Shown one piece after another: positions 1 through 64,000 of a stretch of DNA of 64,000 nt. Under the pieces are notes generated by a model. It searched no databases. It had not been told where the DNA came from and saw nothing but the letters and a program-made list of their open reading frames with translations. Location of the stretch: IMG/VR virus record IMGVR_UViG_3300008448_000001, positions 1 through 64,000 of that record; one strand, written 5' to 3'. The position numbers and the translations under genes were made by a program. Position 1 is the stretch's first letter; each line of letters opens with the position of its first letter.

Positions 1-61
1 CGTTGCTAGAATTTACGCAAGAGAAACGTGAAGAACTTTACGAAATGAACTGGGGGAGATA

Positions 62-385
62 GTGAAACGAATTTACATTTCTGGGCCGATGAAGGGGATA
101 GAGGGTTTGAACCGCGAAGCGTTTGAATCGGCAAGGCTTAGATTGTTGCGTTCTGAGAAGGAGTGGAGCGTCTTTGTCACTGTTCCGCATTTTATTGCAA
201 ACGATGAATGCTGGGACGAATCAACGCCACTCAACGAAATTGCTTCGGTGCTTGTTAGTAATCTCGTTGGATGCGACGCAATCTACATGCTTCGCGGATG
301 GGAGCAGTCGAAGGGAGCGAGGGCGGAGCACGCCGTCGCAGTTTGGATCGGATTGGAGATTATGTATCAAGGGGGTGAAGCATGA
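62..385 (+). CDS. DUF4406-family protein (nucleoside 2-deoxyribosyltransferase-like fold)
   Basis: IYISGPMKG ... CDAIYMLRGWEQSKGARAEH motif typical of DUF4406. Confidence 0.85.
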   Translation: MKRIYISGPMKGIEGLNREAFESARLRLLRSEKEWSVFVTVPHFIANDECWDESTPLNEIASVLVSNLVGCDAIYMLRGWEQSKGARAEHAVAVWIGLEIMYQGGEA

Positions 386-645
386 GTTGGGATAAGCACC
401 ACGACTACAGAATGCAAGACCTGAGAATGCTCGGGCCGATTGCGGCGAGGGTGATTCAGGAGGACTCAAACGAACTTAAAAGTCTACGAGAAGAAAACGA
501 GAAGCTTCGAGAAGAATGCGAGTATATAAAGTCTCTGCTTTTTTCTTCCAGGTTTCAAGCGTTCGCAAACGGTTTTATTTCTTGCGGATTGTTTTTCGGT
601 TTCGTTTTGGTTTCGGTTGTTGTCTACTTGTTAATAGCGGGGTGA
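382..645 (+). CDS. hypothetical protein with coiled coil and C-terminal TM helix
   Basis: ATGA overlap with upstream gene; hydrophobic C-terminus. Confidence 0.65.
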   Translation: MSWDKHHDYRMQDLRMLGPIAARVIQEDSNELKSLREENEKLREECEYIKSLLFSSRFQAFANGFISCGLFFGFVLVSVVVYLLIAG

Positions 646-648
646 AAA

Positions 649-2565
649 ATGAGCGGTTTTAAGGTTGGTGATGAGGTCGTTGTCGTGAGCAACAGCAGGG
701 TTGGCAAGGTTGAAAACCAAAGAACAGCTGATCGCATGTACAACGTACGATTCGAGAACGGAGAGCTGCTTTGCTACAAAGATTATGAGCTGAGCTCGGT
801 GCGTGACTTTTCCAAGGACGTGCGTCTAGCTACTGTCAGTAACGTTCGCGAACTGCTTTTGAGCGATGAGTTCGTGTCGGAATTTGCGCGGAAGTATTCT
901 GAAGCAAAGAAAGTTGTGCTGGAATCAGCTCAACCGCCAAAGGGGCACACGGAAACTCCGAATAAATGGGCTGAGAACCGTCAGGCGATTCCAATACCCG
1001 AAGGATGGCGAGAGTTGTTGGCCCATGAGGTTCCGAAAGCAAGCGACATGAATGACAGCACAGGTGCCTGGCTGGCCAGGGGGGATGGTTCGTCGAGCAT
1101 GTACTTGTACTCCGCAGCTCGCCACATTCGCAAAATCGAACCAGCGAACCCCTCGGAAACTCCGAATGGTTCGATACCGGATCCGGGCGAAGGCTACCGC
1201 ACGCCGCATCCAGGAGACGCAGGAAAGCAAGTCGAGGTGCGAGATTCCGAAGACATCCGACATTGTGATGCCAGGTGGGTTGAGCGGACTTTGGTGGCGG
1301 TTGTAGCTCTCCCTGTTGACTGCTACGACCGAAATGACATGGGGGAGTTTGTTTGCTCTACCGAAGGAAAAGACGCAAAGCACATTTGCCATCTTTGGAG
1401 ATTCGCGAGAATCAAGGAAGAACAGTCGCAAGGCATCGACACTTCGGAAACTCCGAATAGTTCGGTTCCAGAATCCAGCAGCCCTTGGGTTTCGGAAAAA
1501 CAGAAACCCGGCCCCAACGAAGTCTTTCCAAATGAAATACAGGGTGTTTGGGTCGAACCGCAACAGCCAACCGAGTGGATTCCCAAGATTGGCGATAAGG
1601 TGCGGGTAGTTAGGACGGGCAGGGTGGGTGTGAACGGTAAGTTTGGCATTATTGTCGACCTGCCGGGCTATGAGTATGCGGTGCGGATGGAGAGCGAAGG
1701 TTTCACTTTGTGTAACCTAAAGGCCGACGATCTCGAACTCATCGAGGCCGCCAACCCTTCGGAAACTCCGAAGAGTTCGACCGTTAAGCCGGGATACTTC
1801 GACGATATTGATGAAGTGTGGGTTGATGAGCCGAATCCGTTCGACGGTCGCAAGATCGAAGCAAAGCCTACCGAGTGGATCCCCAAGGTCGGGGATAAAG
1901 TGCGGGTGAACTGGCCTGGAAGGGATGGAGACAATGAGGTCGGCGTTATCGTTAATGGCGATGCCGGGGAATACGCGGTTCGGCTTGATCTAGACAACCT
2001 CATTTCGTCTAACCTTAAAGCCAGACACCTCGAACTCATCGAGGCTGCACAAGCTCCCGCCGACCATATTGCCGACGCCAACAAAATGGTTAACCCTTCG
2101 GAAACTCCGAATAGCTCGATCCCTGATCCGTTGAATTGCGTCGGCGAAGTCTGCGACCCAGCCAAACCGATTGGTGTGACCTGTTGTCCGCTTGCGATTC
2201 CTGACGGGTGGAGGGAGCTGGAACCGCATGAGATACCAATGCCGGGCGACTTGCAAGAATGGGGCGGTGCTTGGAAAGAAAGAACTTCTGTCAGCAATCA
2301 CGAATACGAATCGCATCAAATTTTTCACCTTCGCAAAATCGAAACCGCGAAGGAACCAGAGTACCGCGAGCCGACCTACGCTGACCTAGCTAACGGTCCG
2401 ATCGAGGTCGAGGTGAACGATGACGAAAGAGACGAATGTGCCTGGGTCAAGAGAATGCTGTATGCAGTGCTGCCTGCGCACGTAAGAATCCGTTTTGTCT
2501 GCAATTGGCCACGCGAAACCGGGAGTATTCACAGATGGAACTATGCTCGCATCAAAGTGAGCTAG
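649..2565 (+). CDS. mosaic multidomain phage protein (3 KOW/SH3-like domains, 2 IPxGWREL modules, 2 W-x-x-ARIK modules, SETPNSS linkers)
   Basis: 638 aa ORF with internal repeats FKVGDEV/PKIGDKVRV/PKVGDKVRV, IPEGWREL/IPDGWREL, WRFARIK/WNYARIK. Confidence 0.8.
   Translation: MSGFKVGDEVVVVSNSRVGKVENQRTADRMYNVRFENGELLCYKDYELSSVRDFSKDVRLATVSNVRELLLSDEFVSEFARKYSEAKKVVLESAQPPKGHTETPNKWAENRQAIPIPEGWRELLAHEVPKASDMNDSTGAWLARGDGSSSMYLYSAARHIRKIEPANPSETPNGSIPDPGEGYRTPHPGDAGKQVEVRDSEDIRHCDARWVERTLVAVVALPVDCYDRNDMGEFVCSTEGKDAKHICHLWRFARIKEEQSQGIDTSETPNSSVPESSSPWVSEKQKPGPNEVFPNEIQGVWVEPQQPTEWIPKIGDKVRVVRTGRVGVNGKFGIIVDLPGYEYAVRMESEGFTLCNLKADDLELIEAANPSETPKSSTVKPGYFDDIDEVWVDEPNPFDGRKIEAKPTEWIPKVGDKVRVNWPGRDGDNEVGVIVNGDAGEYAVRLDLDNLISSNLKARHLELIEAAQAPADHIADANKMVNPSETPNSSIPDPLNCVGEVCDPAKPIGVTCCPLAIPDGWRELEPHEIPMPGDLQEWGGAWKERTSVSNHEYESHQIFHLRKIETAKEPEYREPTYADLANGPIEVEVNDDERDECAWVKRMLYAVLPAHVRIRFVCNWPRETGSIHRWNYARIKVS
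950..2111. repeat. 5 dispersed copies of palindromic (TT)CGGA-AAC-TCCGAA inside the CDS (encodes [S/T]ETP[N/K])
   Basis: copies at 950-962, about 1145-1173, 1443-1457, 1758-1772, 2097-2111; core CGGAAACTCCGAA identical in all. Confidence 0.9.
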
Positions 2566-2690
2566 GCGAGTTGTTTCTGCCGGTTTGTTGATTTGACGCG
2601 ACCAGTGACACAAACGTGCTGCTGGTCGCACTGGAAATTTCGCGTTACCGTATTAACAGGTTACGCTTTTACTTTAACACAGAGGAAAAC

Positions 2691-3260
2691 ATGGACATAA
2701 CATCACCGCCGTACCCGCGAGTTAGCTGTAACACCGACAGCCTTTATTCCTTACTTCTGTCGCTGGGCGACTGGGTGGAGGAGCACCGGGAGTGGGCTGA
2801 AGCTAAAGCTGAGGAGGCGAACGCGCCGTTTAAGCCGTTTCTGCCGGATCTTTCTTTTTTGAAGCAGCAAAAGCTGGAGCACTTCAAGACGCTTGCAATC
2901 GCTTGTTTGGCTTCAAATTGTAACGCGATGCAGGAAATTCGTACTGCGTACGACCACATTGTTCGAAACAACGAAGAAGTAGAACAATGGGAAAGCCCCA
3001 ATTGCGTTTTTCTGCGACTTACGTTGCTCAGGAAGGCTTCTCTCTTTTTGACGGCTGCTTTTCTGGACAAAGAAAAAAGAGAAGCGAGATGCAAAGAGAT
3101 TCGCGACAGCGCAGGTGGGGAAGTGCGAGTCGTACCGGTTGAATCGCTGCCGCCGGGTTTGTTGGAAAAGATTTTTCCAGCGAGGCAAGAAGGCATATCC
3201 GATGCCGAATTTGACAATCTTTTCAACAGTAATGACCTTCTGGAAGGCGACAATGGTTAA
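2691..3260 (+). CDS. hypothetical protein
   Basis: ATG at 2691 after AGAGG; long ORF. Confidence 0.7.
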   Translation: MDITSPPYPRVSCNTDSLYSLLLSLGDWVEEHREWAEAKAEEANAPFKPFLPDLSFLKQQKLEHFKTLAIACLASNCNAMQEIRTAYDHIVRNNEEVEQWESPNCVFLRLTLLRKASLFLTAAFLDKEKREARCKEIRDSAGGEVRVVPVESLPPGLLEKIFPARQEGISDAEFDNLFNSNDLLEGDNG

Positions 3261-3456
3261 GAAATACAACACCGCGTTTACCGTGTGCTTCAGTGTTGAG
3301 CACGATTTTGAAGACACAGCGGATGTTCCGCTTCCTCTGTTGGTCGCCGGAGCTTTGCGAAGGTTAGCTAACCTTTCGGAAGAGGACCCGCAAGGGGCCC
3401 TGGAATCGTTTGAAGCTTACGACACCTATGAAATTCAAAAACCTGCAACACTGTAA
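3253..3456 (+). CDS. hypothetical protein
   Basis: ATG overlapping end of upstream gene. Confidence 0.6.
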   Translation: MVKKYNTAFTVCFSVEHDFEDTADVPLPLLVAGALRRLANLSEEDPQGALESFEAYDTYEIQKPATL

Positions 3457-3499
3457 ACCGCATAAAACGCCTCAATTTTGAAGCCACGAAAGTCATAAA

Positions 3500-3841
3500 A
3501 TGCATGCTTATAAAAAGAAAAGTCTTGATTGCGTTTCTGGGATGCCGCCCGATTTGGCAGCTAAGCTCGAATGTTCAAATTCGACGGAACTTTTTCGTCT
3601 TGCCGCAGATCACCACACGCAGTATATGACTCTTATCAGTTCTGCTTGGGAAGACGTGACGCCCGTTGTCGCCTGGTTTGAGTCGCAAGGTCTCTACGAG
3701 GCAGGTATTAATTGGCTGTACGAGAACACACCGGATGTTTATTTACGGGCTTTGGCGATCAACCGTCTTATTGCCGGCACTGACAAAAAATTCAAAAGCC
3801 TACAAGCGGCTTGCTGTCCGAAAAAGGCGAATAAGTCGTGA
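3500..3841 (+). CDS. hypothetical protein
   Basis: 113 aa ORF filling the gap. Confidence 0.6.
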   Translation: MHAYKKKSLDCVSGMPPDLAAKLECSNSTELFRLAADHHTQYMTLISSAWEDVTPVVAWFESQGLYEAGINWLYENTPDVYLRALAINRLIAGTDKKFKSLQAACCPKKANKS

Positions 3842-3855
3842 CCGAGTTGACTTAA

Positions 3856-4248
3856 CTAGCGTTGGCTGCTGGCGTGGTTCATTTTGCAATCGACAAACTC
3901 CGGCTGTTGGACCAGGTTTGTAATTTCGTTTTTAACGGCGACCCGGTTTCGGTTGTGGTTCCGAATAGCGACAGCGCGTTTGCCGATTTCGGCTAGGCCT
4001 AGCTCCAGGTCTAGCCCTTTTCGCAAGTCGTACTCGAGATCCCACATTTTCCCGTTGATTTCCTTCAGGCGGGAAACAAGATCCAGAAGCTGCGCATTGT
4101 CTTTGTCGACGCCTTCTCGCAAGTAGTTAATTTGTTTCGAAAGGAGCTCTTTGTCTACTTCGGTTTCGGACAGGCGTTCCATCTTCAGTTCTGCGATCGT
4201 TAGTCTGTCGCAGAGTTCGTTTATTGGCATTGGGATAGGTTTGATCAT
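3856..4248 (-). CDS. DUF6165/DUF4254-like helical protein
   Basis: PINELCDRLTIAELK ... LKEINGKMWDLEYDLRK ... NRNRVAVKNEI pattern; start at 4248 or 4230. Confidence 0.7.
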   Translation of the reverse strand: MIKPIPMPINELCDRLTIAELKMERLSETEVDKELLSKQINYLREGVDKDNAQLLDLVSRLKEINGKMWDLEYDLRKGLDLELGLAEIGKRAVAIRNHNRNRVAVKNEITNLVQQPEFVDCKMNHASSQR

Positions 4249-5356
4249 GTTTAGAAAAATTTTAGCTGTTAGCGATTTGCATTTGTCGGACACCATTTGG
4301 AAACACCGGCCTATCCATGGAGACAGCTACCACAGCTGGAGCTACATTGTGCAGTACGCTGTGCTGGCAGGCGTTGACGCTGTAATTCTAGCGGGCGACA
4401 TCTTGGACAAGCAACTAAATGTTGCAAATCCTGTTGCAAAGCTGAATGCGGGGCTTCTAAAGCTGCGAGACGCCGGAGTGACCGTGCTTTACAATCAGGG
4501 TCAACACGAGTTTCAACGCGACTTACCGTGGATGGACGTGGCCAACTTGGGTGCGAAACATTTAAAAGGCAAGTCGGACTTTTGCTTTTCGAACGGTCTT
4601 CGGATAGCTGGATTCGACTACTGCAACGAGAAAACTCTTGCGGAAAGGCTGGGTGAAATCGAAAAGGATTCTGGACAAGAGTATTTTCTTGTCTGTCACC
4701 AGGTCTGGAAAGATTTCATGGGTGACGTTGGAAAGACACAAGGTTGCTTTGATGATCTACCCAAAAACGTCAGATTTATGTTAACTGGTGATTTCCACCA
4801 AACGATTGTTCGCGAGGTTAGCAAAGATTTGACGGTTTTAAGCCCCGGAAGCACGCATTTGCGCAGCTTGGCGGAGCCGGCGGAAAAGCATTTCTTCGAG
4901 ATAAGTGCTGACCAGAAGGGCTTGTCGATTGAAGTCCGCGACATACCGACTCGGAGATACCTGGAAGTCAAAACAGGTACTTTGCCGTACTTACAGATTT
5001 CTGAGCGGGTTAAAACGTTTGTCGGACAAGATTTCGGAGATCTCCCGGAGGAGCTGCGGAAACCGATTGTTCGAATCGTCCACGGCAAGGATGATTTTGA
5101 TTTTGTGCGGCACATCAAAGAGAGTTTTGACGGCCTTGCTCACTTGTTTTTCAAGCTGAAGACGGTTTCTGTTGACGTTTTAAGTGTGGACACCACGACG
5201 GATGAGAGCCATTTGACGCTTCAAGCTTGTTTGCCGTTTGAGATCAACCCGCAGGGATCGCCTGCGGCCTACGGTTTGGCGTCCGAGCTTTTATCGGGTG
5301 CGGATCCGAACACTGTACTTGAACGTTGGTTAGAGGAGAATTTGAATGCAAATTGA
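4247..5356 (+). CDS. Mre11/SbcD-like metallophosphoesterase nuclease
   Basis: DLH, GDILD, GQHE, CHQ, GDFH motifs; directly upstream of the Rad50-like gene. Confidence 0.9.
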   Translation: MFRKILAVSDLHLSDTIWKHRPIHGDSYHSWSYIVQYAVLAGVDAVILAGDILDKQLNVANPVAKLNAGLLKLRDAGVTVLYNQGQHEFQRDLPWMDVANLGAKHLKGKSDFCFSNGLRIAGFDYCNEKTLAERLGEIEKDSGQEYFLVCHQVWKDFMGDVGKTQGCFDDLPKNVRFMLTGDFHQTIVREVSKDLTVLSPGSTHLRSLAEPAEKHFFEISADQKGLSIEVRDIPTRRYLEVKTGTLPYLQISERVKTFVGQDFGDLPEELRKPIVRIVHGKDDFDFVRHIKESFDGLAHLFFKLKTVSVDVLSVDTTTDESHLTLQACLPFEINPQGSPAAYGLASELLSGADPNTVLERWLEENLNAN

Positions 5357-7487
5357 GACAGTTGAGCTAAAGAACATCGGTCCCCACAGGGAGTTAACCG
5401 CGGAGTTGTCCTCTGGTATCGTCGGCATAGTCGGCGCCAACGGGGCGGGTAAGAGTTCGTTCGTGAACGCTATCTACGCCGCCTTTACGGGTGATTTCAC
5501 ACGCTTCAACGTGGCAACAAAGGCCGAGGCCATTAACAATCAGGCAGCTAAGCACGAAAAGTCTTGGATTAAGATTGTTGGAAACCATGGTTGTAAGCCG
5601 TTTGAGCTGGTTCGAAGCCTGCGTCCGAACGAGGTGACCTTCACATACGGCGACAGTGAGATCGAGACGGCTTCGCAGGTCAATGGCGCAGTTTTCAAGC
5701 TGCTGGGCCTGACGCCAAGCGTTTTTGATCGTTATGTGTTTGTCGAGCAGTGGGAAATGTTCAGCTTTCTTGATGACACGGAAAGCGTGCGGGCTAAAGC
5801 GTTTCAGCACTTGTGTGGAGTCGAGTCGGCCACTTCGCTGCACAAGGCTTGCGTGCAATTCCGGGACAGGCTCACGGCGAAGCAGTCAATTGACAACAGC
5901 CTGGACCTAGAAAGCAACATTGATCAAATTCAGAGGGAAATGCTGCGACTTAAGCGTACGAAGTTCGAAGGCTTGCTGCCCGACGACGAGGCAGCTGAAT
6001 TGCGACAGAAGCGGGATCTTTATCTGAAGGTTTCGCAGCTCGAGTCGCTTAAGTCGCAGGGTCTTATTGACCTCGAAGCATTGAAAAATGTTCTAGGCGA
6101 CAAAGAAAAAGTTTTCCAGGACGTGGAAACAAAGTTTAACAGAGCTGCCGATTGGCTGAAAAAGCACAAGACTTTGCTTGAAGCTGCGGTAGGGACTTTA
6201 CGCGACTGGCAGGCACAAAGCTCTCTTCAATCCAAGCAGGTAAGATGCCGTTCACTTATTAGAGACTGGGAGGCTAAGGTTGAAGCGACCGACGCAGAAA
6301 TAGCTTTGCACGCTGCAAAGTCTCCGAGTTTTTCGAAAGAGGAACTTGCGGGCTTAAAAGCGGAACTTCAAAGTTTAAGAACAAAAGCGAAGGAGTTAAA
6401 AACCGCCGTTAGTAACTTGGAGCAAGGCAGTCGGGCTGTGTGTTCTTCGTGCATGCAGAACATTCCTGCGTCGCATTCGGTGAAATTAAAAGCTGAAGCG
6501 GACGCTGTCGAAAGGCTGGCGGTGGAGAAAGCAAGACAGGTCATGGCCTCGCAGAACTATTGCGATCGGTCGGAATATCTGCTTGAGTTACGAAGAGAGC
6601 AGCAAGGTCTTTTGGTGAAATACCAATCGGAGCTGCAGGGACTGTCGCAGGCTTCGCAGTCGATTGTAACGCAAGACGCGGCAGACAGGGCAACGGCAGC
6701 CCTCGAGCAGCGTAAAAAGGCGGAAGCATCGTTTGCGGAGAGCAAACCGAAGCGAGACAGGTTGAAAGCAGAATTGGACGTGCTGAGAGGCCGCATATCG
6801 AACGCTGAAAGCCAGCTGCAAGAGTACGAGGCTCAGCTTGCAACTTTGACAACGGATCTCGGGTCGGCTGACGCATCGATACAGGAGAAGCTCGAACGGC
6901 ACGACGAGGCTTTACGCCAAAAGGCTGCGGTTTCCGCCGAGTACAAGACTAACGCAACGCAGTTGAGTACTTTGCAGGCGACGTTGAACAAGCTGAAAAC
7001 CTCGCTTGCCCGAGAAGCCAAGACCAGGTCGTTGGCCGAAGTAGTGGACAGGGTCGCTAACGCTTTTCATTGGTCTGGACTACCTAAGCGGGTAGCGCAG
7101 AACAATTTGATGCAGTTGGAAGCGGACATCAATACGCAGCTCGAGCTCTTCAGTTCTCCTTTTTTGGTTGAAACAACTGACGACCTGTCTTTCAAGGCGA
7201 CTTTCCCTGGCAAGCCCAGCGTGTCGGCAAGGCAGCTCAGTGGTGGTCAGAAAGTTATCCTGGCCATTGCTTTTCGGGCGGCTTTGGATAGGCTTTTCGG
7301 GCATAATATTGGGATGTTGTTCCTGGACGAACCTACGGCGGGATTGGACGCAGACAACGTCGCTTACTTCCATGACGCGATGCAGAGCTGGTCTGCAAAC
7401 GTTGGGGCGCAGAAGCAGATTATTGTCATCACGCACGTCCAAGACATGACAAGTGCCTTCGACCAAATTGTAACGATCGATAAATGA
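5346..7487 (+). CDS. Rad50/SbcC-like SMC ATPase
   Basis: Walker A GANGAGKS, long coiled coil with CSSC zinc hook, LSGGQ signature, LFLDEP, ITH. Confidence 0.95.
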   Translation: MQIETVELKNIGPHRELTAELSSGIVGIVGANGAGKSSFVNAIYAAFTGDFTRFNVATKAEAINNQAAKHEKSWIKIVGNHGCKPFELVRSLRPNEVTFTYGDSEIETASQVNGAVFKLLGLTPSVFDRYVFVEQWEMFSFLDDTESVRAKAFQHLCGVESATSLHKACVQFRDRLTAKQSIDNSLDLESNIDQIQREMLRLKRTKFEGLLPDDEAAELRQKRDLYLKVSQLESLKSQGLIDLEALKNVLGDKEKVFQDVETKFNRAADWLKKHKTLLEAAVGTLRDWQAQSSLQSKQVRCRSLIRDWEAKVEATDAEIALHAAKSPSFSKEELAGLKAELQSLRTKAKELKTAVSNLEQGSRAVCSSCMQNIPASHSVKLKAEADAVERLAVEKARQVMASQNYCDRSEYLLELRREQQGLLVKYQSELQGLSQASQSIVTQDAADRATAALEQRKKAEASFAESKPKRDRLKAELDVLRGRISNAESQLQEYEAQLATLTTDLGSADASIQEKLERHDEALRQKAAVSAEYKTNATQLSTLQATLNKLKTSLAREAKTRSLAEVVDRVANAFHWSGLPKRVAQNNLMQLEADINTQLELFSSPFLVETTDDLSFKATFPGKPSVSARQLSGGQKVILAIAFRAALDRLFGHNIGMLFLDEPTAGLDADNVAYFHDAMQSWSANVGAQKQIIVITHVQDMTSAFDQIVTIDK

Positions 7488-8308
7488 CAGATAGACAAAC
7501 CGTTTGTTTGCACGCAGACTCCAACGGCGACGTTTGGAGTCTGCAGGCTGGAAAAGGCATAGTTAGGCCTAAGTTTGACGTTTTACCTGCGTCGGACTTC
7601 TGGGTTGTTGGTTTCCCTTCCAATTATGCCATTCTGACGGAGTTGTACTTTGACACCGTAAGACGTTACAGCGCAAACGAAAAGAATTTGTCCAGCATAT
7701 ATGTCGGCTCGGTTTTTCCTTGGCGTCATTTTGACTGCAAGTCTAAGGATTTCCTGTACGATGTTGTTGCAGTTCCGCCTGCCAAGCGGCAAGCTTCGCA
7801 TTGGCACCTGCTGGACGATGCGTCCATCAGCACGTACTTACTTGCTAAAAGTTTATACGACGCATCTTACGACATGGCGGAGGTGGCCTGGCAAAACCAT
7901 TGTCTGGCCCCTGTTTTTTCGCGACTCGGCTGCGATGCGGACTTAGATCCTGCGATGTTTCTGGTTGCTGACATCTTGGATCCCCGTTGGTTCATGTCAG
8001 CAAACGGAAGTTTCAAGGCTTTGGAGCGGTACTTTGGACTTCAAAAGAGGTCGCACAGACTAGCGGACGCGAAATTTTTCATGCTGTCGGACGCCGTGAA
8101 AGCGATACCGAGCAATAGTTTTTTGCACGCGGAGGCCGAAGTCAGGAATCCGAGAGACAAGCTTTTCGCGATGCCTAGATTGTTTTTGCATTTTTTTGTA
8201 CGACATTGGCTTTCGTTTCAAACGCGGCTTTCGTTTTTTGATCCGTCTTTGTTCTTCAAAAGCCAGAAAGCAAAGCAAATGTACATAGATATTTTCGATC
8301 CGCAGTGA
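7484..8308 (+). CDS. hypothetical protein with IS110/Nop-domain-like C-terminal region
   Basis: AMFLVADILDPRWF...ALERYFGL and RLFLHFFVRHW resemble the conserved blocks of IS110/Nop RNA-binding domains; the ORF is well supported, the fold is tentative. Confidence 0.5.
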   Translation: MTDRQTVCLHADSNGDVWSLQAGKGIVRPKFDVLPASDFWVVGFPSNYAILTELYFDTVRRYSANEKNLSSIYVGSVFPWRHFDCKSKDFLYDVVAVPPAKRQASHWHLLDDASISTYLLAKSLYDASYDMAEVAWQNHCLAPVFSRLGCDADLDPAMFLVADILDPRWFMSANGSFKALERYFGLQKRSHRLADAKFFMLSDAVKAIPSNSFLHAEAEVRNPRDKLFAMPRLFLHFFVRHWLSFQTRLSFFDPSLFFKSQKAKQMYIDIFDPQ

Positions 8309-8787
8309 CAGAGTTTATCGCACGCTTACAGTTTGTCTCGCCTTGCCTGGGTAACGCCAAAGAACCCGGGTCGGGAAGGTTTTTGTTTAGTCGAAACCGC
8401 GAAGGCAAGATAGTTTTCTTGCCTGCTTGGCACAAATCGAACATGGTGATGGCAGCCAATTTGATATCAGGCTATCGCGAAGAAGTGCAACGTATTCTGT
8501 GGAGCACGGTGGTCGATGTAGAGCTGCGTGACAAACGATGGCATCGAGTTTACTATATGAGTGCTGCAGGCAGGGAGCGTTACTCTGTTCACGAGTCAAT
8601 CGCTGCGGGACAGTTGGCAGAAATAAGCCTTTCGCTTCCTGAGAACTTGCCGGTCGATGCTTTTTCGCGTTTGCTGGGGATTGCAGGTAAGCACAAAGGC
8701 TTATCGCCATGGCAACCCGGCACGTATGGGCACTACAGGGTTGTTGACGTGTTTGCGAAACCGACTCTGTTTACGGATAGTGAATAA
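8305..8787 (+). CDS. minimal Cas7-like RAMP protein (phage stand-alone type)
   Basis: N-terminal strand LQFVSPCLG, FSRNREG, HESIAAG and C-terminal G-rich loop GKHKGLSPWQPGTYGHYRV. Confidence 0.7.
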   Translation: MTEFIARLQFVSPCLGNAKEPGSGRFLFSRNREGKIVFLPAWHKSNMVMAANLISGYREEVQRILWSTVVDVELRDKRWHRVYYMSAAGRERYSVHESIAAGQLAEISLSLPENLPVDAFSRLLGIAGKHKGLSPWQPGTYGHYRVVDVFAKPTLFTDSE

Positions 8788-8819
8788 AAAAACCACCCGA
8801 GTTGTGACCCTCGGGTGGT
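8786..8819 (-). terminator. 10-bp hairpin with an A-run on the + strand side (intrinsic terminator in - orientation, or a structural RNA element)
   Basis: ACCACCCGAG 8792-8801 / CTCGGGTGGT 8810-8819, A-run 8786-8792. Confidence 0.5.
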
Positions 8820-8880
8820 AATTGGCTTAGCTGTCGTCGTTGCAGCTGATGCCATTTTAGCTGAAACCCTTTTACTTACA

Positions 8881-10428
8881 ATGGGACGCAGTATGGGTAA
8901 AGAAGTTGTTTTGATAAAAAACGGGAACATTTTGCTTGTTGATCCGGGCGTTGCAGACCAGAAAATAGTGGATATTCTGGGGCCCAAGCTTAGTTTCGAA
9001 TCGTTCCGCAAACTGGTCGGGCGTGAACTGTACGACGCAAAAAGAAACGGTTTAAAGACCTTCGCTATTGATCGGCATATCCTTTTCGAGCTGGACTTCA
9101 AGGGCCGGGTTGCCACGCCGTTTGGGTTTTGGAAAACCATATCTGAAACGCTGAGGGCCGCTGGCTATTCTGTAAGCTACAAGGACAACACGCCGACTGT
9201 CGTGAATCAACAACATAAAGCCGCGAAAAACCGAGCTTTACGTTTTGAGATGTTCATGGATAACATTGCAAGCTATCAGTTGCGAGATCATCAACCGGAG
9301 TTCCTGGATGCCATCATCAGAAACAGCTGTGGACGAATAGACTGCGCACCGGGTTTCGGTAAATCTTTCATGATTGGAATTGTGGCCTCTGTATTCCCTC
9401 GTGCGAGGATCGACGTTGTTTCCAAGCGTGTAGCGGTTCTGCGGGACAGAATTTACCCGGAGCTCACTTCGATGGTGGGTGACGTGGGTATCGTTGGCGG
9501 AGGAAAGAGCATCAAGGATCGCCGAGTTATGTGCTACACGGCTAACTCGTTGAAGCACAGCAAGGCGGACGCAGACATACTGATCGGGGACGAGTGTCAC
9601 GAACTCGCGGCGGATAAGGCGTCAGAGGAGCTCGTTCGCTATCAGGACAGTCGAAATTACGGGCTGTCGGCCAGCCACGACGTTCGTTACGACAACAAGG
9701 ACATGCGTTTGGAGGGCATATTCGGGCCGATCATCTACCGTGTTCCGTACCAGACAGCCCAAGGCTCCGGCCTGGTTGTTCCGATCGAGATAAGATGGAC
9801 AAACGTTAGACTGGACTACAATCCGTGTGCAGGGGTGGACACGGACGATTCTGTAAGGCGTAAACGCATCGGAATATGGACCAACGAATTGCGTAACTTG
9901 GCTATTGCAAACGACGCGAAAGCTTACGACAAGGACACGCAGGTTCTAATCACGGTCGACACAATTACTCACGCTTTTCATCTCAAGAAGCTGCTGCCGG
10001 AATTTACGCTGGTGTACGCGGACGAGGGACTGACGCCCGAGGAGTTGCAGAATTACAAGCGGCAGAAGTTTTGCTCTGCAACGGAGCCGCTGATGGACTT
10101 CACAAGAAAGAAGATGCTGACGCAAAAGTTTGAAAAGGGAGAGCTCAAGAAAGTGATCGCGACAACGGTGTGGAATGTCGGTGTTTCGTTCAACAATTTG
10201 ACTGTGCTTATCCGAGGTAATGGCGGTAGCAGTGCGATCGACAGCACGCAGATTCCTGGTCGCGTAAGTCGTATTGCGGACGGTAAAACTTTCGGTATTA
10301 TCCACGACTACCTCGACGGTTGGGACAAAGGCTTTGATCGTCAAACTAAAGGCCGTCTCAAGGTTTATCGCCAGCACGGTTGGGCGCAGAAATTCCCTGA
10401 CTCGCACCTTGAAAGGCTTTATTCTTAA
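8881..10428 (+). CDS. superfamily 2 DNA helicase (UvsW-like)
   Basis: CAPGFGKS Walker A, DECH, SAS motif III, QIPGRVSR motif VI; start at 8881 or 8893. Confidence 0.9.
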   Translation: MGRSMGKEVVLIKNGNILLVDPGVADQKIVDILGPKLSFESFRKLVGRELYDAKRNGLKTFAIDRHILFELDFKGRVATPFGFWKTISETLRAAGYSVSYKDNTPTVVNQQHKAAKNRALRFEMFMDNIASYQLRDHQPEFLDAIIRNSCGRIDCAPGFGKSFMIGIVASVFPRARIDVVSKRVAVLRDRIYPELTSMVGDVGIVGGGKSIKDRRVMCYTANSLKHSKADADILIGDECHELAADKASEELVRYQDSRNYGLSASHDVRYDNKDMRLEGIFGPIIYRVPYQTAQGSGLVVPIEIRWTNVRLDYNPCAGVDTDDSVRRKRIGIWTNELRNLAIANDAKAYDKDTQVLITVDTITHAFHLKKLLPEFTLVYADEGLTPEELQNYKRQKFCSATEPLMDFTRKKMLTQKFEKGELKKVIATTVWNVGVSFNNLTVLIRGNGGSSAIDSTQIPGRVSRIADGKTFGIIHDYLDGWDKGFDRQTKGRLKVYRQHGWAQKFPDSHLERLYS

Positions 10429-11222
10429 TGTTTTCGAAACCACCAAAACCTTCAAGTAGCTCCAAGCCTGTTCGCAATGAAGGTCTTTCGACCGACAGTC
10501 TTTCAGGTCATGTTTCGCTGTTCAAGCGGACGTATGTCTTAGAGCGTCGAGTTTTGGACATGTGTCGATCAGAGGGAGATTCCCCGGTATACAAGCCTGC
10601 GGCCAGTCTTGACGGCGGTAAACGATACAACACGCCGGAAGAGAAGTCGAAGCAGAACAGCTGGGAAGCAGCTTATCGCGCAGTTGCCTCCATCTGCAAA
10701 CCTGACACGCCGATCGAGTACGTTCGCATACTGTTCAACTCGCTACGGTACAGCTCGTTGCCGACTCCCAACGTGTTGCAGCTGGCTTCGGCGGCTAACG
10801 CGCAAATTGTGCGAGACTATGCAAAAGACGCGTTTAAGCGACTTCAGTCGAGTTTTATAACGGATTCGGCTAGAGCTAAAACGGAAATACTTTTGCGGCT
10901 CGGAGGGAAGGCCGGGACTAGGCAGGCTACGTTTACGGCGATATATTGCACCCTGCTGGATGCACGTTTGGGTTTATCTCCGCTTTACCGTTATTGTTTA
11001 GCGACGGATGCACTTCAAAAAGCACAGAACGAGCGTGAAGCTGGTGTGAACATGGATTTTGGAATTTCGCGTATGCAAACTTACGTGAAAGACTTGGAAT
11101 TCTTGGCAGCTTTCGACTACACCGTTTTTCCGGAAATTTACAGTTCGGTTTACGGAAGTAGTTTGCCGTCTGGTTTTAAAAAATTGGCTTTGTCTTTGGT
11201 GGATTCCGCCAGGGACGCGTAA
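10428..11222 (+). CDS. hypothetical protein in replication module
   Basis: TAATG coupling; 264 aa ORF. Confidence 0.75.
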   Translation: MFSKPPKPSSSSKPVRNEGLSTDSLSGHVSLFKRTYVLERRVLDMCRSEGDSPVYKPAASLDGGKRYNTPEEKSKQNSWEAAYRAVASICKPDTPIEYVRILFNSLRYSSLPTPNVLQLASAANAQIVRDYAKDAFKRLQSSFITDSARAKTEILLRLGGKAGTRQATFTAIYCTLLDARLGLSPLYRYCLATDALQKAQNEREAGVNMDFGISRMQTYVKDLEFLAAFDYTVFPEIYSSVYGSSLPSGFKKLALSLVDSARDA

Positions 11223-11233
11223 AGGAAATCGTC

Positions 11234-12928
11234 ATGAGTGGGCAGCAAAAAGTGCTGTCAGAAGCTCATTTGAAACTCTTTTTGGCTGTCTTGTTTCGCA
11301 ATGAGCAAGTGTTCGAGAGTTTCAAAGCAAGCCTGACAGCGAGTCATTTTGACTTTGCAGGGTATCAACTGCTCTACAAAGTTGTTTGGGATTACTTCAA
11401 CGAAAATCAATGTCTTCCGGATTTGTCGCAGATCAACGCGGACATTGCCAGTTACGTCGAAAAAGAATACTTTTCTCTCGACGATGACGAGTACGACGCG
11501 TTAGACGATTTTCTGTACTACGCTTTTGACCCTGGCCTGTTTAAGGAGCCGGACGGTCCGAAAAGCATCAAGGCAGAAAATTTCGCTTTTAACTTCGCGA
11601 CTAAGTTTTTGCTGGAGCAGCAGAAACGAGCCGCTATTTCTCAGCTGAGTGACCTCAGCGATGTAGGCCAGTTGCCGGCCATCTTTCAACAGGCTACAGC
11701 ACAAACTGAGTCGTTGATGGGTTTGTCGGTTTCCGGGGGCAGAAACCTGACGCTTCCGGTTGGCTGGGATAAACGGGCTGGTGTTTACCTGGAGTCTTGC
11801 GGTGTCAGTTTTCTGGATACCTTTCTTGAGGGTGGAACTGCCCCGGGCGAGGCCTACGGCGTGCTGGCACCGTTCGGATCCTACAAAACTACCTTGGCTG
11901 TAATGCTTTGGTACGCTGCCGCTAAGCAAGCGTGTAGTAAGTACTTGAGCGGGGAGTCGAACGGTAAAAAGGGCTTGGCAGTTCTCGTGTCTTATGAAGC
12001 GCCGTTGCAGGACGAGTTGCGGGACCGACTGCTGATGTATTCAGCACAGATATCTCGAACGCGGCTTCAAGCCATGGGCACGAACGGCGTTTCTATATTT
12101 GGAGTCGACCCGGAGACTCCGCAAGACTACGAAAAGATTTTGTTCAAGGAGCAGATAGCAAACGGTGTTTTTGAACCGGAGATGCAACGGTATGAGCGAG
12201 TTTTGCCGGTCGTGAACGAGCACACAGTTTGTCTTGATTTCACGGGCAGGCACGAGAAGTTTAAGACGGCTGGTAATCGTGGCGTATCGGAAATCGTTTC
12301 CGCGATAAAAGCGGAATTAAAGCGTTGCGGACCGGACTACTACATCGCGACCGTCATAGTCGACTATGTTGGGCTTATGGTGCAAAGAGATGCAACGGTG
12401 GACCCGAAGGAAAAACAACGCGAAGACAGGCTTTACCAGCTCGCAGGATTACAGCTTGTCAATCGCGTTGCTATGCCTTTTAACACACCTGTTTGGGCTT
12501 TTCACCAGCTTTCCGGCGAGGCAAATGCGATATTGAATCCTGCGAAAAGAATGGATCACACGCAAGCTAAAGGCTCTAGAAGTTTTGCCGAAAATCTGGC
12601 TTTCTGTTTTGTGGGTGGTCGTTTGAATGACGATTACATGGGTCAACTTTGTTGCTCCAAGCATCGGCGAGCCGGTCAGCACAATCCTGTGCTGTTAAAG
12701 GTTGACGGCTTGTTTAACACCGTCACGGCACCAGAAGGTTATACCGTGGACAGGCTTGGTAAGATCGTCAGGAAAGACAGCCTAGGTTCTTCGACTGTTT
12801 TGTCTCCGGATATGTTTAGTTCGGTTCCGGGCCTGTCGGAAACAGTAGAAGATCCTTTTGCCGATTACACAGAAGACAGCAGCATGGATTACGCTTCGGA
12901 GCAGGTTTCGAATTTAAGCGAAGAATAA
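11234..12928 (+). CDS. DnaB/gp41-like replicative helicase
   Basis: APFGSYKTT Walker A variant, VSYE, IVDYVGLM Walker B, HQLS, KHR; upstream of primase. Confidence 0.8.
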   Translation: MSGQQKVLSEAHLKLFLAVLFRNEQVFESFKASLTASHFDFAGYQLLYKVVWDYFNENQCLPDLSQINADIASYVEKEYFSLDDDEYDALDDFLYYAFDPGLFKEPDGPKSIKAENFAFNFATKFLLEQQKRAAISQLSDLSDVGQLPAIFQQATAQTESLMGLSVSGGRNLTLPVGWDKRAGVYLESCGVSFLDTFLEGGTAPGEAYGVLAPFGSYKTTLAVMLWYAAAKQACSKYLSGESNGKKGLAVLVSYEAPLQDELRDRLLMYSAQISRTRLQAMGTNGVSIFGVDPETPQDYEKILFKEQIANGVFEPEMQRYERVLPVVNEHTVCLDFTGRHEKFKTAGNRGVSEIVSAIKAELKRCGPDYYIATVIVDYVGLMVQRDATVDPKEKQREDRLYQLAGLQLVNRVAMPFNTPVWAFHQLSGEANAILNPAKRMDHTQAKGSRSFAENLAFCFVGGRLNDDYMGQLCCSKHRRAGQHNPVLLKVDGLFNTVTAPEGYTVDRLGKIVRKDSLGSSTVLSPDMFSSVPGLSETVEDPFADYTEDSSMDYASEQVSNLSEE

Positions 12929-12949
12929 ACGCAGAAAAGGGTAAGTGCA

Positions 12950-14050
12950 GTGGCAGACAAAAAACCCTTAAATATGTTGCTTTACAATCGTATTAAAGCG
13001 ACCTTTAAGAATGTCAGGATAAGTCATCAAAACGAGAAGCAAGAAAGGAACCGTCGAATTGATTTTGTTACCAATCGTGAAACGATCGACATAAAAAACT
13101 GGGGTGAGTCTTACTCTGTCTGCTGCCCGTTTTGCAACGATACTCGCTTTCGGTGTGTGATAAACCACCGGTATGGTACGCTGGACGAACACAACCGGAT
13201 TCAATCTAGGCTTGTGGTTTGCTTTAACGCCGGTTGTCCGCTGGCCTTGAAAACCCAAGACTGCTACGACCGACTTGAGCAGATGCTGACCGGAAGAAAA
13301 CTTTTTGACCTAGCTAAAGCGGAAATCGCAGTCGGTAGCGAGGTAGACATTGACGACTTCAGAATGAACTGGCCAGGTGAAGTTGTTCGCATAGATAAAC
13401 TTCCAGAAGACCATCCGGCTGTTTTGTGGCTTTCCGGAAACCGCGGTTTCAACGTGAAGAAACTCGGCACGTATTACAATGTTCACTGGTGCGTTAAAAG
13501 CAGACATGCTTTATGTCGCGACAGAATTGTCATACCGATTTACATGAACAAGAAGATGGTCGGTTTCCAAACCAGACCGCCTTACGACACAAACTGGAAG
13601 CTTGCGAGTGTTCCCAAGTACTACACCGCCAAGGGCACACCTAAGCGGCAGGTCATCTACAATCTTGGGAACATGATAAAGTGTGAAACCGGAATTGTTG
13701 TAGAGGGTGTTACGAGCGTTTGGCGGGGCGGTGATCCGTTCGGTGCTGTACTCGGTGCTGCTGTGACGCCGGCTCAATACGATTTACTCGTGAAGCACTT
13801 CAAAGACCATGCCGTTGTTTTGCTTTTCGACCCGGATCTGTTGCTAGAAAGCGAGAAGCGGAAAGTTTTGGACAGCTTGGTGGCAATCGAAAAACGCTTG
13901 AACGCGGATTTGAAAGGTGGTTGCTGCTTGGTTTGGTTGCCGGAGGGCACTGATCCGGCGGAATTCGAGGGGAATTTCTTGCGTAATTACATCGTCAATG
14001 CGGCGGCAGAGAAGGGTGTGACGGTCTCTTGGAGGAAGCGAAATGGCTAG
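12950..14050 (+). CDS. DNA primase (Zn-binding plus TOPRIM)
   Basis: CPFC..C.N.GC zinc domain, RIVIPI, FQTR, PKY, VEG, FDPD, LPEGTDP. Confidence 0.85.
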   Translation: MADKKPLNMLLYNRIKATFKNVRISHQNEKQERNRRIDFVTNRETIDIKNWGESYSVCCPFCNDTRFRCVINHRYGTLDEHNRIQSRLVVCFNAGCPLALKTQDCYDRLEQMLTGRKLFDLAKAEIAVGSEVDIDDFRMNWPGEVVRIDKLPEDHPAVLWLSGNRGFNVKKLGTYYNVHWCVKSRHALCRDRIVIPIYMNKKMVGFQTRPPYDTNWKLASVPKYYTAKGTPKRQVIYNLGNMIKCETGIVVEGVTSVWRGGDPFGAVLGAAVTPAQYDLLVKHFKDHAVVLLFDPDLLLESEKRKVLDSLVAIEKRLNADLKGGCCLVWLPEGTDPAEFEGNFLRNYIVNAAAEKGVTVSWRKRNG

Positions 14051-17000
14051 AAAGATAGAGAAGCTCGGCGGTGCCATCAGCGCTTCTGGTAAAGCAACTG
14101 TTGCCGAACAAAGACTTAAGCTGTCGCAGCTGGATAAAATACTTACAGGGTCTGAGATTTACAACTTGGACGCACCAGGTCTGCCTACGCTCTACGGCGG
14201 AAGTGCTTTTATTCAGTATGCTCAGGCGAAGGGCGACAGCAGTGATTCCTTCATGTATGACCTGATAAGGGCAGCTCTTCGGGACAAAGCGTTCGTTTTG
14301 CCAGTTGAAACGGCAGCGCATCAAACGAAAGACGCTCAGTTTTTGCCAGGGCATGTGTGGGGTTCAACTGTGGACGGGCCTAGGCGGGCCAAGATTATGA
14401 TCGTCAACAAAAACCCTTGGGTTTCAGCGATGAAAAACGGTCGTTGTTTTGGCGACGAGGATGGAAAAATCCTCATGGACATTTTTGCAGGCTGCAAGAT
14501 GACAGGTGTCGGAAACATTTACGTTACGCACCTTGTAAAGTTTATGCCGCCCAACGGTAAAACGACTTTCAGGGCTCAGTGGGTGAAGGACGGTGCTTAT
14601 CTTCTGGCACACGAGATCAAAATCGTGCAACCGGATTATATCTTGTGTCTAGGCACTGACGCCAGTAAGGCTTTGCTGGGCGACGGGCACGGTGTTAACG
14701 ACATGCTGGGTAAAGTCGTCAAGCACCGTTACAACGTTGCCTCGAACGAGAAAGACTTGGACTCGAGTTGGCGTGAGGCGAGCGTGATGACTGTCGTGCA
14801 TCCGCGTCAAACGGCAAGAGACCAGTCGGCTATCCGCGCGTTGGAAACGGGCTTAGCCGCCTTTGTAAACTTGACGCAGGGCAAGAACGTTAGCTTTGAC
14901 ACGGAAGTGGACCACAATGTGGTTTCTTCGTTTGATGAATTGATTTACTATTTTTCAGAAATCGACAAAGACTACGACCCTATTGAGGAGGTGATTGCGG
15001 TCGACGCGGAGTGGAACGGACAGCATCCGGTCAACAATGGTTCGTACATGCGGACAATTCAGCTTGCTTGGAAACCGGGAAAGGTAATCGGTATCATTCT
15101 GCATCTTGCAGGGGGTGCCGTTAATTCGGACATTGACGTCAAAAACAATCCCGAAGTTAAATCGTTGTTCAACGCTTTTTTCAAGGGAGGAAACGTCACC
15201 GTCACGCGAGAGGACGGGTCAGAAGCAGTTCTTCGGTTCAAACGCAAGCGTGTAATCGGGCACTTCTTCAACGCGGATTTGGAGTGGCTTGTTGCCTATG
15301 GTATAGACATTCAAGAGTGCTTCTCGTGCAAGCTCTATGACTTGGAAATACCTCCGGCAGATTCCGTACCGAAGGGCGCAAAGAGGCTTTTGAGCTTTTA
15401 CCTTGAAGACGGGTTTAAGCCCGGAGAAACCGTTCCGGCTTGGTACCGGACAAAGTACGAGGGCGGGGCTGACACGGGCCTTATGTGCCACGCGATAGAA
15501 GAGACGGCCAACTACAAGCTTGAGCTGCTTGCGGCCAGGTATCTTAACGCGCACAGATATGACGTGGATTTGCAAGAGTGGAAGACCAGCTACTGCAAAC
15601 AAAAGGGTCTGTCGTCGGAGTCGCTCGAAGGATATGGCGAATGCCCAGACAACGTCTTGCTGCCTTACGGCATGTGGGATGCGGATGTCACGCTTCGACT
15701 TTACTATAAGTTCAATCCTTTGCTCGATAGCGACTACGACGGTAACTGCTGCAGAGAAGCTTTTTGGGAAGCACAAATCGCCACGCCGGCTGTGTTGGAC
15801 ATTCACCGCAGCGGCATGACGCTCGACAGATCACGTGTTGATTTTCTGACGGTGCAGTTCCTTGACGGTCGAACCGCACTGGAGAGTAAAATACGCGAAA
15901 GTTTGAATTGGCCGGACTTCAACATTCGGTCTTTAACGCAGGTGCGAGAGGTCCTTTTCGGGCATTTGCTCAACGGCAAGCGAGACCCTGAGACAGGCGG
16001 TCCCGTTCGTGTGCGGCCAGCCGACGCGATCTCGTTGAACCTTATGCCGCTGTACGATACCAGCAAACCGCCGAAACAGTGGGAAGAGCTTCGACAAAAA
16101 AATGTTGAAAGCCAGCACAGCCCTTGTACCAGCAAGCAGGTTTTGTCAATTCTGGTGCAGACGGTGCCAGACGCAAAAACAAGAGAAATACTTGGGATGC
16201 TTCGGGATCACCGCTTTCTTGACCAAGCGTTGAAAACGGTTTTAAGGCCACCAAATACCGATCCTTGTACACAGGAAACTTGTTATGACGCTGACGGAAA
16301 CATGGAGTACGACAAGGGCCTAGCTTCCGTTTGTTGCTCAGACGGTAAAATCAGGACGCACATATACCAGACGAAGGAGACTGGTAGGTGGTCGAGCGCT
16401 AGACCCAACCTGACGAACATATCGAAGAAGCGTGACAAGGATTTCAAACGCATTCTAGGTAGCAGGTACAAGTATAAACTGCGAAGTATTTTAAAGGCCT
16501 CTCCGGGACACGTTTTCGTTGAAGCTGACTACGTCGGAGCAGAGCTTTTCGGTATGGCTGTTATGTCGGGAGACACAGCCATGATCGAGCACGCAAGGCG
16601 TAACCAGTTGGAGGACACGCACCCCAATTACTATGACATTCACTCGAATGTGGCAGTTAACGCCTTCAAGCTGAAATGCCCTCCAACCAAAAAAGGTCTG
16701 GAGCAGATCAAAAAGGATCACCTCCGCAACGTGGCGAAGTCCGTTATTTTCGGGATTGCTTACGGGCGAGGTGCCAAGGCTATTTCAGTGGGTGCGAAGG
16801 AGGAAGGTATCGATATTTCGGTGGACGAAGCAAGAGCGGTTATCAAGACCATTTTCGCAACGTACCCGAAGCTCGTACCGTTCTTCGAGGGTTGCAAGGA
16901 GCGTGCACGCGGTTACTACTTGGATAGTAATCATCAACCTGTGTCCGTACCGCGATACCTGTGCAACTGCTTTGGGCGATTTAGGCGTTTTCCGGACAGC

Positions 17001-17564
17001 TTTGGCGCTAGCGATTTGGAATCCGAGTTTGAACGGCAAGCTATGAATTTCCCGATTCAAAGCATGATTGCTTCGGTGGCAAGCAGGGCTGTTGGTTACC
17101 TGATTGACTACAGGAACAAGCAGATCAGCCTCGGGCACCACATGTTCAATTTGCTTCTGCAGATCCATGACGCATTGATCTTGGAGGTTCCGTACCGCTA
17201 CGTTAAACACGTGTGCGAGTATGTCATTCCTACGTACATGCGAAAAGCCGTCCCTATTTTCCCGACGCACATTAGCGGTATGCTCGAGGGTGAGCCCACA
17301 GGTGCGGGTCCCTTCTACCTTGGTATTGAGGGGGAGGTGACTACAAACTGGGGCGAGCGTATATTTGACGCGGACGCCAAAAGGCTTGGTCTGCCCGTAG
17401 GTCGTGGCGTTGTAGACGGATGCGTCGTGCACTATAGTCAGACGCCAAAAGCAGGCGAAGAGAGATCCGTTGTGGACGTCTCGAAACCTCGCGTCAAGCG
17501 AGACATAACACCTCCGGATCCGTATGTACCTGGTAAGTTCAAGTCATCAAAACGTAGGCGATAA
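14043..17564 (+). CDS. family A DNA polymerase with N-terminal uracil-DNA-glycosylase-like domain and 3'-5' exonuclease
   Basis: UDG-like block (YVTHLVK, EIKIVQPDYILCLG, HP); Exo I/II/III (VDAE, NADL, YGMWD); TGRWSS; motif A DYVGAEL; motif B RNVAKSVIFGIAYG; motif C QIHD. Confidence 0.95.
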   Translation: MARKIEKLGGAISASGKATVAEQRLKLSQLDKILTGSEIYNLDAPGLPTLYGGSAFIQYAQAKGDSSDSFMYDLIRAALRDKAFVLPVETAAHQTKDAQFLPGHVWGSTVDGPRRAKIMIVNKNPWVSAMKNGRCFGDEDGKILMDIFAGCKMTGVGNIYVTHLVKFMPPNGKTTFRAQWVKDGAYLLAHEIKIVQPDYILCLGTDASKALLGDGHGVNDMLGKVVKHRYNVASNEKDLDSSWREASVMTVVHPRQTARDQSAIRALETGLAAFVNLTQGKNVSFDTEVDHNVVSSFDELIYYFSEIDKDYDPIEEVIAVDAEWNGQHPVNNGSYMRTIQLAWKPGKVIGIILHLAGGAVNSDIDVKNNPEVKSLFNAFFKGGNVTVTREDGSEAVLRFKRKRVIGHFFNADLEWLVAYGIDIQECFSCKLYDLEIPPADSVPKGAKRLLSFYLEDGFKPGETVPAWYRTKYEGGADTGLMCHAIEETANYKLELLAARYLNAHRYDVDLQEWKTSYCKQKGLSSESLEGYGECPDNVLLPYGMWDADVTLRLYYKFNPLLDSDYDGNCCREAFWEAQIATPAVLDIHRSGMTLDRSRVDFLTVQFLDGRTALESKIRESLNWPDFNIRSLTQVREVLFGHLLNGKRDPETGGPVRVRPADAISLNLMPLYDTSKPPKQWEELRQKNVESQHSPCTSKQVLSILVQTVPDAKTREILGMLRDHRFLDQALKTVLRPPNTDPCTQETCYDADGNMEYDKGLASVCCSDGKIRTHIYQTKETGRWSSARPNLTNISKKRDKDFKRILGSRYKYKLRSILKASPGHVFVEADYVGAELFGMAVMSGDTAMIEHARRNQLEDTHPNYYDIHSNVAVNAFKLKCPPTKKGLEQIKKDHLRNVAKSVIFGIAYGRGAKAISVGAKEEGIDISVDEARAVIKTIFATYPKLVPFFEGCKERARGYYLDSNHQPVSVPRYLCNCFGRFRRFPDSFGASDLESEFERQAMNFPIQSMIASVASRAVGYLIDYRNKQISLGHHMFNLLLQIHDALILEVPYRYVKHVCEYVIPTYMRKAVPIFPTHISGMLEGEPTGAGPFYLGIEGEVTTNWGERIFDADAKRLGLPVGRGVVDGCVVHYSQTPKAGEERSVVDVSKPRVKRDITPPDPYVPGKFKSSKRRR

Positions 17565-17569
17565 ATAGA

Positions 17570-18241
17570 ATGTTGCTTTGTATCGAAGGCATTGATGGTT
17601 CGGGCAAAGGAACCATCACCAAGTTGTTAAAGGAGCACTTTGACCGGGCCGGCAAGAAAACACAGTTGTTTTCTTTTCCAGCTTACGGAAAAAACGCTTG
17701 GAGCGAGCTCATCGGAAAGTATTTAGACGGCCAATTTGGACGTTTTCCGATAGAGGTGCAAGCCTCTTTGTTTGCGTTAGAGCGACTTCACTCCAAGGAG
17801 GAGCTGAAGGCGGCATTGGCTTGTAATGACATTGTCTTTTGCGACAGGTATGTTCCGAGCAACTTGGCTTACGCTGCTGCTGGCGTAGAAAGGGAGAGAG
17901 AGCAGCAGATCATTAAATTGATTTTGGATTTAGAGTACGAAAAAATGGGTTTACCTCGCCCCGACGGAATTGTCTTCATGGACATGCCGTTGGATTTGGC
18001 TATCAGCAACGTCGCTAAAAAGCAGGAAAGACGCTACACAAAAAACGTTCTGGATCTGCTTGAAAGGCAGCGAGAGCTGTTGCATAATGTCGCTGGCTTT
18101 TACGCGCAAATGCAGCAGTGGCACCCCGATGCCAAGTTTTTGCGGGTCGATTGCACAACCGGCGAAAAACAGGACGATTTGAGGTATTTTCCAGAGTTAG
18201 TTTCAGAAGTTGTTTCATTTATTCAGAGTTTTTTGGAGTAA
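17570..18241 (+). CDS. tmk: thymidylate (dTMP) kinase
   Basis: IEGIDGSGKGT, SFP, DRYVPSNLAY, LPRPD. Confidence 0.92.
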   Translation: MLLCIEGIDGSGKGTITKLLKEHFDRAGKKTQLFSFPAYGKNAWSELIGKYLDGQFGRFPIEVQASLFALERLHSKEELKAALACNDIVFCDRYVPSNLAYAAAGVEREREQQIIKLILDLEYEKMGLPRPDGIVFMDMPLDLAISNVAKKQERRYTKNVLDLLERQRELLHNVAGFYAQMQQWHPDAKFLRVDCTTGEKQDDLRYFPELVSEVVSFIQSFLE

Positions 18242-18243
18242 CA

Positions 18244-20037
18244 ATGCAAGGACAAAACCGACTACGACCGCGTTCCAAGGCCGCCACAACGCGAAATCTT
18301 TTGCCTTCCGCTGACAACGGAGCCAATTCGCCGCGGAACAATCACTTCATCAACAAAAACGCCAAGAACATCCGGCTTATCCAGCCTGAGTGCTACAAGA
18401 AAGGAGGTCTGCTCTCAATTCGTATCTGGAACATGTTAAATCCAGAGAATCCGGTCGATTTGATGAACGGACGAACTTCGCAGTACGATACGGCGGGGCT
18501 GGAAGGTGTTTCGATTTCTGAACCGGTGTTTGTATGCAGCTACGCAGGCGTGAATCGTAAAACTGACCGCATCATCGGTCACGACGACAAGGATTGCAAC
18601 CCGGTCAGCTACATCATTGCGAGAAGCAAGCAGCACGTTGTCGAAGGCGTCGATTTTTGGGAGGAGCCGTACGTCAAGTTTTGCAAGGTCGCCAAAGACG
18701 CGCACCAAAGTGGACGATTTTCGCAAAACCGCAAGTGGGACCCGGATTGGAACTGTCTTTTGCCGGCCACAATGAACAAGGCTATTTCTCCTTGGAAGCA
18801 GCAGTACTTCATCGTCGGATCGGTCTACAACAACGGCCCGAATTTGGATTTAATACGCGAGTATTCCAGTTACGAGAAGAACGGTAAGCCTTTCGAGAAA
18901 GAGGTCCCGCGTGACGGTGTTCCCTTGGGCGACGCTGCGGAAGACCCGGTGCCACTGATAACGGTGTCGGCAAGCGCTGGGCGTAAGCTTCTGGAGTTGA
19001 TGGTTCGAACGAAAGAGAAGTTCCAAGGCGATCCAGACGTTGATCCTGCGGTGATGTACAAGTACGGCGACCCCTGCGGTAAATTTGATGCGGACACACG
19101 CACTGTCAAAGGAGGTGTTTTCTTCCATCTTTTCAATCCGGATACGTTTGTACCGGACAAGACGGATCCTGTGCACAAGCAACTGGCAGGCAACACGACT
19201 TATGTTTTTGCGGCCAAACAGCCAGACGCCAAAAGTTCGAAGCTGCAGAAGGGCGGCGAGCAGGTAACGCTTTACGAGGCCGCTGTAACCAACGGCATCG
19301 TGGGGCCAAACGGCTTGGTGCTGCGACCTGGTCTAAGCACGGAACAGGTCAACAACATCACGTCAAAACATCTTTTCTTTTGGAAGGACTCGGATCAGGA
19401 TCCGGCGGATTCATTTTTCTTGTTCGAGCCATCGATCGAAGAGCGTTGCATCTGGATTGCTAATGCGTTCAAATTTGTTCCGAACTTGGTAAAGCTTTGT
19501 TGGATGAGCAATCCCGAGTACCTGGCCTTTGACGCGGTCAAAGCTGTTTTGAACAATCGTACGCAGGTCGCTATTCCGGAGTACGATCCCGAGCTAGCGG
19601 AAGAAGACGTGCAGACTACGCCTGTTGCTCCACCGGCTAGTCGCAGCACAAGGCAGCCTAAACCGCAACCAGTTGCAGACGTTCCTTTCGAGGACTTTGA
19701 CGCGGTGGCAGAGGAGGATGTCTCGCAGGTTTCGGTGGAGGATCCAGCCGGATTGGACGCGGAGGACCTGATGGATTCTTTTGAAAACGAAGGTGAAATC
19801 GAAGCCGAAACCGATGATCTTGAAGTCGACGAGGGCGGAGAGATCATCGAACAGTTTCAGCACGTGGAAGCGTTTGAAGACGAGGTTTCTGCGGACTTCG
19901 ACGTTCAAACGGGTGACACCGAAGATGAAGCCGGTGCCAGCGAGGTCGATCCTTTCCAGGCCAGTGTTAACAAGAGCATGGCGGCAGCCAAGGCAATTTC
20001 GCGTTCTTCGTCGCGAGGTTCAAAGCCGAAGGCCTAG
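18244..20037 (+). CDS. hypothetical protein with long acidic C-terminal tail (possible SSB/recombination factor)
   Basis: about 597 aa; D/E-rich tail; lies between tmk and the RecA-like gene. Confidence 0.7.
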   Translation: MQGQNRLRPRSKAATTRNLLPSADNGANSPRNNHFINKNAKNIRLIQPECYKKGGLLSIRIWNMLNPENPVDLMNGRTSQYDTAGLEGVSISEPVFVCSYAGVNRKTDRIIGHDDKDCNPVSYIIARSKQHVVEGVDFWEEPYVKFCKVAKDAHQSGRFSQNRKWDPDWNCLLPATMNKAISPWKQQYFIVGSVYNNGPNLDLIREYSSYEKNGKPFEKEVPRDGVPLGDAAEDPVPLITVSASAGRKLLELMVRTKEKFQGDPDVDPAVMYKYGDPCGKFDADTRTVKGGVFFHLFNPDTFVPDKTDPVHKQLAGNTTYVFAAKQPDAKSSKLQKGGEQVTLYEAAVTNGIVGPNGLVLRPGLSTEQVNNITSKHLFFWKDSDQDPADSFFLFEPSIEERCIWIANAFKFVPNLVKLCWMSNPEYLAFDAVKAVLNNRTQVAIPEYDPELAEEDVQTTPVAPPASRSTRQPKPQPVADVPFEDFDAVAEEDVSQVSVEDPAGLDAEDLMDSFENEGEIEAETDDLEVDEGGEIIEQFQHVEAFEDEVSADFDVQTGDTEDEAGASEVDPFQASVNKSMAAAKAISRSSSRGSKPKA

Positions 20038-20061
20038 TTTATCAGTTTAGTTTTTTGCCTC

Positions 20062-20092
20062 GCGTAGCCGGTTAAGCCGGCTACGCTTCTTT
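20062..20092 (+). terminator. hairpin, probable intrinsic terminator
   Basis: GCGTAGCCGG 20062-20071 / CCGGCTACGC 20077-20086 followed by TTCTTT. Confidence 0.55.
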
Positions 20093-20101
20093 GGAGCTGT
20101 T

Positions 20102-21649
20102 ATGTCCGATTACGATGAGTTCATTGACGACCCTTTGGCTGTGCCGCCGGACGAGCCGAAACCTGCGACAAGCGAACCGGAGGGAGAGATTGCGGCGGAA
20201 CCCGAGGTAATTGATAAGCCCGAAAAGGTGACGAGTACCTCCAAGTCGCAGGCTTCAAAAAAGCCGGATAAAGCTAAAAACGAAAAAAAGAAGGATGTTA
20301 AAAACGCAATTAACCGCAAGGTCGCGGAAGCGAAGCCACAGTCAACAGGTAAGCTTGCGGTTTTTCACGACGATCGAAATTTGACCAAAGCTGGAAAAGC
20401 GGTTTTGGCCGATAAATGGTCGGAAGAAAACCGTGGAAAATCTCGAAACGGCATGATGGCCGCTTTCACGGCTGCGGCGAAAGAGAAATTTGGTGCGACG
20501 AAGGTTTTCGGTAGCAAGCAAGAGCTGGAGCAGCTTTGCGTGGGTATTCCGACTCCGTCGTTGCCAATCGAGTACGTTATTGCAAACGACGTATTGCCGT
20601 TTGCCTTGATGATGCTCGCTGGAAGCTGGGGTTCGTGCAAAAGCTCACTGCTTTTTGAGTTCTTTCGTTGGGTCCACGAGTTGAATGGTCTTCCGTTTCA
20701 CCTTGACACGGAGGCCAAGTTCGACGGCGATTTTGCATGCCGCATTATGCGGCAAACGGAAGGTCCGTTGCCTTTCAATTCCAACCGATGCAATTCCACG
20801 GAGGAGTGGCAGTCCATGTTCACGCACTATGTTTCCGAGGTTAAACGATTGCTTCGAGGGACTAAAGAAGAGCCTGGTCCTGGTGCAACCATTCCTGTTG
20901 CTATTGGTTTGGATTCGCTTGCGGCAAGCTTGTCGGAGGAAATTCAAGACAAGGTGATGGAAGAAGGTTATGCGAATCGGGCACACCCGGTTGACGCGTT
21001 GAAAAATAAAAACTACCTGAATGCGATCATACCGAAGCTTGCCAATCATCCTTTCATGGTTTTCATTGTAAACCATTTGAAGACACGCAAGGACGATCGC
21101 GGTATCGAGCACGCGTACACGTTAGGTGGCGGGAACGTGAACTTCCGAGAATCCATCGAGCTCCACATGTCCGTGTGGCGAAGTAAGTTCAAAAACGCTC
21201 AGTTTGAGGGCATAGGCGTGCGTATAGCCTGTGCAAAAAATTCCTTCGGGCCAACGCATCGCGCCATCAAGACTCGTTTCTTGTGGTGGTACGATGAGGA
21301 CGAGGTTACTGGCGAACTTGTTCAGCGTGTGACCTGGGACTGGGATTGGGCTATATGCGATCTTCTGCAATCAGCGGAAGGCATCAATAAAAACCGGCTG
21401 AAGAAAGCTGACCTGGAGTTGAAGGTCAAATCTGCGGCGGCGGATATTGAGTGCTTGGCTAACATGCGAGCGTTAGGCATGGGTAAGGACGAGTATTTGT
21501 CTTGGCAGGAGGTGGGGCGAATGATCCACGAGAATGCAGAAGTTTCGCAGCGAATACGTGAAGCTTTGGGCATTAAAATACGGCCAAAGCTTGTGGACGG
21601 AATATCGTTGCAGGACATTCAGGCAAAATACAGAAAGGCGGCTGAATAA
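20102..21649 (+). CDS. RecA/UvsX-like recombinase with low-complexity N-terminal extension
   Basis: GSWGSCKS Walker A variant, LDTE, LDSLAA, VNHL, TLGG..VNF, KNSFGP. Confidence 0.85.
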   Translation: MSDYDEFIDDPLAVPPDEPKPATSEPEGEIAAEPEVIDKPEKVTSTSKSQASKKPDKAKNEKKKDVKNAINRKVAEAKPQSTGKLAVFHDDRNLTKAGKAVLADKWSEENRGKSRNGMMAAFTAAAKEKFGATKVFGSKQELEQLCVGIPTPSLPIEYVIANDVLPFALMMLAGSWGSCKSSLLFEFFRWVHELNGLPFHLDTEAKFDGDFACRIMRQTEGPLPFNSNRCNSTEEWQSMFTHYVSEVKRLLRGTKEEPGPGATIPVAIGLDSLAASLSEEIQDKVMEEGYANRAHPVDALKNKNYLNAIIPKLANHPFMVFIVNHLKTRKDDRGIEHAYTLGGGNVNFRESIELHMSVWRSKFKNAQFEGIGVRIACAKNSFGPTHRAIKTRFLWWYDEDEVTGELVQRVTWDWDWAICDLLQSAEGINKNRLKKADLELKVKSAAADIECLANMRALGMGKDEYLSWQEVGRMIHENAEVSQRIREALGIKIRPKLVDGISLQDIQAKYRKAAE

Positions 21650-22188
21650 TGACCGACAGGCCCCAGCATCCGAATAATCCTTTGCTGTCGAAATTCCAGG
21701 CCATGGACGCTGGCGATGTTACGAAAGCAGCTTGGGAGCACAGTAGAATAATGCACATTGTGCAGGTCATGGGTTACAAGACTTTGATTGCGGACTTGAA
21801 GCGTGTCTCGCAAGGAAGCTCGTTTACCTTGGGTGACTTCCACCAGGTGTGCGATGATTTTCCGGTATATCTTTTCGCGGAGACGTTGAAAGGTAGCCCG
21901 CCTATTCACCGGGATAACCGCTCGGTGCATCCGATGTGGTTTAAGTCTTTTACGTCTGTTCCTTTTGTTAAGGCTTACATTGAAAGAAGCAAGACGTTTC
22001 CGGCAGGTCGGCCCGTTGGTATGCTCTTTCCTCGGAAAGGTTTCCAACAGGGTATGATCATTCACGACGGCGATCCCGAGAGATTCGTGCCTCCGGGCTC
22101 AAGCTGTCACCTTTACAGGGGCGACGGCGGGACTACTATGATAGTTCAGCCCTTCACTGGCTTTTTGAACCATTTGAAAACGTTTTAG
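21649..22188 (+). CDS. hypothetical protein
   Basis: TAATG coupling to the RecA-like gene. Confidence 0.7.
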   Translation: MTDRPQHPNNPLLSKFQAMDAGDVTKAAWEHSRIMHIVQVMGYKTLIADLKRVSQGSSFTLGDFHQVCDDFPVYLFAETLKGSPPIHRDNRSVHPMWFKSFTSVPFVKAYIERSKTFPAGRPVGMLFPRKGFQQGMIIHDGDPERFVPPGSSCHLYRGDGGTTMIVQPFTGFLNHLKTF

Positions 22189-22197
22189 GAGTAGGTT

Positions 22198-22983
22198 ATG
22201 ACTTTGAATCTGTCGAAGAAAAGGCAGGCTGTTTTCAACTCAATGTCTGCAACCACGCAGGACATTGCGAAGAAGATCGGCGAAAAAGTGCTGGCAGCGG
22301 GAAAGGTTGGTGTCTTGCTTTATTATGACATAGGGCAGGCCATTGACCTTCTTTACAAGTCGGAAGACTTGGCTGACGCAGAAAAACGCAGCGAGATGCA
22401 AAAGTTGGCAGCTTTCCTGGGTAAGGACGGGTTTAGCCTGACGCAGCTTACGGACTACCGTAACGTAGCGGTAACGTTTCCGCGTGAGTATTTGTTGCAA
22501 CAAGTCGCTGAACCATTGGCCGACGGAAAATACTTGACTTTCGCGCATTTTCGCGAGCTTCAAAAGCTTTCGAGTGAAAGTCGGCGAGAGTCATTGCTGG
22601 TCAAGATACGGAAGAACTCGTTATCGGCAAAAGAACTTTCCGTTGAAATTTCCAGCAAGAAAGAGGCGGACGTCAAGCGGAACGGAGGAAGGAAGCCGGG
22701 GATTCCGAAATCTCCAAACGCCATGTTGCAGAAGCTCATCAACAGCACGCAACAAACAGGAAACTATCTGCACGAGATGCTTGATCCGTTTTCGACGGCT
22801 GTTGCGGAGATTGAGTCGGACGCGTTTGACCCGGCTTTCGTGCAAAATCTTGACGTTGCCATTCTTAAGCTTGAGGAGACCGAGAAGGCTTTGGGCTCGG
22901 CGAGAGAGAAGCTTAAGACGGCTCGATCAAAGTCGGAGGCGGCATCAAAACCGGTAGCGACAGCCGCTAAGAAGTCTTCGTAA
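22198..22983 (+). CDS. hypothetical helical protein
   Basis: AGGAG upstream; 261 aa. Confidence 0.75.
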   Translation: MTLNLSKKRQAVFNSMSATTQDIAKKIGEKVLAAGKVGVLLYYDIGQAIDLLYKSEDLADAEKRSEMQKLAAFLGKDGFSLTQLTDYRNVAVTFPREYLLQQVAEPLADGKYLTFAHFRELQKLSSESRRESLLVKIRKNSLSAKELSVEISSKKEADVKRNGGRKPGIPKSPNAMLQKLINSTQQTGNYLHEMLDPFSTAVAEIESDAFDPAFVQNLDVAILKLEETEKALGSAREKLKTARSKSEAASKPVATAAKKSS

Positions 22984-22987
22984 CGTA

Positions 22988-23806
22988 ATGTTTACGGTGT
23001 GTGTGTTGCTTTATGGCGACTACCCTGAACTGGCTAAGCGCGTGCTAGGGTCTATCTCTAGCACGCATTTAGTCGGAGAAGTTCGTCTTGGGCTTAACGC
23101 AGTGTCCGAGGCGACATTTTCTTTTGCGCAAGAGTGGGCAGCTGAAAAGTCCGCTTCGGTTCCGGTGAAAACATATCGCCCGAGCGGCAACAAAAACGTT
23201 GGCAAGTATCCGTTGATGAGTCGCATGTTTGTTGGCTTGCGTACTTCTCATGTTATGTGGTTCGACGACGACAGCTTTTTAGTTAACGCCGTCCCGGAGT
23301 GGTGGCAAACCGTACTTAGCCACGCTGCTTTATTCGATGTTTACGGAAGTCTGCATCGAATAAAGCAGCGAGGTAACCAGTACTTGGCTATTCCGCAACA
23401 ATCTTGGTTTGGCGGTAAGCCCGTTTCTCCTCGTCACGTATACGACTTTGCCACGGGGGGATGGTGGGTGGGTAATGTTGGTTTTCTGCGTAAGTGGGGC
23501 TACCCTTTTCCGCAGCTGCAACACAACGGAGGTGATTCCGTTCTGGGCGAGTTGGTGCGGCAACAGGGTGCCAAGCTAGGGCACGCCAGCACTTCAGTTG
23601 CAGTTTGCTACTGCGAGGCTTGTGCCAAAGTCTCACAGGCGATCCGATCGCGGCCTATTGGTGGCGTTAACATCAACGTGGGCGGTCGAGCAGGTAGACG
23701 CGGTATAGGCGTTTCCGAGGAGAACTACGTTTTCTCGGACGGCAACCCGTTTCCGTCTTTATTGCATCATTCTTTTGACGTGGAAGTGCTGAATTATGGA
23801 GTTTGA
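22988..23806 (+). CDS. GT-A fold (family 2-like) glycosyltransferase
   Basis: N-terminal beta strand, NVGKYP, VMWFDDDS (DxD), FATGGW, GGD. Confidence 0.7.
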   Translation: MFTVCVLLYGDYPELAKRVLGSISSTHLVGEVRLGLNAVSEATFSFAQEWAAEKSASVPVKTYRPSGNKNVGKYPLMSRMFVGLRTSHVMWFDDDSFLVNAVPEWWQTVLSHAALFDVYGSLHRIKQRGNQYLAIPQQSWFGGKPVSPRHVYDFATGGWWVGNVGFLRKWGYPFPQLQHNGGDSVLGELVRQQGAKLGHASTSVAVCYCEACAKVSQAIRSRPIGGVNINVGGRAGRRGIGVSEENYVFSDGNPFPSLLHHSFDVEVLNYGV

Positions 23807-24353
23807 TATTGAACAAATGAGACCGGAAGACGGCTTTCATTCGCAGGTTGTTGACGGTGAGCTTATTTTTGATTTAACGTACAAAGGCGAAAAAGTTTTT
23901 AGCGAGGTTTTTTCCGACGAAGACTGTTTCAAAGACGCTGGGGACTTCGCGGCATCGCGGCTCGATCGAGTGCGGTTATTGTTGCAGTCGTTCGCGGATT
24001 TTTTCAACGCTGGAGGATCGCTATCCGAGCTTAAAGACTTCAGTCGTGCGACAGCGCAGGCTGTAATTGCGAGGCAAATATGCGATAACCCGGAGTCTCC
24101 CGTTTTGAACTACGGGAAGTATGTTAACGTCGATACGCTGAAGAGCGATCACGTGATGCACACATTTTTAAACGTGGAAACGAACCGCGAAGTGGCTTGG
24201 GAACGGTTTTATTTTATTGACCTGGACGCTCAAATTTTCGAGGACGGAGAGAACCATGTCCGACTTGCCCCCGGTACCTTCGATGTCCATCCCGACAATT
24301 CTTGCGAAGCGGGACAAACTGACAGCGGCCCTGACCTCCTTCTTGGGGAATGA
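23796..24353 (+). CDS. hypothetical protein
   Basis: 185 aa ORF. Confidence 0.65.
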   Translation: MEFDIEQMRPEDGFHSQVVDGELIFDLTYKGEKVFSEVFSDEDCFKDAGDFAASRLDRVRLLLQSFADFFNAGGSLSELKDFSRATAQAVIARQICDNPESPVLNYGKYVNVDTLKSDHVMHTFLNVETNREVAWERFYFIDLDAQIFEDGENHVRLAPGTFDVHPDNSCEAGQTDSGPDLLLGE

Positions 24354-25167
24354 ACTGACGCAGGGTACGTATGACGCCTTTTCGGATAAGCTGTTGGAAG
24401 CTTTGCCCGAGGGTATGCCTTCAAGTTCAGTGCGTAACAGCATAAAAAGCCTCACGGGAAAAGTCCTAACGGACAGCTTGCTGCTGGAACTGTGCTGGCG
24501 AATAGCTGCTAACGTTGACACGTTGTGGGTCGGTAAACCGGTTATCGACTGGACATTCCAGTCGAAATTCGAATGGATCCCGGCTTGCATCGAAGAAATC
24601 CACGTTGTAAAGCAAGATGGCAATTTAAAGCACCGCCTTGTGTTCCAGTCGCTAGCGGGTTCCATTGTTCCGTACAAGCTGGTTCAAAATTGGTCGTTCG
24701 AAAAAACAACCTACTTGGCTGTTTTCAAGGACAGTCGAGGTCTAGGTTTTGGCTTTAACCGGTCTAAGATCAACAAGCGAGGAGAGAACACTGCCAAGCG
24801 TCTTTTCTGGGACTACAGGCAGTGTGTAGGTTTGAGGTGCTTTTTACTACTGGACCCGGTTAAGTCTAAGGCCAGGAATGAACCTGTTGCCACGGAAATC
24901 GGGCACAATTCGGCGACAATGTCCTACAACAAAGGGCTTATAAAAAAGCGAGACAGGAGTATCACCCCTTGCTTTTATCGCCTATCGGACGATATAGAAT
25001 GCCACAACTGTCCGTACGGTTCGGACAGATGTGAAATGGCAACGCACCCTAGAACGTATACCGTATCGGTTTGCAAACAGTGCACAGTGCGTAGTTATCA
25101 CGATTCCGGAGATAGACTTCACCCTGACGTTTGTGTAAACTGTGCGTCTTACAGGAGAAGACAATAA
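24256..25167 (+). CDS. hypothetical protein with Cys-rich (Zn-binding) C-terminus
   Basis: CHNCPYG..RC, CKQC, CVNC motifs. Confidence 0.7.
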   Translation: MSDLPPVPSMSIPTILAKRDKLTAALTSFLGNELTQGTYDAFSDKLLEALPEGMPSSSVRNSIKSLTGKVLTDSLLLELCWRIAANVDTLWVGKPVIDWTFQSKFEWIPACIEEIHVVKQDGNLKHRLVFQSLAGSIVPYKLVQNWSFEKTTYLAVFKDSRGLGFGFNRSKINKRGENTAKRLFWDYRQCVGLRCFLLLDPVKSKARNEPVATEIGHNSATMSYNKGLIKKRDRSITPCFYRLSDDIECHNCPYGSDRCEMATHPRTYTVSVCKQCTVRSYHDSGDRLHPDVCVNCASYRRRQ

Positions 25168-25169
25168 CA

Positions 25170-25676
25170 ATGCAAGCTAGAATGTCCAAGGGCGACGACC
25201 GCCTTTACAACCCAGGAAGAGACGTTGCCCACAATTTTAAAGAGGTTATGGAGTCGGTTGCGGCCAGGCTCGAAGACTCTGCATGTTGGAAGGAGCTCCG
25301 GGAGGTCTTGGCTCGCGAGAAGGTAACGGACAATGACTTGGGTGAGGCATGTGCGGCTTACTGTCGTTACTTGGTAACGTCCGCCAACTCACCAAAGGTT
25401 CCCATGGCGGAGGCGATCGAACTTGCTGGCTTTTTCAAAACAAAGCCGGCGGCACAGGTTGCAGTCATGGCGATGATCGGTACCGTGTACGCGGGCATTC
25501 AGCACGTCGGAATTCGGGAAGCAACGCTTGGAGGCGTTGGGCCTTTGCAAGACGCGAAGTCTTTGGTTCGCGAGGCGGAGTCGCTAACGCGTTACATGCG
25601 TTATCCTCGTTGGTTTCGAAAAGCGTACCGGTTTTGCGTTAAGCTAAAAACGGCTTTAGCCGCTTCTTCCTCTTAG
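25170..25676 (+). CDS. hypothetical protein
   Basis: AGGAG upstream; 168 aa. Confidence 0.7.
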   Translation: MQARMSKGDDRLYNPGRDVAHNFKEVMESVAARLEDSACWKELREVLAREKVTDNDLGEACAAYCRYLVTSANSPKVPMAEAIELAGFFKTKPAAQVAVMAMIGTVYAGIQHVGIREATLGGVGPLQDAKSLVREAESLTRYMRYPRWFRKAYRFCVKLKTALAASSS

Positions 25677-25690
25677 GTGAACGCTGGCTC

Positions 25691-26671
25691 ATGATAGTAA
25701 ACGAATGGAGTCCAAGGTTTAAGAAACAATACGGAGGTCGTTTCCCGCGATCCTACCTTTGTTTCGACACCGAGTTTACTGGTAACAGCCAGCAGAGTGA
25801 CCTCGTAATGGAGATCGGCCACGTTATAGTCGAAGATAACGTGGTCGTGGACCACGGAAGCTTTGTGCTTAACTGGTACGCAGCCAAGATAGACGCGGGA
25901 TGGTTGGATTATAAGCTTGGCAGTCTACGAAGTGTTATCGGCGAAAGTTGGCGATTAAATCCGGCTTTCGTCAAATCAAAAGGGCACGATCCGCTTAACG
26001 TACTTCGTTTCTATCATGAATTGTTTGACGCTTGGAAGAAAAGAGATTTGCCGTTCGTCGCTCAAAATGGAGTTTGGGCGGACGAGAAAATGATCCGCAG
26101 TAATTTTAATCGTTTCCTAAACAGGAATTTTGAGCTGCCTTCTTCCGGTTACTTTGACACGGGCGTGCTATTCAAGGCAAATCGTGTCTTTGAGCCGGAC
26201 AGTCCCTTTAAGGCGTACAAGAACATCGTTTTCCCGGTCGCAGGTGAGTCGCTCCGAGATTACTTTATACGCATAGCTGGCGTCAAGATTTCGGGTTTGA
26301 AGTGGAACATGTCCGCTATACTTGCTTTCTACGGACTCACGGAAAAACACGCTATTGACGTCGGGCAGCTCCACGGTGCGGCATTTGACGCGATGTGCGT
26401 GCACCACATCATGCAGCACTACCGGTCATTGGTGGTGGAAGAAACTGCCAACGAGACGGTAAGCGTCGATACGTCTAAAAGCGATACGCCTGTGGATCCC
26501 TTTTCGGCGAAAGGGTTGGGGGAGCTTGTCGAAAGGGAAATAGCCGAAATTGAGGTTGACTTGCAAGCTAAAAAGGTTGAAAGTTTATCACCGCTGCCGA
26601 CAATAAGCAGACCTGCTAGAAACACACCCGCCGTATCGCCTTCCCAGCGAAGAAAGCAAAGGCCAGTTTGA
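25691..26671 (+). CDS. DEDDh 3'-5' exonuclease (DnaQ-like)
   Basis: FDTEFTG, AQN...D, DT, HGAAFDA. Confidence 0.85.
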   Translation: MIVNEWSPRFKKQYGGRFPRSYLCFDTEFTGNSQQSDLVMEIGHVIVEDNVVVDHGSFVLNWYAAKIDAGWLDYKLGSLRSVIGESWRLNPAFVKSKGHDPLNVLRFYHELFDAWKKRDLPFVAQNGVWADEKMIRSNFNRFLNRNFELPSSGYFDTGVLFKANRVFEPDSPFKAYKNIVFPVAGESLRDYFIRIAGVKISGLKWNMSAILAFYGLTEKHAIDVGQLHGAAFDAMCVHHIMQHYRSLVVEETANETVSVDTSKSDTPVDPFSAKGLGELVEREIAEIEVDLQAKKVESLSPLPTISRPARNTPAVSPSQRRKQRPV

Positions 26672-27138
26672 TGTCTGAAGAGTATCAGTTTTATGTGCCA
26701 CAGGACAAGCTTGCGGACTACAGGGTTAAACACGCCCCGGCAGCTTGTCCTATTCTCGGCATGACCGGTGAAAAATTCCATCCAGTGGTCGACCACGATC
26801 ACAAGTCCGGCAGAATACGTGGCGTGATTTCGCTGGAGGTTAACGCTTTGATAGGCAAGGCGGAGAACTTCTATCGAAGCCGATGCGTGAACACTTCGGT
26901 TTCGTTGCCAGACGCTTTACGGCTTATTGCGGATTACTTGGAATCGTCGCAGGGCCCGTACCACCCTGTCGGCATTAGGCAGGTCGCCAAGCGTTTCGGG
27001 CGTTTGCCCAAGAAAGACCAAATTGATACCCTTCTTTCGATGGGGGTCGCCACAAGCCAAATTGAGGCTTGCAAGAGCGCGGCTAAAAGACAGGCTTTGT
27101 GGCGTAAATCGGTAGTTGCCGGAAGGGGCGTAAGCTGA
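26668..27138 (+). CDS. endonuclease VII-like (Holliday junction resolvase)
   Basis: CPIL ... VVDHDHKSGRIRGVI...N...GK. Confidence 0.85.
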   Translation: MMSEEYQFYVPQDKLADYRVKHAPAACPILGMTGEKFHPVVDHDHKSGRIRGVISLEVNALIGKAENFYRSRCVNTSVSLPDALRLIADYLESSQGPYHPVGIRQVAKRFGRLPKKDQIDTLLSMGVATSQIEACKSAAKRQALWRKSVVAGRGVS

Positions 27139-27857
27139 TGCTAATTTTCGTGAATTGGAGCGAGACGAGTCAAGTTATCAAGTGGTGGGAGCAGCAACTC
27201 ACTCGTGTGTCCGAGTTGCCTAAGGAAGACAGGGCTGCGTACACGGCAGACGCTGTGGCTGCAAGTCCGGAGTTTCAAGTGTTGCTCAAGCAATGCGAAG
27301 AGCCTTTTAAAGTGCTTGATCAAATGCAAAGCGCGGATCCTTTTAATTACTCGCTCATGGCAGTGCGTTTCACCGTTCCGAGCTTGCAGAAGTCGGCAAA
27401 GTACAGCCTTTCCAACCGACTGCCCGGCGTTCCGGACGCTAAGCCTCCTGTAAGCCTGGCCTGCAAATCTTTTCTGTCGGCCACGTTCAAGGACTTTTTC
27501 TTTCAGTACTTGAAGCCGAAAGCTGAAAACAACTTCACATTCGTCAGTTTTACAAGTGAGACAGACTTTTTTCAACTACTCGTGAACGCGTGCGCTGTGT
27601 TAGACAGTCCCATACCGCAGGGTATCGCGGCTTTCTCGCGTTGCAACCACATACGTGTCGACGAGAGCGAGGCTTTGCGACTAGTGCAAACCTACGTGCG
27701 TTTGAATAAGGTTAAGCTGCAGCAGGCAGGCACACTCGCTACACACGAAGAGCTGCTTAAGAACTATCAGCCTGGCGTCAGCGTGGACAGTTCAAGCCTA
27801 TTGCTACTCACGGCGGCGAACATTCAAGGTATCACGGAAACGGAGTCTTCAAGTTAG
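27138..27857 (+). CDS. hypothetical protein
   Basis: TGATG coupling; 239 aa. Confidence 0.7.
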   Translation: MLIFVNWSETSQVIKWWEQQLTRVSELPKEDRAAYTADAVAASPEFQVLLKQCEEPFKVLDQMQSADPFNYSLMAVRFTVPSLQKSAKYSLSNRLPGVPDAKPPVSLACKSFLSATFKDFFFQYLKPKAENNFTFVSFTSETDFFQLLVNACAVLDSPIPQGIAAFSRCNHIRVDESEALRLVQTYVRLNKVKLQQAGTLATHEELLKNYQPGVSVDSSSLLLLTAANIQGITETESSS

Positions 27858-27859
27858 TC

Positions 27860-28573
27860 GTGAGCGACATACAACTGCACGAAGATAAGCATTATGTTTT
27901 CAAGCCCTTTCGGGTTCCCAAGTATCGCGTTCAGTTCCAGAACGCAAGGAGCTTGGTGAACATACCGGGTTACGTGTGGTACACGCCCGCAGCTTTGTAT
28001 TTGTGGGGTCGATTCACGGAAAAAAATTTGTCCGATCTGGTCGACAAGTACAACCTGTCTGTTTTCTGGTACCAATTCGACAAGCCTATCTTTTCCGGTT
28101 TCTCTTTAGCGGAAGACAAGTCTTGGAATCACTTGCTGTGGGCAGTACGCGTGGATGAGTACTCGAAGCTTGTCGACGGCATACTTGAGACAGTTCAGTT
28201 TGACTTGGACAACTCGATTTTGTACCAGTACGCACTGCAGCGTTTGCAAATCTACGATCCTTTAGCGGTTGACCTGGATCGCGTTGTCACACCGAAAACT
28301 CCCGTTTTGGAGATAAGTGCTTTCGCAGTTTTGTCCAACAAAATGCAGTGTGCTTTCGACAGCAAAAAACCGTTGAAAGCTTTGCCCGGCATGGTATCGT
28401 ATCCCCCGGACAATCTGCACATTAAAGCTGCGCAAAGGTTGTTCCGGCTGTCGCACAAAGATGCGGACGCCGCGTTTTCGGCGTACAAGCGAGTCATGTC
28501 CGAGATACAGGACGAGGCTTATTTTTTGGATGTCAAGAACAAGAAAACGAACTTAAGAATTAAAGGCAAGTAA
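27860..28573 (+). CDS. hypothetical protein
   Basis: 237 aa ORF. Confidence 0.7.
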   Translation: MSDIQLHEDKHYVFKPFRVPKYRVQFQNARSLVNIPGYVWYTPAALYLWGRFTEKNLSDLVDKYNLSVFWYQFDKPIFSGFSLAEDKSWNHLLWAVRVDEYSKLVDGILETVQFDLDNSILYQYALQRLQIYDPLAVDLDRVVTPKTPVLEISAFAVLSNKMQCAFDSKKPLKALPGMVSYPPDNLHIKAAQRLFRLSHKDADAAFSAYKRVMSEIQDEAYFLDVKNKKTNLRIKGK

Positions 28574-28825
28574 ATGACAACAGGCAACCAGGCGGACAAG
28601 ACCTTTCCGGTAGACAGCCTACAGGCTTTCTTGCTTCCTAATCAGGTGCTGCAATTGAAGCTGTTCGCTGCCGACTCGATAGAAGACCTGGAAGAGCAGA
28701 TAAACGACTGGGTTCGTAGCACGCATGCGATTGTGGCGGTACCCGGCGCCATAACAATTTCCGGGGGTTTGTTACGGGTCGGATTGTCGTATGTCCCGGC
28801 GAGCGAGGGTGTATCACATGCCTAA
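28574..28825 (+). CDS. hypothetical protein
   Basis: abuts upstream stop. Confidence 0.6.
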   Translation: MTTGNQADKTFPVDSLQAFLLPNQVLQLKLFAADSIEDLEEQINDWVRSTHAIVAVPGAITISGGLLRVGLSYVPASEGVSHA

Positions 28826-29423
28826 CGACAAGAAGCCGATTTTGGTTGCAATCGACGCTATGATGCAGGCCATTGCGGCTAAAAAAGCAGTATGCGACGA
28901 ATACGACTTGGAGTATTCAGAGCTTTTAAAGACTTTGCCTTCGGATGTCGCGGAGTCTTTTTCTGCGATGGGGTCAAAGGAGGCCGAGGAAGTCGGATTG
29001 CCCTCGCTTAAATACTGTCTTTGCGAAAGTCCCGAAGGTGATTACCCGGCGGTCTATGCTTACAACAACCTACCGGACCTTGTTAAGGCGATTCATTCAC
29101 GAATAGGTAAAGAGACCGCTGTCTCTGTTTTCTACGGGTTACCGCTTGTGTTGACTAAGTTGCCGAAGGCAGACGGATCAGCGGATTACTATTTACGGCT
29201 TCCAAACCAGACAGCCGTGAAATTGACTAAAGCCGGTGAATTGGACGTGTCAGCTGTGGCGGATTTAGATGAAGGCACTAAGATGGAGATCTTGGAGCAC
29301 GGTTGGATGGGTTCGGATGCCTACATGCAGTCGCAGTACTTCCGGGACGGCACAACGGATCCGTTCCAGGAAGTCGAGCAAAAGAAGTTTGAAGGCGACG
29401 ACGAAGACAATTTGACAGCGTAA
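28818..29423 (+). CDS. hypothetical protein
   Basis: ORF in operon context. Confidence 0.7.
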   Translation: MPNDKKPILVAIDAMMQAIAAKKAVCDEYDLEYSELLKTLPSDVAESFSAMGSKEAEEVGLPSLKYCLCESPEGDYPAVYAYNNLPDLVKAIHSRIGKETAVSVFYGLPLVLTKLPKADGSADYYLRLPNQTAVKLTKAGELDVSAVADLDEGTKMEILEHGWMGSDAYMQSQYFRDGTTDPFQEVEQKKFEGDDEDNLTA

Positions 29424-29433
29424 AGGAACGACA

Positions 29434-30159
29434 ATGAACAGTTACAAGCCTAGCAGCGTGTTACCGGGAGCGACGGAGATACCTTCGAGTATTGGCGACC
29501 TGATGGACGGAAGGTCGTCAGGCTTTGACCACAACAAACCAGGTATCGTCGTGATAGATCCGGACGACGCCAACTCCATTGTGCTTGATATGCGACAGGT
29601 TTCCAGGGAGGCACTTGAAAAGGCATCTAGCAGTTCTTTGGGCGGTTCGGATTACTTTCAACGACTGGCCGAGGACACGAAGCGAAACGAGGTCGCAAAT
29701 GCGACGCACAGGTCGGATTTCCCTGCAGAAGCTGCGGTCATACCTTTACCCGCCGTGGCAGTTTCGGCTTCCAGTGCGGAAGAGGCGGCAGCTTTCCGGC
29801 CAAGCCACCCTCAGCCTGGGATTGACGCGTCAGCTATAAAAGCGGCTTTTAGTACGCTAGGCATCCCGTTTTTGGCGTCTGCTGTTCCGGCCAAGCCCGC
29901 GTTTACGGTATATTTTGAGTTTGCACAACTGGGAACGATGTCCGCAAGGTATCATCAAGTGGTTGACGCGAAGGAGTGCCTGGTTCTGGTTTATGATTCC
30001 CGTTTCGAGTATGGTCAGCAGTACTTGCCGCCAAACTTAGGACCGGAGCAGACGATCAGCGTCGGAGTGGCTGAAACCGGCTCATCCTATAACGTGGCAT
30101 CGCTGGGACTCAGTTGGACGCTTGGTTGTTTGGACTTCGTACTTTTGATTAAGGCGTAA
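29434..30159 (+). CDS. hypothetical protein
   Basis: AAGGA upstream; 241 aa. Confidence 0.7.
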   Translation: MNSYKPSSVLPGATEIPSSIGDLMDGRSSGFDHNKPGIVVIDPDDANSIVLDMRQVSREALEKASSSSLGGSDYFQRLAEDTKRNEVANATHRSDFPAEAAVIPLPAVAVSASSAEEAAAFRPSHPQPGIDASAIKAAFSTLGIPFLASAVPAKPAFTVYFEFAQLGTMSARYHQVVDAKECLVLVYDSRFEYGQQYLPPNLGPEQTISVGVAETGSSYNVASLGLSWTLGCLDFVLLIKA

Positions 30160-30164
30160 ACAAG

Positions 30165-30350
30165 ATGGAAAAAAACGGTGCTATCGGCGAAAACACGCCG
30201 TGCGAAAAACCAGGGTGTTGTCGGAGGCAAACTGAAAAGCTGGCACAGCAGACTTTTCAGTTTCCAACGGACAAGCAAGCCGCGGACGAGCAAGAGAGTT
30301 GCCTTATGAAAGATGCCGCTGACGCGGTTAAACAGGCAACATTGAAGTAG
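30165..30350 (+). CDS. small hypothetical protein
   Basis: fills the gap before the portal-like gene. Confidence 0.5.
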   Translation: MEKNGAIGENTPCEKPGCCRRQTEKLAQQTFQFPTDKQAADEQESCLMKDAADAVKQATLK

Positions 30351-30372
30351 TTAGTTTTTAGCGAGATCTGCA

Positions 30373-32307
30373 ATGACATACCAAGGCGCAAGCATTCCGT
30401 TCTTCAGTCGCGGGGCTGGTGCATCGCAAGGTGAACACGGTTTTGCAGATCCGTTTAATGACATTGCAACTACGCAGATGCCGACCACGATCAAGTCGGC
30501 TCTGTGGTGGTCCGAGTATGTTTGGCAGATAATGGGTACGTACCGCACCGCTATGGAGCGACTCGTATCGTATTTCTTGAGCGACATCGAGATTGGTGGC
30601 GAGGATATTGGCGACGACGAAAAAAGAAAATACAAGGACTACTTGGGACAGCAACTGAATTTGATGCAGTTCTTGTCGACGGCCATGCGAGACAGGCTTT
30701 GCTACGGTAATTTTTTCGGTAGTGTTATCGTTCCTTTTCGCAGGCACTTGAAATGTCCTTGTAGCAGTTGTAAGGCGGGTAACATGTATCCGCTGCGAGT
30801 CGTTTACGAAAACTTTGATTTTCAGTTTGATGCGTCTTTTAACTTCGTGGCGACTTGCCCTAAAACGGGTTGGCGTGGGCCCTGGGTGGTGGTGGACAAG
30901 CCCAAGGAAGAGTCGGAGCACCTCATCCTCAAGACGTGGAACCCGCACGAAATCGAGATTCTGCACGACCCGTATACCAACGAGACAGCGTACCTGTGGC
31001 GAATTCCGGAATACTACAAGCGTATGGTCAAGGAAGGTAATCTTTATCACCTGGAACGCTCGCCCAAGGCCGTACTTGAAGCTATCCGCACGGACAAGCT
31101 TTTCCGCTTTCACCCTGACGCCATTTACCACATGAAAGAGCCTACTTTGGCCGGTATTCGAGCGATGGGATGGGGTTTACCTCGCAGCCTCATAAATTAC
31201 AGACAAATATGGAATCTGCAGGTTCTTCGACGGTACAACGAAGCAATTGCACTGGATTACATCATACCCTTCCGATTGATAACGCCCGAGGTTCGTTCTG
31301 GAGGCGGCGGTGCCGGTGGTTTTGCAATGAACGACCCGATGTCGTCTTATAACATGGGCGACTTCCGGTCGCAGATTCGCAACATGATCAATCGACGTCG
31401 ACGAGACCCGTCAGGGTGGAACATGCTGCCTTTTCCCGTTAAGTATCAGATACTCGGCGGCGAAGCAAGCCAGCTGGCTCCTACGGAAATGATTACGCAA
31501 GCGTACGACTCGCTTCTCAACGAGTCCGGCGTTCCGGTTGACTTCTACCAAGGTACGCTGAGTGTGCAAGCTGCACCTGTTGGTTTGCGTTTGTTCGAGA
31601 GCCAGCACCGTGCATTGGTGACCGACGCCAACAACCTTGTTCAGTGGATCATGAATACGGTCGCACGCATAATGAGTTGGCAGAAGGCCGAATGCAAGCT
31701 TAAACCGGTTACTATTTCGGACGACATGCAGAAGCAAATGGCTGCGTTGCAGCTGATGATGGCACAACAGTTGTCGGGCCAGTCTGGCCTAGCCGCAGTT
31801 GGTTTCGACTGGGAAACAGAACAACGACGTTTGGCGGACGAGGCAAGGCGGCAGCAAGAGATGCAGGCTCGCATGCAAGAAGAGATGGAGCAGGCTGGAT
31901 TTGCCGCAGAGATCTCCAAGGGCATAAACCCGGCAACACAAGGCGGGCAGCCAGGTGCAGCGGCTCCGGGCGGAGCAGCCGGCGGTGGGCAACAGGGTGC
32001 AAACCCTGCTGGTCCTGACGCACAGTCGGCTATGGGTGCGGGACAGACTCCGGTCACGGCTTACGTGCAAAGCATGAGTCCGAATGCGGCGATTACGCCT
32101 AACGACCTGGAGGCGGCAGCATCGCAGCTGGCACAAGAGCTTCTAGGACTGCCAGAGGGTGTCAAGGACTCGGAGCTTAGAAAGCTGAAACAGTTCAACC
32201 CGATATTGCACAGCCGGGTACGGGCTAAGATGGACGAGCATCGGCAACAAATTAGGAACCAGGGCGGGGCTATGTTGCAGCAACAAATGGCACAGGGGCA
32301 AATGTGA
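30373..32307 (+). CDS. putative portal protein
   Basis: 644 aa; helical N-terminus with DRLCYGNFF (portal D...YGN-type motif), IYH, GVP, Q/G/A-rich tail; function inferred. Confidence 0.55.
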   Translation: MTYQGASIPFFSRGAGASQGEHGFADPFNDIATTQMPTTIKSALWWSEYVWQIMGTYRTAMERLVSYFLSDIEIGGEDIGDDEKRKYKDYLGQQLNLMQFLSTAMRDRLCYGNFFGSVIVPFRRHLKCPCSSCKAGNMYPLRVVYENFDFQFDASFNFVATCPKTGWRGPWVVVDKPKEESEHLILKTWNPHEIEILHDPYTNETAYLWRIPEYYKRMVKEGNLYHLERSPKAVLEAIRTDKLFRFHPDAIYHMKEPTLAGIRAMGWGLPRSLINYRQIWNLQVLRRYNEAIALDYIIPFRLITPEVRSGGGGAGGFAMNDPMSSYNMGDFRSQIRNMINRRRRDPSGWNMLPFPVKYQILGGEASQLAPTEMITQAYDSLLNESGVPVDFYQGTLSVQAAPVGLRLFESQHRALVTDANNLVQWIMNTVARIMSWQKAECKLKPVTISDDMQKQMAALQLMMAQQLSGQSGLAAVGFDWETEQRRLADEARRQQEMQARMQEEMEQAGFAAEISKGINPATQGGQPGAAAPGGAAGGGQQGANPAGPDAQSAMGAGQTPVTAYVQSMSPNAAITPNDLEAAASQLAQELLGLPEGVKDSELRKLKQFNPILHSRVRAKMDEHRQQIRNQGGAMLQQQMAQGQM

Positions 32308-33098
32308 TGCGGATAGGCTTTGTCTGCCCAACATACAAGGCAAAAGAGCTGCACCGTTACACGGAAAAGTCGCTAGTCTCGTTTTTTCGTACAACTCCGG
32401 GCGGGCTAGCGGTTGTCGTCGACGATGGGTCAATCGGCTTCGACAATGCTTACGCTCGTCGTTTAAAGGCGTTGGCACCGACGGAAAACCAAATAGTCAT
32501 CGAACGCTTTGATTCGCAGTTGGGCCTGACTCGCAGTTGGAATAAAGGGCTTTCAATTTGCATGGAGCAGAGGGCAGACTATGCAATTGCTGGAAACAAT
32601 GATGTTGTTTTTACACCTAAGTGGTACGAAGGCATGGTGCAGTTAGCCGCCATCTCCTTTTCACTGGTGGGACCGCTTTCAAACGCTCCCGGGATAACGG
32701 CAAAAGGCCAGCAAGAGATTTCTAGGTACATTAAACCCTACAAGTTGACGGACGACCAAGAAACCTTAGACGGATACGCGAAAAGATTGCTGGAGCGCTA
32801 CACGGGTAACTTTGTGGTAAGTAAAATCAACGGTTTTTTTCAGTTTGCTTCAATGGCTGCCTGGAATGCAGGTAAGTACGACGCAAATCATTTTTACCGT
32901 CCAGCTAATTTCTTCAACGCGGCGGGTAAGAAAAATCCAACTCCGTTTACAACGCTCAACGAAGACGAGCTGCAAGCCCGATGGGCGAAACTGGGGATGA
33001 AATCGGCCATCAGTTTGAGCAGTTTTATCTTCCACTACAGGGCCGTGACTCGCGGCGACAAGTACAAGAAAGGTCAGTGGTTCAGACAAAATGACTAA
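32304..33098 (+). CDS. glycosyltransferase family 2
   Basis: VCPTY, VVVDDGS, GLTRSWNKG, NNDV. Confidence 0.85.
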   Translation: MMRIGFVCPTYKAKELHRYTEKSLVSFFRTTPGGLAVVVDDGSIGFDNAYARRLKALAPTENQIVIERFDSQLGLTRSWNKGLSICMEQRADYAIAGNNDVVFTPKWYEGMVQLAAISFSLVGPLSNAPGITAKGQQEISRYIKPYKLTDDQETLDGYAKRLLERYTGNFVVSKINGFFQFASMAAWNAGKYDANHFYRPANFFNAAGKKNPTPFTTLNEDELQARWAKLGMKSAISLSSFIFHYRAVTRGDKYKKGQWFRQND

Positions 33099-33798
33099 CG
33101 TAGTTGTTTACAGTTGCGTGACCGGTGGTTACGACAAACTTGAAAACACGTTTTTGGCTTCAAGTAATGTTCCTGAAAACGGCGTAAAATACGTTCTGTT
33201 TTCGGATAAGCAACGTGGTTCAGCGGGAAAGCTGACGACTGCAAAAGGCGTCGAATGGGAAGTCAGACCGCTTATCTGGCAACATCGCTTCTGCGGCAGG
33301 CGGACGGCTCGATGGCACAAGCTTAACCCGGAGACCTTCACGGAGCAGGGCGACATTTCGATCTGGATTGATGCATCGCAGCGAATAAAGGTCGAGAGGT
33401 TTGTTGAACGACTGCTGGCAGCCACAGTGCAAAAAACGCCGCAGGTTGACATCTTTTCTTTCAAGCACCCGCAGCGGAACTGCATCTACCAGGAGTTGCA
33501 AGCTTGCATTGACTACCGAAAAGACAACCCGGTTTTGATGCGAAAACAGATTGAGTTTTATCACACGGAAGGCTACCCGGCGTCCAACGGGCTCGTGGAG
33601 ACCGCTTGTGTTGTTCGCCGACACACACCGAGTTCAGTCAGATTTGATCGTCTGTGGTGGTACATGCTGGATCACCACAGTTTGAGAGACCAGCTTAGCT
33701 TTAACTACGTTGCCTGGAAGAATGCCACGGCTTTCGGTAGGATACCCGGGTGTAGGTTAAATTCGCCCTTCTTCGACTTTGTGCCGCACGGCTCTTGA
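33091..33798 (+). CDS. DUF616 (TOD1/MUCI70-like) glycosyltransferase
   Basis: VVYSCVTGGYD, WIDAS, KHPQRNCIYQE, RDQLSFNYVAWK. Confidence 0.88.
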   Translation: MTNVVVYSCVTGGYDKLENTFLASSNVPENGVKYVLFSDKQRGSAGKLTTAKGVEWEVRPLIWQHRFCGRRTARWHKLNPETFTEQGDISIWIDASQRIKVERFVERLLAATVQKTPQVDIFSFKHPQRNCIYQELQACIDYRKDNPVLMRKQIEFYHTEGYPASNGLVETACVVRRHTPSSVRFDRLWWYMLDHHSLRDQLSFNYVAWKNATAFGRIPGCRLNSPFFDFVPHGS

Positions 33799-33807
33799 AA
33801 GAAAAGC

Positions 33808-34875
33808 ATGACAAAAGTTGGCATCTACGTCGATTACAAGCACAACGATACAACGCTCGCTGCCGTCATGCTTGGGAACTGGTTTATTAGAAGCGGTAAT
33901 CCGGTTCGCTTCATCTCAAACGGGCCGGTGGCGAGAAACGTCGATGACTATTGGGACTCAAAAGTTCTGCGCGACTTTTCCGGGCAGGGTGGATGCTATT
34001 CTGGTCTGTCGCACGTCTTTTGGTTTTATCCGGACGAGCTGAGCTTGAAAGCGGCTAAGTTCGAGGCAAGCCAGAGCGACATGGTCGCGGATCCGCGTCA
34101 TTTTTACGTCCCAGGTTGGTGTGACGTGGCTCCACTTTCGGATGATTTTTTGCTTAACGCGGACAAGACAATTTCTCTAAGCCAAGACTCCGCGATTTGG
34201 TTAAGCTCAAAGTGTCGTGACTTCGAGGTAAACACGGCCTGGTCCAACTTGTGTGCAGCAGACAAATTGCTTGCGATGAAAAACGGGCGGGTGGAAAACG
34301 ACAAAATCAAAATTCTGGTACTGTTGGGCTCAGACTTCTCTACGACTATTGGCGAAGAGTTGTTTGAAGTCATTGCAAATTTGCTCCGGCTGTACCGAGG
34401 TTTACATGTTACTTTCGCGCTGGAGCGATCGCTGCCAAAGCCTCAACGGCGGCGGCTGGCCGGGTTAATTCAAGCGTTCGGATCTCGCGTGTGCCGTAGA
34501 GGTGTTGTGCCTTACAGTCGATATCACGAGATGGCATATTCGCACGACTGGGTTTATCTGGCTTGCTCTTCTTTTCGTCACGGTGCCTTAATTCCGCATT
34601 TAGAGGTAAGTGGAACTCCGCTCATTTGTCACGACGTTCCTCCAGCGAGATCGTACATAGCCGGAAAATTGTCAGGGTTACTCGTTCCTACAACGGTGAC
34701 GGACACTTTAAAACCGTCTGGAATTGTTTGTTTCGACTCGCTGATGGCGACGCTGGGGCATGCGGCGGAGCTCAACGAGCTAAGCCTAAAGGGCTTGCAG
34801 CGGAACGCATACGCTGGAAGGCGTAAGCGAATTCAGGATTTTGAGCGATTCCTTTTGAAAGAAGTGCTGGTTTAA
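33808..34875 (+). CDS. divergent GT-B (family 4-like) glycosyltransferase
   Basis: C-terminal GVVPY...MAYSHD...GALIPHLEVSGTPLICHDVP...GLLVP resembles the GT4 nucleotide-sugar-binding domain. Confidence 0.55.
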   Translation: MTKVGIYVDYKHNDTTLAAVMLGNWFIRSGNPVRFISNGPVARNVDDYWDSKVLRDFSGQGGCYSGLSHVFWFYPDELSLKAAKFEASQSDMVADPRHFYVPGWCDVAPLSDDFLLNADKTISLSQDSAIWLSSKCRDFEVNTAWSNLCAADKLLAMKNGRVENDKIKILVLLGSDFSTTIGEELFEVIANLLRLYRGLHVTFALERSLPKPQRRRLAGLIQAFGSRVCRRGVVPYSRYHEMAYSHDWVYLACSSFRHGALIPHLEVSGTPLICHDVPPARSYIAGKLSGLLVPTTVTDTLKPSGIVCFDSLMATLGHAAELNELSLKGLQRNAYAGRRKRIQDFERFLLKEVLV

Positions 34876-34972
34876 TTCTGCGGCATAAATGCTCAAGCAA
34901 ACGCACGGGTCGCTTGAAATCAGCGAAGACTGTGTTAGAACTATTTCTTCAACTTTTAAAACGGAGTCGAGG

Positions 34973-35536
34973 ATGGCGGACTACGCGTTCGAAAAAAACT
35001 ATTGGGGAAACTGCACGAATACTTTTGACGAAGAACAAAAGCATTTTGTGTACGCTCGCTGCATGGGAATACCGCTTGGGCATCATTCGTTTACCCCTGC
35101 GTGTGACAGGATACTGGACGTTGGCGGTGGCCCGGCCAGTATGCTGCTCAAAGTCGAAAAATTAAAAGAGGGTTTGGTCTGGGATCCTATCGCGTACCCT
35201 CAATGGACAGTGGACCGATACGCGGCGGCTAACATATCGGTTCGTACATTACCCGGTGAGTTGCTGAACGCAGCGGGCTGGGACGAAGTGTGGATGTACA
35301 ACTGTTTGCAACATACAAATAACCCGGAGAAGATTGTAAAAAATTGCCTCCGGGCGGGTAAAGTCTTTCGCATTTTTGAGTGGTTGGACATCCCCCCGCA
35401 CGACGGGCATCCGACGATGCTTACGGAAAGCCTGCTGAACGGTTGGCTTGCGACAAAGGGAACTGTGAAGTTCCTTGACGGCGTAAACGGTTGCTTGGGC
35501 AAGTCCTACTCTGCTGTTTTAACCGGTTTGACCTGA
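34973..35536 (+). CDS. class I SAM-dependent methyltransferase
   Basis: ILDVGGGP motif I, WDP, WDEVWMYNCLQH. Confidence 0.8.
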   Translation: MADYAFEKNYWGNCTNTFDEEQKHFVYARCMGIPLGHHSFTPACDRILDVGGGPASMLLKVEKLKEGLVWDPIAYPQWTVDRYAAANISVRTLPGELLNAAGWDEVWMYNCLQHTNNPEKIVKNCLRAGKVFRIFEWLDIPPHDGHPTMLTESLLNGWLATKGTVKFLDGVNGCLGKSYSAVLTGLT

Positions 35537-35546
35537 CTTCGAGTTT

Positions 35547-35891
35547 TTGTTCTTTACTACAGCGTTTGGAGGTACCCCCACCTTGGCGGAAAATTCTACG
35601 GGCTCATTTTTAACTTCTCCGGCTCCAGGGAAACAATCAAGCGATTTGTTGACAATGATTGCGCAGGAGTACGGCAAACCGCTCACAGGCGAAGTTGTTG
35701 CTTTTTTGGGTTTTGCACGCGGTTATTTGGAAAAGAATCGTCCAGCGGAAATCATTACGTTGCCTAACAACGTCGGTCTCAAGCTGACGAACTTCGTGGA
35801 AGTCCGAGTTTTCCCGGATCAGCCGGGAATGCAAGTCGGAGATGGGTCAATGGCAAGCAACGACCCTGGCATATCCATCAACAGGCAATGA
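35547..35891 (+). CDS. hypothetical protein
   Basis: ORF in operon; start uncertain. Confidence 0.5.
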   Translation: MFFTTAFGGTPTLAENSTGSFLTSPAPGKQSSDLLTMIAQEYGKPLTGEVVAFLGFARGYLEKNRPAEIITLPNNVGLKLTNFVEVRVFPDQPGMQVGDGSMASNDPGISINRQ

Positions 35892-36124
35892 TGTTGCAAC
35901 TTAATCCGCCTTTACCTCCGACGACACCAAGAGGTAAAGGCTTTGCTCATTTCTTAATTGACTACTCACAAGAACACGATCTTTTGTGGGTTGTGTTTTT
36001 GGATGATACCGGTGAAAGCTGGACGTTCAACAACCGAGAAATACGCTTGCAGTCGAACATTACTATGGGAAGGCCGAGCAATTCGACCAAGGAAGGTTAT
36101 GCCAAAGAACCCGATTCAGATTGA
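35888..36124 (+). CDS. conserved small phage protein (QLNPPLP...IDYSQEHDLLWVV type)
   Basis: recognisable phage motif; ATGA overlap. Confidence 0.7.
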   Translation: MMLQLNPPLPPTTPRGKGFAHFLIDYSQEHDLLWVVFLDDTGESWTFNNREIRLQSNITMGRPSNSTKEGYAKEPDSD

Positions 36125-36533
36125 AGAAAAAGTAGCCTTGATGCCCGCGACGAGGGTAAAACCTAAATACCCTTTCTGGCCGGTTACTTTCCGGTCGGTC
36201 ACGGCTCCGGAAGCGGTTAATGTTACCTTTGGAGACGCGGCAGACTCAGAAGAGTTTCAGATGAAGGCGTCCTTGGTTTTCTTAAGTGTGCAAGGTCTTT
36301 CTCTGCCCAACGCGTTCTGTCTTGAGTTCGACAAACCGGTGTCGATACTTAGAAAAGAAAGCGCCGCTTTTGACAACGCAATTACAAGCTTTTCAACGCT
36401 GGGAAACACGTCAAACTTGATCTTAGAGACCTCGAAGTTTTCCGTGGTATGCTACAGGCCGGTTTGCGTTTCTGCAGATCAAAGGTATGCGAATTTCTTT
36501 TTCAAGCAGGGGCCGGACGCGTGGACGGTTTGA
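36099..36533 (+). CDS. hypothetical protein
   Basis: ATG after GGAAGG. Confidence 0.55.
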   Translation: MPKNPIQIEEKVALMPATRVKPKYPFWPVTFRSVTAPEAVNVTFGDAADSEEFQMKASLVFLSVQGLSLPNAFCLEFDKPVSILRKESAAFDNAITSFSTLGNTSNLILETSKFSVVCYRPVCVSADQRYANFFFKQGPDAWTV

Positions 36534-36580
36534 CCGGGATTGATTCTTGATCGATTACAACTCGGAGATGACTTAATCGG

Positions 36581-36610
36581 GCGGCCTGCGTTCGCAGGCT
36601 GTCTTTTTTT
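36581..36610 (+). terminator. rho-independent terminator ending the core module
   Basis: GCGGCCTGCG-TT-CGCAGGCTGT hairpin followed by a T7 run. Confidence 0.8.
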
Positions 36611-36680
36611 GTTTGTAGCGACTGGCGATACGGGCACCTTTCGTCGGTCCTTGTTTTTCGGTGCCGGATAGGGAGCGGCA

Positions 36681-36959
36681 ATGGATGATTTTTCGCTTGA
36701 CCTAACGGGGTTAAATACCCCGAACTTGCTCGAGCTGAGCACAACGCACCTTAGTCTGCCGGTTGCAGAGTGGTGCAAAGGAAAGTGCTGCATGGAGAAT
36801 GAACACGGTTTCTTCTTTAACGTGCTGGACGCGGAAGGCACTGATTGTCATCCGCACGTCGCAACGATTTTGAAAGCAGCGCATAAGGCAGGCTTTCACT
36901 ATGTCTGGTTTGACTCTGACGCAGCGGTTTGTGCGTCTTTACCTGCTTATGATTGGTAG
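36681..36959 (+). CDS. DUF5983-like protein
   Basis: LELSTTHL ... GFF ... WFDSDA ... LPAYDW. Confidence 0.65.
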   Translation: MDDFSLDLTGLNTPNLLELSTTHLSLPVAEWCKGKCCMENEHGFFFNVLDAEGTDCHPHVATILKAAHKAGFHYVWFDSDAAVCASLPAYDW

Positions 36960-36971
36960 AAAGGTTTTACA

Positions 36972-37748
36972 ATGGCTAGTCTTATTTTAAATCACAGTAT
37001 TGACGTTTGGCTTAGTGACCCGGTTATCCGTCACTTTGTGACGGTGACAAGGGGAAATATCCGGTTTTCACCGCCGTTGGCGGATCAAGAAGCTGTAGAG
37101 GCGAACGAGTCGGCGATTGTGGTTTTGCTTCAAACGGAAGTTACAAGAGTTTTACGCGAAACCTTTGGACATTATTGGAGGCTCGGCGACGACGGAAGCG
37201 AGAGAGTTGTCTGGTCGAGTGCACCGGAAGAACAGGCGTATGTGTCCGGTTTGCTTTATACCGCATTTCCGGACGTTGATCGTTTTTGTACCGAGCTAGA
37301 TCTGTCGCAGATGGTTGGAAAACAACCGTTTAAACGCATTTCACTGCAGCCGATGTTCGATAAAGCTTGGAAAAGGTTTGTCGTTGAGAAGCGCAGACCT
37401 GGCTTTTCAGGTGGCATCTGCAGTTACCGGTCGATGCGAGAAAAAGGGGGGCACACTGAAGAATGCCGTTGTGCTGTGGGTTGGTCGTTGCCCAACATAC
37501 CTGCGATTCTTGAAAGACAAGTAGGCTTGCCGTCGCTGGTCGAAGCATACCCTTTTTTGTTTGAAAAAGACCTGGTGTACCTTGAACACAAGTCTAAGGT
37601 TTTGCACGACATACAGTATCGTTTGCACGACAAATGCGTTAGCAAGGCTGACGGAGAATGGTATTCGGACGTTGACCTGTCAAAGGTTTATCGTGAGTTT
37701 GCCGAGGAATTCGGATTGAAAGTGCCAGAGGCAGACGCATGTTCGTAA
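36972..37748 (+). CDS. hypothetical protein (C-terminal half paralogous to 38049-38456)
   Basis: LQxxFxKAW..F...C.Y...RCA.G.SLP...Q..LHD shared. Confidence 0.75.
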   Translation: MASLILNHSIDVWLSDPVIRHFVTVTRGNIRFSPPLADQEAVEANESAIVVLLQTEVTRVLRETFGHYWRLGDDGSERVVWSSAPEEQAYVSGLLYTAFPDVDRFCTELDLSQMVGKQPFKRISLQPMFDKAWKRFVVEKRRPGFSGGICSYRSMREKGGHTEECRCAVGWSLPNIPAILERQVGLPSLVEAYPFLFEKDLVYLEHKSKVLHDIQYRLHDKCVSKADGEWYSDVDLSKVYREFAEEFGLKVPEADACS

Positions 37749-37999
37749 CTATAGTTCTTTCGGATCTGGAAGGTATATCGCCCAGTCTACAGGGCGAGGG
37801 CTTTTCTTTCTCTGAGGCTAAGGAGTCTTTGCGAAAGCACGCAGCAGAGAGCAGAGCGTTTTTGCCTTGTGGTTGGGAGCAGGATGTTAATTCGACGTAC
37901 AGTAAGCTCTCCCCGACCTGTTTGCGAGTTGAGGACCAGTACGTCGGTTCAGAGATGACCATGGAGCCTTTTGTCGTGACTGTCGAAGTCGCGCTTTAG
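37739..37999 (+). CDS. hypothetical protein
   Basis: overlaps upstream stop. Confidence 0.55.
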   Translation: MFVTIVLSDLEGISPSLQGEGFSFSEAKESLRKHAAESRAFLPCGWEQDVNSTYSKLSPTCLRVEDQYVGSEMTMEPFVVTVEVAL

Positions 38000-38048
38000 C
38001 GGCTCAGCAGCAAAACAGGTTTGTAAGTTTTAAACGAAAAGGAGCATT

Positions 38049-38456
38049 TTGATGACAAAGTTGATTTCATTGCAGTCGATTTTCAACAAAGCGTGGCGGA
38101 ATTTTGTTATGGACGGGAAACCTCCGGCGTATGAAAACGGTCATTGCTACTACATTATGCCCGACGGTCGTCGTTGTGCCATAGGCCTTTCGCTTCCTCC
38201 GGACATCCTGGTGGATGTAGCGAAAGTGGAAATGTCGTTCTCCGAGGTGGTTGCGCGTTACCCGGATATTTTTGGGCCTTGCGTGCTGACATTGTCGGGA
38301 GATCAACAAGATATTTTTCAAGCCATGTTGCACGACGACTTGGTTTCTTTGTTTACCGACGGTTGGAAAAGTGGTGTTTCTCTTCGGAACGAGTACATCG
38401 GTACCGCAGAACGATTTGGCCTTAGCATACCCAGGAAAAAACATGAAAGATCTTGA
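38049..38456 (+). CDS. hypothetical protein (paralog of the 36972-37748 C-terminal domain)
   Basis: AAGGAG RBS; shared motifs. Confidence 0.75.
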   Translation: MMTKLISLQSIFNKAWRNFVMDGKPPAYENGHCYYIMPDGRRCAIGLSLPPDILVDVAKVEMSFSEVVARYPDIFGPCVLTLSGDQQDIFQAMLHDDLVSLFTDGWKSGVSLRNEYIGTAERFGLSIPRKKHERS

Positions 38457-38586
38457 GAAGTTGGACAGGGAGCTCGAGCAGCGGGATATTGCCAATTCGC
38501 CCTCTTGGCTTGACATTTCTGTTTTTTGCTTGAACCTTTTTACGTTCTGCGTGGTGTGTTTTATTCTTTACCGACTTTTATGGTGA
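38443..38586 (+). CDS. small membrane protein
   Basis: C-terminal hydrophobic helix. Confidence 0.5.
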   Translation: MKDLEKLDRELEQRDIANSPSWLDISVFCLNLFTFCVVCFILYRLLW

Positions 38587-38590
38587 CCGC

Positions 38591-38902
38591 ATGACAGTGA
38601 AAGCGTTGACGAGTACTATCGGCTCCAAGCTAGAGGAGCAGCAAAAACTTTTAAAACAGCTTGCTATGTGGGCTGACGTCAAATCGCAAGGCATTGACTG
38701 CGAAACGGTAAAAAGCTTTGGATTCAAAGAATCGTACGTCACTTCCGCAGAGCGGATTCTTCTCCGAAGGCAGCAACCAGGTTGGATGCTGTTTTCAAGC
38801 CTCTTACACCGTTATGGTGAAGAGCACTTTAACTACGTTCGATTGAAAGACGATCGAATCGTGGCTCTTAAAACCGCAATTAAAAGACCTGAACACAGGT
38901 AG
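38591..38902 (+). CDS. hypothetical protein
   Basis: 103 aa ORF. Confidence 0.6.
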   Translation: MTVKALTSTIGSKLEEQQKLLKQLAMWADVKSQGIDCETVKSFGFKESYVTSAERILLRRQQPGWMLFSSLLHRYGEEHFNYVRLKDDRIVALKTAIKRPEHR

Positions 38903-38915
38903 AAAGAAACTATTC

Positions 38916-39485
38916 ATGGGTTGGATTATCGAAAGTACGGGACTTGTTGTTGATGGTAACACGCTTAAGAGAATGGCTGCCGCAGGTACTATTGATCGGA
39001 ACACGATGATACGGTCGAAGTCTAAAAACCGATCGGTTCGTGCGGGCGATATCTCAAGCCTTGTCTGGCCAGACGAGGGCACGGATGTTTTCGCGGATTT
39101 TCCGCCAATACAAAGTCCCCCGTCGTACTTTAGTTCCGAGACGACTGCCTTCCAAGCGGATTCTTCTGCGTTCACCGAAGAAGCTGCGACACCGACGCAG
39201 CGTGCGACCGGGATTCTCGACTTGGCCTTCGAGGTTCCCATCACGCCGGTGCTCGCCTCGCTGATCTGGTTTTTGTGGCTGGTAGGCGGTTCGTTGGTTT
39301 GCGTGTTGGCCGTTGTCTTCCACCTGTTGAACCTGAAGAACAACCCGGAAGGTGCGGCGGCCAGGTCGATAGGAATGGCGGTCGCCAGCTACATCCTCAC
39401 GACGATTCTGCTTCGAGTCGTCTTGGAGTGTGTGGTCGTGTTTTTTAAGATTGCAGAACACCTGCGTTCGATTGCCAGAAAATAA
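38916..39485 (+). CDS. GYF_2-like plus DUF4282 membrane protein
   Basis: LKRMAAAGTIDRNTMI N-terminus; DLAFEVPITP...two TM helices...RVVLECVVVFFKIAEHLRSI. Confidence 0.75.
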   Translation: MGWIIESTGLVVDGNTLKRMAAAGTIDRNTMIRSKSKNRSVRAGDISSLVWPDEGTDVFADFPPIQSPPSYFSSETTAFQADSSAFTEEAATPTQRATGILDLAFEVPITPVLASLIWFLWLVGGSLVCVLAVVFHLLNLKNNPEGAAARSIGMAVASYILTTILLRVVLECVVVFFKIAEHLRSIARK

Positions 39486-39499
39486 CGAAAGGGCGACTT

Positions 39500-39817
39500 G
39501 TGACCAGCAGCATAAACAAAATTCTTGCTTTGCCGTGCAACAAAGGGTACTCCGTGTGGGGGGCCCAAATGGGGCGACGAGATCAGCAGCAGGGTTCGGC
39601 GGAACGGTTACACTTGCAGCGTGTGTCGATCTCGCAAGGTTACGACACGGGCGGGGCATACTGGGGCCTCGGTGAGCAGCTCTGGTGTGCTTTTTCTCCG
39701 GATAGCACAGAAAACACGGAGCCTGTTCGTGTTTTTGTGCGTGCCGGTTCAAGGGAAAAGGCAAAGGAACTGGTCCTGGAGCTTTTACCTGCCGGCGATT
39801 GGCGGTTTTTTAAATGA
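39500..39817 (+). CDS. conserved phage hypothetical protein
   Basis: GAQMGR ... GYDTGGAYWG ... FVRAGSRE motif. Confidence 0.7.
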   Translation: MTSSINKILALPCNKGYSVWGAQMGRRDQQQGSAERLHLQRVSISQGYDTGGAYWGLGEQLWCAFSPDSTENTEPVRVFVRAGSREKAKELVLELLPAGDWRFFK

Positions 39818-39860
39818 GCGAGTTGCAAGGTAAGCCGCCTGTCAAAACGAAGGAGGTGGA

Positions 39861-40136
39861 TTGGCCGTGGTTAAAAAATCGACGTTGATTCTTCGTTCGT
39901 TAGGCTTGTCTGACAATGATAGGCGGCTTCCGGTTCGAAAGATGGAAGACAGGTTATTCAAAGACGCAAGCGACCGTCTTTGGGTTTTGACGTATTTGGA
40001 AGGTGCTGTGCAGCTCCGGGAAAGTCTGTCCGGAGAGCAAAAAAAAGCAACGCATCTTTCCGACTTGGTTGTTTTCTACAGCGAGCACGAGTTCGATCTC
40101 TACTTGAAAAAGATAAGTGAAGACGAGCTCAGCTAG
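39861..40136 (+). CDS. hypothetical protein
   Basis: AGGAGG RBS. Confidence 0.6.
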   Translation: MAVVKKSTLILRSLGLSDNDRRLPVRKMEDRLFKDASDRLWVLTYLEGAVQLRESLSGEQKKATHLSDLVVFYSEHEFDLYLKKISEDELS

Positions 40137-40141
40137 AAAGG

Positions 40142-40525
40142 TTGATTGTGTCTCATCCTTATCACCACGCCTTGTCTTCAGTGAAGAAATGGGGCGTCTT
40201 GCCGGAAGACTATTTGGCGATACACAGTTGGTTTGACGAAAGTAAGTCCGCATACGCGGACATTCGCCACCGTGCCCTTCGGCATCATTCCGAGGGCATA
40301 TTTGAATGCGAGCAGGAGTTTGGCGTGACTCTCACTAATTCCAGCGGCAGGGTAGTTCCGGTTCGAGCTATTGGCGAACAACACGTCAACGAGGACTGCG
40401 GATTCATACCTTCCATGAAAGATTGGTTGCAGCATATAGCCTTGCAGCCTTGGATGTCGCGTGTTGGGGTTAAGCTTTCTGTGACTTTGCAATTAGAAGG
40501 GGAAAAAGAAAATGTCAGAGGTTAA
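40142..40525 (+). CDS. DUF6915-like protein
   Basis: HPYHHALSS.KKWG...IH.WFDESK...RHRALRHHSEGIF...IGEQHV.ED. Confidence 0.8.
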   Translation: MIVSHPYHHALSSVKKWGVLPEDYLAIHSWFDESKSAYADIRHRALRHHSEGIFECEQEFGVTLTNSSGRVVPVRAIGEQHVNEDCGFIPSMKDWLQHIALQPWMSRVGVKLSVTLQLEGEKENVRG

Positions 40526-40883
40526 ACCGTTAGACAAAGATATTTACAATCGCGCAAAAGCTGCCGGGATAACGTCAATCCTTTTGATGTTTGAAGGCGG
40601 CAGCGACGAGGGTTTTTTGCAGGTAGACGCCGAGTACGCCGATGCCGAAAAACCGGACAATTCTGCGGTGGAAAACGGGCGCCACGAGTCGTTTTTAGAC
40701 GATCTTTACGAGTGGGCGGAAGAGGCCTATGCCTTTGATGGCAATGGAGACGGTAGTGGTCCGTACGGTTTTGACGTCACGTACAACCTGGAAAACGGCT
40801 TAGTTTCCATGGAAACATGGGAGACAGGTGAAGTTTACGACGCTGCGATTGTCTCGGATCTTGCGATTAACGAAGAGGATTAA
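40512..40883 (+). CDS. DUF6878-like acidic protein
   Basis: GI..I...FEGGSDEG motif; adjacent to the DUF6915-like gene. Confidence 0.6.
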   Translation: MSEVKPLDKDIYNRAKAAGITSILLMFEGGSDEGFLQVDAEYADAEKPDNSAVENGRHESFLDDLYEWAEEAYAFDGNGDGSGPYGFDVTYNLENGLVSMETWETGEVYDAAIVSDLAINEED

Positions 40884-41117
40884 ATGGCCAGAAAAGCAAA
40901 AACGATCGTGCATGTCAACCAGCACAAGATTCGCGCTAACCTGAAGAAGTGTGTCAACGAACCGGTTATAACCGTCAAGCATCGCGGCACCAATGTTTAT
41001 GCGCACGAGGTGCGAGTTGATGGGCCGTGCGTGCTCAAGTATTCTCCGGACAATCCGCTCAGTTGCGGGGCTCGTGTGTGGATCGAAACCACTGCTACCG
41101 TAACTGTCGTACGCTAG
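40884..41117 (+). CDS. conserved phage hypothetical protein
   Basis: HVNQHKIRAN...PVITVK...PLSCGARVWIET. Confidence 0.8.
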   Translation: MARKAKTIVHVNQHKIRANLKKCVNEPVITVKHRGTNVYAHEVRVDGPCVLKYSPDNPLSCGARVWIETTATVTVVR

Positions 41118-41171
41118 CGGACAGGCTGTTTCACTTTCCAAACAATTTTTCACGTGAAGGGTTAACATAGA

Positions 41172-41447
41172 ATGCTTAACGAAATACAGTCCAAACTGGC
41201 CGAACTGCGGACGGAGGCAAAGCGGCTTTCTAGGGCACAGAACATCCTTTACAACTGTCACTGCTACGACATTTCGGCGAATACGCAGAGCGGGGACGTT
41301 AGCCTGAGTTTCGTCTTTAAGGACAAAAATATTCAGGCGAAAATCCAAGAGGTCCTGAATGCGCAAATTGATGAAATCTTGGACCGTATCAACTCGATCG
41401 AGTCACGTCTCAACACTGCTCTTGCTGGCTTCAAGGTGGACGAATGA
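41172..41447 (+). CDS. hypothetical coiled-coil protein
   Basis: ORF in + strand run. Confidence 0.6.
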   Translation: MLNEIQSKLAELRTEAKRLSRAQNILYNCHCYDISANTQSGDVSLSFVFKDKNIQAKIQEVLNAQIDEILDRINSIESRLNTALAGFKVDE

Positions 41448-41656
41448 CCGAAACGATTGAAGTCAAGGTAAAGGTCACGTTGCTGAAAAAGGTTGACGGC
41501 GAGTCCGACGTGGTGCGTGAAGTGGTACAGGCGGTAATAGACGGCGTCAATCATCCGGAGATAAAAGAGGTTGAGCTTGTTGATTTCTGCGCGGGAGATT
41601 TCAAGTCCCCGTTCAAGCCGCAAAAGACGCCGTCTGCGTCGTTTGAACTATTTTAA
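41444..41656 (+). CDS. hypothetical protein
   Basis: ATGA overlap. Confidence 0.6.
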   Translation: MTETIEVKVKVTLLKKVDGESDVVREVVQAVIDGVNHPEIKEVELVDFCAGDFKSPFKPQKTPSASFELF

Positions 41657-41673
41657 CTTTGAAAGGAAAACAA

Positions 41674-42246
41674 ATGGCCACTCGAGCTACTTATTGCTTT
41701 GAGCCCTCCTCGAACAGCCCCAGACGACGGAAACATTTTGTTTACAGCCACCACGACGGTTATCCGGAGGGTGCGGCTGTTTACTTTTACGATGCGCTGC
41801 AGCACGACGGCAAAGGCAACTTTGCCACAGTTTTCATTAAGGCAAACCACCATGCGGAGTTGACGGACAGCCACGAACACCATAGCGATACCGAGTACCG
41901 GTACGATATTACGGGCGAAGGCCCGGAGGCAAAGATTGTAGCCCGGCGACTTTTGGATTCAAAAGTGGTTTTCTGTGGTTCGTTGCATGAATTTATCAAC
42001 TGTAATTCAAGGGATATCCCAGGCTTTACGCCTTTCAAAGAGATAAAACGTCCCCTTTATCCGCCGCAATTCGTGACGGAGGCCATGGCGAAAAAGTTAC
42101 TTTCGGTGCCGGTTTCCTACTTGTTTTGCACGGCAAAAACCGGCAGGCGGTCAGCCAATTGGCAAGATTGCCTCGCAGATGTCAATGCAATTTTGAAGGT
42201 CTTCCCGGAGCTGACGCCGAATAATTTTTCGGAGTTGACTGCATGA
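41674..42246 (+). CDS. conserved phage protein (MxTR...YxHxDGYP family)
   Basis: MATRA ... YSHHDGYPEG ... HSDTEYRY. Confidence 0.75.
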   Translation: MATRATYCFEPSSNSPRRRKHFVYSHHDGYPEGAAVYFYDALQHDGKGNFATVFIKANHHAELTDSHEHHSDTEYRYDITGEGPEAKIVARRLLDSKVVFCGSLHEFINCNSRDIPGFTPFKEIKRPLYPPQFVTEAMAKKLLSVPVSYLFCTAKTGRRSANWQDCLADVNAILKVFPELTPNNFSELTA

Positions 42247-42488
42247 CAGCAAAAGATTTAACGACGACGTACGAATTCATTGATTGGATAGGCGAAAAGA
42301 ACGTGGTAACAATGAAAGGCGAAATCATATTGTCGTGCCCGGAACACCACATCTACATCGCACAGCTAGCCAGGCGGGCGTTTCGTGTCCATTACGGGCT
42401 CCAGCATTCGTTCCACGGTACGCTTGAAAACGCAACCGTAGAATTTGGCAATTGCTTTCTGCAAGCAAATGCTGCAATCACTGATTAA
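42243..42488 (+). CDS. hypothetical protein
   Basis: ATGA overlap. Confidence 0.6.
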   Translation: MTAKDLTTTYEFIDWIGEKNVVTMKGEIILSCPEHHIYIAQLARRAFRVHYGLQHSFHGTLENATVEFGNCFLQANAAITD

Positions 42489-42550
42489 CTCGCATATCGC
42501 CTCACGTGGGCGGTCTCTTTCAAACAACAGTAGTACAAGGGTATTTCAAC

Positions 42551-43303
42551 GTGGCTGATAAATATTCTGGAACGATTCGCATTGGCGGTAGCGTCACCGA
42601 GGAGGAACTTGAAAAAATTCAAGGTTTGTTTGAACAGTGCTTAGATTTCTTGTCGGATGGTGAGTTGCGTGAGAACGGAACGGGTGATTTTGTCGAATGC
42701 GAAGAAAACGCCTTCAAGAAAGTAATTGCTTTTTGCAACCGACAAAATATCGCGCTGTCTTTAGTCTGGCACAAAAAGCGAGGGGCAGACAGCGTCGTGG
42801 AGTACTGGTTAGCCGGTAGCCACAAGGAGTATCTTGCTAACTGCGACGGCGATGTTGTGGTCAAGCTTTCCGATCTGGAATCGCACACTGATACTTCGGT
42901 TGCAGATTTCATCGAAGAGCTTGAGGTTCCTGTTTTCCCGCCGTTCGAACTTGTCAAAACCGACAAAAGCGAGCCGCAAGGCTTCGATACTGCGCATCTT
43001 AGTGGTGACGCACTTGTGGCGGCTAAGGCGGTGTTGAAGGCTCTTGGGCCCAATCCGTGCGGCAGCGGAGTTAGAGCTTTTTGGACGCCGGACGAATGGA
43101 TTGCTCGCAACGAGAAATTTGGCACGGACTCCATTCTTATTTTGTGCCACGACGGAGGCGACCTCGCCGTAATGTGTAATTGGGACTACGGTCAGTACGA
43201 ACTTTTTCAAAAGCTTGAGAAAAGGCTCAAAAAACACGGATACTACTGCGTGCAGCAAACTAGCTGGTACTCCGCGGTGTACCGTATACCGACAAGCAGC
43301 TAA
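42551..43303 (+). CDS. hypothetical two-domain protein
   Basis: long ORF; start GTG 42551 uncertain. Confidence 0.65.
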   Translation: MADKYSGTIRIGGSVTEEELEKIQGLFEQCLDFLSDGELRENGTGDFVECEENAFKKVIAFCNRQNIALSLVWHKKRGADSVVEYWLAGSHKEYLANCDGDVVVKLSDLESHTDTSVADFIEELEVPVFPPFELVKTDKSEPQGFDTAHLSGDALVAAKAVLKALGPNPCGSGVRAFWTPDEWIARNEKFGTDSILILCHDGGDLAVMCNWDYGQYELFQKLEKRLKKHGYYCVQQTSWYSAVYRIPTSS

Positions 43304-43313
43304 CACGGTTTTG

Positions 43314-43363
43314 GGGCTTGAACACGAGGGCACCGGTTCGCCGGTGCCCGACTGTTCGAGTCT
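43314..43363 (+). other. 50-nt intergenic stem-loop (9-bp upper stem, UUCG loop, 3x3 internal loop, 11-bp lower stem)
   Basis: GGGCACCGG-TTCG-CCGGTGCCC flanked by GGGCTTGAACA / TGTTCGAGTCT. Confidence 0.75.
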
Positions 43364-43411
43364 GATTGGCAGAACTTGATGTTTTCTTTAGCGTAACAGG
43401 AGATTTGCAGC

Positions 43412-43642
43412 ATGTCGGAAGACGTGAACGAGAAATTGAAAAGACTGTTGGCGGCGGTGGACGTGCTTTTGCTGAACGCTGTGGATTTAGACGAGTGTTT
43501 TGTTGACGACGACAACGACGACGAGGACGACGACTACCCGGAAGACGAAGACGGGATACGTTGGTATCACGACTGGTTCGAGCTTAAAGAAGCTCGGGAT
43601 CAGTTTAAAGACAACACTGGAGTTCAAACACAAAGGGGTTAA
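43412..43642 (+). CDS. acidic hypothetical protein
   Basis: AGGAG RBS. Confidence 0.6.
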   Translation: MSEDVNEKLKRLLAAVDVLLLNAVDLDECFVDDDNDDEDDDYPEDEDGIRWYHDWFELKEARDQFKDNTGVQTQRG

Positions 43643-43643
43643 A

Positions 43644-43712
43644 ATGTGCGCTTGCGCTCAACCAAACATTAACGGGCATTATGGCTATCGTTGGCAACCT
43701 AAAGACGAGTAA
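43644..43712 (+). pseudogene. probable truncated gene (22 aa) ending inside the cassette repeat
   Basis: AAAGGGG then ATG; MCACAQPNINGHYGYRWQPKDE, stop TAA supplied by the repeat. Confidence 0.4.
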
Positions 43713-43754
43713 CTGATACCAACAAATGAGGAGTAAAATATTCCCTTTTCATTC

Positions 43755-44105
43755 ATGGAGAAAATTATGATTCGAGCAGAAGCGTGGAGCGATTGTCAAC
43801 AATTTAGGATCGAATTCGATGCAACTTTGTGGGCAGAGCAAGCCAGTGACAAAGCCTTAATTGATTTAGGCCAATGTGAATGTCGTGGGGATTATCCTGC
43901 CGATGATGTCGTTATGTTCATGGCTGATCACGATGAAAAGGCCGCAAGTCTATTTGAATTTATTCAGATAGTACAAACTCAACCATACAACGGCGACACT
44001 AACGGCTTTGAATGTGCAGTTGATGAAGATGATCTTCGTAAATGGCTGCAAGAGCATAAACCTCATCTTGTGGAACAAGTGTTTTCCGGGCTGTATTACG
44101 AGTAA
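43755..44105 (+). CDS. hypothetical protein (cassette 1)
   Basis: 116 aa; stop codon inside repeat 2. Confidence 0.7.
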   Translation: MEKIMIRAEAWSDCQQFRIEFDATLWAEQASDKALIDLGQCECRGDYPADDVVMFMADHDEKAASLFEFIQIVQTQPYNGDTNGFECAVDEDDLRKWLQEHKPHLVEQVFSGLYYE

Positions 44106-44145
44106 CTGATACCAACAATAAGGGCATCACTCGTTGGAGATTTTT

Positions 44146-44439
44146 ATGAAATATGAACAAGTTTTGTTGGTTGATGGTGTTGTCGCTGTCGAAATGGAAA
44201 GAATCGTTCAGAATCCTGATTCAAGCGTCAAGGGCGACAGCGTTGAATTTGATGAAGAAGTTGTATTTGAAAATGGGACTCGTATGGCAATTCAGGTTTG
44301 TGCCGGCGGAAATCCCACCGCAGAACCTTGTTGGACGCAAGGTGTTTTGTTTGCACCTAATGGAACTGAATTAGGATGTACTGATGTAGGTGAGTCGTTT
44401 CTCGGCGAATATCATATTGCTGATGGCGATGATGAATAA
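44146..44439 (+). CDS. hypothetical protein (cassette 2a)
   Basis: GGAG RBS. Confidence 0.7.
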   Translation: MKYEQVLLVDGVVAVEMERIVQNPDSSVKGDSVEFDEEVVFENGTRMAIQVCAGGNPTAEPCWTQGVLFAPNGTELGCTDVGESFLGEYHIADGDDE

Positions 44440-44463
44440 CATCCCCCTTTTTTATGGAGTTCT

Positions 44464-44793
44464 ATGCTGAAACCGTATGTAATTCAAAATCAAAACGGCA
44501 CTGAGTGTTGGTCAAATCATGATGGGTGGGTTGACATAACATCAGCCACCCGATTCAGTGAACAAGAAAGACTCACAGTAAATCTTCCAATGTATGGCAG
44601 ATGGACTACACTGTGGGAAGTCAACAGTATTCAATTTGCTCGATTCATTGCGGAGTGTGAGGCTTGTGGAGTTTTCACCGACGAAGCTCGTCTTGAGGAA
44701 GTAGCTGAATCAATGGATCTGGACATTGATGAGGTTTTTGAACTTGTCAGTCGGGCACAAGAAAGTTGGGACGATTACAAAGCAAGTATCTGA
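44464..44793 (+). CDS. hypothetical protein (cassette 2b)
   Basis: GGAG RBS; stop TGA inside repeat 3. Confidence 0.7.
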   Translation: MLKPYVIQNQNGTECWSNHDGWVDITSATRFSEQERLTVNLPMYGRWTTLWEVNSIQFARFIAECEACGVFTDEARLEEVAESMDLDIDEVFELVSRAQESWDDYKASI

Positions 44794-44957
44794 TACCAAC
44801 AAGTGAAGCATCACTTTTCGAATCTTGCTTTGTGCCGTTCAGGCATTGTGGATTGTGTGGGCGGCGGCGCCGTCATTGAAAGATGGACAGCTTACAGTAT
44901 CCCTGAACTCAAAGAACTATTTAAGCTAGCTAAAAAGCAGCAAGAAAGGTGTCAAGC

Positions 44958-45503
44958 ATGAAACAAGTACCTGTGGCAAAAAGAATGCGTAAAGCGCTTC
45001 AAGCCCTTTACGGGAAACGCGAAGACCTTGATACGATGGTCACGGACGCATTGGCGGACTTACGGCACCTGTGCGACGTACACTCTATTGACTTCTACAA
45101 TTGCGATCGGATCGCGTACTCTCATTACGTGGTGGAATTGAAAGACAAGGAGCGACTAAAGCAAAAAAATGCGGTGGAGTCGCATGAGCTTTCGTCCGCA
45201 GAGGCAAAACATAAATTGCACGAAAAAATCGAAGAACGATTGTCGTTTCATAGCGAGGCGAGCGGCGAGAACCCGGACGTGCTTTCCGCTTCTTGTTTGT
45301 ACGTCAGCCCGATAAGGGCAGACCTGCACATCTTCACAGTAGAGGAGTTTCGCGAGTCATGCAAAAACAAGTCTCTTATTGACGCGGACGGTTGGGGGCA
45401 CCCTGCCAAAGCCAACAAACAAGACCGGTCGATCCGGATCGTTCCATCGAAATTAGATCGAATTCCGAGCGATGCTACGCATATTGTCTGGTACAACCGC
45501 TAG
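44958..45503 (+). CDS. hypothetical two-module protein
   Basis: DALADLRHLCD motif; C-terminal FTVEEF...DGWG...THIVWYNR motif. Confidence 0.7.
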   Translation: MKQVPVAKRMRKALQALYGKREDLDTMVTDALADLRHLCDVHSIDFYNCDRIAYSHYVVELKDKERLKQKNAVESHELSSAEAKHKLHEKIEERLSFHSEASGENPDVLSASCLYVSPIRADLHIFTVEEFRESCKNKSLIDADGWGHPAKANKQDRSIRIVPSKLDRIPSDATHIVWYNR

Positions 45504-45572
45504 CTTCGGTACCGTGCCGAACGTTGCAAGATTTTGAGTACGATCATTAGCTTTTTTTAAGGATATTTTGAC

Positions 45573-46130
45573 ATGACAACCTGGCCAAAAATTTGTTTAT
45601 ACGCTGCCGTTGAACACTGGCTCGCTTCGCCGACCGTAGGACGGCTCATCGAGCAAGCCCTGCAAAATGCGGGGGCGACCCCCTTGGAAATCCAGGAGAT
45701 TTCCGGGGACGACTTCGCCGATTGCGTTGAGAATTTCCAGTGCGATGTTTATTCGCATTTGAACGACTACGGCGGGGATGTCGAGTTCGTGCGTCATCCG
45801 CAAACACACGGAATCGGGGTCATCTACTACTACCCCATACCAGCGGACAAGCAGTTCGATCCCCAAATCGTCGTTAAGGCCGTTGACGAAGCACTGGAAT
45901 CGTCGCAACTCGCCGCCCTGCCTTTCTTCACGCAGCACGCTAAGCGGTTGCTGGCGGGGCTGCGAGAAGCCAAAGCCGCCAAGGTCGCTGACATCACTGA
46001 AACTAGCCTACGTTTGCTTCGAGAGGCCGTTCAACTGCTCCTAGACCTCAAAGCAGACCCAAGCGTCCGATTTCAGGGCCCGCACATCCTAAAGATCAGT
46101 GACTTCTTGGCGAAGGTCGTCAAGTCGTAA
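45573..46130 (+). CDS. hypothetical protein
   Basis: 185 aa; AAGGA upstream. Confidence 0.65.
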   Translation: MTTWPKICLYAAVEHWLASPTVGRLIEQALQNAGATPLEIQEISGDDFADCVENFQCDVYSHLNDYGGDVEFVRHPQTHGIGVIYYYPIPADKQFDPQIVVKAVDEALESSQLAALPFFTQHAKRLLAGLREAKAAKVADITETSLRLLREAVQLLLDLKADPSVRFQGPHILKISDFLAKVVKS

Positions 46131-46212
46131 CGTCGTAACGTACAACCACTAGCCGATGGAGACGGATCAGGCTTGGGATAAGTCAACATCAAAACCAAAC
46201 AAGAGGAATTAT

Positions 46213-46641
46213 ATGAAAACAACATTCTCAATCACTAGCGTAGATTCACACAGAATCAGCTTTTGTATTGGCGAGGATGCTGGTGGTTATTCTTGTGTTC
46301 GGGTTCCAGGAATCCAACCCGGTTATATTTCTACTGGTCGTTCTGTGCAACCCGGAACAGAAATTAAAGTCTGGTGCTTTGAATACGAGCCGATGCCGTG
46401 GTATGGAGTCGTCACCGATCAAGACTTAATCAATAAGATTGTAAAACAAGACAAAGACGATTGGATGCCAACATTGATTAAGTCAGCATTGCAAATTGCT
46501 GCCGAAGCAGACCAACTTTTGTACTTGGTTCAAAAGACGGTCGAAATAGCAGAAAAGGCCGCTTACCTCAAAGGTCGAACTGATCACGCGCAAGAAATCG
46601 TCAAGAGTTTGGGACTTGAACAATACCTAGTTCGATTCTAA
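46213..46641 (+). CDS. hypothetical protein
   Basis: AGAGGA RBS. Confidence 0.65.
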   Translation: MKTTFSITSVDSHRISFCIGEDAGGYSCVRVPGIQPGYISTGRSVQPGTEIKVWCFEYEPMPWYGVVTDQDLINKIVKQDKDDWMPTLIKSALQIAAEADQLLYLVQKTVEIAEKAAYLKGRTDHAQEIVKSLGLEQYLVRF

Positions 46642-46770
46642 CACCCGCAAAATCGTTGATTTATTGGTCAAGGTGGTCAAGAAATAACGCGCAACCAGAT
46701 CTGACCCGTTGCCATCGGCAACTGGTCTCGCTTGGGTTTTCGGTTTAAGTTTTTTTTGGAGGTTTTGAAT

Positions 46771-47082
46771 ATGGCGGCTAACAGCAACGACGATTGTGGG
46801 GACGAAAATGAAGTGTGCATCGACTGCGGAAGCGAACACATTGAAGAGGGCACATGCGTAGATTGCCAGACCAAGGACTTTGCGGAAACACACGACGAGA
46901 CCCACGAAGAGGCCCGAAGGTTTGCGTTTGCGACTGATTCGGAGTTGGGATTCATTGAGGCGGCCACGTTCGAGGCGGCTTGCGCAGTCCTTAAGACCCT
47001 TCTTCCGGATGCCGCCGTAAACAACGGAGGCTGGGGTTGGGTTCGCAACGAGGACGGCGAACTGTTTGAGATTAACTGTTAG
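46771..47082 (+). CDS. hypothetical protein with CxxC...CxxC Zn ribbon
   Basis: GGAGG RBS; CIDC, CVDC. Confidence 0.65.
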   Translation: MAANSNDDCGDENEVCIDCGSEHIEEGTCVDCQTKDFAETHDETHEEARRFAFATDSELGFIEAATFEAACAVLKTLLPDAAVNNGGWGWVRNEDGELFEINC

Positions 47083-47097
47083 GCTTCACCGTCTTTC

Positions 47098-47120
47098 GCC
47101 GGATAGGCTCTGGTTTTTTT
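47098..47120 (+). terminator. short hairpin plus T-run
   Basis: GCCGGA-TAGGC-TCTGGT then TTTTTT. Confidence 0.45.
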
Positions 47121-47240
47121 GTGTAGGTTTTTCGGTTTCAGTTTTTACTTTGGAGGTTTGATTGTGGCGGCCATTTTGCGTGGCTTAGCTGCTTCAAACA
47201 GCTTTTTATTTGTGACTGATTTTTAAAGAAGGTGCATAAC

Positions 47241-47726
47241 ATGGTTGAGTGTGGAAGTATTGAGTCTCGCGGAACGAGACTTTTTCAAGCTTCGCAGACG
47301 ACAGCGGGTTTGGTCGGAATAGTGCTCAAAGTGCTTGACCTCCAGGACGAATTAAGCGCTACGCATAAAGACTTGTGCGAGGTGAATGACGAACTGCAGG
47401 CTGCCAAGGAAGCTTTGCAGGCTACCAAGGAAGCCTTGCAGGTCTCGCAAAGCGGGGCCAGCCCAGCGGCGACGATTTTTGAGTTTCCCGACGCAATCCG
47501 AATCTCGGAGTTTGCTACTGCGGACGGGTTCTTATCGAATCCGCCCGGCGAGGAGACTTGGATCGGCGCGCTCAGCCACAAAACTGAGCTGGACGTTCGG
47601 GCAATTCTCTCAGGATTGCCCACCGAGGTGGGCTTGCATAAGTTTCTAGCGGCCTACAAGAAGGGCGACAAACTGCTGCATGCTCTCATCAAGGTCTGGG
47701 TCGTTCCAGTTGCAGAGGAGAACTAG
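47241..47726 (+). CDS. hypothetical coiled-coil protein
   Basis: ELQAAKEALQATKEALQ heptads. Confidence 0.65.
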   Translation: MVECGSIESRGTRLFQASQTTAGLVGIVLKVLDLQDELSATHKDLCEVNDELQAAKEALQATKEALQVSQSGASPAATIFEFPDAIRISEFATADGFLSNPPGEETWIGALSHKTELDVRAILSGLPTEVGLHKFLAAYKKGDKLLHALIKVWVVPVAEEN

Positions 47727-47960
47727 ATGGCAACACCCCCAAACGTCAACAAGGTACGCCGCTACGAACAGTGGCGTACCGGACAACTTGACAGGCTTTA
47801 TAACAAGCCTTGCTGTTCTGCAAACGGTGACTACTTAGATGGTTGGTATAATCCAAGTCAGGTAGTTCCAGACTTTCTAACAGTCGGTGAAGCATTCACA
47901 TTGAAGCGTCATTTCGATTGTGCGTATGCTCGACAGTTAGAACAGTATGCCAAAGACTAG
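47727..47960 (+). CDS. hypothetical protein
   Basis: GAGGAG RBS; abuts upstream stop. Confidence 0.6.
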   Translation: MATPPNVNKVRRYEQWRTGQLDRLYNKPCCSANGDYLDGWYNPSQVVPDFLTVGEAFTLKRHFDCAYARQLEQYAKD

Positions 47961-47975
47961 CGAGACAAGGGCGAC

Positions 47976-48149
47976 CGGAATAGGGGCTTTGTAGCCGCTA
48001 TTCCGAGCAATGCAGACTGCCCGAAAACCGCATGAAGAAAGCCGTGCCCGAAGCGAAAGGGCTAGTGCGGAAGGTTATAAGACGGGTAGCTCCGGCAACA
48101 AATCCGGGCAGTCTGAATCGCTCTTTGCGTGATCACGCAAACGTAGAGC
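47976..48149 (+). ncRNA. candidate structured non-coding RNA of unknown family
   Basis: 220-bp intergenic gap containing nested stems, including a perfect 11-bp CAGACTGCCCG / CGGGCAGTCTG pair. Confidence 0.5.
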
Positions 48150-48183
48150 TGACAGTTTTTAAGTAATACAAGCCAGAGGGCAA

Positions 48184-49059
48184 ATGATGACGAACACTAA
48201 TGAAAAGATAAAGCCAAAGCCGAAGTCAAAGGCAAAGCCGAAGCCGAAGAAAAAGCCGGAGAAGGGTTTAACGACTAAGGCTGAAAGAGATTTAGCGGAG
48301 AGCATTGGTTTTAAAGGCAGATACCTTTCTAAGTTGCTACAGGAAGCCGCAAAGTACTGTAAGTTTCAAGGCGGGCAATGCCTCCCGGATGCGGCCAGCT
48401 ACTTGCGTGAAATAGCAAGGCAGCACGCTGTGAAGGTAAAACAGCAGTGGGGAATGTCTGTTCGACAGTACAACCTGTTGCAAAAGAAAGCAAATTGGCT
48501 GCTCAGATCGTTTTCGACCGGTTATTCGATGGGGGAGCTGCGACGGCTTGTCGTCGACGGAAAGGACTTCTGCGTCGATGACAACCGGCGATACTATTCG
48601 AAATCTTACAGGTTCTCGGCAAAACACGGTGAAATCACTGTCCAGCTTACGCTGCAAGACTTGAAAAATATTAGGCGGATTGAAGGTGTCTGGACGGTTC
48701 GCCGCAAGGGGACAGCTGCAAGTTGGCTTGAGTCTCGCAGTTCACTCAGTAAATACCAGGTCACCATGGTCGACGGCCATTTGGTTGGCACATCGCACGG
48801 CAAAACCGTCGCAGAGTGTCACGGACTTGAAGCAGGAAAAGCTATTCGCAATGACACGGGAGAGGTCAAATTTCTCAACCGATTCATCGGGTTTGCAGAT
48901 CGAAGGCTCGCAGGGGCTTGCGAAATCGGCGTACGAGCCTTCTGTGATCGACACAATTTGAACATCGATTTCGGGTACCGGATCGATTTCTTATTGAGTC
49001 TTAACGACAACATTGCAGTACCTTACCTTGATCGCTTGGCGAAGAAGCTGCAGCGATAG
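48184..49059 (+). CDS. basic hypothetical protein with KP-rich N-terminus
   Basis: 291 aa; C-terminal GACEIGVRAFC motif. Confidence 0.75.
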   Translation: MMTNTNEKIKPKPKSKAKPKPKKKPEKGLTTKAERDLAESIGFKGRYLSKLLQEAAKYCKFQGGQCLPDAASYLREIARQHAVKVKQQWGMSVRQYNLLQKKANWLLRSFSTGYSMGELRRLVVDGKDFCVDDNRRYYSKSYRFSAKHGEITVQLTLQDLKNIRRIEGVWTVRRKGTAASWLESRSSLSKYQVTMVDGHLVGTSHGKTVAECHGLEAGKAIRNDTGEVKFLNRFIGFADRRLAGACEIGVRAFCDRHNLNIDFGYRIDFLLSLNDNIAVPYLDRLAKKLQR

Positions 49060-49097
49060 GTAGGTTTTTTGATGTAGTTTTCACCTTGGAGCATAAC

Positions 49098-49469
49098 ATG
49101 GCCTCATGTCCAATCATCAAGTTAGATGTCAAGCCGCGACAGCAGAAGATCGGAGAAACTCGCGAGCAATACCTCAAGCGAGCCCTTAGGTTCTGTCGCA
49201 CCGCGAGTGACAAGCTGTTTGCCACTGGCGAATACCGATATTGCCACGTGTCTTTCATGATTCGCGATACGTTGTTGGCCGTCGAATCGGCGTTTCCCGA
49301 CTTGGGTACGTTCGGTGTCGAAGGCTTCGAGGCCGGGCGGAACTCTCGCTCGCCCGCGGTATCGTATCTCAACACCGGCGACCCTTACGATAGCACCCTC
49401 CTGTACGTCAATGGTCGATATCGGGTCGGCTGTTGGGGTTCTTACGTCGAACGCGGAGACTACCCGTAG
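49098..49469 (+). CDS. conserved phage hypothetical protein
   Basis: TFGVE...YLNTGDPYDSTL...CWG..VE. Confidence 0.75.
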   Translation: MASCPIIKLDVKPRQQKIGETREQYLKRALRFCRTASDKLFATGEYRYCHVSFMIRDTLLAVESAFPDLGTFGVEGFEAGRNSRSPAVSYLNTGDPYDSTLLYVNGRYRVGCWGSYVERGDYP

Positions 49470-49494
49470 CCTTTTCCTTGGAGGTAAATTTACT

Positions 49495-49845
49495 TTGGCT
49501 AAATTCAAATTGCAGCACTTGTTGCCCGAACTGGTTGCGGACTTCCGGGTTGTGCTTAGCGCGTACTGTTTGCCCGAGGACATCTCCGAAGTTATTGCGG
49601 AGATGTCCATTGCACGAGCGTTTGAAATTTTGAACGTCGTAAGTCGCGACCACGCTTACGACGACAGCCACCCGGCTTTTGTTTCCGGACAGTGGCGAAG
49701 AGTCCTACCTTTTGACGGTCGAAAGTATTGTTTCTATTACGTTGACGACGCGACCGACGATCACGTTCGCACTTTGTTGAAACACGTCATTAAGGAGTTG
49801 CAAAACAAAAACGCGGCACCGGTTGCAAATACGGCAAGCGATTAG
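49495..49845 (+). CDS. hypothetical protein
   Basis: GGAGG then TTG start. Confidence 0.6.
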   Translation: MAKFKLQHLLPELVADFRVVLSAYCLPEDISEVIAEMSIARAFEILNVVSRDHAYDDSHPAFVSGQWRRVLPFDGRKYCFYYVDDATDDHVRTLLKHVIKELQNKNAAPVANTASD

Positions 49846-49874
49846 TTTCAGGTTTTTACCCCGAAAGGAAAAGC

Positions 49875-50096
49875 ATGGGAAAATGCAAAAATTGTGTTTT
49901 TTGGGACGGGCAAGAGTGTGATTCGGTCGGTAGAGGGGACGAGGGTTTCGGGTGGCGTCAAAACCCCCTGATACAGTTTGAAATTGAAGCAACAGCCTCA
50001 GACGATACCAACCTGCAAACCAAATTGCTGACAGGCCCGGAGTTCGGTTGTGTCAGGTTTAAAGAAAAGGAAGGCAGCCGTGAAAAAGAAAACTAA
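49875..50096 (+). CDS. small Cys-containing phage protein
   Basis: CKNCVFW ... TGPEFGCVRF. Confidence 0.7.
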   Translation: MGKCKNCVFWDGQECDSVGRGDEGFGWRQNPLIQFEIEATASDDTNLQTKLLTGPEFGCVRFKEKEGSREKEN

Positions 50097-50478
50097 AGAG
50101 CCGGGGAGCGGTTCTCGGCTTTTGGTAAATATACTTGGCGAACAATCGCTGGATGAAATGAACCGAGAAGCCTTTATGCAACTATTGCAACAAAAGAAAG
50201 CTAAGAAGCTGCGATCCCCAAATGCGATAGGTGCAACGCGAATCAAGTTAGCGGAGATTGTCAGCAAGTGCCTTGGAGTTGAGTGCACGCCGAACGATCT
50301 TTATCCGGCTAAGGGTGCGTGGAGAACTGACGTGAGGTTAGATGTCTACCGCTGGGAGATTGTCGCCACAAAGGGCAATATCCCTTTTGTTGCTGGTTGC
50401 TGGGATACCATGACAGATTGCGTGAAGGCAGGTGCAGTGCATTGTGTCGACGGCGTTATTTACTTAGGGCGAGAGTAG
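50080..50478 (+). CDS. hypothetical protein
   Basis: ORF in + strand run. Confidence 0.6.
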   Translation: MKKKTKEPGSGSRLLVNILGEQSLDEMNREAFMQLLQQKKAKKLRSPNAIGATRIKLAEIVSKCLGVECTPNDLYPAKGAWRTDVRLDVYRWEIVATKGNIPFVAGCWDTMTDCVKAGAVHCVDGVIYLGRE

Positions 50479-50539
50479 CCCTACAACCGCCTCTGCTGGG
50501 ATAGGCTCCGGCTCTTTCAAAGATCTAAAGGTTGAAACT

Positions 50540-50809
50540 ATGAAAAGCTACGTTCTAAAATTTGCTGGCAGTGGTGAAGTTTGTGAGGGCTATTTCGAAA
50601 ACGACAGCGAGGCGATTGCATTCGCCGAATCCGTCCTCGAATTTCGCGGACACGAGCCGAGCAAACTTGTTCGCGGCGGCTGGGATGCGGATGGACAAAA
50701 CGACGACGGCGCACAATGCTACCGTATGTTGTTTTGGGCCAACGAGGATGACGCCGAAAACGACGCAGGTGCGAAGTCTATTGCCCAACTTTGCAAGGTT
50801 GGACGGTAA
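50540..50809 (+). CDS. hypothetical protein
   Basis: AAAGG RBS. Confidence 0.65.
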   Translation: MKSYVLKFAGSGEVCEGYFENDSEAIAFAESVLEFRGHEPSKLVRGGWDADGQNDDGAQCYRMLFWANEDDAENDAGAKSIAQLCKVGR

Positions 50810-50828
50810 GCATGGCAGAAAGGCAAGC

Positions 50829-51182
50829 ATGTTAAATGTAGGCATTAAATGGCTTGCGACATTGCCGCAAGGCGGTCGCGAGTTAGTTCACGCAGACACG
50901 CCAGGCGAAGCGAGACGCGTCTTCAACGAAAAATACGGCAAATTGCCTTCCACGTTACGGCTCTTTTCAGGCTTTCCTCGCCTTTACGCGTTTGATCTGA
51001 TTTTCGGCGAAACGGTTTTTCGGCGTGATTTGTTTCCAGCGATTGACTCGAACGCGTGGGTCTTGATTGAGAGTCGGCACCGTTTGGAGGAGTATCTTTG
51101 CACCACTCCAGAGGTTGCCGTGTTTGTTCCACCGTTCCGCGCGACACCGGCAAGTCCGGGGCAGTGGCGAATGGAAGGCTGA
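50829..51182 (+). CDS. hypothetical protein
   Basis: GAAAGG RBS. Confidence 0.55.
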   Translation: MLNVGIKWLATLPQGGRELVHADTPGEARRVFNEKYGKLPSTLRLFSGFPRLYAFDLIFGETVFRRDLFPAIDSNAWVLIESRHRLEEYLCTTPEVAVFVPPFRATPASPGQWRMEG

Positions 51183-51248
51183 ACAAAAGAAGACCGTTTA
51201 ATCGGCTACTTCGTAGACTTTATTTTCACACTTAACAGGAAAGTTTTA

Positions 51249-51911
51249 ATGTCAAACCTAGGTAAAAAAGAAGAAGAAGCTATACGCGAAAAGCTTCAAA
51301 AAATGATTTTGTGCGTTGGCATCGGCAACGAAGATTCCGCCTGCTCTGTAGCCGCGATTAACTTGGTCCTGAGCGGGAGACTGACGGACGACATACCGGA
51401 CTGCATGTCGGAGGGTATCGGATCGTGGATCATCAGGGTTCAAGATGAAATGCCCGCAGATATGCGGAACAGTGCGAAGTGGAAATCGTTGCTGCCGTAT
51501 GCCGCCGGAACAGGCCGTCTGTACGAAAAACAAAGAGTGGAGTTGATATTGGACTGGGTGTGGTGCGAGGTAGTTCCTGCTTTGGTTCCTTACGCCGACA
51601 GGAACGGTTTCCTTGCAGATTGGGACGCTGTGATAACACTAAAAACCATCGAAGCAGTGGATATCGCGTTCACCGCTTCTAAGCAGTACGAACACGCCGC
51701 CTTCTACGATTTTTGCCTTGCACTGCGTACCATTATTCTTGCCGGGCATAGCCCGTCGCTTGTGGGGTACGAGGCTGCCTCAGTCGCAGCGCTTGCTTGC
51801 TTGCTTGGAGGCACGTGGGAAGCGTTTGAACCGTGTGAGTTACTGGAAGATTTGATTAACGTTGACCCGTCGTTTTATGCAGACGGGGAAGGGGCGTCAC
51901 CCGCAACCTAA
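51249..51911 (+). CDS. conserved phage hypothetical protein
   Basis: ACSVAAI...TDD.PDCMS...QD.MP...LLP.AAGT motif. Confidence 0.75.
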   Translation: MSNLGKKEEEAIREKLQKMILCVGIGNEDSACSVAAINLVLSGRLTDDIPDCMSEGIGSWIIRVQDEMPADMRNSAKWKSLLPYAAGTGRLYEKQRVELILDWVWCEVVPALVPYADRNGFLADWDAVITLKTIEAVDIAFTASKQYEHAAFYDFCLALRTIILAGHSPSLVGYEAASVAALACLLGGTWEAFEPCELLEDLINVDPSFYADGEGASPAT

Positions 51912-51937
51912 AAGCGGTTTTAACCTAGGAGTAACAT

Positions 51938-52174
51938 TTGAACGCAATAGAGAGTCGTGAGATTTCCGCCAGTGTCTGGGGTGTAAAGTTGTACGGGTCT
52001 GGTTTCTTGGTCCGTTGGTTGAAAAAGGGCGATCGTTTCACGTGGCCTTTAGATAAAAATGAAATCCCGCAGGTGTACGTTTACAAAGGAAGAGGCTGGT
52101 ATAGTCGAGAAGGTGACCAGCGTTGTTTTCGTACAGGCGTGTTTTGTTGTTGCAACAAGTTGGAGGATAAATGA
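51938..52174 (+). CDS. hypothetical protein
   Basis: AGGAG RBS, TTG start. Confidence 0.55.
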   Translation: MNAIESREISASVWGVKLYGSGFLVRWLKKGDRFTWPLDKNEIPQVYVYKGRGWYSREGDQRCFRTGVFCCCNKLEDK

Positions 52175-52380
52175 GCAAAAAAGACTTACCTTTATTTCAA
52201 CAGAATCGTTACTACACGCACGAGCGAAACGGCATGTTTTATGTTGTTCGTTTCTTCCGTGGTAGCAACTGTGCCTTTACTGCTGGTTTTTCAAGCGAAG
52301 ATGCTCGGCGTACCTGGGTGGAGGCGAACTGTTTAGGTTTCGTTCCGTTCAAAGTCGAGCACGACAATCATAGTACTTAA
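52171..52380 (+). CDS. hypothetical protein
   Basis: GGAGG RBS; ATGA overlap. Confidence 0.6.
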   Translation: MSKKDLPLFQQNRYYTHERNGMFYVVRFFRGSNCAFTAGFSSEDARRTWVEANCLGFVPFKVEHDNHST

Positions 52381-52384
52381 CACG

Positions 52385-53038
52385 TTGGAGGCATCCGTGT
52401 CGATTACAATAACTGAATCCCTTTTAAACCGTCTTAGCGAACGCATTCAAGATGACTTGCTGTGTTTGCTAGATGGGTCTGACGTACAGTCGGCATCGCT
52501 CGAACGACTTAAAACGTTGTCTTGCCAGATCGTTGTTGATCGTGTAAATGAAACAAAGGCGACACAATCTGAGTTGAATGCAAGCGACAACCAGCTACTT
52601 CAACGGTTATCGCAGGTAGAGGCTCAAGTCGCAAAGCTGAAAGAAAGACCTGTGGCGGACAAAAAGAGAAGCAAGAAAAAGCGTCGCGAACGCGACGCGG
52701 GCGGTACCCCTACTGCAAAAAGCTTGGGAGCTTACAGCGCCGAAGAAGTTCGAGAAATGCTCATTAGGCACTTCATAAGTTTGATCGACGATCTAGCGTC
52801 GCAGCAAAACACACGAAAGGCCTTGGAAGATCTGATCTTCAGAATACTCTGCGTCTTTGACGGTGTTGTTGCGGCTTTCCCTGCGTTCAACATCGTCCCT
52901 TTTCCGCATCCTCGTGATAAAGCTTACCTCGAAAGCTGCGGAGAAAAATGGTTCAACGGGGACGACGTAATCAACGATTGCGAGCTGCGAATTTTATTCC
53001 TGGAAAGGCTTAGCGCTAGAAAGCCGAGAGAAACTTGA
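52385..53038 (+). CDS. hypothetical protein
   Basis: C-terminal AYSAEEVRE...DG...PHP.DK motif. Confidence 0.7.
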   Translation: MEASVSITITESLLNRLSERIQDDLLCLLDGSDVQSASLERLKTLSCQIVVDRVNETKATQSELNASDNQLLQRLSQVEAQVAKLKERPVADKKRSKKKRRERDAGGTPTAKSLGAYSAEEVREMLIRHFISLIDDLASQQNTRKALEDLIFRILCVFDGVVAAFPAFNIVPFPHPRDKAYLESCGEKWFNGDDVINDCELRILFLERLSARKPRET

Positions 53039-53388
53039 TGCGAGAGTCAAGCAAAGAAAGCCTACGAATACGCCGGTGTTGGAACGCGGGTGATACGCTA
53101 AGCGAAGCTTCAAAAAGGATGCGAAAGCTGGGTTTCACGGATACGAGATTGCTTATAACCGAGTGGCGCAAAATGAAAAAGCTGTTCGGATGCCGTAGTG
53201 CGCCTGCCTGGTACGTCAACGGTTGGAAGAAGCCGTCCGAAAATCCAGTTTACGCTGAAGCGGAACTGTCACAATTCGTTGGCCCTCCTGGTCTTTACGG
53301 TTCAGGAACTTACGGCGATTGGGCGGGTATCACTGGACCTGGCAAGTGGTTACGCGACATTTTAGCGGAGGGCAGCAATGCAGGTTGA
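53035..53388 (+). CDS. hypothetical protein
   Basis: coupled start. Confidence 0.55.
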   Translation: MMRESSKESLRIRRCWNAGDTLSEASKRMRKLGFTDTRLLITEWRKMKKLFGCRSAPAWYVNGWKKPSENPVYAEAELSQFVGPPGLYGSGTYGDWAGITGPGKWLRDILAEGSNAG

Positions 53389-53683
53389 AACGGATTATGG
53401 CGGTCGACTGTTTGCGGCGGGTGATATTGTTCTTACACTCTCGGGGCGTAAGACCTCGCCGTTTCCGAAGGTTACACCTCGTACGCTCAAGAAAGTCGAC
53501 AAGTGGTTGCTGCAGAACGCTTACGACGAAGCCGTTGCACGTGGAGACAATTTTAACGCGGTCGTTTTTAAGAGTGATTTGGAATGCAAAAGCATTCCGC
53601 AGGCTAGTAAGGATTCGGCGGAAATTTATCTTTTTGAGTGGCAGCCGGTAGTTCAGCCGTCAATACTCAAAGCTATGGGTTAG
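53378..53683 (+). CDS. conserved phage hypothetical protein
   Basis: LT.SGRKTSPFP...WL..NA..EA.ARGD.FN. Confidence 0.7.
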   Translation: MQVETDYGGRLFAAGDIVLTLSGRKTSPFPKVTPRTLKKVDKWLLQNAYDEAVARGDNFNAVVFKSDLECKSIPQASKDSAEIYLFEWQPVVQPSILKAMG

Positions 53684-53764
53684 CTTCGACGCGACAGGCA
53701 GGTTGCGTGATACGAGTAACACAAGCAGTTTACAGTTTTAACATTCTTTGAAGGAGGAATACGG

Positions 53765-54226
53765 ATGAAAAGCAAGTTTGAAGCGTTGAAAGAGTTCCAG
53801 AGTTGGCCTGCGGCTTACCGGGATTTTTGTCTTGATTATTTGGACAGCCTTGAGCCTGACGCCAAGTCTGACACGCTCGAATCGCAGGTGGCGGAAGCGT
53901 GCAAAGTAATCAATTTGAGAAATGAAGTCTCAGTTTGTCCGCACGCGGAGGATTCGGAGCCTTACGAGGTTGAGGGTTCCCGGGGTGCGCAGAGAAAGTG
54001 GGACGCTAAAGAGAAAGCCAAAATAGCGGAGCTTGTCTCCCGCAGTTACCTTTCGGTGGAAGAAGCTTACGCCGAATTCCATATCCTGTTTCCATGGCGG
54101 TCGTTTGATGCCTTTTCGGCCAGGTACAAAGGTGCGGTACGCTACGCAAAGTCGAAGAAAGACAAAGGTACGCCGCCGAGTACGGAGCAAGGCAACGATT
54201 CTGGAGAACTTGGCGACTTTAATTGA
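53765..54226 (+). CDS. putative Myb/SANT-like DNA-binding protein (paralog 1)
   Basis: KFEALKEFQSW N-terminus; RKWDAKE...RSFDAFSARY. Confidence 0.6.
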   Translation: MKSKFEALKEFQSWPAAYRDFCLDYLDSLEPDAKSDTLESQVAEACKVINLRNEVSVCPHAEDSEPYEVEGSRGAQRKWDAKEKAKIAELVSRSYLSVEEAYAEFHILFPWRSFDAFSARYKGAVRYAKSKKDKGTPPSTEQGNDSGELGDFN

Positions 54227-54307
54227 CGCATTTTCGGCGTGTTTATTTTTGTTCAACTGGACGTTTTCGCGTACAAAATTTTTGATTGTTTGAATTGGAG
54301 GTTCAAA

Positions 54308-54643
54308 GTGAAAAATAAGTTTGAAGCGTTGATGGAGTTTCAAAGTTGGTCAAACGACAGCCAACTTCTTTGTCAGGAGTGGAGTCTTTCGACAGCCGAA
54401 AAAACCCAGGTCGCAACGCCGTTGGTTTCGATGCGGGTTATCGCAAAGAAAACTAAAAAGGTAGCGTCTCGCAAGCGCTGGGATGAAGACGAACAGCGTA
54501 TGATTGAAGCCTTCGCAGAAACCCGGATGTCACCAAATGACATCTTTGCAATGTACAAGAAGCAAGGCGGCAAACGAACTTCGGGCTCGGTTTTATCGCG
54601 AATAGGCGAGATTCGAAGTGCTAAGGGGGACCTGGGGCTTTAA
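54308..54643 (+). CDS. putative Myb/SANT-like DNA-binding protein (paralog 2)
   Basis: GGAGG plus GTG; KFEALMEFQSW; RWDEDE...RTSGSVLSRI. Confidence 0.6.
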   Translation: MKNKFEALMEFQSWSNDSQLLCQEWSLSTAEKTQVATPLVSMRVIAKKTKKVASRKRWDEDEQRMIEAFAETRMSPNDIFAMYKKQGGKRTSGSVLSRIGEIRSAKGDLGL

Positions 54644-54658
54644 CTTCGAGCCGTGAGC

Positions 54659-54706
54659 AAACTTTCCGCGACTTAAGCCCGTGGCAGTCGCGGAAAGTTT
54701 TTGTTT
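54659..54706 (+). terminator. 15-bp inverted repeat followed by T-rich tract
   Basis: AAACTTTCCGCGACT 54659-54673 / AGTCGCGGAAAGTTT 54686-54700. Confidence 0.65.
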
Positions 54707-54736
54707 CCAATGTTTTAGTTTTGAAAGGAAATAACG

Positions 54737-56800
54737 ATGTCAAATGAAATGCAGGGCAAAAGCGAAACGAGCGAAATCAAGGATGAACGCCAGGGACCGG
54801 CGTCGCCTGGAGACGGTTATCGCTTCCTTGGGCCTAAGGAACTTGTTCTCGAAGGTGACGAGTTTTGGCACAATGAACTCGGATGGTTCGAGTCCAGAAA
54901 AGATAGTTGTCGTGACAAAAAGCAATCTAATTCGGTCAAATACCGACGTCGAAACAAGTTTAGCGAAGGTGAGTTTGTGCGGATTGTAAAGCCTTTAGAC
55001 GGGGCGACCGGATGGGGAGATTGGGCGGACGAACTTGACGGTAAGGTGGTTAAGATCACGCATTCTTCCCAGGACGGATTATATGATGGTGAATCGCATT
55101 GGTATCGACTGGAAGGTTGCTCCCTTCTGTACTTTCGCGCCGACTGGCTAGCCCCTGCGTCCGCCGAGGCGGCCAAGAAGACCGAAGAAGTTAAAGCACC
55201 GGCAGTCTCAAAGGATAAACGCCAGGGACCGGCGTCGCCTGGAGTCGGCTACCGCTTTCTTGAGCCCGAGGAACTTGTCGTCGAGGGCGACGAGTTTTGG
55301 TCCGGGATTGACAGCCGGTGGGAGGCCAGCGGTATGTACCGCCACAAGGGGGAGCAAGCTGCTCGTTTGTACCGTCGCCGCAACGAGTTCAAAGACGGTG
55401 AAATGGTGCGGGTCGTGAAACCTTTGGATGTCGAGCAGGAACCAAAGTGGGTGGAAAGCATGGACGGCTTTGACGGCCAGATACACGCTGTTCACAGCGC
55501 GGCACTAAAGTCTGGCCGTTTCCACTATTTCCTTCAAGGCACTGAAACTTGGAAGTTCAACGGCGACTGGCTAGCCCCTGCGTCCGCTGAACAAAAGGCC
55601 GAGGAAGCCAAAAAGGCCGAAGCGGGCGGGGAAGCTAAAGCAACGGCAGTCTCGAAGGATAAATGCCCAGGATCGGCAGAGCCTGGAGACGGTTACAGGC
55701 TCCTTGACCCTAGGGAACTTGTCGTCGAAGGCGACGAGGTTTGGAGTTATCAAAACACATGGATCAGTTCCGGAAACTATAGACGTAGCGGCAGGGAACA
55801 ATCGAATACTGCCAAGTATCGACGCCGCAACAAGTTCGCCGTAGGTGAACTTGTGAGGATCGTCAAGCCGTTGGACACAAAGGTCGGGCCGGGATGGCTG
55901 TCTTGTTTTGATCGCTGGATCAATGAAAACAAGGTGTTTACCATCGCCGAGTCAACACCCTCGCGCAACTACGAGGTCGCGGAAAACTGCTACTCCTTTG
56001 CCCCGAACTGGTTAGCCCCAGCCTCCAAGGAGCAAAAGGCCCAGAAGGAAGAGGAAGCCAAAAAGGCCGAGGAAGCCAAAAAGGCTGAGGAAACCAACAA
56101 GGCCGAGGAAGCCAAAAAGGCCGAGGAAGCCAAAAAGGCTGAGGAAACCAAAAAGGCCGAAGAAGACCGCCGTTGCCCGGCAGAACCGGGCGAAGCCTAC
56201 CGTTTCCTTGACCCCAAGGAACTCGTCGTCGAAGGCGACGAGGTTTGGGCATGTGCTAGCTCTGGTGGCTACGAGTGGGTGCCTACCTTAAACCACCGCT
56301 CGGCGGCTGGGAAACAAGGTGCTGGGTTTAGGTATCGTCGCCGCAACAAGTTTGCCGAAGGCGAACTTGTGAGGATCGTGAAACCTTTGGAAACGCCTGG
56401 GCCGCACGGGTGGGTAACTGCGATGAACGCGCTTGACGGCAGGGTAGGCACGATCAGGCTTTCTTTGCAGGGTAGTGAATCGTGGTACAAGATGAAAGAC
56501 TGTTTCCTCTGGCGCTTTTACGGCGACTGGCTAGCCCCTGTGCCAGCCAAACAAAAGGCTGATGAAGCCAAGAAGACCGAGGACGCAGACAAGGTAGCTG
56601 AAGTCGCGGCTACTGACCCGTGGCTATCACCCACAACAGACACGGTCGAACGTGCGATAACGCCACTTTTTGCGGTAAATGTTCACGCACCGTTTACGTT
56701 GCAAGACCTTGCGGAATTCGTGATGGCAGCGAAAAAAGAAAACGGCGAGTATTTCACCCTTCGGCTGGAGGGGGATTGGCTTCAGATTGGCCGAGATTAG
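54737..56800 (+). CDS. repeat protein with four tandem modules of about 145 aa and a KKAEE(A/T) linker
   Basis: 4x PGxxYRxLxPxELVxEGDExW...YRRRNxF..GE.VR.VKPL...WLAP. Confidence 0.85.
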   Translation: MSNEMQGKSETSEIKDERQGPASPGDGYRFLGPKELVLEGDEFWHNELGWFESRKDSCRDKKQSNSVKYRRRNKFSEGEFVRIVKPLDGATGWGDWADELDGKVVKITHSSQDGLYDGESHWYRLEGCSLLYFRADWLAPASAEAAKKTEEVKAPAVSKDKRQGPASPGVGYRFLEPEELVVEGDEFWSGIDSRWEASGMYRHKGEQAARLYRRRNEFKDGEMVRVVKPLDVEQEPKWVESMDGFDGQIHAVHSAALKSGRFHYFLQGTETWKFNGDWLAPASAEQKAEEAKKAEAGGEAKATAVSKDKCPGSAEPGDGYRLLDPRELVVEGDEVWSYQNTWISSGNYRRSGREQSNTAKYRRRNKFAVGELVRIVKPLDTKVGPGWLSCFDRWINENKVFTIAESTPSRNYEVAENCYSFAPNWLAPASKEQKAQKEEEAKKAEEAKKAEETNKAEEAKKAEEAKKAEETKKAEEDRRCPAEPGEAYRFLDPKELVVEGDEVWACASSGGYEWVPTLNHRSAAGKQGAGFRYRRRNKFAEGELVRIVKPLETPGPHGWVTAMNALDGRVGTIRLSLQGSESWYKMKDCFLWRFYGDWLAPVPAKQKADEAKKTEDADKVAEVAATDPWLSPTTDTVERAITPLFAVNVHAPFTLQDLAEFVMAAKKENGEYFTLRLEGDWLQIGRD
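56051..56158 (+). repeat. 18-bp tandem repeat x6 (54-bp higher-order unit x2) encoding EEAKKA
   Basis: GAGGAAGCCAAAAAGGCY units. Confidence 0.9.
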
Positions 56801-56864
56801 CGGGTAGGTGCGAAAATGTTTCGCAATCCCGACACGGTTTGAATTCACTTAAAGGAGCCTGAAA

Positions 56865-57110
56865 TTGGCGACAGCGGAAATTGACGAGCTTGCCAAGAAA
56901 TACGCTTTCAATATCGTCACTAGTCCTGACACGACTTGTACGGTTGATGCGTTTTTGGAAGCGTTGGAACAAGACAAAATTCACGAAGGTGCCTCCGTGT
57001 GGGCTCCATTCGAGCACATGACTGCTGCGGATCTTTTTGAAACGTTTGAGATGTTGGCCGATTCGCACATCGGCTTTTTTTGTGAGACCTCTGATTTAGG
57101 CTTGGAGTAG
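56865..57110 (+). CDS. hypothetical protein
   Basis: AAGGAG RBS, TTG start. Confidence 0.6.
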   Translation: MATAEIDELAKKYAFNIVTSPDTTCTVDAFLEALEQDKIHEGASVWAPFEHMTAADLFETFEMLADSHIGFFCETSDLGLE

Positions 57111-57116
57111 GAATAA

Positions 57117-58214
57117 ATGCATAGTTTTAAAATTGGTGATCGTGTTCGAATGAATGATTCTTTTTCGGGCGTAGTCAGAAGTGTTACGCCAGAGTTTGGG
57201 CTAGTTTCAGTCATAGAGGACAGTGAGGAAAGGATTGTAACTGTTGCCGTGAACTTACTCGATCTAATCCCGGGAGAAGACGAAAGACCGGCACAGCCGT
57301 GTCATGTGGTTTTCTATGTCCACGGGCCGGCTAAAAGGCCGAAGCGGTCAGCTCTTTACGTTGGCGGTAAACTTCAAAGGACTTCAGAGAGCATATCCCT
57401 TTTTGACTTGTGGAGCGAGATTGGCGCGCGTCCGTGCACAATTGAAAAACGGACACTCTTTTTAAACTGTTCCAGCTGGCCGGAGAGACTTGCCGAATTG
57501 GAAGATCTCGTAAATCAGTCGAACAATGAGAATGCGAAAGAAGCTGCCGGAATTTCAAACGCAAAGAAAGTCACTTTGCCTGAGGTGAAGGAAGATCCTT
57601 TGCCGCAGGAGCAGCCTTCCTGTTCGTCCCCTTTGCAAACGCTGCCTTCGGGTCAACTTGCAAAAGCGTCCTCGCCAGAGTTAGACGACGCAATGTTGGA
57701 ACAATTTCGATGGGTGCAGCCGCAATATCGCGAACCCGTGCAAGCAGACGTGGCGAAAGGCCCGATTGAATGTGAAGTACGACATTCTTCGCTTTTTTCG
57801 TCTTGGAAGCGGAGGAACTTAATTGCAGTCCTTCCGGTTGATTACCCTGGTCGTTTTATTGCGCTCGCACCGTCATCATCCCCCGCCAAAACGTCAACCG
57901 CGAGTTGGCAGATGGCTCGAATCGAGATCAAACGACCTGACACTTCGAACCCACCTTGCTCGATTGGTGAAGCTTGCACGTTTTCACCAGGCGACTGGGT
58001 TGCGGTAAACAAGCCGAGCCGAGATACTGCTTGGTCGACGACATGGCCGACATGGCTACGGGAGATGGATCGCTACGACGGTCTTGTCGCGAAGGTTTAC
58101 GGGGAGTTCGAGGGCATGGTCTATTTCACGGGCGACATGCCGAACGAGAATGGCGGCAAATACGCGTATCACGTTGACTGGCTGAAGCGGGTCGATGCAC
58201 CTGCGGCGAGGTAA
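57117..58214 (+). CDS. mosaic protein sharing KOW-like and YREP...ARI modules with 649-2565
   Basis: FKIGDRVR; YREPVQADVAKGPIECEV...WKRRNLIAVLP...WQMARIE; FSPGDWVAVNKP...DWL. Confidence 0.8.
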   Translation: MHSFKIGDRVRMNDSFSGVVRSVTPEFGLVSVIEDSEERIVTVAVNLLDLIPGEDERPAQPCHVVFYVHGPAKRPKRSALYVGGKLQRTSESISLFDLWSEIGARPCTIEKRTLFLNCSSWPERLAELEDLVNQSNNENAKEAAGISNAKKVTLPEVKEDPLPQEQPSCSSPLQTLPSGQLAKASSPELDDAMLEQFRWVQPQYREPVQADVAKGPIECEVRHSSLFSSWKRRNLIAVLPVDYPGRFIALAPSSSPAKTSTASWQMARIEIKRPDTSNPPCSIGEACTFSPGDWVAVNKPSRDTAWSTTWPTWLREMDRYDGLVAKVYGEFEGMVYFTGDMPNENGGKYAYHVDWLKRVDAPAAR

Positions 58215-58234
58215 TGCCAGAGAGAATTCTCTCG

Positions 58235-58263
58235 TTGTGTTAACTATTCGGATTTACCATAAT
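58235..58263 (+). promoter_or_regulatory. sigma70-like promoter
   Basis: TTGTGT-17 nt-CATAAT upstream of GGAGG and ATG 58287. Confidence 0.45.
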
Positions 58264-58286
58264 GTGAGCCATGGAGGGCCCGCACT

Positions 58287-59672
58287 ATGCCTTATGCGTC
58301 CGAAGCACAGCGTCGATTTTTCAATGCAAACCGTAAAAGTTTAGAGTCCGAGGGAGTTGATGTGGATGAGTGGAACAGCTCGTCGAGAGGGAAAAAACTT
58401 CCGGAAAAAAAAGCAAACACTCCCGGACAGACTGGAAACATTCCGGTTACTCCACCGCTACCCGTAAGACCAAAGGCTGCTCCGTCGGCCCACATTCCAC
58501 GCCCTGCACGTCGCCAGACTACTCTGGCTGACATGCAGGGCAACCAGGCGATGGCGACTCAAAAAGTCGCTACGCCTTTTTTTTATCTATTGGGCGATTT
58601 GGCTAAGGCTGCGGCGCAGGTGAAATACGCCCGTCTTGGCGATTTACCGGCATCTAAACCGGATGCGGGGGTTGGAAACACGGCTTTAGCTGGAAATGCA
58701 ACGCAGAACTCGCCAAAACCCGCGGCACCGTTTAAAGGCGGTCCAGGTAAAAAAGGCCTAGGTGTGCCCATGACTCTGCTGGATCGCATGGGGTTAGGCT
58801 CCGGTGCGGCGGATGGAACTTTGCAGGCAAACCTAAGCAATCTAGCTTCCAGCGTTGGTGATTTTGCAACCAGTCCGCTTGGAATCGGTGCGGGGCTTGG
58901 ATTGGGCGCCCTTGGCACTGGCATGTACTTGGGTAGCAGGCGTAAACGCGATGACGACGAGAAGGAGGCAGGTCTCGGTGCGTTGGCTAAATACGCTGCA
59001 GGGCAGTCCGAAGCAAAGCGTAAAAGCGAGGCTAACGAAATCGTAGATATGAATTCCATCGGCGGAAACGTAGCTGACTGTTTGTCGCCATTTAGCTGGG
59101 GTGGCGAACGTGCGGGCAGGTCCCAGGCTATGGCTGAGGCTGCGGGAGATGGGGCAGACATTAACGTAAGGCACCCTGGCGCTACTTCCTTGCTGTTTGG
59201 TGCTGGCGGTGGGGCTCTAGGTAGTTCTTTCGGTCCGGCAGGTGCGGCAGCTGGCTCGTTAGCAGGAGTATTACTTTCCGGGTTGATGCGAAGGCAGGAA
59301 ATGCAACGTATCAACGATTTATATGATGAAAGCGCAGCAGGTGGCAAGCTAAAACCAAAACACCCCGATTTTTCCGGGTTGTCAGCTGCGTTTTTACCTT
59401 TAAGGGGGCCACACCGGACAGGGCAGCTTGAGGCTAGCAGGGTTATGTCCGGTGCAAGAGACCCGAAAGCTAGGCGTAAAGATGGCACTCGAGATGCACT
59501 TTATGGGGTGGATAGTACTGTGCCGTTTGCGGGACTTTTACACGGCTACGCACAAAACCTTAAAACTCAGTTTGCATCGCCGTCGACTGCGACGGAAGCC
59601 GAAAAGCCAGAAAAAGAGGCTGGCATTAAGCTATTGGCTATGTTATCAGCTAAATTCGTAAGTGGGGCTTGA
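58287..59672 (+). CDS. putative virion-associated modular protein with Gly-rich hydrophobic segments
   Basis: MPYASEAQRRFF N-terminal motif; glycine-zipper-like segments; KxA motifs. Confidence 0.7.
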   Translation: MPYASEAQRRFFNANRKSLESEGVDVDEWNSSSRGKKLPEKKANTPGQTGNIPVTPPLPVRPKAAPSAHIPRPARRQTTLADMQGNQAMATQKVATPFFYLLGDLAKAAAQVKYARLGDLPASKPDAGVGNTALAGNATQNSPKPAAPFKGGPGKKGLGVPMTLLDRMGLGSGAADGTLQANLSNLASSVGDFATSPLGIGAGLGLGALGTGMYLGSRRKRDDDEKEAGLGALAKYAAGQSEAKRKSEANEIVDMNSIGGNVADCLSPFSWGGERAGRSQAMAEAAGDGADINVRHPGATSLLFGAGGGALGSSFGPAGAAAGSLAGVLLSGLMRRQEMQRINDLYDESAAGGKLKPKHPDFSGLSAAFLPLRGPHRTGQLEASRVMSGARDPKARRKDGTRDALYGVDSTVPFAGLLHGYAQNLKTQFASPSTATEAEKPEKEAGIKLLAMLSAKFVSGA

Positions 59673-60858
59673 GTTGCATGCAAACCACAGAAATACAAAA
59701 GCTGGCTGGAAACTTGTTCTTCGATCAAGGAATACCCACTAGGCTTACTACCACGTTAGCCGGTGGACTAGGCGGTGCGGGGCTTGGTGGGTTTTTAGAT
59801 TACATGTCTAGCCCTGCAAATGAGGTGGGATATGACGGTATTGTAGCTGGCGGCCTGTTGGGTTCGACATTAGGGTATAGGGCTAAACCTTTTGTTAATC
59901 TTCTGATGGGACGTCACCCTCTGGAAGAAGAGTTAGTTAGACAAGGGCAGGCAGAACGAGAAGCGTACCGAAATAGAAAACCTGATTTTGAATCGTCTTT
60001 ATCCGACGTGTTGCCTGAAGGTTACGAATCAAAAGCGAGAAGTGCGGCTTCTAAGTATCGAGACGGAATTAAAACACACGACGGTGATCTTCGAAATGAA
60101 TTCGCACAGTCGCTTTCTCCGAAAGATTTTACAAGAAAAATTAGAGGGTTTTTCGAACACGGGTTGGACGACACTACTGGTGGTTATTATTTAGGCGGAA
60201 GCGAATCGCCTAGTGACAATGTAATGGTCGCTAACCCTAATAGAATGGATCAGTTTGCAAACACATTGTCACATGAGTTGACGCACTCAACTCAGGAAGA
60301 TTACTTTAAAGGAAAAGGTTTAAGGCCAGCTCCCGGTGGTTTTGTACCTACGCTTAAATCCATTCTAGCTTCAAAAGCAAATGACGAATTCAAGGATGTG
60401 ATTGACCAGTTTAGTACCGGAAATCACGGCGATTATTTGTCGTATAAGTTCGAAGAGGAAGCGTTTTTAGCCGACATTAAACGTAAATATTTCGAAGCTA
60501 CTAACAAGATCGTAGACTCGCACGATGCCGCAACCGAAGCGTTAAATTGGCTATTGTCCGGGTCTAGTAAAGACCGAGCAAGCGAACGAATTAGGCAGCA
60601 GTTGATTCAAAAAAACTTGCTTGCCAGCACTTTGGTGGGCATGGAAACTCAAAGAAAGTTTGATCCTCGTAATCTTCGCAAGCCTGGAACTCCGCTAAGC
60701 CCAGACACAAGAAAAATATTCGATTATTTCAATTGGTTGAAAGGCCGAATGCCTGGTTTAGTGAAAAACAAAAGCCGAGAAAACACTAAAATGGCTAGTA
60801 ACAATTTTATTGGGCTTTTGGCTGTGAGTTGCATGCAAACCACAGAAATACAAAAGCT
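59670..60858 (+). repeat. 34-bp exact direct repeat pair
   Basis: TGAGTTGCATGCAAACCACAGAAATACAAAAGCT at 59670-59703 and 60825-60858. Confidence 0.95.
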
Positions 60859-61870
60859 AGCGACTGCGGCTGCTTTAGGTAGCAGACGTAAAAAAAAGCA
60901 AAAAGAACCGGGTTTTGGCGAGTTGGCAGCTCCGTCTACTTGGCTTGCCGGGCTGGGGGCAGCCGGTGCCGGTGGACTGGGTACGGCTTACGGATTAGGC
61001 TCCGACAAACAAATTCAGCGTGTGATCGACGCAGCCAATAGCTACGATCCGGCAGTTTTTACAGAAGGTAAGTTACCTCCAAACCAAACCGGCTTAACCT
61101 ATTACCAAAAAATGCTTTCGCCGGGGGCTCAGCTTAAACCTTTTGGTATTCCGGTTGGTGAGTTGCTAGTAAAGCTCAGGAGCAGTCCTGAGATAATGAA
61201 AGCACTCGGTACCAGAGAAGCTCTTTTACCTACGTTAGCGGAGCAGAGGGGCATTAACGGGGCTACGCACTATGAGATGTTTTCAAGAGGGCCTATTGCC
61301 GCGTATGCGCATCAAATGAAAGCAAAGTATCCTGATGTAAAAGTACCCGAGACACTGGCAGGTGTATCCGAAGCGAATTACACGGATTGGATGAACCGTA
61401 AACTGGAAGATTTTATCGCTAGTGAAACAAAACAAAGGATAAATCCATTTGAAATCAACCTGAATTTTTTACCGCACGAGGACCAGACTGCGATGATGGA
61501 ACGTTTTCACGCATCTTTGCCTGCTGCTGTTATGCAGTATAAAAGAGAGGTCGAAAATCCCGGCCCAGCGTATGCTTCGCAAACTCGCAACTATTTACCC
61601 AAAGCCAAAGCTTACGCCGACTTTAGGAATCAGCTAAAGAATATCGGTGTTACTGCTGGGGGTGCCGCCATAGGTGGTGGTCTTGCAAACGCGATTTACA
61701 ACGCGTTGGTAGCTAAAAAGAAGCGTTCTAGTTTGGGTCAGTGGGGTTCGGCTTTGTTGGGAACAGGTCTAGGCGGAGCTGGTTCTTATCTTGTTGGAAC
61801 CGAACCAGGTCGAGCTGTTTCAGGCGCTTGGCTAAAAACCCTTATCGATAAGCTTTCCAGGGGGACCTAA
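59678..61870 (+). CDS. putative virion protein with HExxH zincin-like domain and glycine zippers
   Basis: TLSHELTHSTQ with downstream EEEAF; GGLGGAGLGG segments. Confidence 0.7.
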   Translation: MQTTEIQKLAGNLFFDQGIPTRLTTTLAGGLGGAGLGGFLDYMSSPANEVGYDGIVAGGLLGSTLGYRAKPFVNLLMGRHPLEEELVRQGQAEREAYRNRKPDFESSLSDVLPEGYESKARSAASKYRDGIKTHDGDLRNEFAQSLSPKDFTRKIRGFFEHGLDDTTGGYYLGGSESPSDNVMVANPNRMDQFANTLSHELTHSTQEDYFKGKGLRPAPGGFVPTLKSILASKANDEFKDVIDQFSTGNHGDYLSYKFEEEAFLADIKRKYFEATNKIVDSHDAATEALNWLLSGSSKDRASERIRQQLIQKNLLASTLVGMETQRKFDPRNLRKPGTPLSPDTRKIFDYFNWLKGRMPGLVKNKSRENTKMASNNFIGLLAVSCMQTTEIQKLATAAALGSRRKKKQKEPGFGELAAPSTWLAGLGAAGAGGLGTAYGLGSDKQIQRVIDAANSYDPAVFTEGKLPPNQTGLTYYQKMLSPGAQLKPFGIPVGELLVKLRSSPEIMKALGTREALLPTLAEQRGINGATHYEMFSRGPIAAYAHQMKAKYPDVKVPETLAGVSEANYTDWMNRKLEDFIASETKQRINPFEINLNFLPHEDQTAMMERFHASLPAAVMQYKREVENPGPAYASQTRNYLPKAKAYADFRNQLKNIGVTAGGAAIGGGLANAIYNALVAKKKRSSLGQWGSALLGTGLGGAGSYLVGTEPGRAVSGAWLKTLIDKLSRGT

Positions 61871-61884
61871 TTTTGGAATCGACC

Positions 61885-63333
61885 ATGTGTGCTGTAAAAA
61901 TTTTGGCTAAACAAGCCGCAGACGAAAGCAATGCTCTGTTTAACTATGTCGGGCTACCTTTAGCTATGGCTGGAGGCGGCGCATTACTTGGAGCAGGATT
62001 GGGGGCAGCACAGCATCCAATTTCAGAAGCGTTTGAAACGGATAAATCACCCGAGAGCAGGCTTCAGCGGTTAAAGCAAAAATTAGTAAGCGGTTCCATT
62101 GGCGGTGCAGGCGCCGGCTTAGGTGTACTACTCTCCAGGACAATTAATCGGTATTTAGACAAAGACGCAGCATCCCGTTGCTGGAAAGGTTACGAGCCTG
62201 TACCGGGTAAAACTCCTTACAGCGAAGACAGTTGCAAGCCGGTTGGTTCCAAAGCAAAGAAAAAGGAAAAGAAAGCAGCAGGCTGCGGCTGTGGTGGTCA
62301 AAAGTGCGACAACTGCGGCACGGCACCTTGCGAGTGCAACTCCGGCGCAGATCCTTCACGTGCGGTGAAAATTGCCGCAGCCAGGCTTATCATCAAAGTG
62401 GCAGGGACGCGGGGTCTATGGGACAACGTCCACGCTAAACGGAAACGAGGCGAAAAGCCTGCTAAGCCAGGCGAGAAGGATTATCCGGACAGCAAGTCGT
62501 GGAACGCCACAGTGAAGGCTGGTGCAGTCGATAAGCTCATTTCGATGCTTGCCACTGGCAGACTCAAGCGGGCAGGTATCTTTTATCGAGATCTAGAAAC
62601 ACCTTCGGCGACTATCGTCAATGATGACGACCGCTACGGATTGGCCGCAATGCGGACTCAAGAACCTCGTATGTTAACGCGTTTATTTAGTAACCCGGAA
62701 ACTGACGCTTTGACGGCTTTGAGTGAGCTGAAAGCGAACAAACCGGAAAGCTTAGAGCGAACTACCCTTCCTGGGCGACATCTTTCGAACGAGTTTGGAG
62801 CTACGCTTCAAAAACTTTATCCTTCTCGATACCGTGACCCACAAGAAGGCGAATTATTTTCAACGTTAACAGATTTGATCGACGAGGAGCCCGAGCCTGC
62901 ATCCCGTAAAGACGTACAGGCAACGCGTCGACGATATGCTCCCATGATGCATCAACGGTATGCGTCTCAAGCCGATAAAGAAATGATCAGTAAACTTTTT
63001 TCCGCTTTGGAAAAAAGCTATTCAGAGCGCAAAACGAAAGCAGCCAGCGACATTGTTGCTTTAGCTAAGATTGCAGCCGAAGGTGCTTGGACTCGCTCCG
63101 AAGGTAAAAGCGAGTCCGGAGGGCTGAACGCTAAAGGCCGAGCCAGCCTTAAAGCACAAGGGCACGACATCAAACCGCCCGTGACCGAGGATAACCCCAC
63201 CGGTGAGCGAGCTGACCGCAGGGCAAGCTTTTGCGCTAGAATGTCCGGAATGAAGCGAAAGCGAACAAGTGCTGAAACGGCAAGAGACCCGGATAGCCGC
63301 ATCAATAAATCCTTGCGAAAATGGAAATGTTAA
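61885..63333 (+). CDS. modular virion-type protein with C-terminal DUF6321-like domain
   Basis: RCWKGYEPVPGK, GLWDNVHAKRKRG, AWTRSEGK..SGGLNAKGRAS...RRASFCARM...SRINKSLRKWKC modules. Confidence 0.75.
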   Translation: MCAVKILAKQAADESNALFNYVGLPLAMAGGGALLGAGLGAAQHPISEAFETDKSPESRLQRLKQKLVSGSIGGAGAGLGVLLSRTINRYLDKDAASRCWKGYEPVPGKTPYSEDSCKPVGSKAKKKEKKAAGCGCGGQKCDNCGTAPCECNSGADPSRAVKIAAARLIIKVAGTRGLWDNVHAKRKRGEKPAKPGEKDYPDSKSWNATVKAGAVDKLISMLATGRLKRAGIFYRDLETPSATIVNDDDRYGLAAMRTQEPRMLTRLFSNPETDALTALSELKANKPESLERTTLPGRHLSNEFGATLQKLYPSRYRDPQEGELFSTLTDLIDEEPEPASRKDVQATRRRYAPMMHQRYASQADKEMISKLFSALEKSYSERKTKAASDIVALAKIAAEGAWTRSEGKSESGGLNAKGRASLKAQGHDIKPPVTEDNPTGERADRRASFCARMSGMKRKRTSAETARDPDSRINKSLRKWKC

Positions 63334-64000
63334 ATGCAAAGCAAAACCCAGCCCCGGCATATCCTTGTAAGCGGTCACAGTGGTGCAGGTAAATCCACTG
63401 TGTCCGAGGCTTTGGCTAAGAAGCTCAAAATGCCTTTGCTATCGATAGACAATCACCCTGAGTTTCAAACGTTCCTGACGTCTAACCCGGCTGCAAGCCA
63501 CTTAGACCCTCGGCACGCGGAGGGTACGGCTTTTCACGATCTTATTAAGCGGTTAGCTGCTGAAACACTAGCTGAGGCCGACTCGCCTTCCGTTGTAGAG
63601 GGAACTCAGCTAACCCACTTAGAGCCAGAAGAACTGAGCAATTTTGCTGATCGCATTTATGTCCGGGGCAACGCAAGACAGGTTCAAGCTCAGCGGCTTG
63701 CAAGAGCTAAAGCAAGGTGGGATGAGAAAGGTAAAACTTGGACTAAAGATGTAACGGATCGCAAGAAAAAGCTAGGCAAAGCTGTTTATAGCTTTCACGA
63801 TCAACACGTAAAAAACTACAGTCGTATTCCTGGTACGATCAAGTACGATTGGCGTAATGCAAATAGCTTTGACGATTTGCTTACAAATCTGAAAGCTAGC
63901 CGCGAGAAAACTGCAGCAGTTCGCCAGCTGCTTTCTAAAGCGGAGCTTACGGGCTCACGTGGTAGAGCCCAGGTTCACATAGACCCGGCTGTCATTGACC
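63334..64000 (+). CDS. P-loop nucleotide-kinase-like domain protein (partial, runs off the window)
   Basis: my translation: ILVSGHSGAGKST...LLSID...VVEG...QRLAR; no stop before 64000. Confidence 0.75.
   Translation, partial: MQSKTQPRHILVSGHSGAGKSTVSEALAKKLKMPLLSIDNHPEFQTFLTSNPAASHLDPRHAEGTAFHDLIKRLAAETLAEADSPSVVEGTQLTHLEPEELSNFADRIYVRGNARQVQAQRLARAKARWDEKGKTWTKDVTDRKKKLGKAVYSFHDQHVKNYSRIPGTIKYDWRNANSFDDLLTNLKASREKTAAVRQLLSKAELTGSRGRAQVHIDPAVID

What the first reader, a model, noticed from the sequence alone, without database searches (positions are those of the whole stretch)
43644..44820. Repeat-bounded gene cassettes (integron-like) that appear to have truncated a resident gene
Seen: ACGAGTAACTGATACCAACAA occurs exactly at 43705 and 44098, with a near copy ending at 44802. 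Copies 2 and 3 continue N5-GCATCACT. Each copy supplies the stop codon of the upstream ORF. The enclosed 393-bp and 684-bp units carry one and two small genes, look more AT-rich than the flanks, and share a second motif AT(T/C)CCC.TTT...ATGGAG (about 43740 and 44442). The first copy cuts an ORF after only 22 codons. Inference: site-specific, stackable insertion of gene cassettes; no recombinase is visible in this window.
Basis: partly seen in the sequence, partly recalled or inferred. Interest (0 to 1): 0.65.

Follow-up and report, generated by a model that had tools for sequence, protein, structure and literature searches.

The report
Foreign gene block with donor-phage repeats
A large phage replaced 602 bp of its own DNA with a 1.1-kb three-gene block from an unrelated phage lineage, and the three repeats are that donor's standard between-gene signal carried along as passengers, not sites of an integron-like insertion machine.

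Summary
The 21-mer occurs exactly twice, with a third near copy, the units are AT-rich, and the first copy ends a resident ORF after 22 codons.

Two relatives of this phage (L145, 91-97% identical; L010, ~87%) have the empty site with an intact 153-codon gene. Comparison with L145 shows that window 43707-44818 (1,112 bp) replaced 602 bp spanning two resident genes. The joints have 0-4 nt of microhomology, and the empty site has no copy of the motif.

The insert is 95-99.5% identical to segments of a different phage lineage. In that lineage, TAR-N-TGATACCAACAA starts about 80% of the intergenic spacers in a unidirectional array of small genes at least 47 kb long (95 copies, all on one strand). 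The motif is phased on the stop codon and often followed by a hairpin, a T-run and GGAG.

Donor arrays differ by gene-sized indels whose breakpoints cluster in these spacers, as with PeSL cassettes of T4-type phages. Only one of the insert's four joints lies within a motif copy. No integrase domain was found in the 50 ORFs tested.

Verdict: horizontal acquisition by illegitimate recombination. The motif is a donor regulatory and shuffling element. An integron-like mechanism is not supported.

The parts
43644..43712 (+). Remnant of a resident 153-codon gene. It has 21 resident codons, then one donor codon (GAG) and the donor stop TAA.
   Evidence: Intact homologues lie at L010 11133-11594 and at L145 about 7835-8333. 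The family has 107 clusters, mostly full length at about 150-160 aa. Homology to L145 ends at window 43706.
43705..43706 (.). Left joint. The dinucleotide AC is shared by the resident sequence (..AAAGAC) and the donor sequence (..TTAC|GAGTAAC).
   Evidence: Alignment of the window, L145, L010 and donor spacers; blastn end points.
43707..44818 (+). Donor-derived insert of 1,112 bp, which replaces 602 bp of resident DNA (L145 7899-8500).
   Evidence: One search gives the flank homology. One search gives three segments that match donor locus L013 at 99.5%, 97.7% and 94.8%. GC is 42.3%, like the donors (40-43%) and unlike the backbone (about 50%).
43714..43725 (+). Motif copy 1 (core TGATACCAACAA). 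It is a hybrid copy: its 5' flank GAGTAAC is like the copy downstream of gene A, and its 3' flank ATGAGGAGTAAAAT.. is like the copy upstream of gene A in donors.
   Evidence: In the close donors L013 and L021 the copy upstream of A is preceded by CAACAAG (in the more distant L018 by CAGCAAG), and in L013 and L021 it lies inside the 3' end of a 191-aa gene.
43767..44105 (+). Gene A (112 aa), function unknown.
   Evidence: There are 26 homologous clusters. Window 43711-44135 is 99.5% identical to L013 8699-9123. The AF2 model has pLDDT 93 and no significant PDB match.
44107..44118 (+). Motif copy 2, followed by the donor spacer TAAGGGCATCACTCGTT.
   Evidence: Identical to the spacer downstream of gene A in L013 and L142.
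44135..44136 (.). A|B joint (..CATCACTCGTT|GGAGATTTTTATG). Relative to every sampled close donor it removes a 126-aa gene.
   Evidence: L013 9123 joins to 9554. The order A-126-B is seen in L013, L021, L022, L023 and L142.
44146..44439 (+). Gene B (97 aa). It is truncated at the C-terminus by 8 codons relative to its 105-aa homologues.
   Evidence: There are 46 homologous clusters. The near-invariant C-terminal Y and V are missing. The AF2 model has pLDDT 95 and no significant fold match.
44423..44463 (+). B|C joint and the remaining half of a donor spacer. Microhomology TGAATA, then the 3' half of the hairpin (ACATCCCCC), a T-run, and the ATGGAG ribosome-binding site. There is no motif copy here.
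   Evidence: The B and C homologies to L013 overlap over 44423-44438. The donor spacer reads ..CAACAATGGGGATGTGAATAACATCCCCCTTTTTTATGGAGTTCTATG.
44464..44793 (+). Gene C (109 aa), function unknown. Its stop TGA is the first triplet of motif copy 3.
   Evidence: There are 17 homologous clusters. It is 94.8% identical to L013 5958-6342.
44791..44802 (+). Motif copy 3, followed by 16 nt of donor-type spacer (GTGAAGCATCACTTTT).
   Evidence: A similar spacer occurs at L013 7078-7115.
44818..44819 (.). Right joint, from donor spacer into the interior of a resident 82-aa gene (0-4 nt of microhomology).
   Evidence: Homology to L145 resumes at window 44819 = L145 8501; alignment.
44819..44961 (+). The 3' remnant of a resident gene, intact as an 82-aa gene in L145 (8395-8643) and as a 104-aa ORF in L010 (14300-14614). 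Its frame stays open from a GTG at 44803 inside the donor spacer.

Best explanation
**What happened in the window (shown).** The window comes from a ~205-kb phage genome. An ancestor had the arrangement seen today in its relative L145: a 153-aa gene, then an 82-aa gene, then a 184-aa gene. One illegitimate recombination event, using 0-4 nt of microhomology, deleted 602 bp spanning the first two genes. It put in their place 1,112 bp from an unrelated, more AT-rich phage lineage, the 'donor' (contigs L013, L019, L021, L142). The three repeats came in with that DNA.

**What the repeat is in the donor lineage (shown).** The extended motif TAR-N-TGATACCAACAA opens about 80% of the intergenic spacers of a unidirectional array of small ORFan genes at least 47 kb long. 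It is always on the coding strand. In 78% of copies it overlaps the stop codon or lies 4 nt after it, so it carries stops in two reading frames. It lies mostly 31-57 nt before the next start codon. About half the copies are followed at once by a GC hairpin and a T-run, then GGAG.

**What the element does (inferred).** It is a composite transcription-unit boundary: a binding box for a phage or host transcription factor (promoter-like), plus a terminator or attenuator, plus a ribosome-binding site. Because it repeats at every gene boundary, it also gives portable homology. General homologous recombination can use that homology to delete, duplicate and swap single genes without breaking them. This is how PeSL cassettes work in T4-type phages.

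**Role in this window (inferred).** The copies are passengers. Copy 1 still records one crossover inside the motif in the donor's history. The other internal joints are ordinary deletions.
For: **Empty site and breakpoints.**
- L145 1-7898 matches window 34797-43706, and L145 from 8501 matches the window from 44819, at 85-97% identity. The interval between is unrelated (alignments).
- L010 also has the intact gene.
- L145 has no motif copy and no similarity to donor arrays.

**Donor origin.**
- Window 43711-44135 is 99.5% identical to L013, 44136-44438 is 97.7% identical, and 44423-44808 is 94.8% identical.
- The insert's GC matches the donors.
- Otherwise the donor contig shares with the window only a 190/195-aa gene and a DUF6915 gene, and only at the protein level.

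**Motif statistics.**
- There are 27 copies on the coding strand and 0 on the other in L013, and 46 and 0 in L019.
- There are 95 copies between 41 and 88 kb of the 98-kb donor contig. They stop where gene orientation flips.
- 66 of 81 gene junctions carry the motif.
- The offset to the stop codon is 0 nt in 30 copies and +4 nt in 27, out of 73.
- 34 of 73 copies are followed by a strong hairpin.
- Terminator-like sites number 28, against 10.2 +/- 3.3 expected.

**Shuffling in the donor lineage.**
- The order is C...A-126-B in L013, L021 and L142, and A-79-B in L018. L019 lacks a separate A gene; A-like sequence is fused into a 145-aa ORF there.
- 27% of synteny breakpoints lie within 10 nt of a motif, against 8% at random, and 63% lie within 60 nt, against 28%.
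- One indel between the 96%-identical arrays L013 and L021 ends within about 5 nt of a motif's 5' edge.

**A second, independent uptake.** L010 12904-13560 is 96.3% identical to the donor-type contig L018 and sits at another position.

**PeSL properties** are taken from PMC2839356 and PMC4122927.
Against: - The motif's function is inferred only. It does not fit the E. coli sigma-70 consensus: promoter-like sites number 20, against 23.7 expected.
- Phasing on the stop codon could instead point to a role at the RNA or translation level, or to a repressor site.
- Twelve invariant nucleotides are short for homologous recombination. Many donor breakpoints lie elsewhere in the spacer or at gene ends, so selection for intact genes may explain the clustering without the motif being the crossover point.
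- The order A-B-C was found in no donor. C lies upstream of A in all of them. One-block arrival therefore needs an unsampled donor arrangement, or a circular or tandem intermediate.
- The three segments are unequally related to L013 (2/425 against 20/386 mismatches, p = 3e-5).
- The rest of the window's own contig (64-205 kb) could be checked only for exact 17-mers and for one two-copy spacing.
Confidence: 0.8

Rival explanations
1. Stepwise, PeSL-like stacking inside this genome. One donor cassette entered first by illegitimate recombination and brought a motif copy. Further cassettes, as mini-circles or from co-infecting donor phage, were then added by motif-by-motif homologous recombination. 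Small deletions later blurred two of the joints.
For: - Copy 1 is a hybrid. Its 5' flank is like the copy downstream of gene A and its 3' flank like the copy upstream of A. That is the junction expected from a circularised or tandemly duplicated A unit. The distance from copy 1 to copy 2 is exactly one unit, 393 bp.
- The three segments differ significantly in their identity to L013.
- The order A-B-C is absent from all sampled donors.
- PeSL mini-circles are documented in T4-type phages (PMC2839356).
Against: - The A|B and B|C joints are not at motif copies, and B lost conserved C-terminal residues.
- GAGTAAC also precedes the motif after other donor genes (7 instances across 4 donor loci, L013, L019, L021 and L142), so the hybrid copy could have formed within the donor lineage.
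- No relative with an intermediate state was found.
Confidence: 0.12
2. One reading: integron-like, site-specific cassette capture. The 21-mer is a recombination site (attC-like) recognised by a dedicated recombinase encoded elsewhere.
For: - Direct, same-orientation repeats bound gene-sized units, and each supplies a stop codon.
- In the donor lineage the motif is invariant and marks module boundaries.
- Only 64 kb of the 205-kb genome was examined for recombinases.
Against: - The empty site lacks any motif or repeat, and the outer joints lie in coding DNA with a 602-bp deletion.
- Two internal joints are imprecise.
- The motif is not an imperfect palindrome like attC.
- No Phage_integrase, Resolvase or Recombinase domain was found in the 50 window ORFs tested or among the precomputed Pfam hits listed for the called genes of the ~50 kb of donor contig.
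- A recombination site would not be expected at about 80% of gene junctions across 47 kb, phased to stop codons and at a fixed distance from the ribosome-binding site.
Confidence: 0.04
3. The history is the same, but the motif has a different function in the donor. It is not promoter-like. It is either an asymmetric operator for a phage repressor that blocks elongation ('stoperator'-like), or an RNA-level signal for processing or for termination and reinitiation, tied to the stop codon.
For: - The motif is a 12-nt asymmetric site with strictly one orientation relative to transcription. It lies in short intergenic spaces and is present in dozens of copies, as described for mycobacteriophage stoperators (PMC9283540, abstract).
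- It is phased much more tightly to the stop codon (57 of 73) than to the start codon.
- There is no sigma-70-type enrichment.
Against: - Where a terminator hairpin directly follows the stop codon, the motif comes after the T-run and keeps its usual distance to the next start (L013 2940-3036, 4384-4514, 11431-11946). That fits the beginning of a unit better than the end of one.
- A weak extended -10-like signal follows at fixed spacing: TG at +18/19 in 53% of copies and A at +22 in 59%.
- No repressor or lysogeny genes were seen.
Confidence: 0.2

Closest known systems
PeSL (promoter-early stem-loop) cassettes of T4-type phages (Arbiol et al. 2010, PMC2839356; Comeau et al. 2014, PMC4122927)
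   Same: - Both are composite intergenic elements that begin at the upstream stop codon. Both contain a stem-loop, often GGGG...CCCC, that behaves as a terminator, and both end with a Shine-Dalgarno sequence and the start codon.
- Both are densely repeated in hyperplastic regions full of ORFans.
- In both, insertions, deletions and replacements of single ORFans have breakpoints in these elements.
- A hybrid element (copy 1) looks like a mini-circle or tandem junction.
   Different: - PeSLs are defined by an E. coli sigma-70 consensus promoter. Here the conserved part is an invariant 12-mer that does not fit that consensus.
- The 12-mer is phased on the stop codon and carries stops in two frames.
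- The element occupies about 80% of junctions over at least 47 kb, far denser and more uniform than PeSLs.
- The phage lineage and its host are unknown.
- Promoter and terminator activity and mini-circles are not demonstrated here.
- The insertion into the window did not use the element at all.
Moron or ORFan acquisition by illegitimate recombination (mosaic phage genome evolution)
   Same: A foreign segment of different base composition is joined at sites without homology. It destroys resident accessory genes and brings its own expression signals.
   Different: Here the donor lineage can be identified at 95-99.5% identity. The imported signals are a highly repeated, lineage-specific motif.
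Integron gene cassettes (attC / attI / IntI)
   Same: Gene-sized units bounded by same-orientation repeats. The units are mostly promoterless small ORFs of unknown function, in one orientation.
   Different: There is no integrase and no attI-like site at the empty locus. The repeats are 12-nt and non-palindromic, unlike the imperfect inverted-repeat attC sites. The joints are imprecise. The motif sits at a fixed phase to translation signals.
Mycobacteriophage stoperators (L5/Bxb1-type repressor sites; PMC9283540)
   Same: Asymmetric sites of about 12-13 bp, in many copies, in one orientation relative to transcription, in short intergenic regions.
   Different: Stoperators belong to temperate phages with a known repressor. 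There is no evidence here for either. Stoperators are not linked to hairpins or to gene shuffling.

Membership tests
Integron / attC gene cassettes | A tyrosine recombinase (IntI) encoded next to the array | tested here: not met
   No Phage_integrase, Resolvase or Recombinase domain in 50 window ORFs or in the Pfam hits listed for called genes in ~50 kb of donor contig. The remaining 141 kb of the window's contig were not seen.
Integron / attC gene cassettes | A primary attachment site (attI) at the insertion point, with precise junctions at a fixed nucleotide | tested here: not met
   The empty site in L145 and L010 is coding DNA with no motif. 602 bp were deleted, and the joints have 0-4 nt of microhomology.
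Integron / attC gene cassettes | Cassette-associated sites that are imperfect palindromes able to fold as single strands (attC) | tested here: not met
   The conserved core TGATACCAACAA is asymmetric. Hairpins follow only 34 of 73 copies and resemble terminators: a GC stem followed by a T-run.
PeSL regulatory cassettes (T4-type phages) | [quoted passage not shown] | tested here: met
   Donor arrays: 66 of 81 junctions carry the element. 57 of 73 copies are phased to the stop. Terminator-like sites number 28, against 10.2 +/- 3.3 expected. GGAG precedes the start.
PeSL regulatory cassettes (T4-type phages) | A sigma-70 consensus early promoter within the element | tested here: not met
   Sigma-70-type matches number 20, against 23.7 +/- 5.0 expected in L013. 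There is only a weak TG(+18/19)...A(+22) signal. The host and its promoter consensus are unknown, so a non-E. coli promoter cannot be excluded.
PeSL regulatory cassettes (T4-type phages) | Indels and replacements of ORFans between related genomes, with crossovers inside the elements | tested here: met
   Breakpoints are enriched near the motif (27% against 8% within 10 nt). A 35-nt island of homology is centred on a motif between unrelated genes (L013 1936-1970). One indel between L013 and L021 ends within about 5 nt of a motif's 5' edge. Copy 1 in the window is a hybrid.
PeSL regulatory cassettes (T4-type phages) | Promoter and terminator activity, and excised mini-circles, shown experimentally | not testable with these tools
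   This needs reporter assays, transcript mapping and inverse PCR. The phages are uncultured.
PeSL regulatory cassettes (T4-type phages) | Membership of the T4-type (Tevenvirinae-like) phages | tested here: inconclusive
   The window has UvsX-like, SbcCD-like and PolA-type replication genes. The donor contig has one T4_Y16D-family ORF. No capsid or terminase comparison was made.
Stoperator-type repressor sites | A cognate immunity repressor and a temperate lifestyle | not tested
   No repressor or integrase was noticed in the ~50 kb of donor contig examined. The complete donor genome was not available.

The most novel reading that the evidence does not exclude
In the donor lineage the invariant, stop-codon-phased 12-mer may be more than a regulatory box. 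It may be the recognition site of a dedicated phage-encoded factor (a recombinase, nuclease or annealing protein) that makes single ORFan genes excise, circularise and re-insert. That would amount to a phage analogue of an integron, operating on an array of at least 47 kb and about 95 cassettes and exporting cassettes to unrelated phages. The hybrid copy 1 and the two independent uptakes, in this genome and in L010, would be traces of that traffic.
Probability: 0.1. Interest if true: 0.8.

Novelty: new variant of a known kind. Interest (0 to 1): 0.42.

Why it matters
**For this window.** The result is a clean, base-pair-resolved example of how a large phage gains and loses accessory genes. Donor, recipient and empty site are all identified. 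Two accessory genes were destroyed, three were imported, and one of the three was damaged on arrival.

**More broadly.** The donor lineage shows an extreme form of 'punctuated' ORFan arrays. One invariant 12-mer with built-in stop codons opens almost every spacer across tens of kilobases. This extends the PeSL idea, in which regulatory cassettes double as recombination linkers, beyond T4-type coliphages. It also gives a concrete sequence handle for three tasks:
- finding such arrays in metagenomes;
- mapping gene flow between unrelated phages;
- testing experimentally whether shuffling is a by-product of general recombination or is catalysed.

Tried and rejected
**Searches that found no relatives or donors.**
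- GenBank phages, distant blastn of 42500-46200: no match.
- The 17-mer in IMG/VR: only the window's own contig has 3 copies. Seven other contigs have single copies with no flank similarity, about the number expected by chance.
- Two motif copies 364-394 nt apart in IMG/VR: only the window's contig. Donor-type arrays are therefore not in that collection, and no second array was detected in the rest of this genome by this partial test.
- Metagenome scan for relatives of the 265-aa flank gene: none.
- Metagenome scan for the exact A|B joint: none. Both nulls are weak, because that collection does not return even the source contig.
- Genome collection scan for the two-copy pattern: five loci, all unrelated to the donors. 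Three are CRISPR arrays of Bacteroidota MAGs whose repeat ends in TGATACCAAC. One looks like a tandem repeat within a coding region. One is two copies in a repeated stretch in Crenothrix.

**Function searches for the genes.**
- Pfam and PHROGs gave nothing usable for genes A, B and C, the 153-aa gene, the 82/104-aa gene, or the donor neighbours.
- AF2 models of A and B are confident but have no significant PDB match. B has a weak PUR-repeat-like hit at E = 0.44, which I did not rely on.

**RNA families and literature.**
- Rfam: no family in the region or in the donor arrays.
- Literature search for the 12-mer: one unrelated paper.

**Ideas I dropped.**
- That the diverged motif copy after gene A in L010 shows decay in a recipient genome. 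The donor-type contig L018 has the same variant.
- That the 13 nt TGGCAACCTAAAG left of copy 1 were donor DNA. They are resident sequence.
Full report
**1. The observation**

The 21-mer ACGAGTAACTGATACCAACAA is exact at 43705 and 44098. A copy with three mismatches lies at 44782. None is expected by chance. With one mismatch allowed, the 12-nt core TGATACCAACAA occurs only at these three places in the 64-kb window, all on the + strand.

Each copy supplies or abuts the stop codon of the ORF before it. GC is 42.3% across 43705-44815, against about 50% on both sides.

The window is the first 64 kb of a 204,794-bp IMG/VR contig. It is a large phage with all genes on one strand. Its replication and recombination module includes SbcC/SbcD-like, helicase, DnaB-like, PolA+UDG and UvsX-like genes.

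**2. Empty-site relatives and exact breakpoints**

Two relatives of the backbone were found:
- L010 (IMG/VR 3300016476_001599, ~87% identical) is collinear with the window up to 43691. Where the window's ORF stops after 22 codons, L010 carries an intact 153-codon gene beginning MCACDQPNING.
- L145 (JGI 3300045409, 19.6-kb contig, 91-97% identical) was reached through a search with that protein. The search also showed that the protein belongs to a family of 107 clusters, mostly about 150-160 aa.

L145 1-7898 matches window 34797-43706, and L145 from 8501 matches the window from 44819. In L145 the interval between holds the rest of the 153-aa gene, a 61-nt spacer, and the first ~35 codons of an 82-aa gene. 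That 82-aa gene is homologous to a 104-aa ORF that sits elsewhere in L010.

The window thus lost 602 bp and gained 1,112 bp (43707-44818):
- The left joint is ..CCTAAAGAC|GAGTAACTGATACC.., with a 2-nt overlap (AC).
- The right joint is ..GCATCACTTTT|CGAATCTTGC.., with 0-4 nt of overlap.
- The 3' part of the 82-aa gene survives at 44819-44961.

L145 contains no copy of the motif, even with two mismatches, and no similarity to the donor arrays. No attachment site existed before the event. It was an illegitimate replacement inside coding DNA.

**3. Where the insert came from**

Genes A, B and C have 26, 46 and 17 homologous clusters, all unnamed. Their genomic contexts are long, unidirectional arrays of small genes, seen in L013, L019, L018, L021-23 and L142.

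The insert is a mosaic of three segments of an L013-like genome:
- 43711-44135 matches L013 8699-9123 at 99.5%.
- 44136-44438 matches L013 9554-9856 at 97.7%.
- 44423-44808 matches L013 5958-6342 at 94.8%.

Donor GC is 40-43%. Beyond A, B and C, the 98-kb donor contig shares with the window only a 190/195-aa gene and a DUF6915 gene, at protein level. Donor and recipient are different phages that draw on a common pool of accessory genes.

The sister genome L010 independently carries another donor-type block (gene A plus a 79-aa gene). That block is 96.3% identical to L018 and sits at a different position.

**4. What the repeat is in its home lineage**

*Copy number and orientation.*
- L013 has 27 copies in 12.3 kb and L019 has 46 in 20.3 kb. 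All are on the coding strand.
- Along the 98-kb donor contig there are 95 copies between 41 and 88 kb. None lies beyond the point where gene orientation flips.
- 66 of 81 gene junctions have a copy.

*Position relative to genes.*
- In 30 of 73 copies the TGA of the core is the stop codon. In 27 a TAA or TAG lies 4 nt upstream.
- The extended motif TAR-N-TGATACCAACAA therefore carries stops in two frames.
- The distance from the end of the motif to the next start codon is mostly 31-57 nt.

*The rest of the spacer.*
- 34 of 73 copies are followed immediately by a strong hairpin, for example GGGGGATGTGAATAACATCCCCC or GGTAGGTGTGAGG..CCTCACACCTACC, then a T-run and (A)TGGAG.
- Terminator-like sites are enriched, 28 against 10.2 +/- 3.3 expected. 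E. coli-type sigma-70 promoters are not, 20 against 23.7.
- Spacers without a hairpin share further blocks: GT at +19/20, and ..TCAC...
- Where a terminator directly follows the stop codon, the motif comes after the T-run and keeps its distance to the next start.

No Rfam family matches. The one paper that contains the 12-mer's reverse complement is unrelated.

**5. Shuffling in the donor lineage**

Gene order differs gene by gene between arrays:
- L013, L021 and L142 have C-127-89-52-62-95-67-191-A-126-B-190.
- L018 has A-79-B.
- L019 has A-like sequence fused into a 145-aa ORF, and other replacements.

Synteny breakpoints cluster near the motif. 27% lie within 10 nt, against 8% at random. 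63% lie within 60 nt, against 28%.

Specific examples:
- A 35-nt island of homology is centred on a motif between unrelated genes (L013 1936-1970).
- A 781-bp indel between the 96%-identical arrays L013 and L021 has its right end within about 5 nt of a motif's 5' edge.
- Other breakpoints lie at the ribosome-binding site or at gene ends.

**6. The four joints in the window**

1. *Copy 1.* Homology to L013 begins at the core. The 5' flank GAGTAAC is like the copy downstream of A. The 3' flank ATGAGGAGTAAAAT is the end of a donor 191-aa gene that normally precedes A. This is a crossover inside the motif. It is the junction expected from a circular or tandem A unit, and the distance from copy 1 to copy 2 is one unit, 393 bp. 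However, GAGTAAC also precedes the motif after other donor genes.
2. *A|B.* The joint lies 17 nt after copy 2 and shows no homology. It deletes the 126-aa gene present in all close donors.
3. *B|C.* The joint is a 6-nt microhomology (TGAATA) between B's 3' end and a hairpin loop. It removes B's last 8 codons, including near-invariant residues, B's motif copy, and half the hairpin.
4. *Right end.* The joint lies 16 nt after copy 3.

Precise site-specific recombination is therefore not what built this locus.

**7. Interpretation**

*Shown:*
- The segment is foreign and its donor lineage is identified.
- The replacement was illegitimate.
- The repeats are the donor's intergenic element.
- Gene-level variation in the donor lineage is concentrated at these elements.

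*Inferred:* The element is a transcription-unit boundary, made of a regulator or promoter box, a terminator or attenuator, and a ribosome-binding site. It also serves as portable homology for modular shuffling.

The closest known system is the PeSL cassette of T4-type phages. PeSLs begin at the upstream stop codon, contain a promoter and a GGGG...CCCC stem-loop, and end at the SD and ATG. They mediate ORFan indels and form mini-circles (PMC2839356; PMC4122927).

The differences from PeSLs are:
- The promoter criterion (sigma-70 consensus) is not met here.
- The conserved box is an invariant 12-mer phased on the stop codon.
- The density and uniformity are much higher.

A stoperator-like or RNA-level function of the box remains possible.

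Integron membership fails on three defining features: the integrase, the attI site, and the attC structure. No integrase or resolvase domain was found in 50 window ORFs.

**8. Verdict**

The finding is real and now largely explained. It is a horizontally acquired three-gene block that carries its donor's intergenic punctuation motif.

It is not an integron-like system. It is a new variant of PeSL-type modular shuffling, seen from the recipient side. The window locus itself is of modest interest. The donor lineage's motif-punctuated array of at least 47 kb is the more notable object.

Noticed in passing
window 46743-46778 and 47136-47171 (flanking the ORF at 46772-47082); also window 46688-46746, L010 12850-12915 and 14256-14314: The backbone phage has its own repeated intergenic element, with a TGA stop, a stem GTTGYC/GRCARC with a compensatory change, then GGTCTCGCTTGG, a T-run and GGAG. 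Direct repeats of ~36-40 nt of it flank a 116-aa ORF. L145 lacks exactly that interval (window 46779-47135). This is a PeSL-like indel that does not involve the donor motif.
   Followed up: partly
window 41462-42242: A 70-aa ORF and the 195-aa gene (41659-42246) are present in the window and L010 but absent from L145. The 195-aa gene has a ~67% nt homologue in donor arrays directly after gene B. This suggests an older exchange with the same gene pool.
   Followed up: partly
L151, L152, L153 (Chitinophagaceae and Fermentimonas MAG contigs): These are CRISPR arrays with a period of ~76-77 nt. Their repeat (GTTGTGA.TTGCTTTC...) ends in TGATACCAAC(AAC), the same 10-13 nt as the phage motif. It is probably a coincidence favoured by the design of the two-copy search. 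No similarity extends beyond the motif.
   Followed up: partly
L148, L147, L019 and L146 (ENA ERZ28614433 scaffold_51, contig positions ~41,000-88,000): A unidirectional array of well over 100 small ORFan genes carries 95 motif copies. The copies end where gene orientation flips. The array includes a T4_Y16D-family ORF and several DUF families.
   Followed up: partly
L010 12190-13257: In the relative, the homologue of the window's 185-aa gene reads through without a stop into the imported gene A, giving a 355-aa ORF. This is either a real fusion or a frameshift or assembly error at the junction element.
   Followed up: no
window 54737-56800 and 649-2565: Two large genes contain internal tandem and dispersed repeats. 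One has 18-nt units encoding (A/E)EAKKAE-like repeats and ~430-500-bp domain repeats. The other has ~300-bp repeats. Both are unrelated to the finding.
   Followed up: no
L143/L144 (NCBI GCA_052139955.1, Thermoguttaceae MAG; ENA 272-kb contig): A distant homologue of gene B (49% identical) lies in a GC-rich (62%) contig with phage-like replication genes (DNA ligase, AAA, helicase). It offers only a weak hint to a planctomycete-associated large phage or prophage.
   Followed up: no

What the first reader, a model, noticed from the sequence alone, without database searches (positions are those of the whole stretch)
47976..48149. Candidate novel multi-stem ncRNA in a 220-bp gap
Seen: hairpin A (CGGAATAG.GGCT-TTGT-AGCC.CTATTCCG, 47976-48005). 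A perfect 11-bp closing stem (48013-48023/48105-48115) encloses CCGCA/TGCGG (48028-32/48066-70), GCCC-GAAGCGAAA-GGGC (48046-48062) and a small CGG..CCG hairpin, with purine-rich joiners. Hairpin C follows at 48120-48149. This is the largest non-coding gap I found in a gene-dense window, and I cannot assign it to a known family. Inference: riboswitch, ribozyme or small RNA, and a possible trans-encoded partner for the RAMP/Nop-like proteins.
Basis: partly seen in the sequence, partly recalled or inferred. Interest (0 to 1): 0.65.

Follow-up and report, generated by a model that had tools for sequence, protein, structure and literature searches.

The report
Orphan structured RNA in jumbo phage
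A 223-base gap between two small genes of an uncultivated 205-kb phage holds a strongly folding, unusually well conserved RNA-like element that matches no known RNA family, but only two sequence variants exist, so its fold and function cannot be proven yet.

Summary
The interval 47976-48149 folds far better than shuffles (-72.9 vs -51.9 +/- 3.9 kcal/mol, z -5.4). The window is the first 64 kb of a 204.8-kb IMG/VR phage contig with all genes on the + strand. No Rfam family matches, and there is no tRNA, intrinsic terminator, sigma-70 promoter, repeat copy or credible small ORF. The finding is three modules with different histories. Hairpin A is one of about ten gene-end hairpins in this phage. 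A three-way-junction core (48005-48123) occurs only in this lineage. Hairpin C belongs to the leader of the downstream 291-aa gene and is shared with a relative that lacks the core. In the only divergent copy (L008), 135 nt (47997-48131) have no substitutions, while flanking genes differ by about 14% (P about 1e-9). The one change in hairpin A turns G-C into G-U. That indicates nucleotide-level constraint on a + strand RNA, but two variants allow no covariation test. The closest other relative (L002) lacks the element, so it is accessory. Pfam found no RAMP, Nop, L7Ae or Cas protein in about 85 ORFs. Verdict: a real, probably functional orphan structured RNA, most likely a cis-acting leader or processing module. 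A riboswitch or ribozyme role is unproven.

The parts
47968..47974 (+). P0 5' strand (AGGGCGA). It pairs with 48118-48124 and closes a 157-nt domain holding hairpin A and the three-way-junction core.
   Evidence: MFE and centroid structures. Identical in L008.
47976..48005 (+). Hairpin A, 15 nt after the TAG stop of the 77-aa gene. It is a member of this phage's class of gene-end hairpins.
   Evidence: pair probability about 1.0; z -5.7. Similar hairpins lie 25-50 nt after about ten other stops. C47996U in L008 turns G-C into G-U. No U-tract follows.
48005..48123 (+). Three-way-junction core: P1 (11 bp perfect, extendable to 19 bp with 2 mismatches), J1/2 AAAA, the P2-P2a arm, J2/3 AA, and the P3-P3a arm.
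   Evidence: (-45.8 kcal/mol, z -3.6). 100% identical in L008. Absent from L002. Single copy.
48013..48023 (+). P1 5' strand CAGACUGCCCG.
48105..48115 (+). P1 3' strand CGGGCAGUCUG.
48028..48070 (+). P2 arm: CCGCAU/GUGCGG, an asymmetric purine-rich internal loop (GAAGAAAGCCGU / UA), and the P2a hairpin GCCC-GAAGCGAAA-GGGC.
   Evidence: P2 0.77, P2a 0.83.
48073..48104 (+). P3 arm: GGUU/AAUC, a 6x6 internal loop, and the CGGG-UAGC-UCCG hairpin. This is the least certain part of the fold.
   Evidence: P3 0.38, P3a 0.55.
48118..48124 (+). P0 3' strand (UCGCUCU). It can also pair in the P1 extension or in the outer stem of hairpin C, so these are mutually exclusive alternatives.
48124..48141 (+). 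Perfect 18-nt palindrome TTTGCGTGATCACGCAAA (inner hairpin C). It is part of the leader of the 291-aa gene and is shared, in degenerate form, with L002.
   Evidence: pair probability 0.86-0.99. The centre changes AT to CG in L008.
48174..48186 (+). Shine-Dalgarno-like AGAGGG and the ATG of the 291-aa gene (context; not sequestered by the element in the predicted fold).
   Evidence: L008 has GGGAAAATTATG here.

Best explanation
The gap holds a real, selectively constrained RNA element read on the + strand, co-transcribed with the flanking genes. All genes in the window point the same way, and no sigma-70-type promoter or intrinsic terminator lies in the gap. It is a composite. Hairpin A is the ordinary gene-end hairpin of the 77-aa gene. 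Inner hairpin C and the SD region are the native leader of the 291-aa gene. Between them sits a lineage-specific three-way-junction domain of about 120 nt, closed by an 11-19-bp stem; with hairpin A it can be enclosed by a further 7-bp stem (157 nt in all). The mechanism I commit to is inferred, not shown. The domain is a cis-acting leader or processing module. Its long closing helix and sequence-constrained loops would be recognised by a protein (an RNase III-type nuclease or a phage or host RNA-binding factor). That recognition would separate the upstream and downstream cistrons and set the 5' end, stability or translation of the 291-aa mRNA, and it could release a stable RNA of 120-160 nt as a by-product. 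Shown: the stems, their thermodynamic significance, the absence of any family match, single-copy status, presence or absence among relatives, and nucleotide-level conservation. Inferred: transcription, the strand used, and the function.
For: Stems and stability. Constraint: against L008 there are 0 substitutions in 47997-48131 (135 nt; 56 of these are unpaired in the MFE structure), while the flanking genes differ at 226 of 1596 sites. This gives P about 1e-9 for the block and about 2e-4 for the unpaired sites alone, so loops as well as stems are constrained. Not coding: all three codon positions are invariant, whereas flanking genes change mostly at position 3. The 40- and 44-codon ORFs lack an SD. 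The only changes inside the 44-codon ORF are non-synonymous. There is no Pfam hit. Strand: G-U pairs occur in P0, P2, P3 and P3a, and the hairpin A change G-C to G-U in L008 would be an A.C mismatch on the other strand. The + fold is -82.9 and the minus fold -77.0 kcal/mol. All ORFs of the gene model are on +. Modular origin: homology with L002 starts exactly at 48121, the end of the P1 extension. Gene-end hairpins recur. Precedent: giant phage 201phi2-1 has 11 sRNAs, 8 derived from 5' UTRs and 3 intergenic, all of unknown function (PMC11512511).
Against: There is no expression data. Only two sequence variants exist (window, identical to L027 and L028; and L008), and the core is identical in both, so there is no covariation evidence at all. 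Other intergenic blocks are equally conserved between the two phages (45504-45572 and 47136-47240, 97%). Conservation could therefore reflect DNA-level regulation or recombination at intergenic joints rather than RNA structure. The element is dispensable: L002, with an 89% identical 291-aa gene, lacks it, and three exact-pattern scans of IMG/VR found no copy elsewhere on the L002 contig. The minus strand also folds well (z -3.3). No RNase III or RNA-binding gene was identified near it, and the 291-aa protein has no recognisable fold.
Confidence: 0.4

Rival explanations
1. It is a stand-alone, trans-acting stable small RNA (a protein sponge or scaffold, or a base-pairing sRNA), excised from the polycistronic transcript. 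Its paired 5' and 3' ends (P0/P1) would protect it from exonucleases.
For: The domain is closed, with its ends paired. Loops and joiners are invariant. Its presence/absence behaves like an independent accessory insert between gene modules. Giant phages encode intergenic sRNAs.
Against: It has no promoter or terminator of its own. No convincing antisense target was found: ten 10-mer antisense matches at seven places on the window's + strand against about 4.4 expected, none at a start codon. No partner protein was identified.
Confidence: 0.2
2. It is a new class of riboswitch or self-cleaving ribozyme. The three-way junction with A-rich joiners would form a ligand pocket or active site, with the P2a loop docking into the P3 internal loop.
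For: The architecture has two arms on a long closing stem and short A-rich joiners (AAAA, AA, 0 nt). Unpaired nucleotides are fully conserved. There is no Rfam match, so if functional it would be new.
Against: No expression platform was found. There is no terminator. The SD is not sequestered in the predicted fold, and the candidate anti-SD complementarity (UGCCC:GGGCA) is lost in L008, where the SD region reads GGGAA. The same gene is expressed without the element in L002. No hammerhead, twister, pistol, hatchet or HDV core was detected by permissive cmscan, and by eye CUGAAUC is not CUGANGA. The phylogenetic range is tiny.
Confidence: 0.1
3. It is a DNA-level element. The inverted repeats and the 18-bp palindrome would be protein-binding sites (operator, promoter for a phage RNA polymerase, recombination joint), and the RNA fold would be incidental.
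For: Both strands fold, as expected for inverted repeats in DNA. The palindrome at 48124-48141 keeps its symmetry through a double change, AT to CG, in L008. Other intergenic blocks are also more conserved than genes, and mosaic breakpoints lie in intergenic DNA.
Against: 135 invariant nt is long for a promoter or operator. The G-U pairs and the G-C to G-U change favour RNA on the + strand. No motif of the element recurs elsewhere in 64 kb. GC skew shows no switch.
Confidence: 0.1
4. It has no function of its own. The block would be identical in the two lineages because it was recently exchanged by recombination, or because it hitch-hikes with neighbouring regulatory sequence. The stems would be remnants, for example of terminators.
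For: These phages are mosaic, and cassette breakpoints fall at intergenic repeats. The element is missing in L002 and in all other relatives.
Against: The identical block is confined to the non-coding DNA, while substitutions resume within about 35 nt on the gene side (47950, 47954). A z-score of -4 to -5 for a nested multi-stem fold is not expected of decaying sequence. tblastx finds no similarity to any gene remnant.
Confidence: 0.12
5. It is a processive antitermination RNA (like HK022 put or the Bacillus EAR element). It would modify RNA polymerase so that it reads through the many gene-end hairpins downstream.
For: It is an intragenic-array position in a long co-directional gene block rich in gene-end hairpins. 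It is a structured RNA with constrained loops. The comparison with put and EAR is from my own knowledge, not from a tool.
Against: No promoter lies immediately upstream. Relatives with the same downstream genes lack it. No sequence or structure match was tested or found.
Confidence: 0.05
6. It encodes a small protein: the 44-codon ORF 48032-48166 or the 40-codon ORF 48010-48132.
For: Both ORFs are open and on the + strand.
Against: Neither ATG has a Shine-Dalgarno sequence, whereas neighbouring genes have GAGGAG or AGAGGG. There are no synonymous-type changes, and the only two changes in the 44-codon ORF are non-synonymous. Pfam gives nothing better than E 0.15. Gene callers called no gene here in L008, L027 or L028. 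Degenerate back-translated scans found no relative.
Confidence: 0.03

Closest known systems
5'-UTR-derived and intergenic sRNAs of giant phages (201phi2-1 sRNA001-011, phiKZ sRNA upstream of gp182; PMC11512511)
   Same: A structured RNA of 100-250 nt in the non-coding DNA of a jumbo phage, lying in or before the leader of a protein gene. It is conserved among close relatives, and its function is unknown.
   Different: Those RNAs were defined by transcript ends (ONT-cappable-seq); here there is no expression data. There is no sequence relationship: the phage is far from any cultured phage (DNA polymerase at most 26% identical; no DNA hit in 50,697 phage records).
RNase III processing sites between early genes of T7-like phages (own knowledge)
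   Same: An intercistronic location in a polycistronic phage transcript. A long, imperfect double helix (19 bp with two mismatches, or P0 plus P1) that could be a substrate.
   Different: T7 R-sites are single irregular hairpins of about 50-60 nt. This element carries an 81-nt branched insert with invariant loops, and cleavage is untested.
Three-way-junction riboswitch aptamers and hammerhead-type ribozymes
   Same: A closing stem with two arms, short purine-rich joiners, and potential loop/internal-loop docking.
   Different: No family model matches. The hammerhead core is absent. No expression platform was found. The taxonomic range is one phage lineage.
REP-type palindromes / naRNA4 (RF02564), the best Rfam near-hit
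   Same: Hairpin A resembles the REP hairpin outline (17.5 bits, E 1.5).
   Different: The score is far below the gathering score of 59.5. REPs are multi-copy, and this is a single copy in 64 kb.
Phage T4 stable RNAs C and D (own knowledge)
   Same: Phage-encoded small stable RNAs of about 120-140 nt, processed from longer transcripts, with function still unknown.
   Different: The T4 RNAs lie in the tRNA cluster. There are no tRNAs in this window, and no sequence comparison was possible.

Membership tests
Any Rfam 15 family (4227 models) | Covariance-model score at or above the family's gathering threshold | tested here: not met
   0 hits in the 64-kb window. (permissive, 701 nt): the best hits are naRNA4 at 17.5 bits (cut-off 59.5), mir-1538 at 17.5 (78) and STnc50 at 16.9 (55), all with E above 1.
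tRNA / tmRNA / tRNA-like | Cloverleaf detected by ARAGORN | tested here: not met
   no tRNA or tmRNA gene in the window.
Riboswitch | Aptamer coupled to an expression platform (terminator/antiterminator or SD sequestration) | tested here: not met
   No intrinsic terminator lies in 47961-48183. The SD is not paired with the element in the MFE or centroid structure. The only SD complementarity is lost in L008.
Riboswitch | Ligand-dependent structural change | not testable with these tools
   This needs in-line probing, SHAPE or ITC.
Structured ncRNA in general | Compensatory base changes supporting the stems across homologs | tested here: inconclusive
   Only two variants exist and the core is 100% identical. 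The single informative change is G-C to G-U in hairpin A. No other homolog was found.
Hammerhead ribozyme | CUGANGA, GAAA and UH core strands around a three-way junction | tested here: not met
   The joiners are AAAA, AA and 0 nt. The only CUGA is CUGAAUC, at 48113. No Rfam hit even at E 10.
Self-cleaving ribozyme (any) | Site-specific self-cleavage | not testable with these tools
   This needs in-vitro transcription and a cleavage assay.
Intrinsic terminator | GC-rich hairpin followed directly by a U-tract | tested here: not met
   One search lists none within the gap. Hairpin A is followed by AGCAAUG. The U5 run at 48156-60 lies 6 nt beyond hairpin C.
REP / MITE-type repeated element | Multiple dispersed copies; terminal inverted repeats with target-site duplication | tested here: not met
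   It is single copy in the window and absent from related loci. No flanking direct repeat is visible around 48005 and 48123.
K-turn RNA bound by L7Ae/Nop-type proteins; crRNA bound by RAMPs | K-turn (3-nt bulge plus tandem G.A pairs) or CRISPR repeats, together with a cognate protein gene | tested here: not met
   By inspection, the P2 internal loop (12 nt / UA) does not fit the K-turn consensus. No tandem or CRISPR repeats. No RAMP, Nop, L7Ae, fibrillarin or Cas Pfam family in about 85 ORFs.
Small protein-coding gene | RBS, substitution bias by codon position, protein homologs | tested here: not met
   No SD. No third-position bias and only non-synonymous changes. No family hit and no relatives.
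RNase III processing site | About 20 bp of (imperfect) double helix cleaved by RNase III | tested here: inconclusive
   A 19-bp helix with 2 mismatches exists, but it has only about 0.2 probability against P0. Cleavage cannot be tested here.

The most novel reading that the evidence does not exclude
The 120-nt three-way-junction domain is the founding member of a new class of phage regulatory RNA. It could be a ligand-sensing or self-cleaving RNA, or an RNA that reprograms RNA polymerase or the ribosome. It would have been acquired as a mobile accessory module in the early region of an uncultivated jumbo-phage lineage. Complete invariance of 56 unpaired nucleotides against a background of 14% divergence would reflect a tertiary fold or binding pocket.
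Probability: 0.1. Interest if true: 0.8.

Novelty: new variant of a known kind. Interest (0 to 1): 0.42.

Why it matters
Jumbo phages are known to make small RNAs, but almost none has a function or a defined structure. This orphan element is compact and strongly folding, and it is more conserved than the protein genes beside it. A natural 'minus' allele exists (L002), which makes it a tractable candidate for learning how such phages process or regulate early transcripts. If the junction binds a ligand or cleaves itself, it would be a new RNA class. If it is only a processing or stability module, it is an ordinary though previously undescribed regulatory feature.

Tried and rejected
1. Rfam at gathering and at E up to 10: nothing.

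2. Homolog hunting.
- blastn against 50,697 phage records: no match.
- Three exact or degenerate pattern scans of IMG/VR: only the contig itself.
- Loci around homologs of the 77-aa protein (10 clusters) and the 291-aa protein (25 clusters): the element occurs only in L008 (97.3% identical) and in identical copies L027 and L028. It is absent from L002, L005-L015, L029-L031 and L034-L036.
- Metagenome scan with six back-translated patterns: 600 chance stretches, none confirmed.
- Metagenome scan with a loop-anchored pattern: 11 hits, all chance 25-29-nt matches in gut contigs. That scan did not return even the known copies, so the collection does not hold them and its silence is weak evidence.
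- Genome scans: nothing, or a chance hit in a Spirochaetales MAG contig that I judged by eye to be an ndk gene. An apparent 'KVIR..ATNP' likeness to NDK in the 44-codon ORF was not supported by Pfam.

3. Covariance model of the core: no second copy in the window or in any fetched locus.

4. Decayed-gene hypothesis: tblastx against related loci found nothing.

5. Stop-codon read-through of the 77-aa gene stimulated by hairpin A: rejected, because L008 has TAG followed in frame by TGA.

6. Function of the neighbours. No Pfam or PHROG family for the 161-, 77- and 291-aa proteins. AlphaFold model of the 291-aa protein (pLDDT 80.6): no PDB fold match (Foldseek E above 0.08; VIA best Z 5.1 on a helical N-terminal piece) and no PDB sequence match.

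7. Promoter motif search by k-mer enrichment in intergenic DNA: only T-rich words.

8. Antisense target search: not above chance in any meaningful place.

9. RAMP/Nop partner: no such proteins.

Full report
WHAT THE WINDOW IS

The window is positions 1-64000 of IMGVR_UViG_3300008448_000001, a 204,794-bp viral contig. All plausible genes lie on the + strand and are densely packed. GC is about 50%, and cumulative GC skew rises without a turn.

Recognisable genes include an SbcCD-like pair, a helicase, a family-A DNA polymerase fused to a UDG domain, thymidylate kinase, endonuclease VII and glycosyltransferases. The polymerase is at most 26% identical to any of 50,697 GenBank phages. The region of interest has no DNA match there. 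This is therefore an uncultivated jumbo phage far from any model phage.

THE OBSERVATION

- The repeat finder extends the 11-bp stem to a 19-nt, 89% complementary inverted repeat, 48005-48023/48105-48123.
- RNAfold of the whole gap gives -82.9 kcal/mol against -65.6 +/- 4.7 for dinucleotide shuffles (z -3.7).
The closed 157-nt domain 47968-48124 has z -4.1 to -4.5.
- In the ensemble, hairpin A and P1 are essentially certain. P2 and P2a have probability about 0.8. The P3 arm has 0.4-0.55. The inner part of hairpin C has 0.99. The outer five pairs of hairpin C have only 0.03, because that strand prefers to pair with 47968-47974 (stem P0).

- The minus strand also folds well (z -3.3).
- Several other stretches of the window, mostly inside ORFs, fold about as well.
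- Stability alone therefore does not single this locus out.

WHAT IT IS NOT

- No Rfam 15 family matches at gathering. A permissive scan gives only junk at E above 1.
- No tRNA or tmRNA.
- No sigma-70-type promoter and no intrinsic terminator in the gap.
- No tandem or CRISPR repeats.
- No second copy of any part of it in 64 kb, by pattern search or by a covariance model of the core.
- The two small ORFs in the gap (40 and 44 codons) lack a Shine-Dalgarno sequence, have no family match, were not called as genes in related contigs, and show no coding-type substitution pattern (see below).
- tblastx finds no trace of a decayed gene.
- Read-through of the upstream TAG is excluded, because the relative L008 has TAG-TGA in frame.

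RELATIVES

I fetched loci around homologs of both flanking proteins.

The element is found only in:
- identical copies of the same phage from two other assemblies (L027 and L028, 100% identical over 5.9 and 1.8 kb);
- one divergent lineage, L008 (JGI 3300045409).

It is absent from:
- L002 (IMG/VR 3300016476_001599). Its 291-aa gene is 89% identical. Homology with the window begins exactly at 48121, immediately after the 3' end of the P1 extension. Upstream of that point, L002 carries a different cassette ending in a T-rich leader repeat.
- All loci where the 77-aa homolog is followed by other genes.
- The loci of the 56%-identical homologs of the 291-aa protein.

Exact or degenerate pattern scans of IMG/VR, of the metagenome collection and of 185,579 genomes gave only the contig itself or chance hits. 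The metagenome scan did not return even the known copies, so its silence is weak evidence.

THREE MODULES, NOT ONE

1. Hairpin A sits 15 nt after the stop of the 77-aa gene. A scan for strong local hairpins shows about ten similar ones 25-50 nt after other stop codons: 2587, 8791, 20044, 35899, 36562, 43318, 46693, 54658 and 63364. Hairpin A is best read as this phage's ordinary gene-end hairpin.
2. The inner palindrome of hairpin C and the SD region are shared, in degenerate form, with L002. They belong to the leader of the 291-aa gene.
3. Only the three-way-junction core 48005-48123 is specific to the window and L008 lineages.

CONSTRAINT

Between the window and L008, the flanking genes differ at 226 of 1596 sites (14%), mostly at third codon positions in the 77-aa and 291-aa genes.

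The gap has six differences, all outside 47997-48131:
- C47961T
- C47996T
- A48132C and T48133G
- G48146A
- C48181A

Zero changes in 135 nt has P about 1e-9 at the flanking rate. Zero changes in the 56 positions that are unpaired in the MFE structure has P about 2e-4. So both stems and loops are constrained, at all three 'codon' positions. That argues for a non-coding function with sequence-specific contacts.

C47996T converts a G-C pair of hairpin A into G-U. This is tolerated only in + strand RNA. G-U pairs also occur in P0, P2, P3 and P3a. G48146A breaks the outer stem of hairpin C, consistent with that stem not forming.

Against over-reading this: two other intergenic blocks are also 97% identical between the two phages (45504-45572 and 47136-47240). 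Mosaic breakpoints fall in intergenic DNA. Conserved non-coding joints are therefore a general property of these genomes.

MECHANISM

The core has these features:
- a long closing helix;
- joiners of 4, 2 and 0 nt (AAAA, AA, none), so P1 and P3 probably stack;
- a P2 arm with an asymmetric purine-rich internal loop and a 9-nt loop (GAAGCGAAA);
- a P3 arm with a 6x6 internal loop.

The segment 48118-48124 can pair in three mutually exclusive ways: P0, the P1 extension, or the outer stem of hairpin C.

I found no expression platform. There is no terminator, the SD is not sequestered, and the only SD complementarity (UGCCC:GGGCA) is lost in L008. The same downstream gene exists without the element in L002.

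I therefore rank the explanations as follows:
- cis-acting leader or processing module recognised by a protein: 0.4
- stand-alone processed small RNA: 0.2
- riboswitch or ribozyme: 0.1
- DNA-level site: 0.1
- non-functional, recently exchanged block: 0.12
- put/EAR-like antitermination RNA: 0.05
- small protein: 0.03

NEIGHBOURS AND THE RAMP/NOP IDEA

The 161-, 77- and 291-aa proteins have no Pfam or PHROG family. The 291-aa protein belongs to a conserved family of 25 clusters with invariant His, Cys and Gly motifs. A confident model (pLDDT 80.6) has no PDB sequence or fold match.

Pfam scans of about 85 ORFs gave no RAMP, Nop, L7Ae, fibrillarin or Cas family.

COMPARISON AND NOVELTY

The nearest described things are the 5'-UTR-derived and intergenic sRNAs mapped in giant Pseudomonas phages (11 in 201phi2-1, function unknown; PMC11512511). 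From my own knowledge I add the RNase III sites between T7 early genes and the stable RNAs C and D of T4.

The element is not a member of any curated family. It is a new, orphan variant of a known kind of feature: structured non-coding RNA in a phage leader or intergenic region.

Interest is moderate. It is real and probably functional, and natural plus and minus alleles exist. However, its range is one lineage, its fold is unverified, and its function is inferred.

Noticed in passing
window 58461-58680 (hairpins 58501-58544 and 58543-58586, then T8 at 58578-58585): This is the most stable local structure in the window (-96.3 kcal/mol, z -5.4, both strands). Two strong hairpins are followed by a U8 run, which looks like a terminator, yet they lie inside the 461-codon ORF 58287-59672.
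   Followed up: partly
window 23032-23075 and 23326-23369: Two near-perfect long hairpins (-28.6 and -22.3 kcal/mol; regional z -4.7 to -4.9) lie inside ORF 22988-23806, which has no Pfam family.
   Followed up: no
window 2587, 8791, 20044, 35899, 36562, 43318, 46693, 47971, 54658, 63364 (starts of 44-nt windows): There is a recurrent class of strong hairpins 25-50 nt after stop codons, most without a clear U-tract. They are probably this phage's gene-end (termination or 3'-stability) signals. Hairpin A of the finding is one of them.
   Followed up: partly
window 46735-46770 and 47118-47164; L002 2567-2604 and 2897-2930: A repeated T-rich leader (GGTTTTTCGGTTT..TTTACTTTGGAGG plus a start codon) precedes genes or mini-ORFs (for example 47165-47227). 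Mosaic breakpoints between the window and L002 coincide with the conserved intergenic repeat 46642-46761, reminiscent of cassette shuffling at regulatory repeats.
   Followed up: partly
window 45504-45572 and 47136-47240, compared with L008: These intergenic blocks are 97% identical between the two phage lineages, while the adjacent genes are only 79-95% identical. Non-coding joints are generally better conserved than the small early genes.
   Followed up: partly
window 48124-48141: A perfect 18-bp palindrome, TTTGCGTGATCACGCAAA, lies 43 nt upstream of the 291-aa gene. In L008 its centre changes from GATC to GCGC, which keeps the symmetry. In L002 it is degenerate. It could be an operator or an RNA hairpin.
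   Followed up: partly
window 48184-49059: The 291-aa protein has a Lys/Pro-rich N-terminal tail encoded by 12/18/24-nt tandem repeats (48203-48258; 6-nt indel in L008). It belongs to a conserved phage family (25 clusters; invariant GYSMG, HG, EGVWT, GTSHG and GAC..G..FC.RH motifs). It has no Pfam family and no PDB fold match, and in distant relatives it lies next to RadC-like genes.
   Followed up: yes
window 14043-17564: A 1173-aa protein combines an N-terminal uracil-DNA-glycosylase-superfamily domain, a 3'-5' exonuclease and a family-A DNA polymerase. It is at most 26% identical to any GenBank phage polymerase.
   Followed up: partly
window 56051-56165: An 18-nt tandem repeat (6.4 copies, 88% matches) lies inside the 687-aa gene 54737-56800.
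   Followed up: no
L029/L030 2381-2500: The 56%-identical homolog of the 291-aa gene is also preceded by a GC-rich gap of about 120 nt with several small hairpins. It has no sequence or covariance-model similarity to the element studied here. It may be an analogous leader.
   Followed up: no
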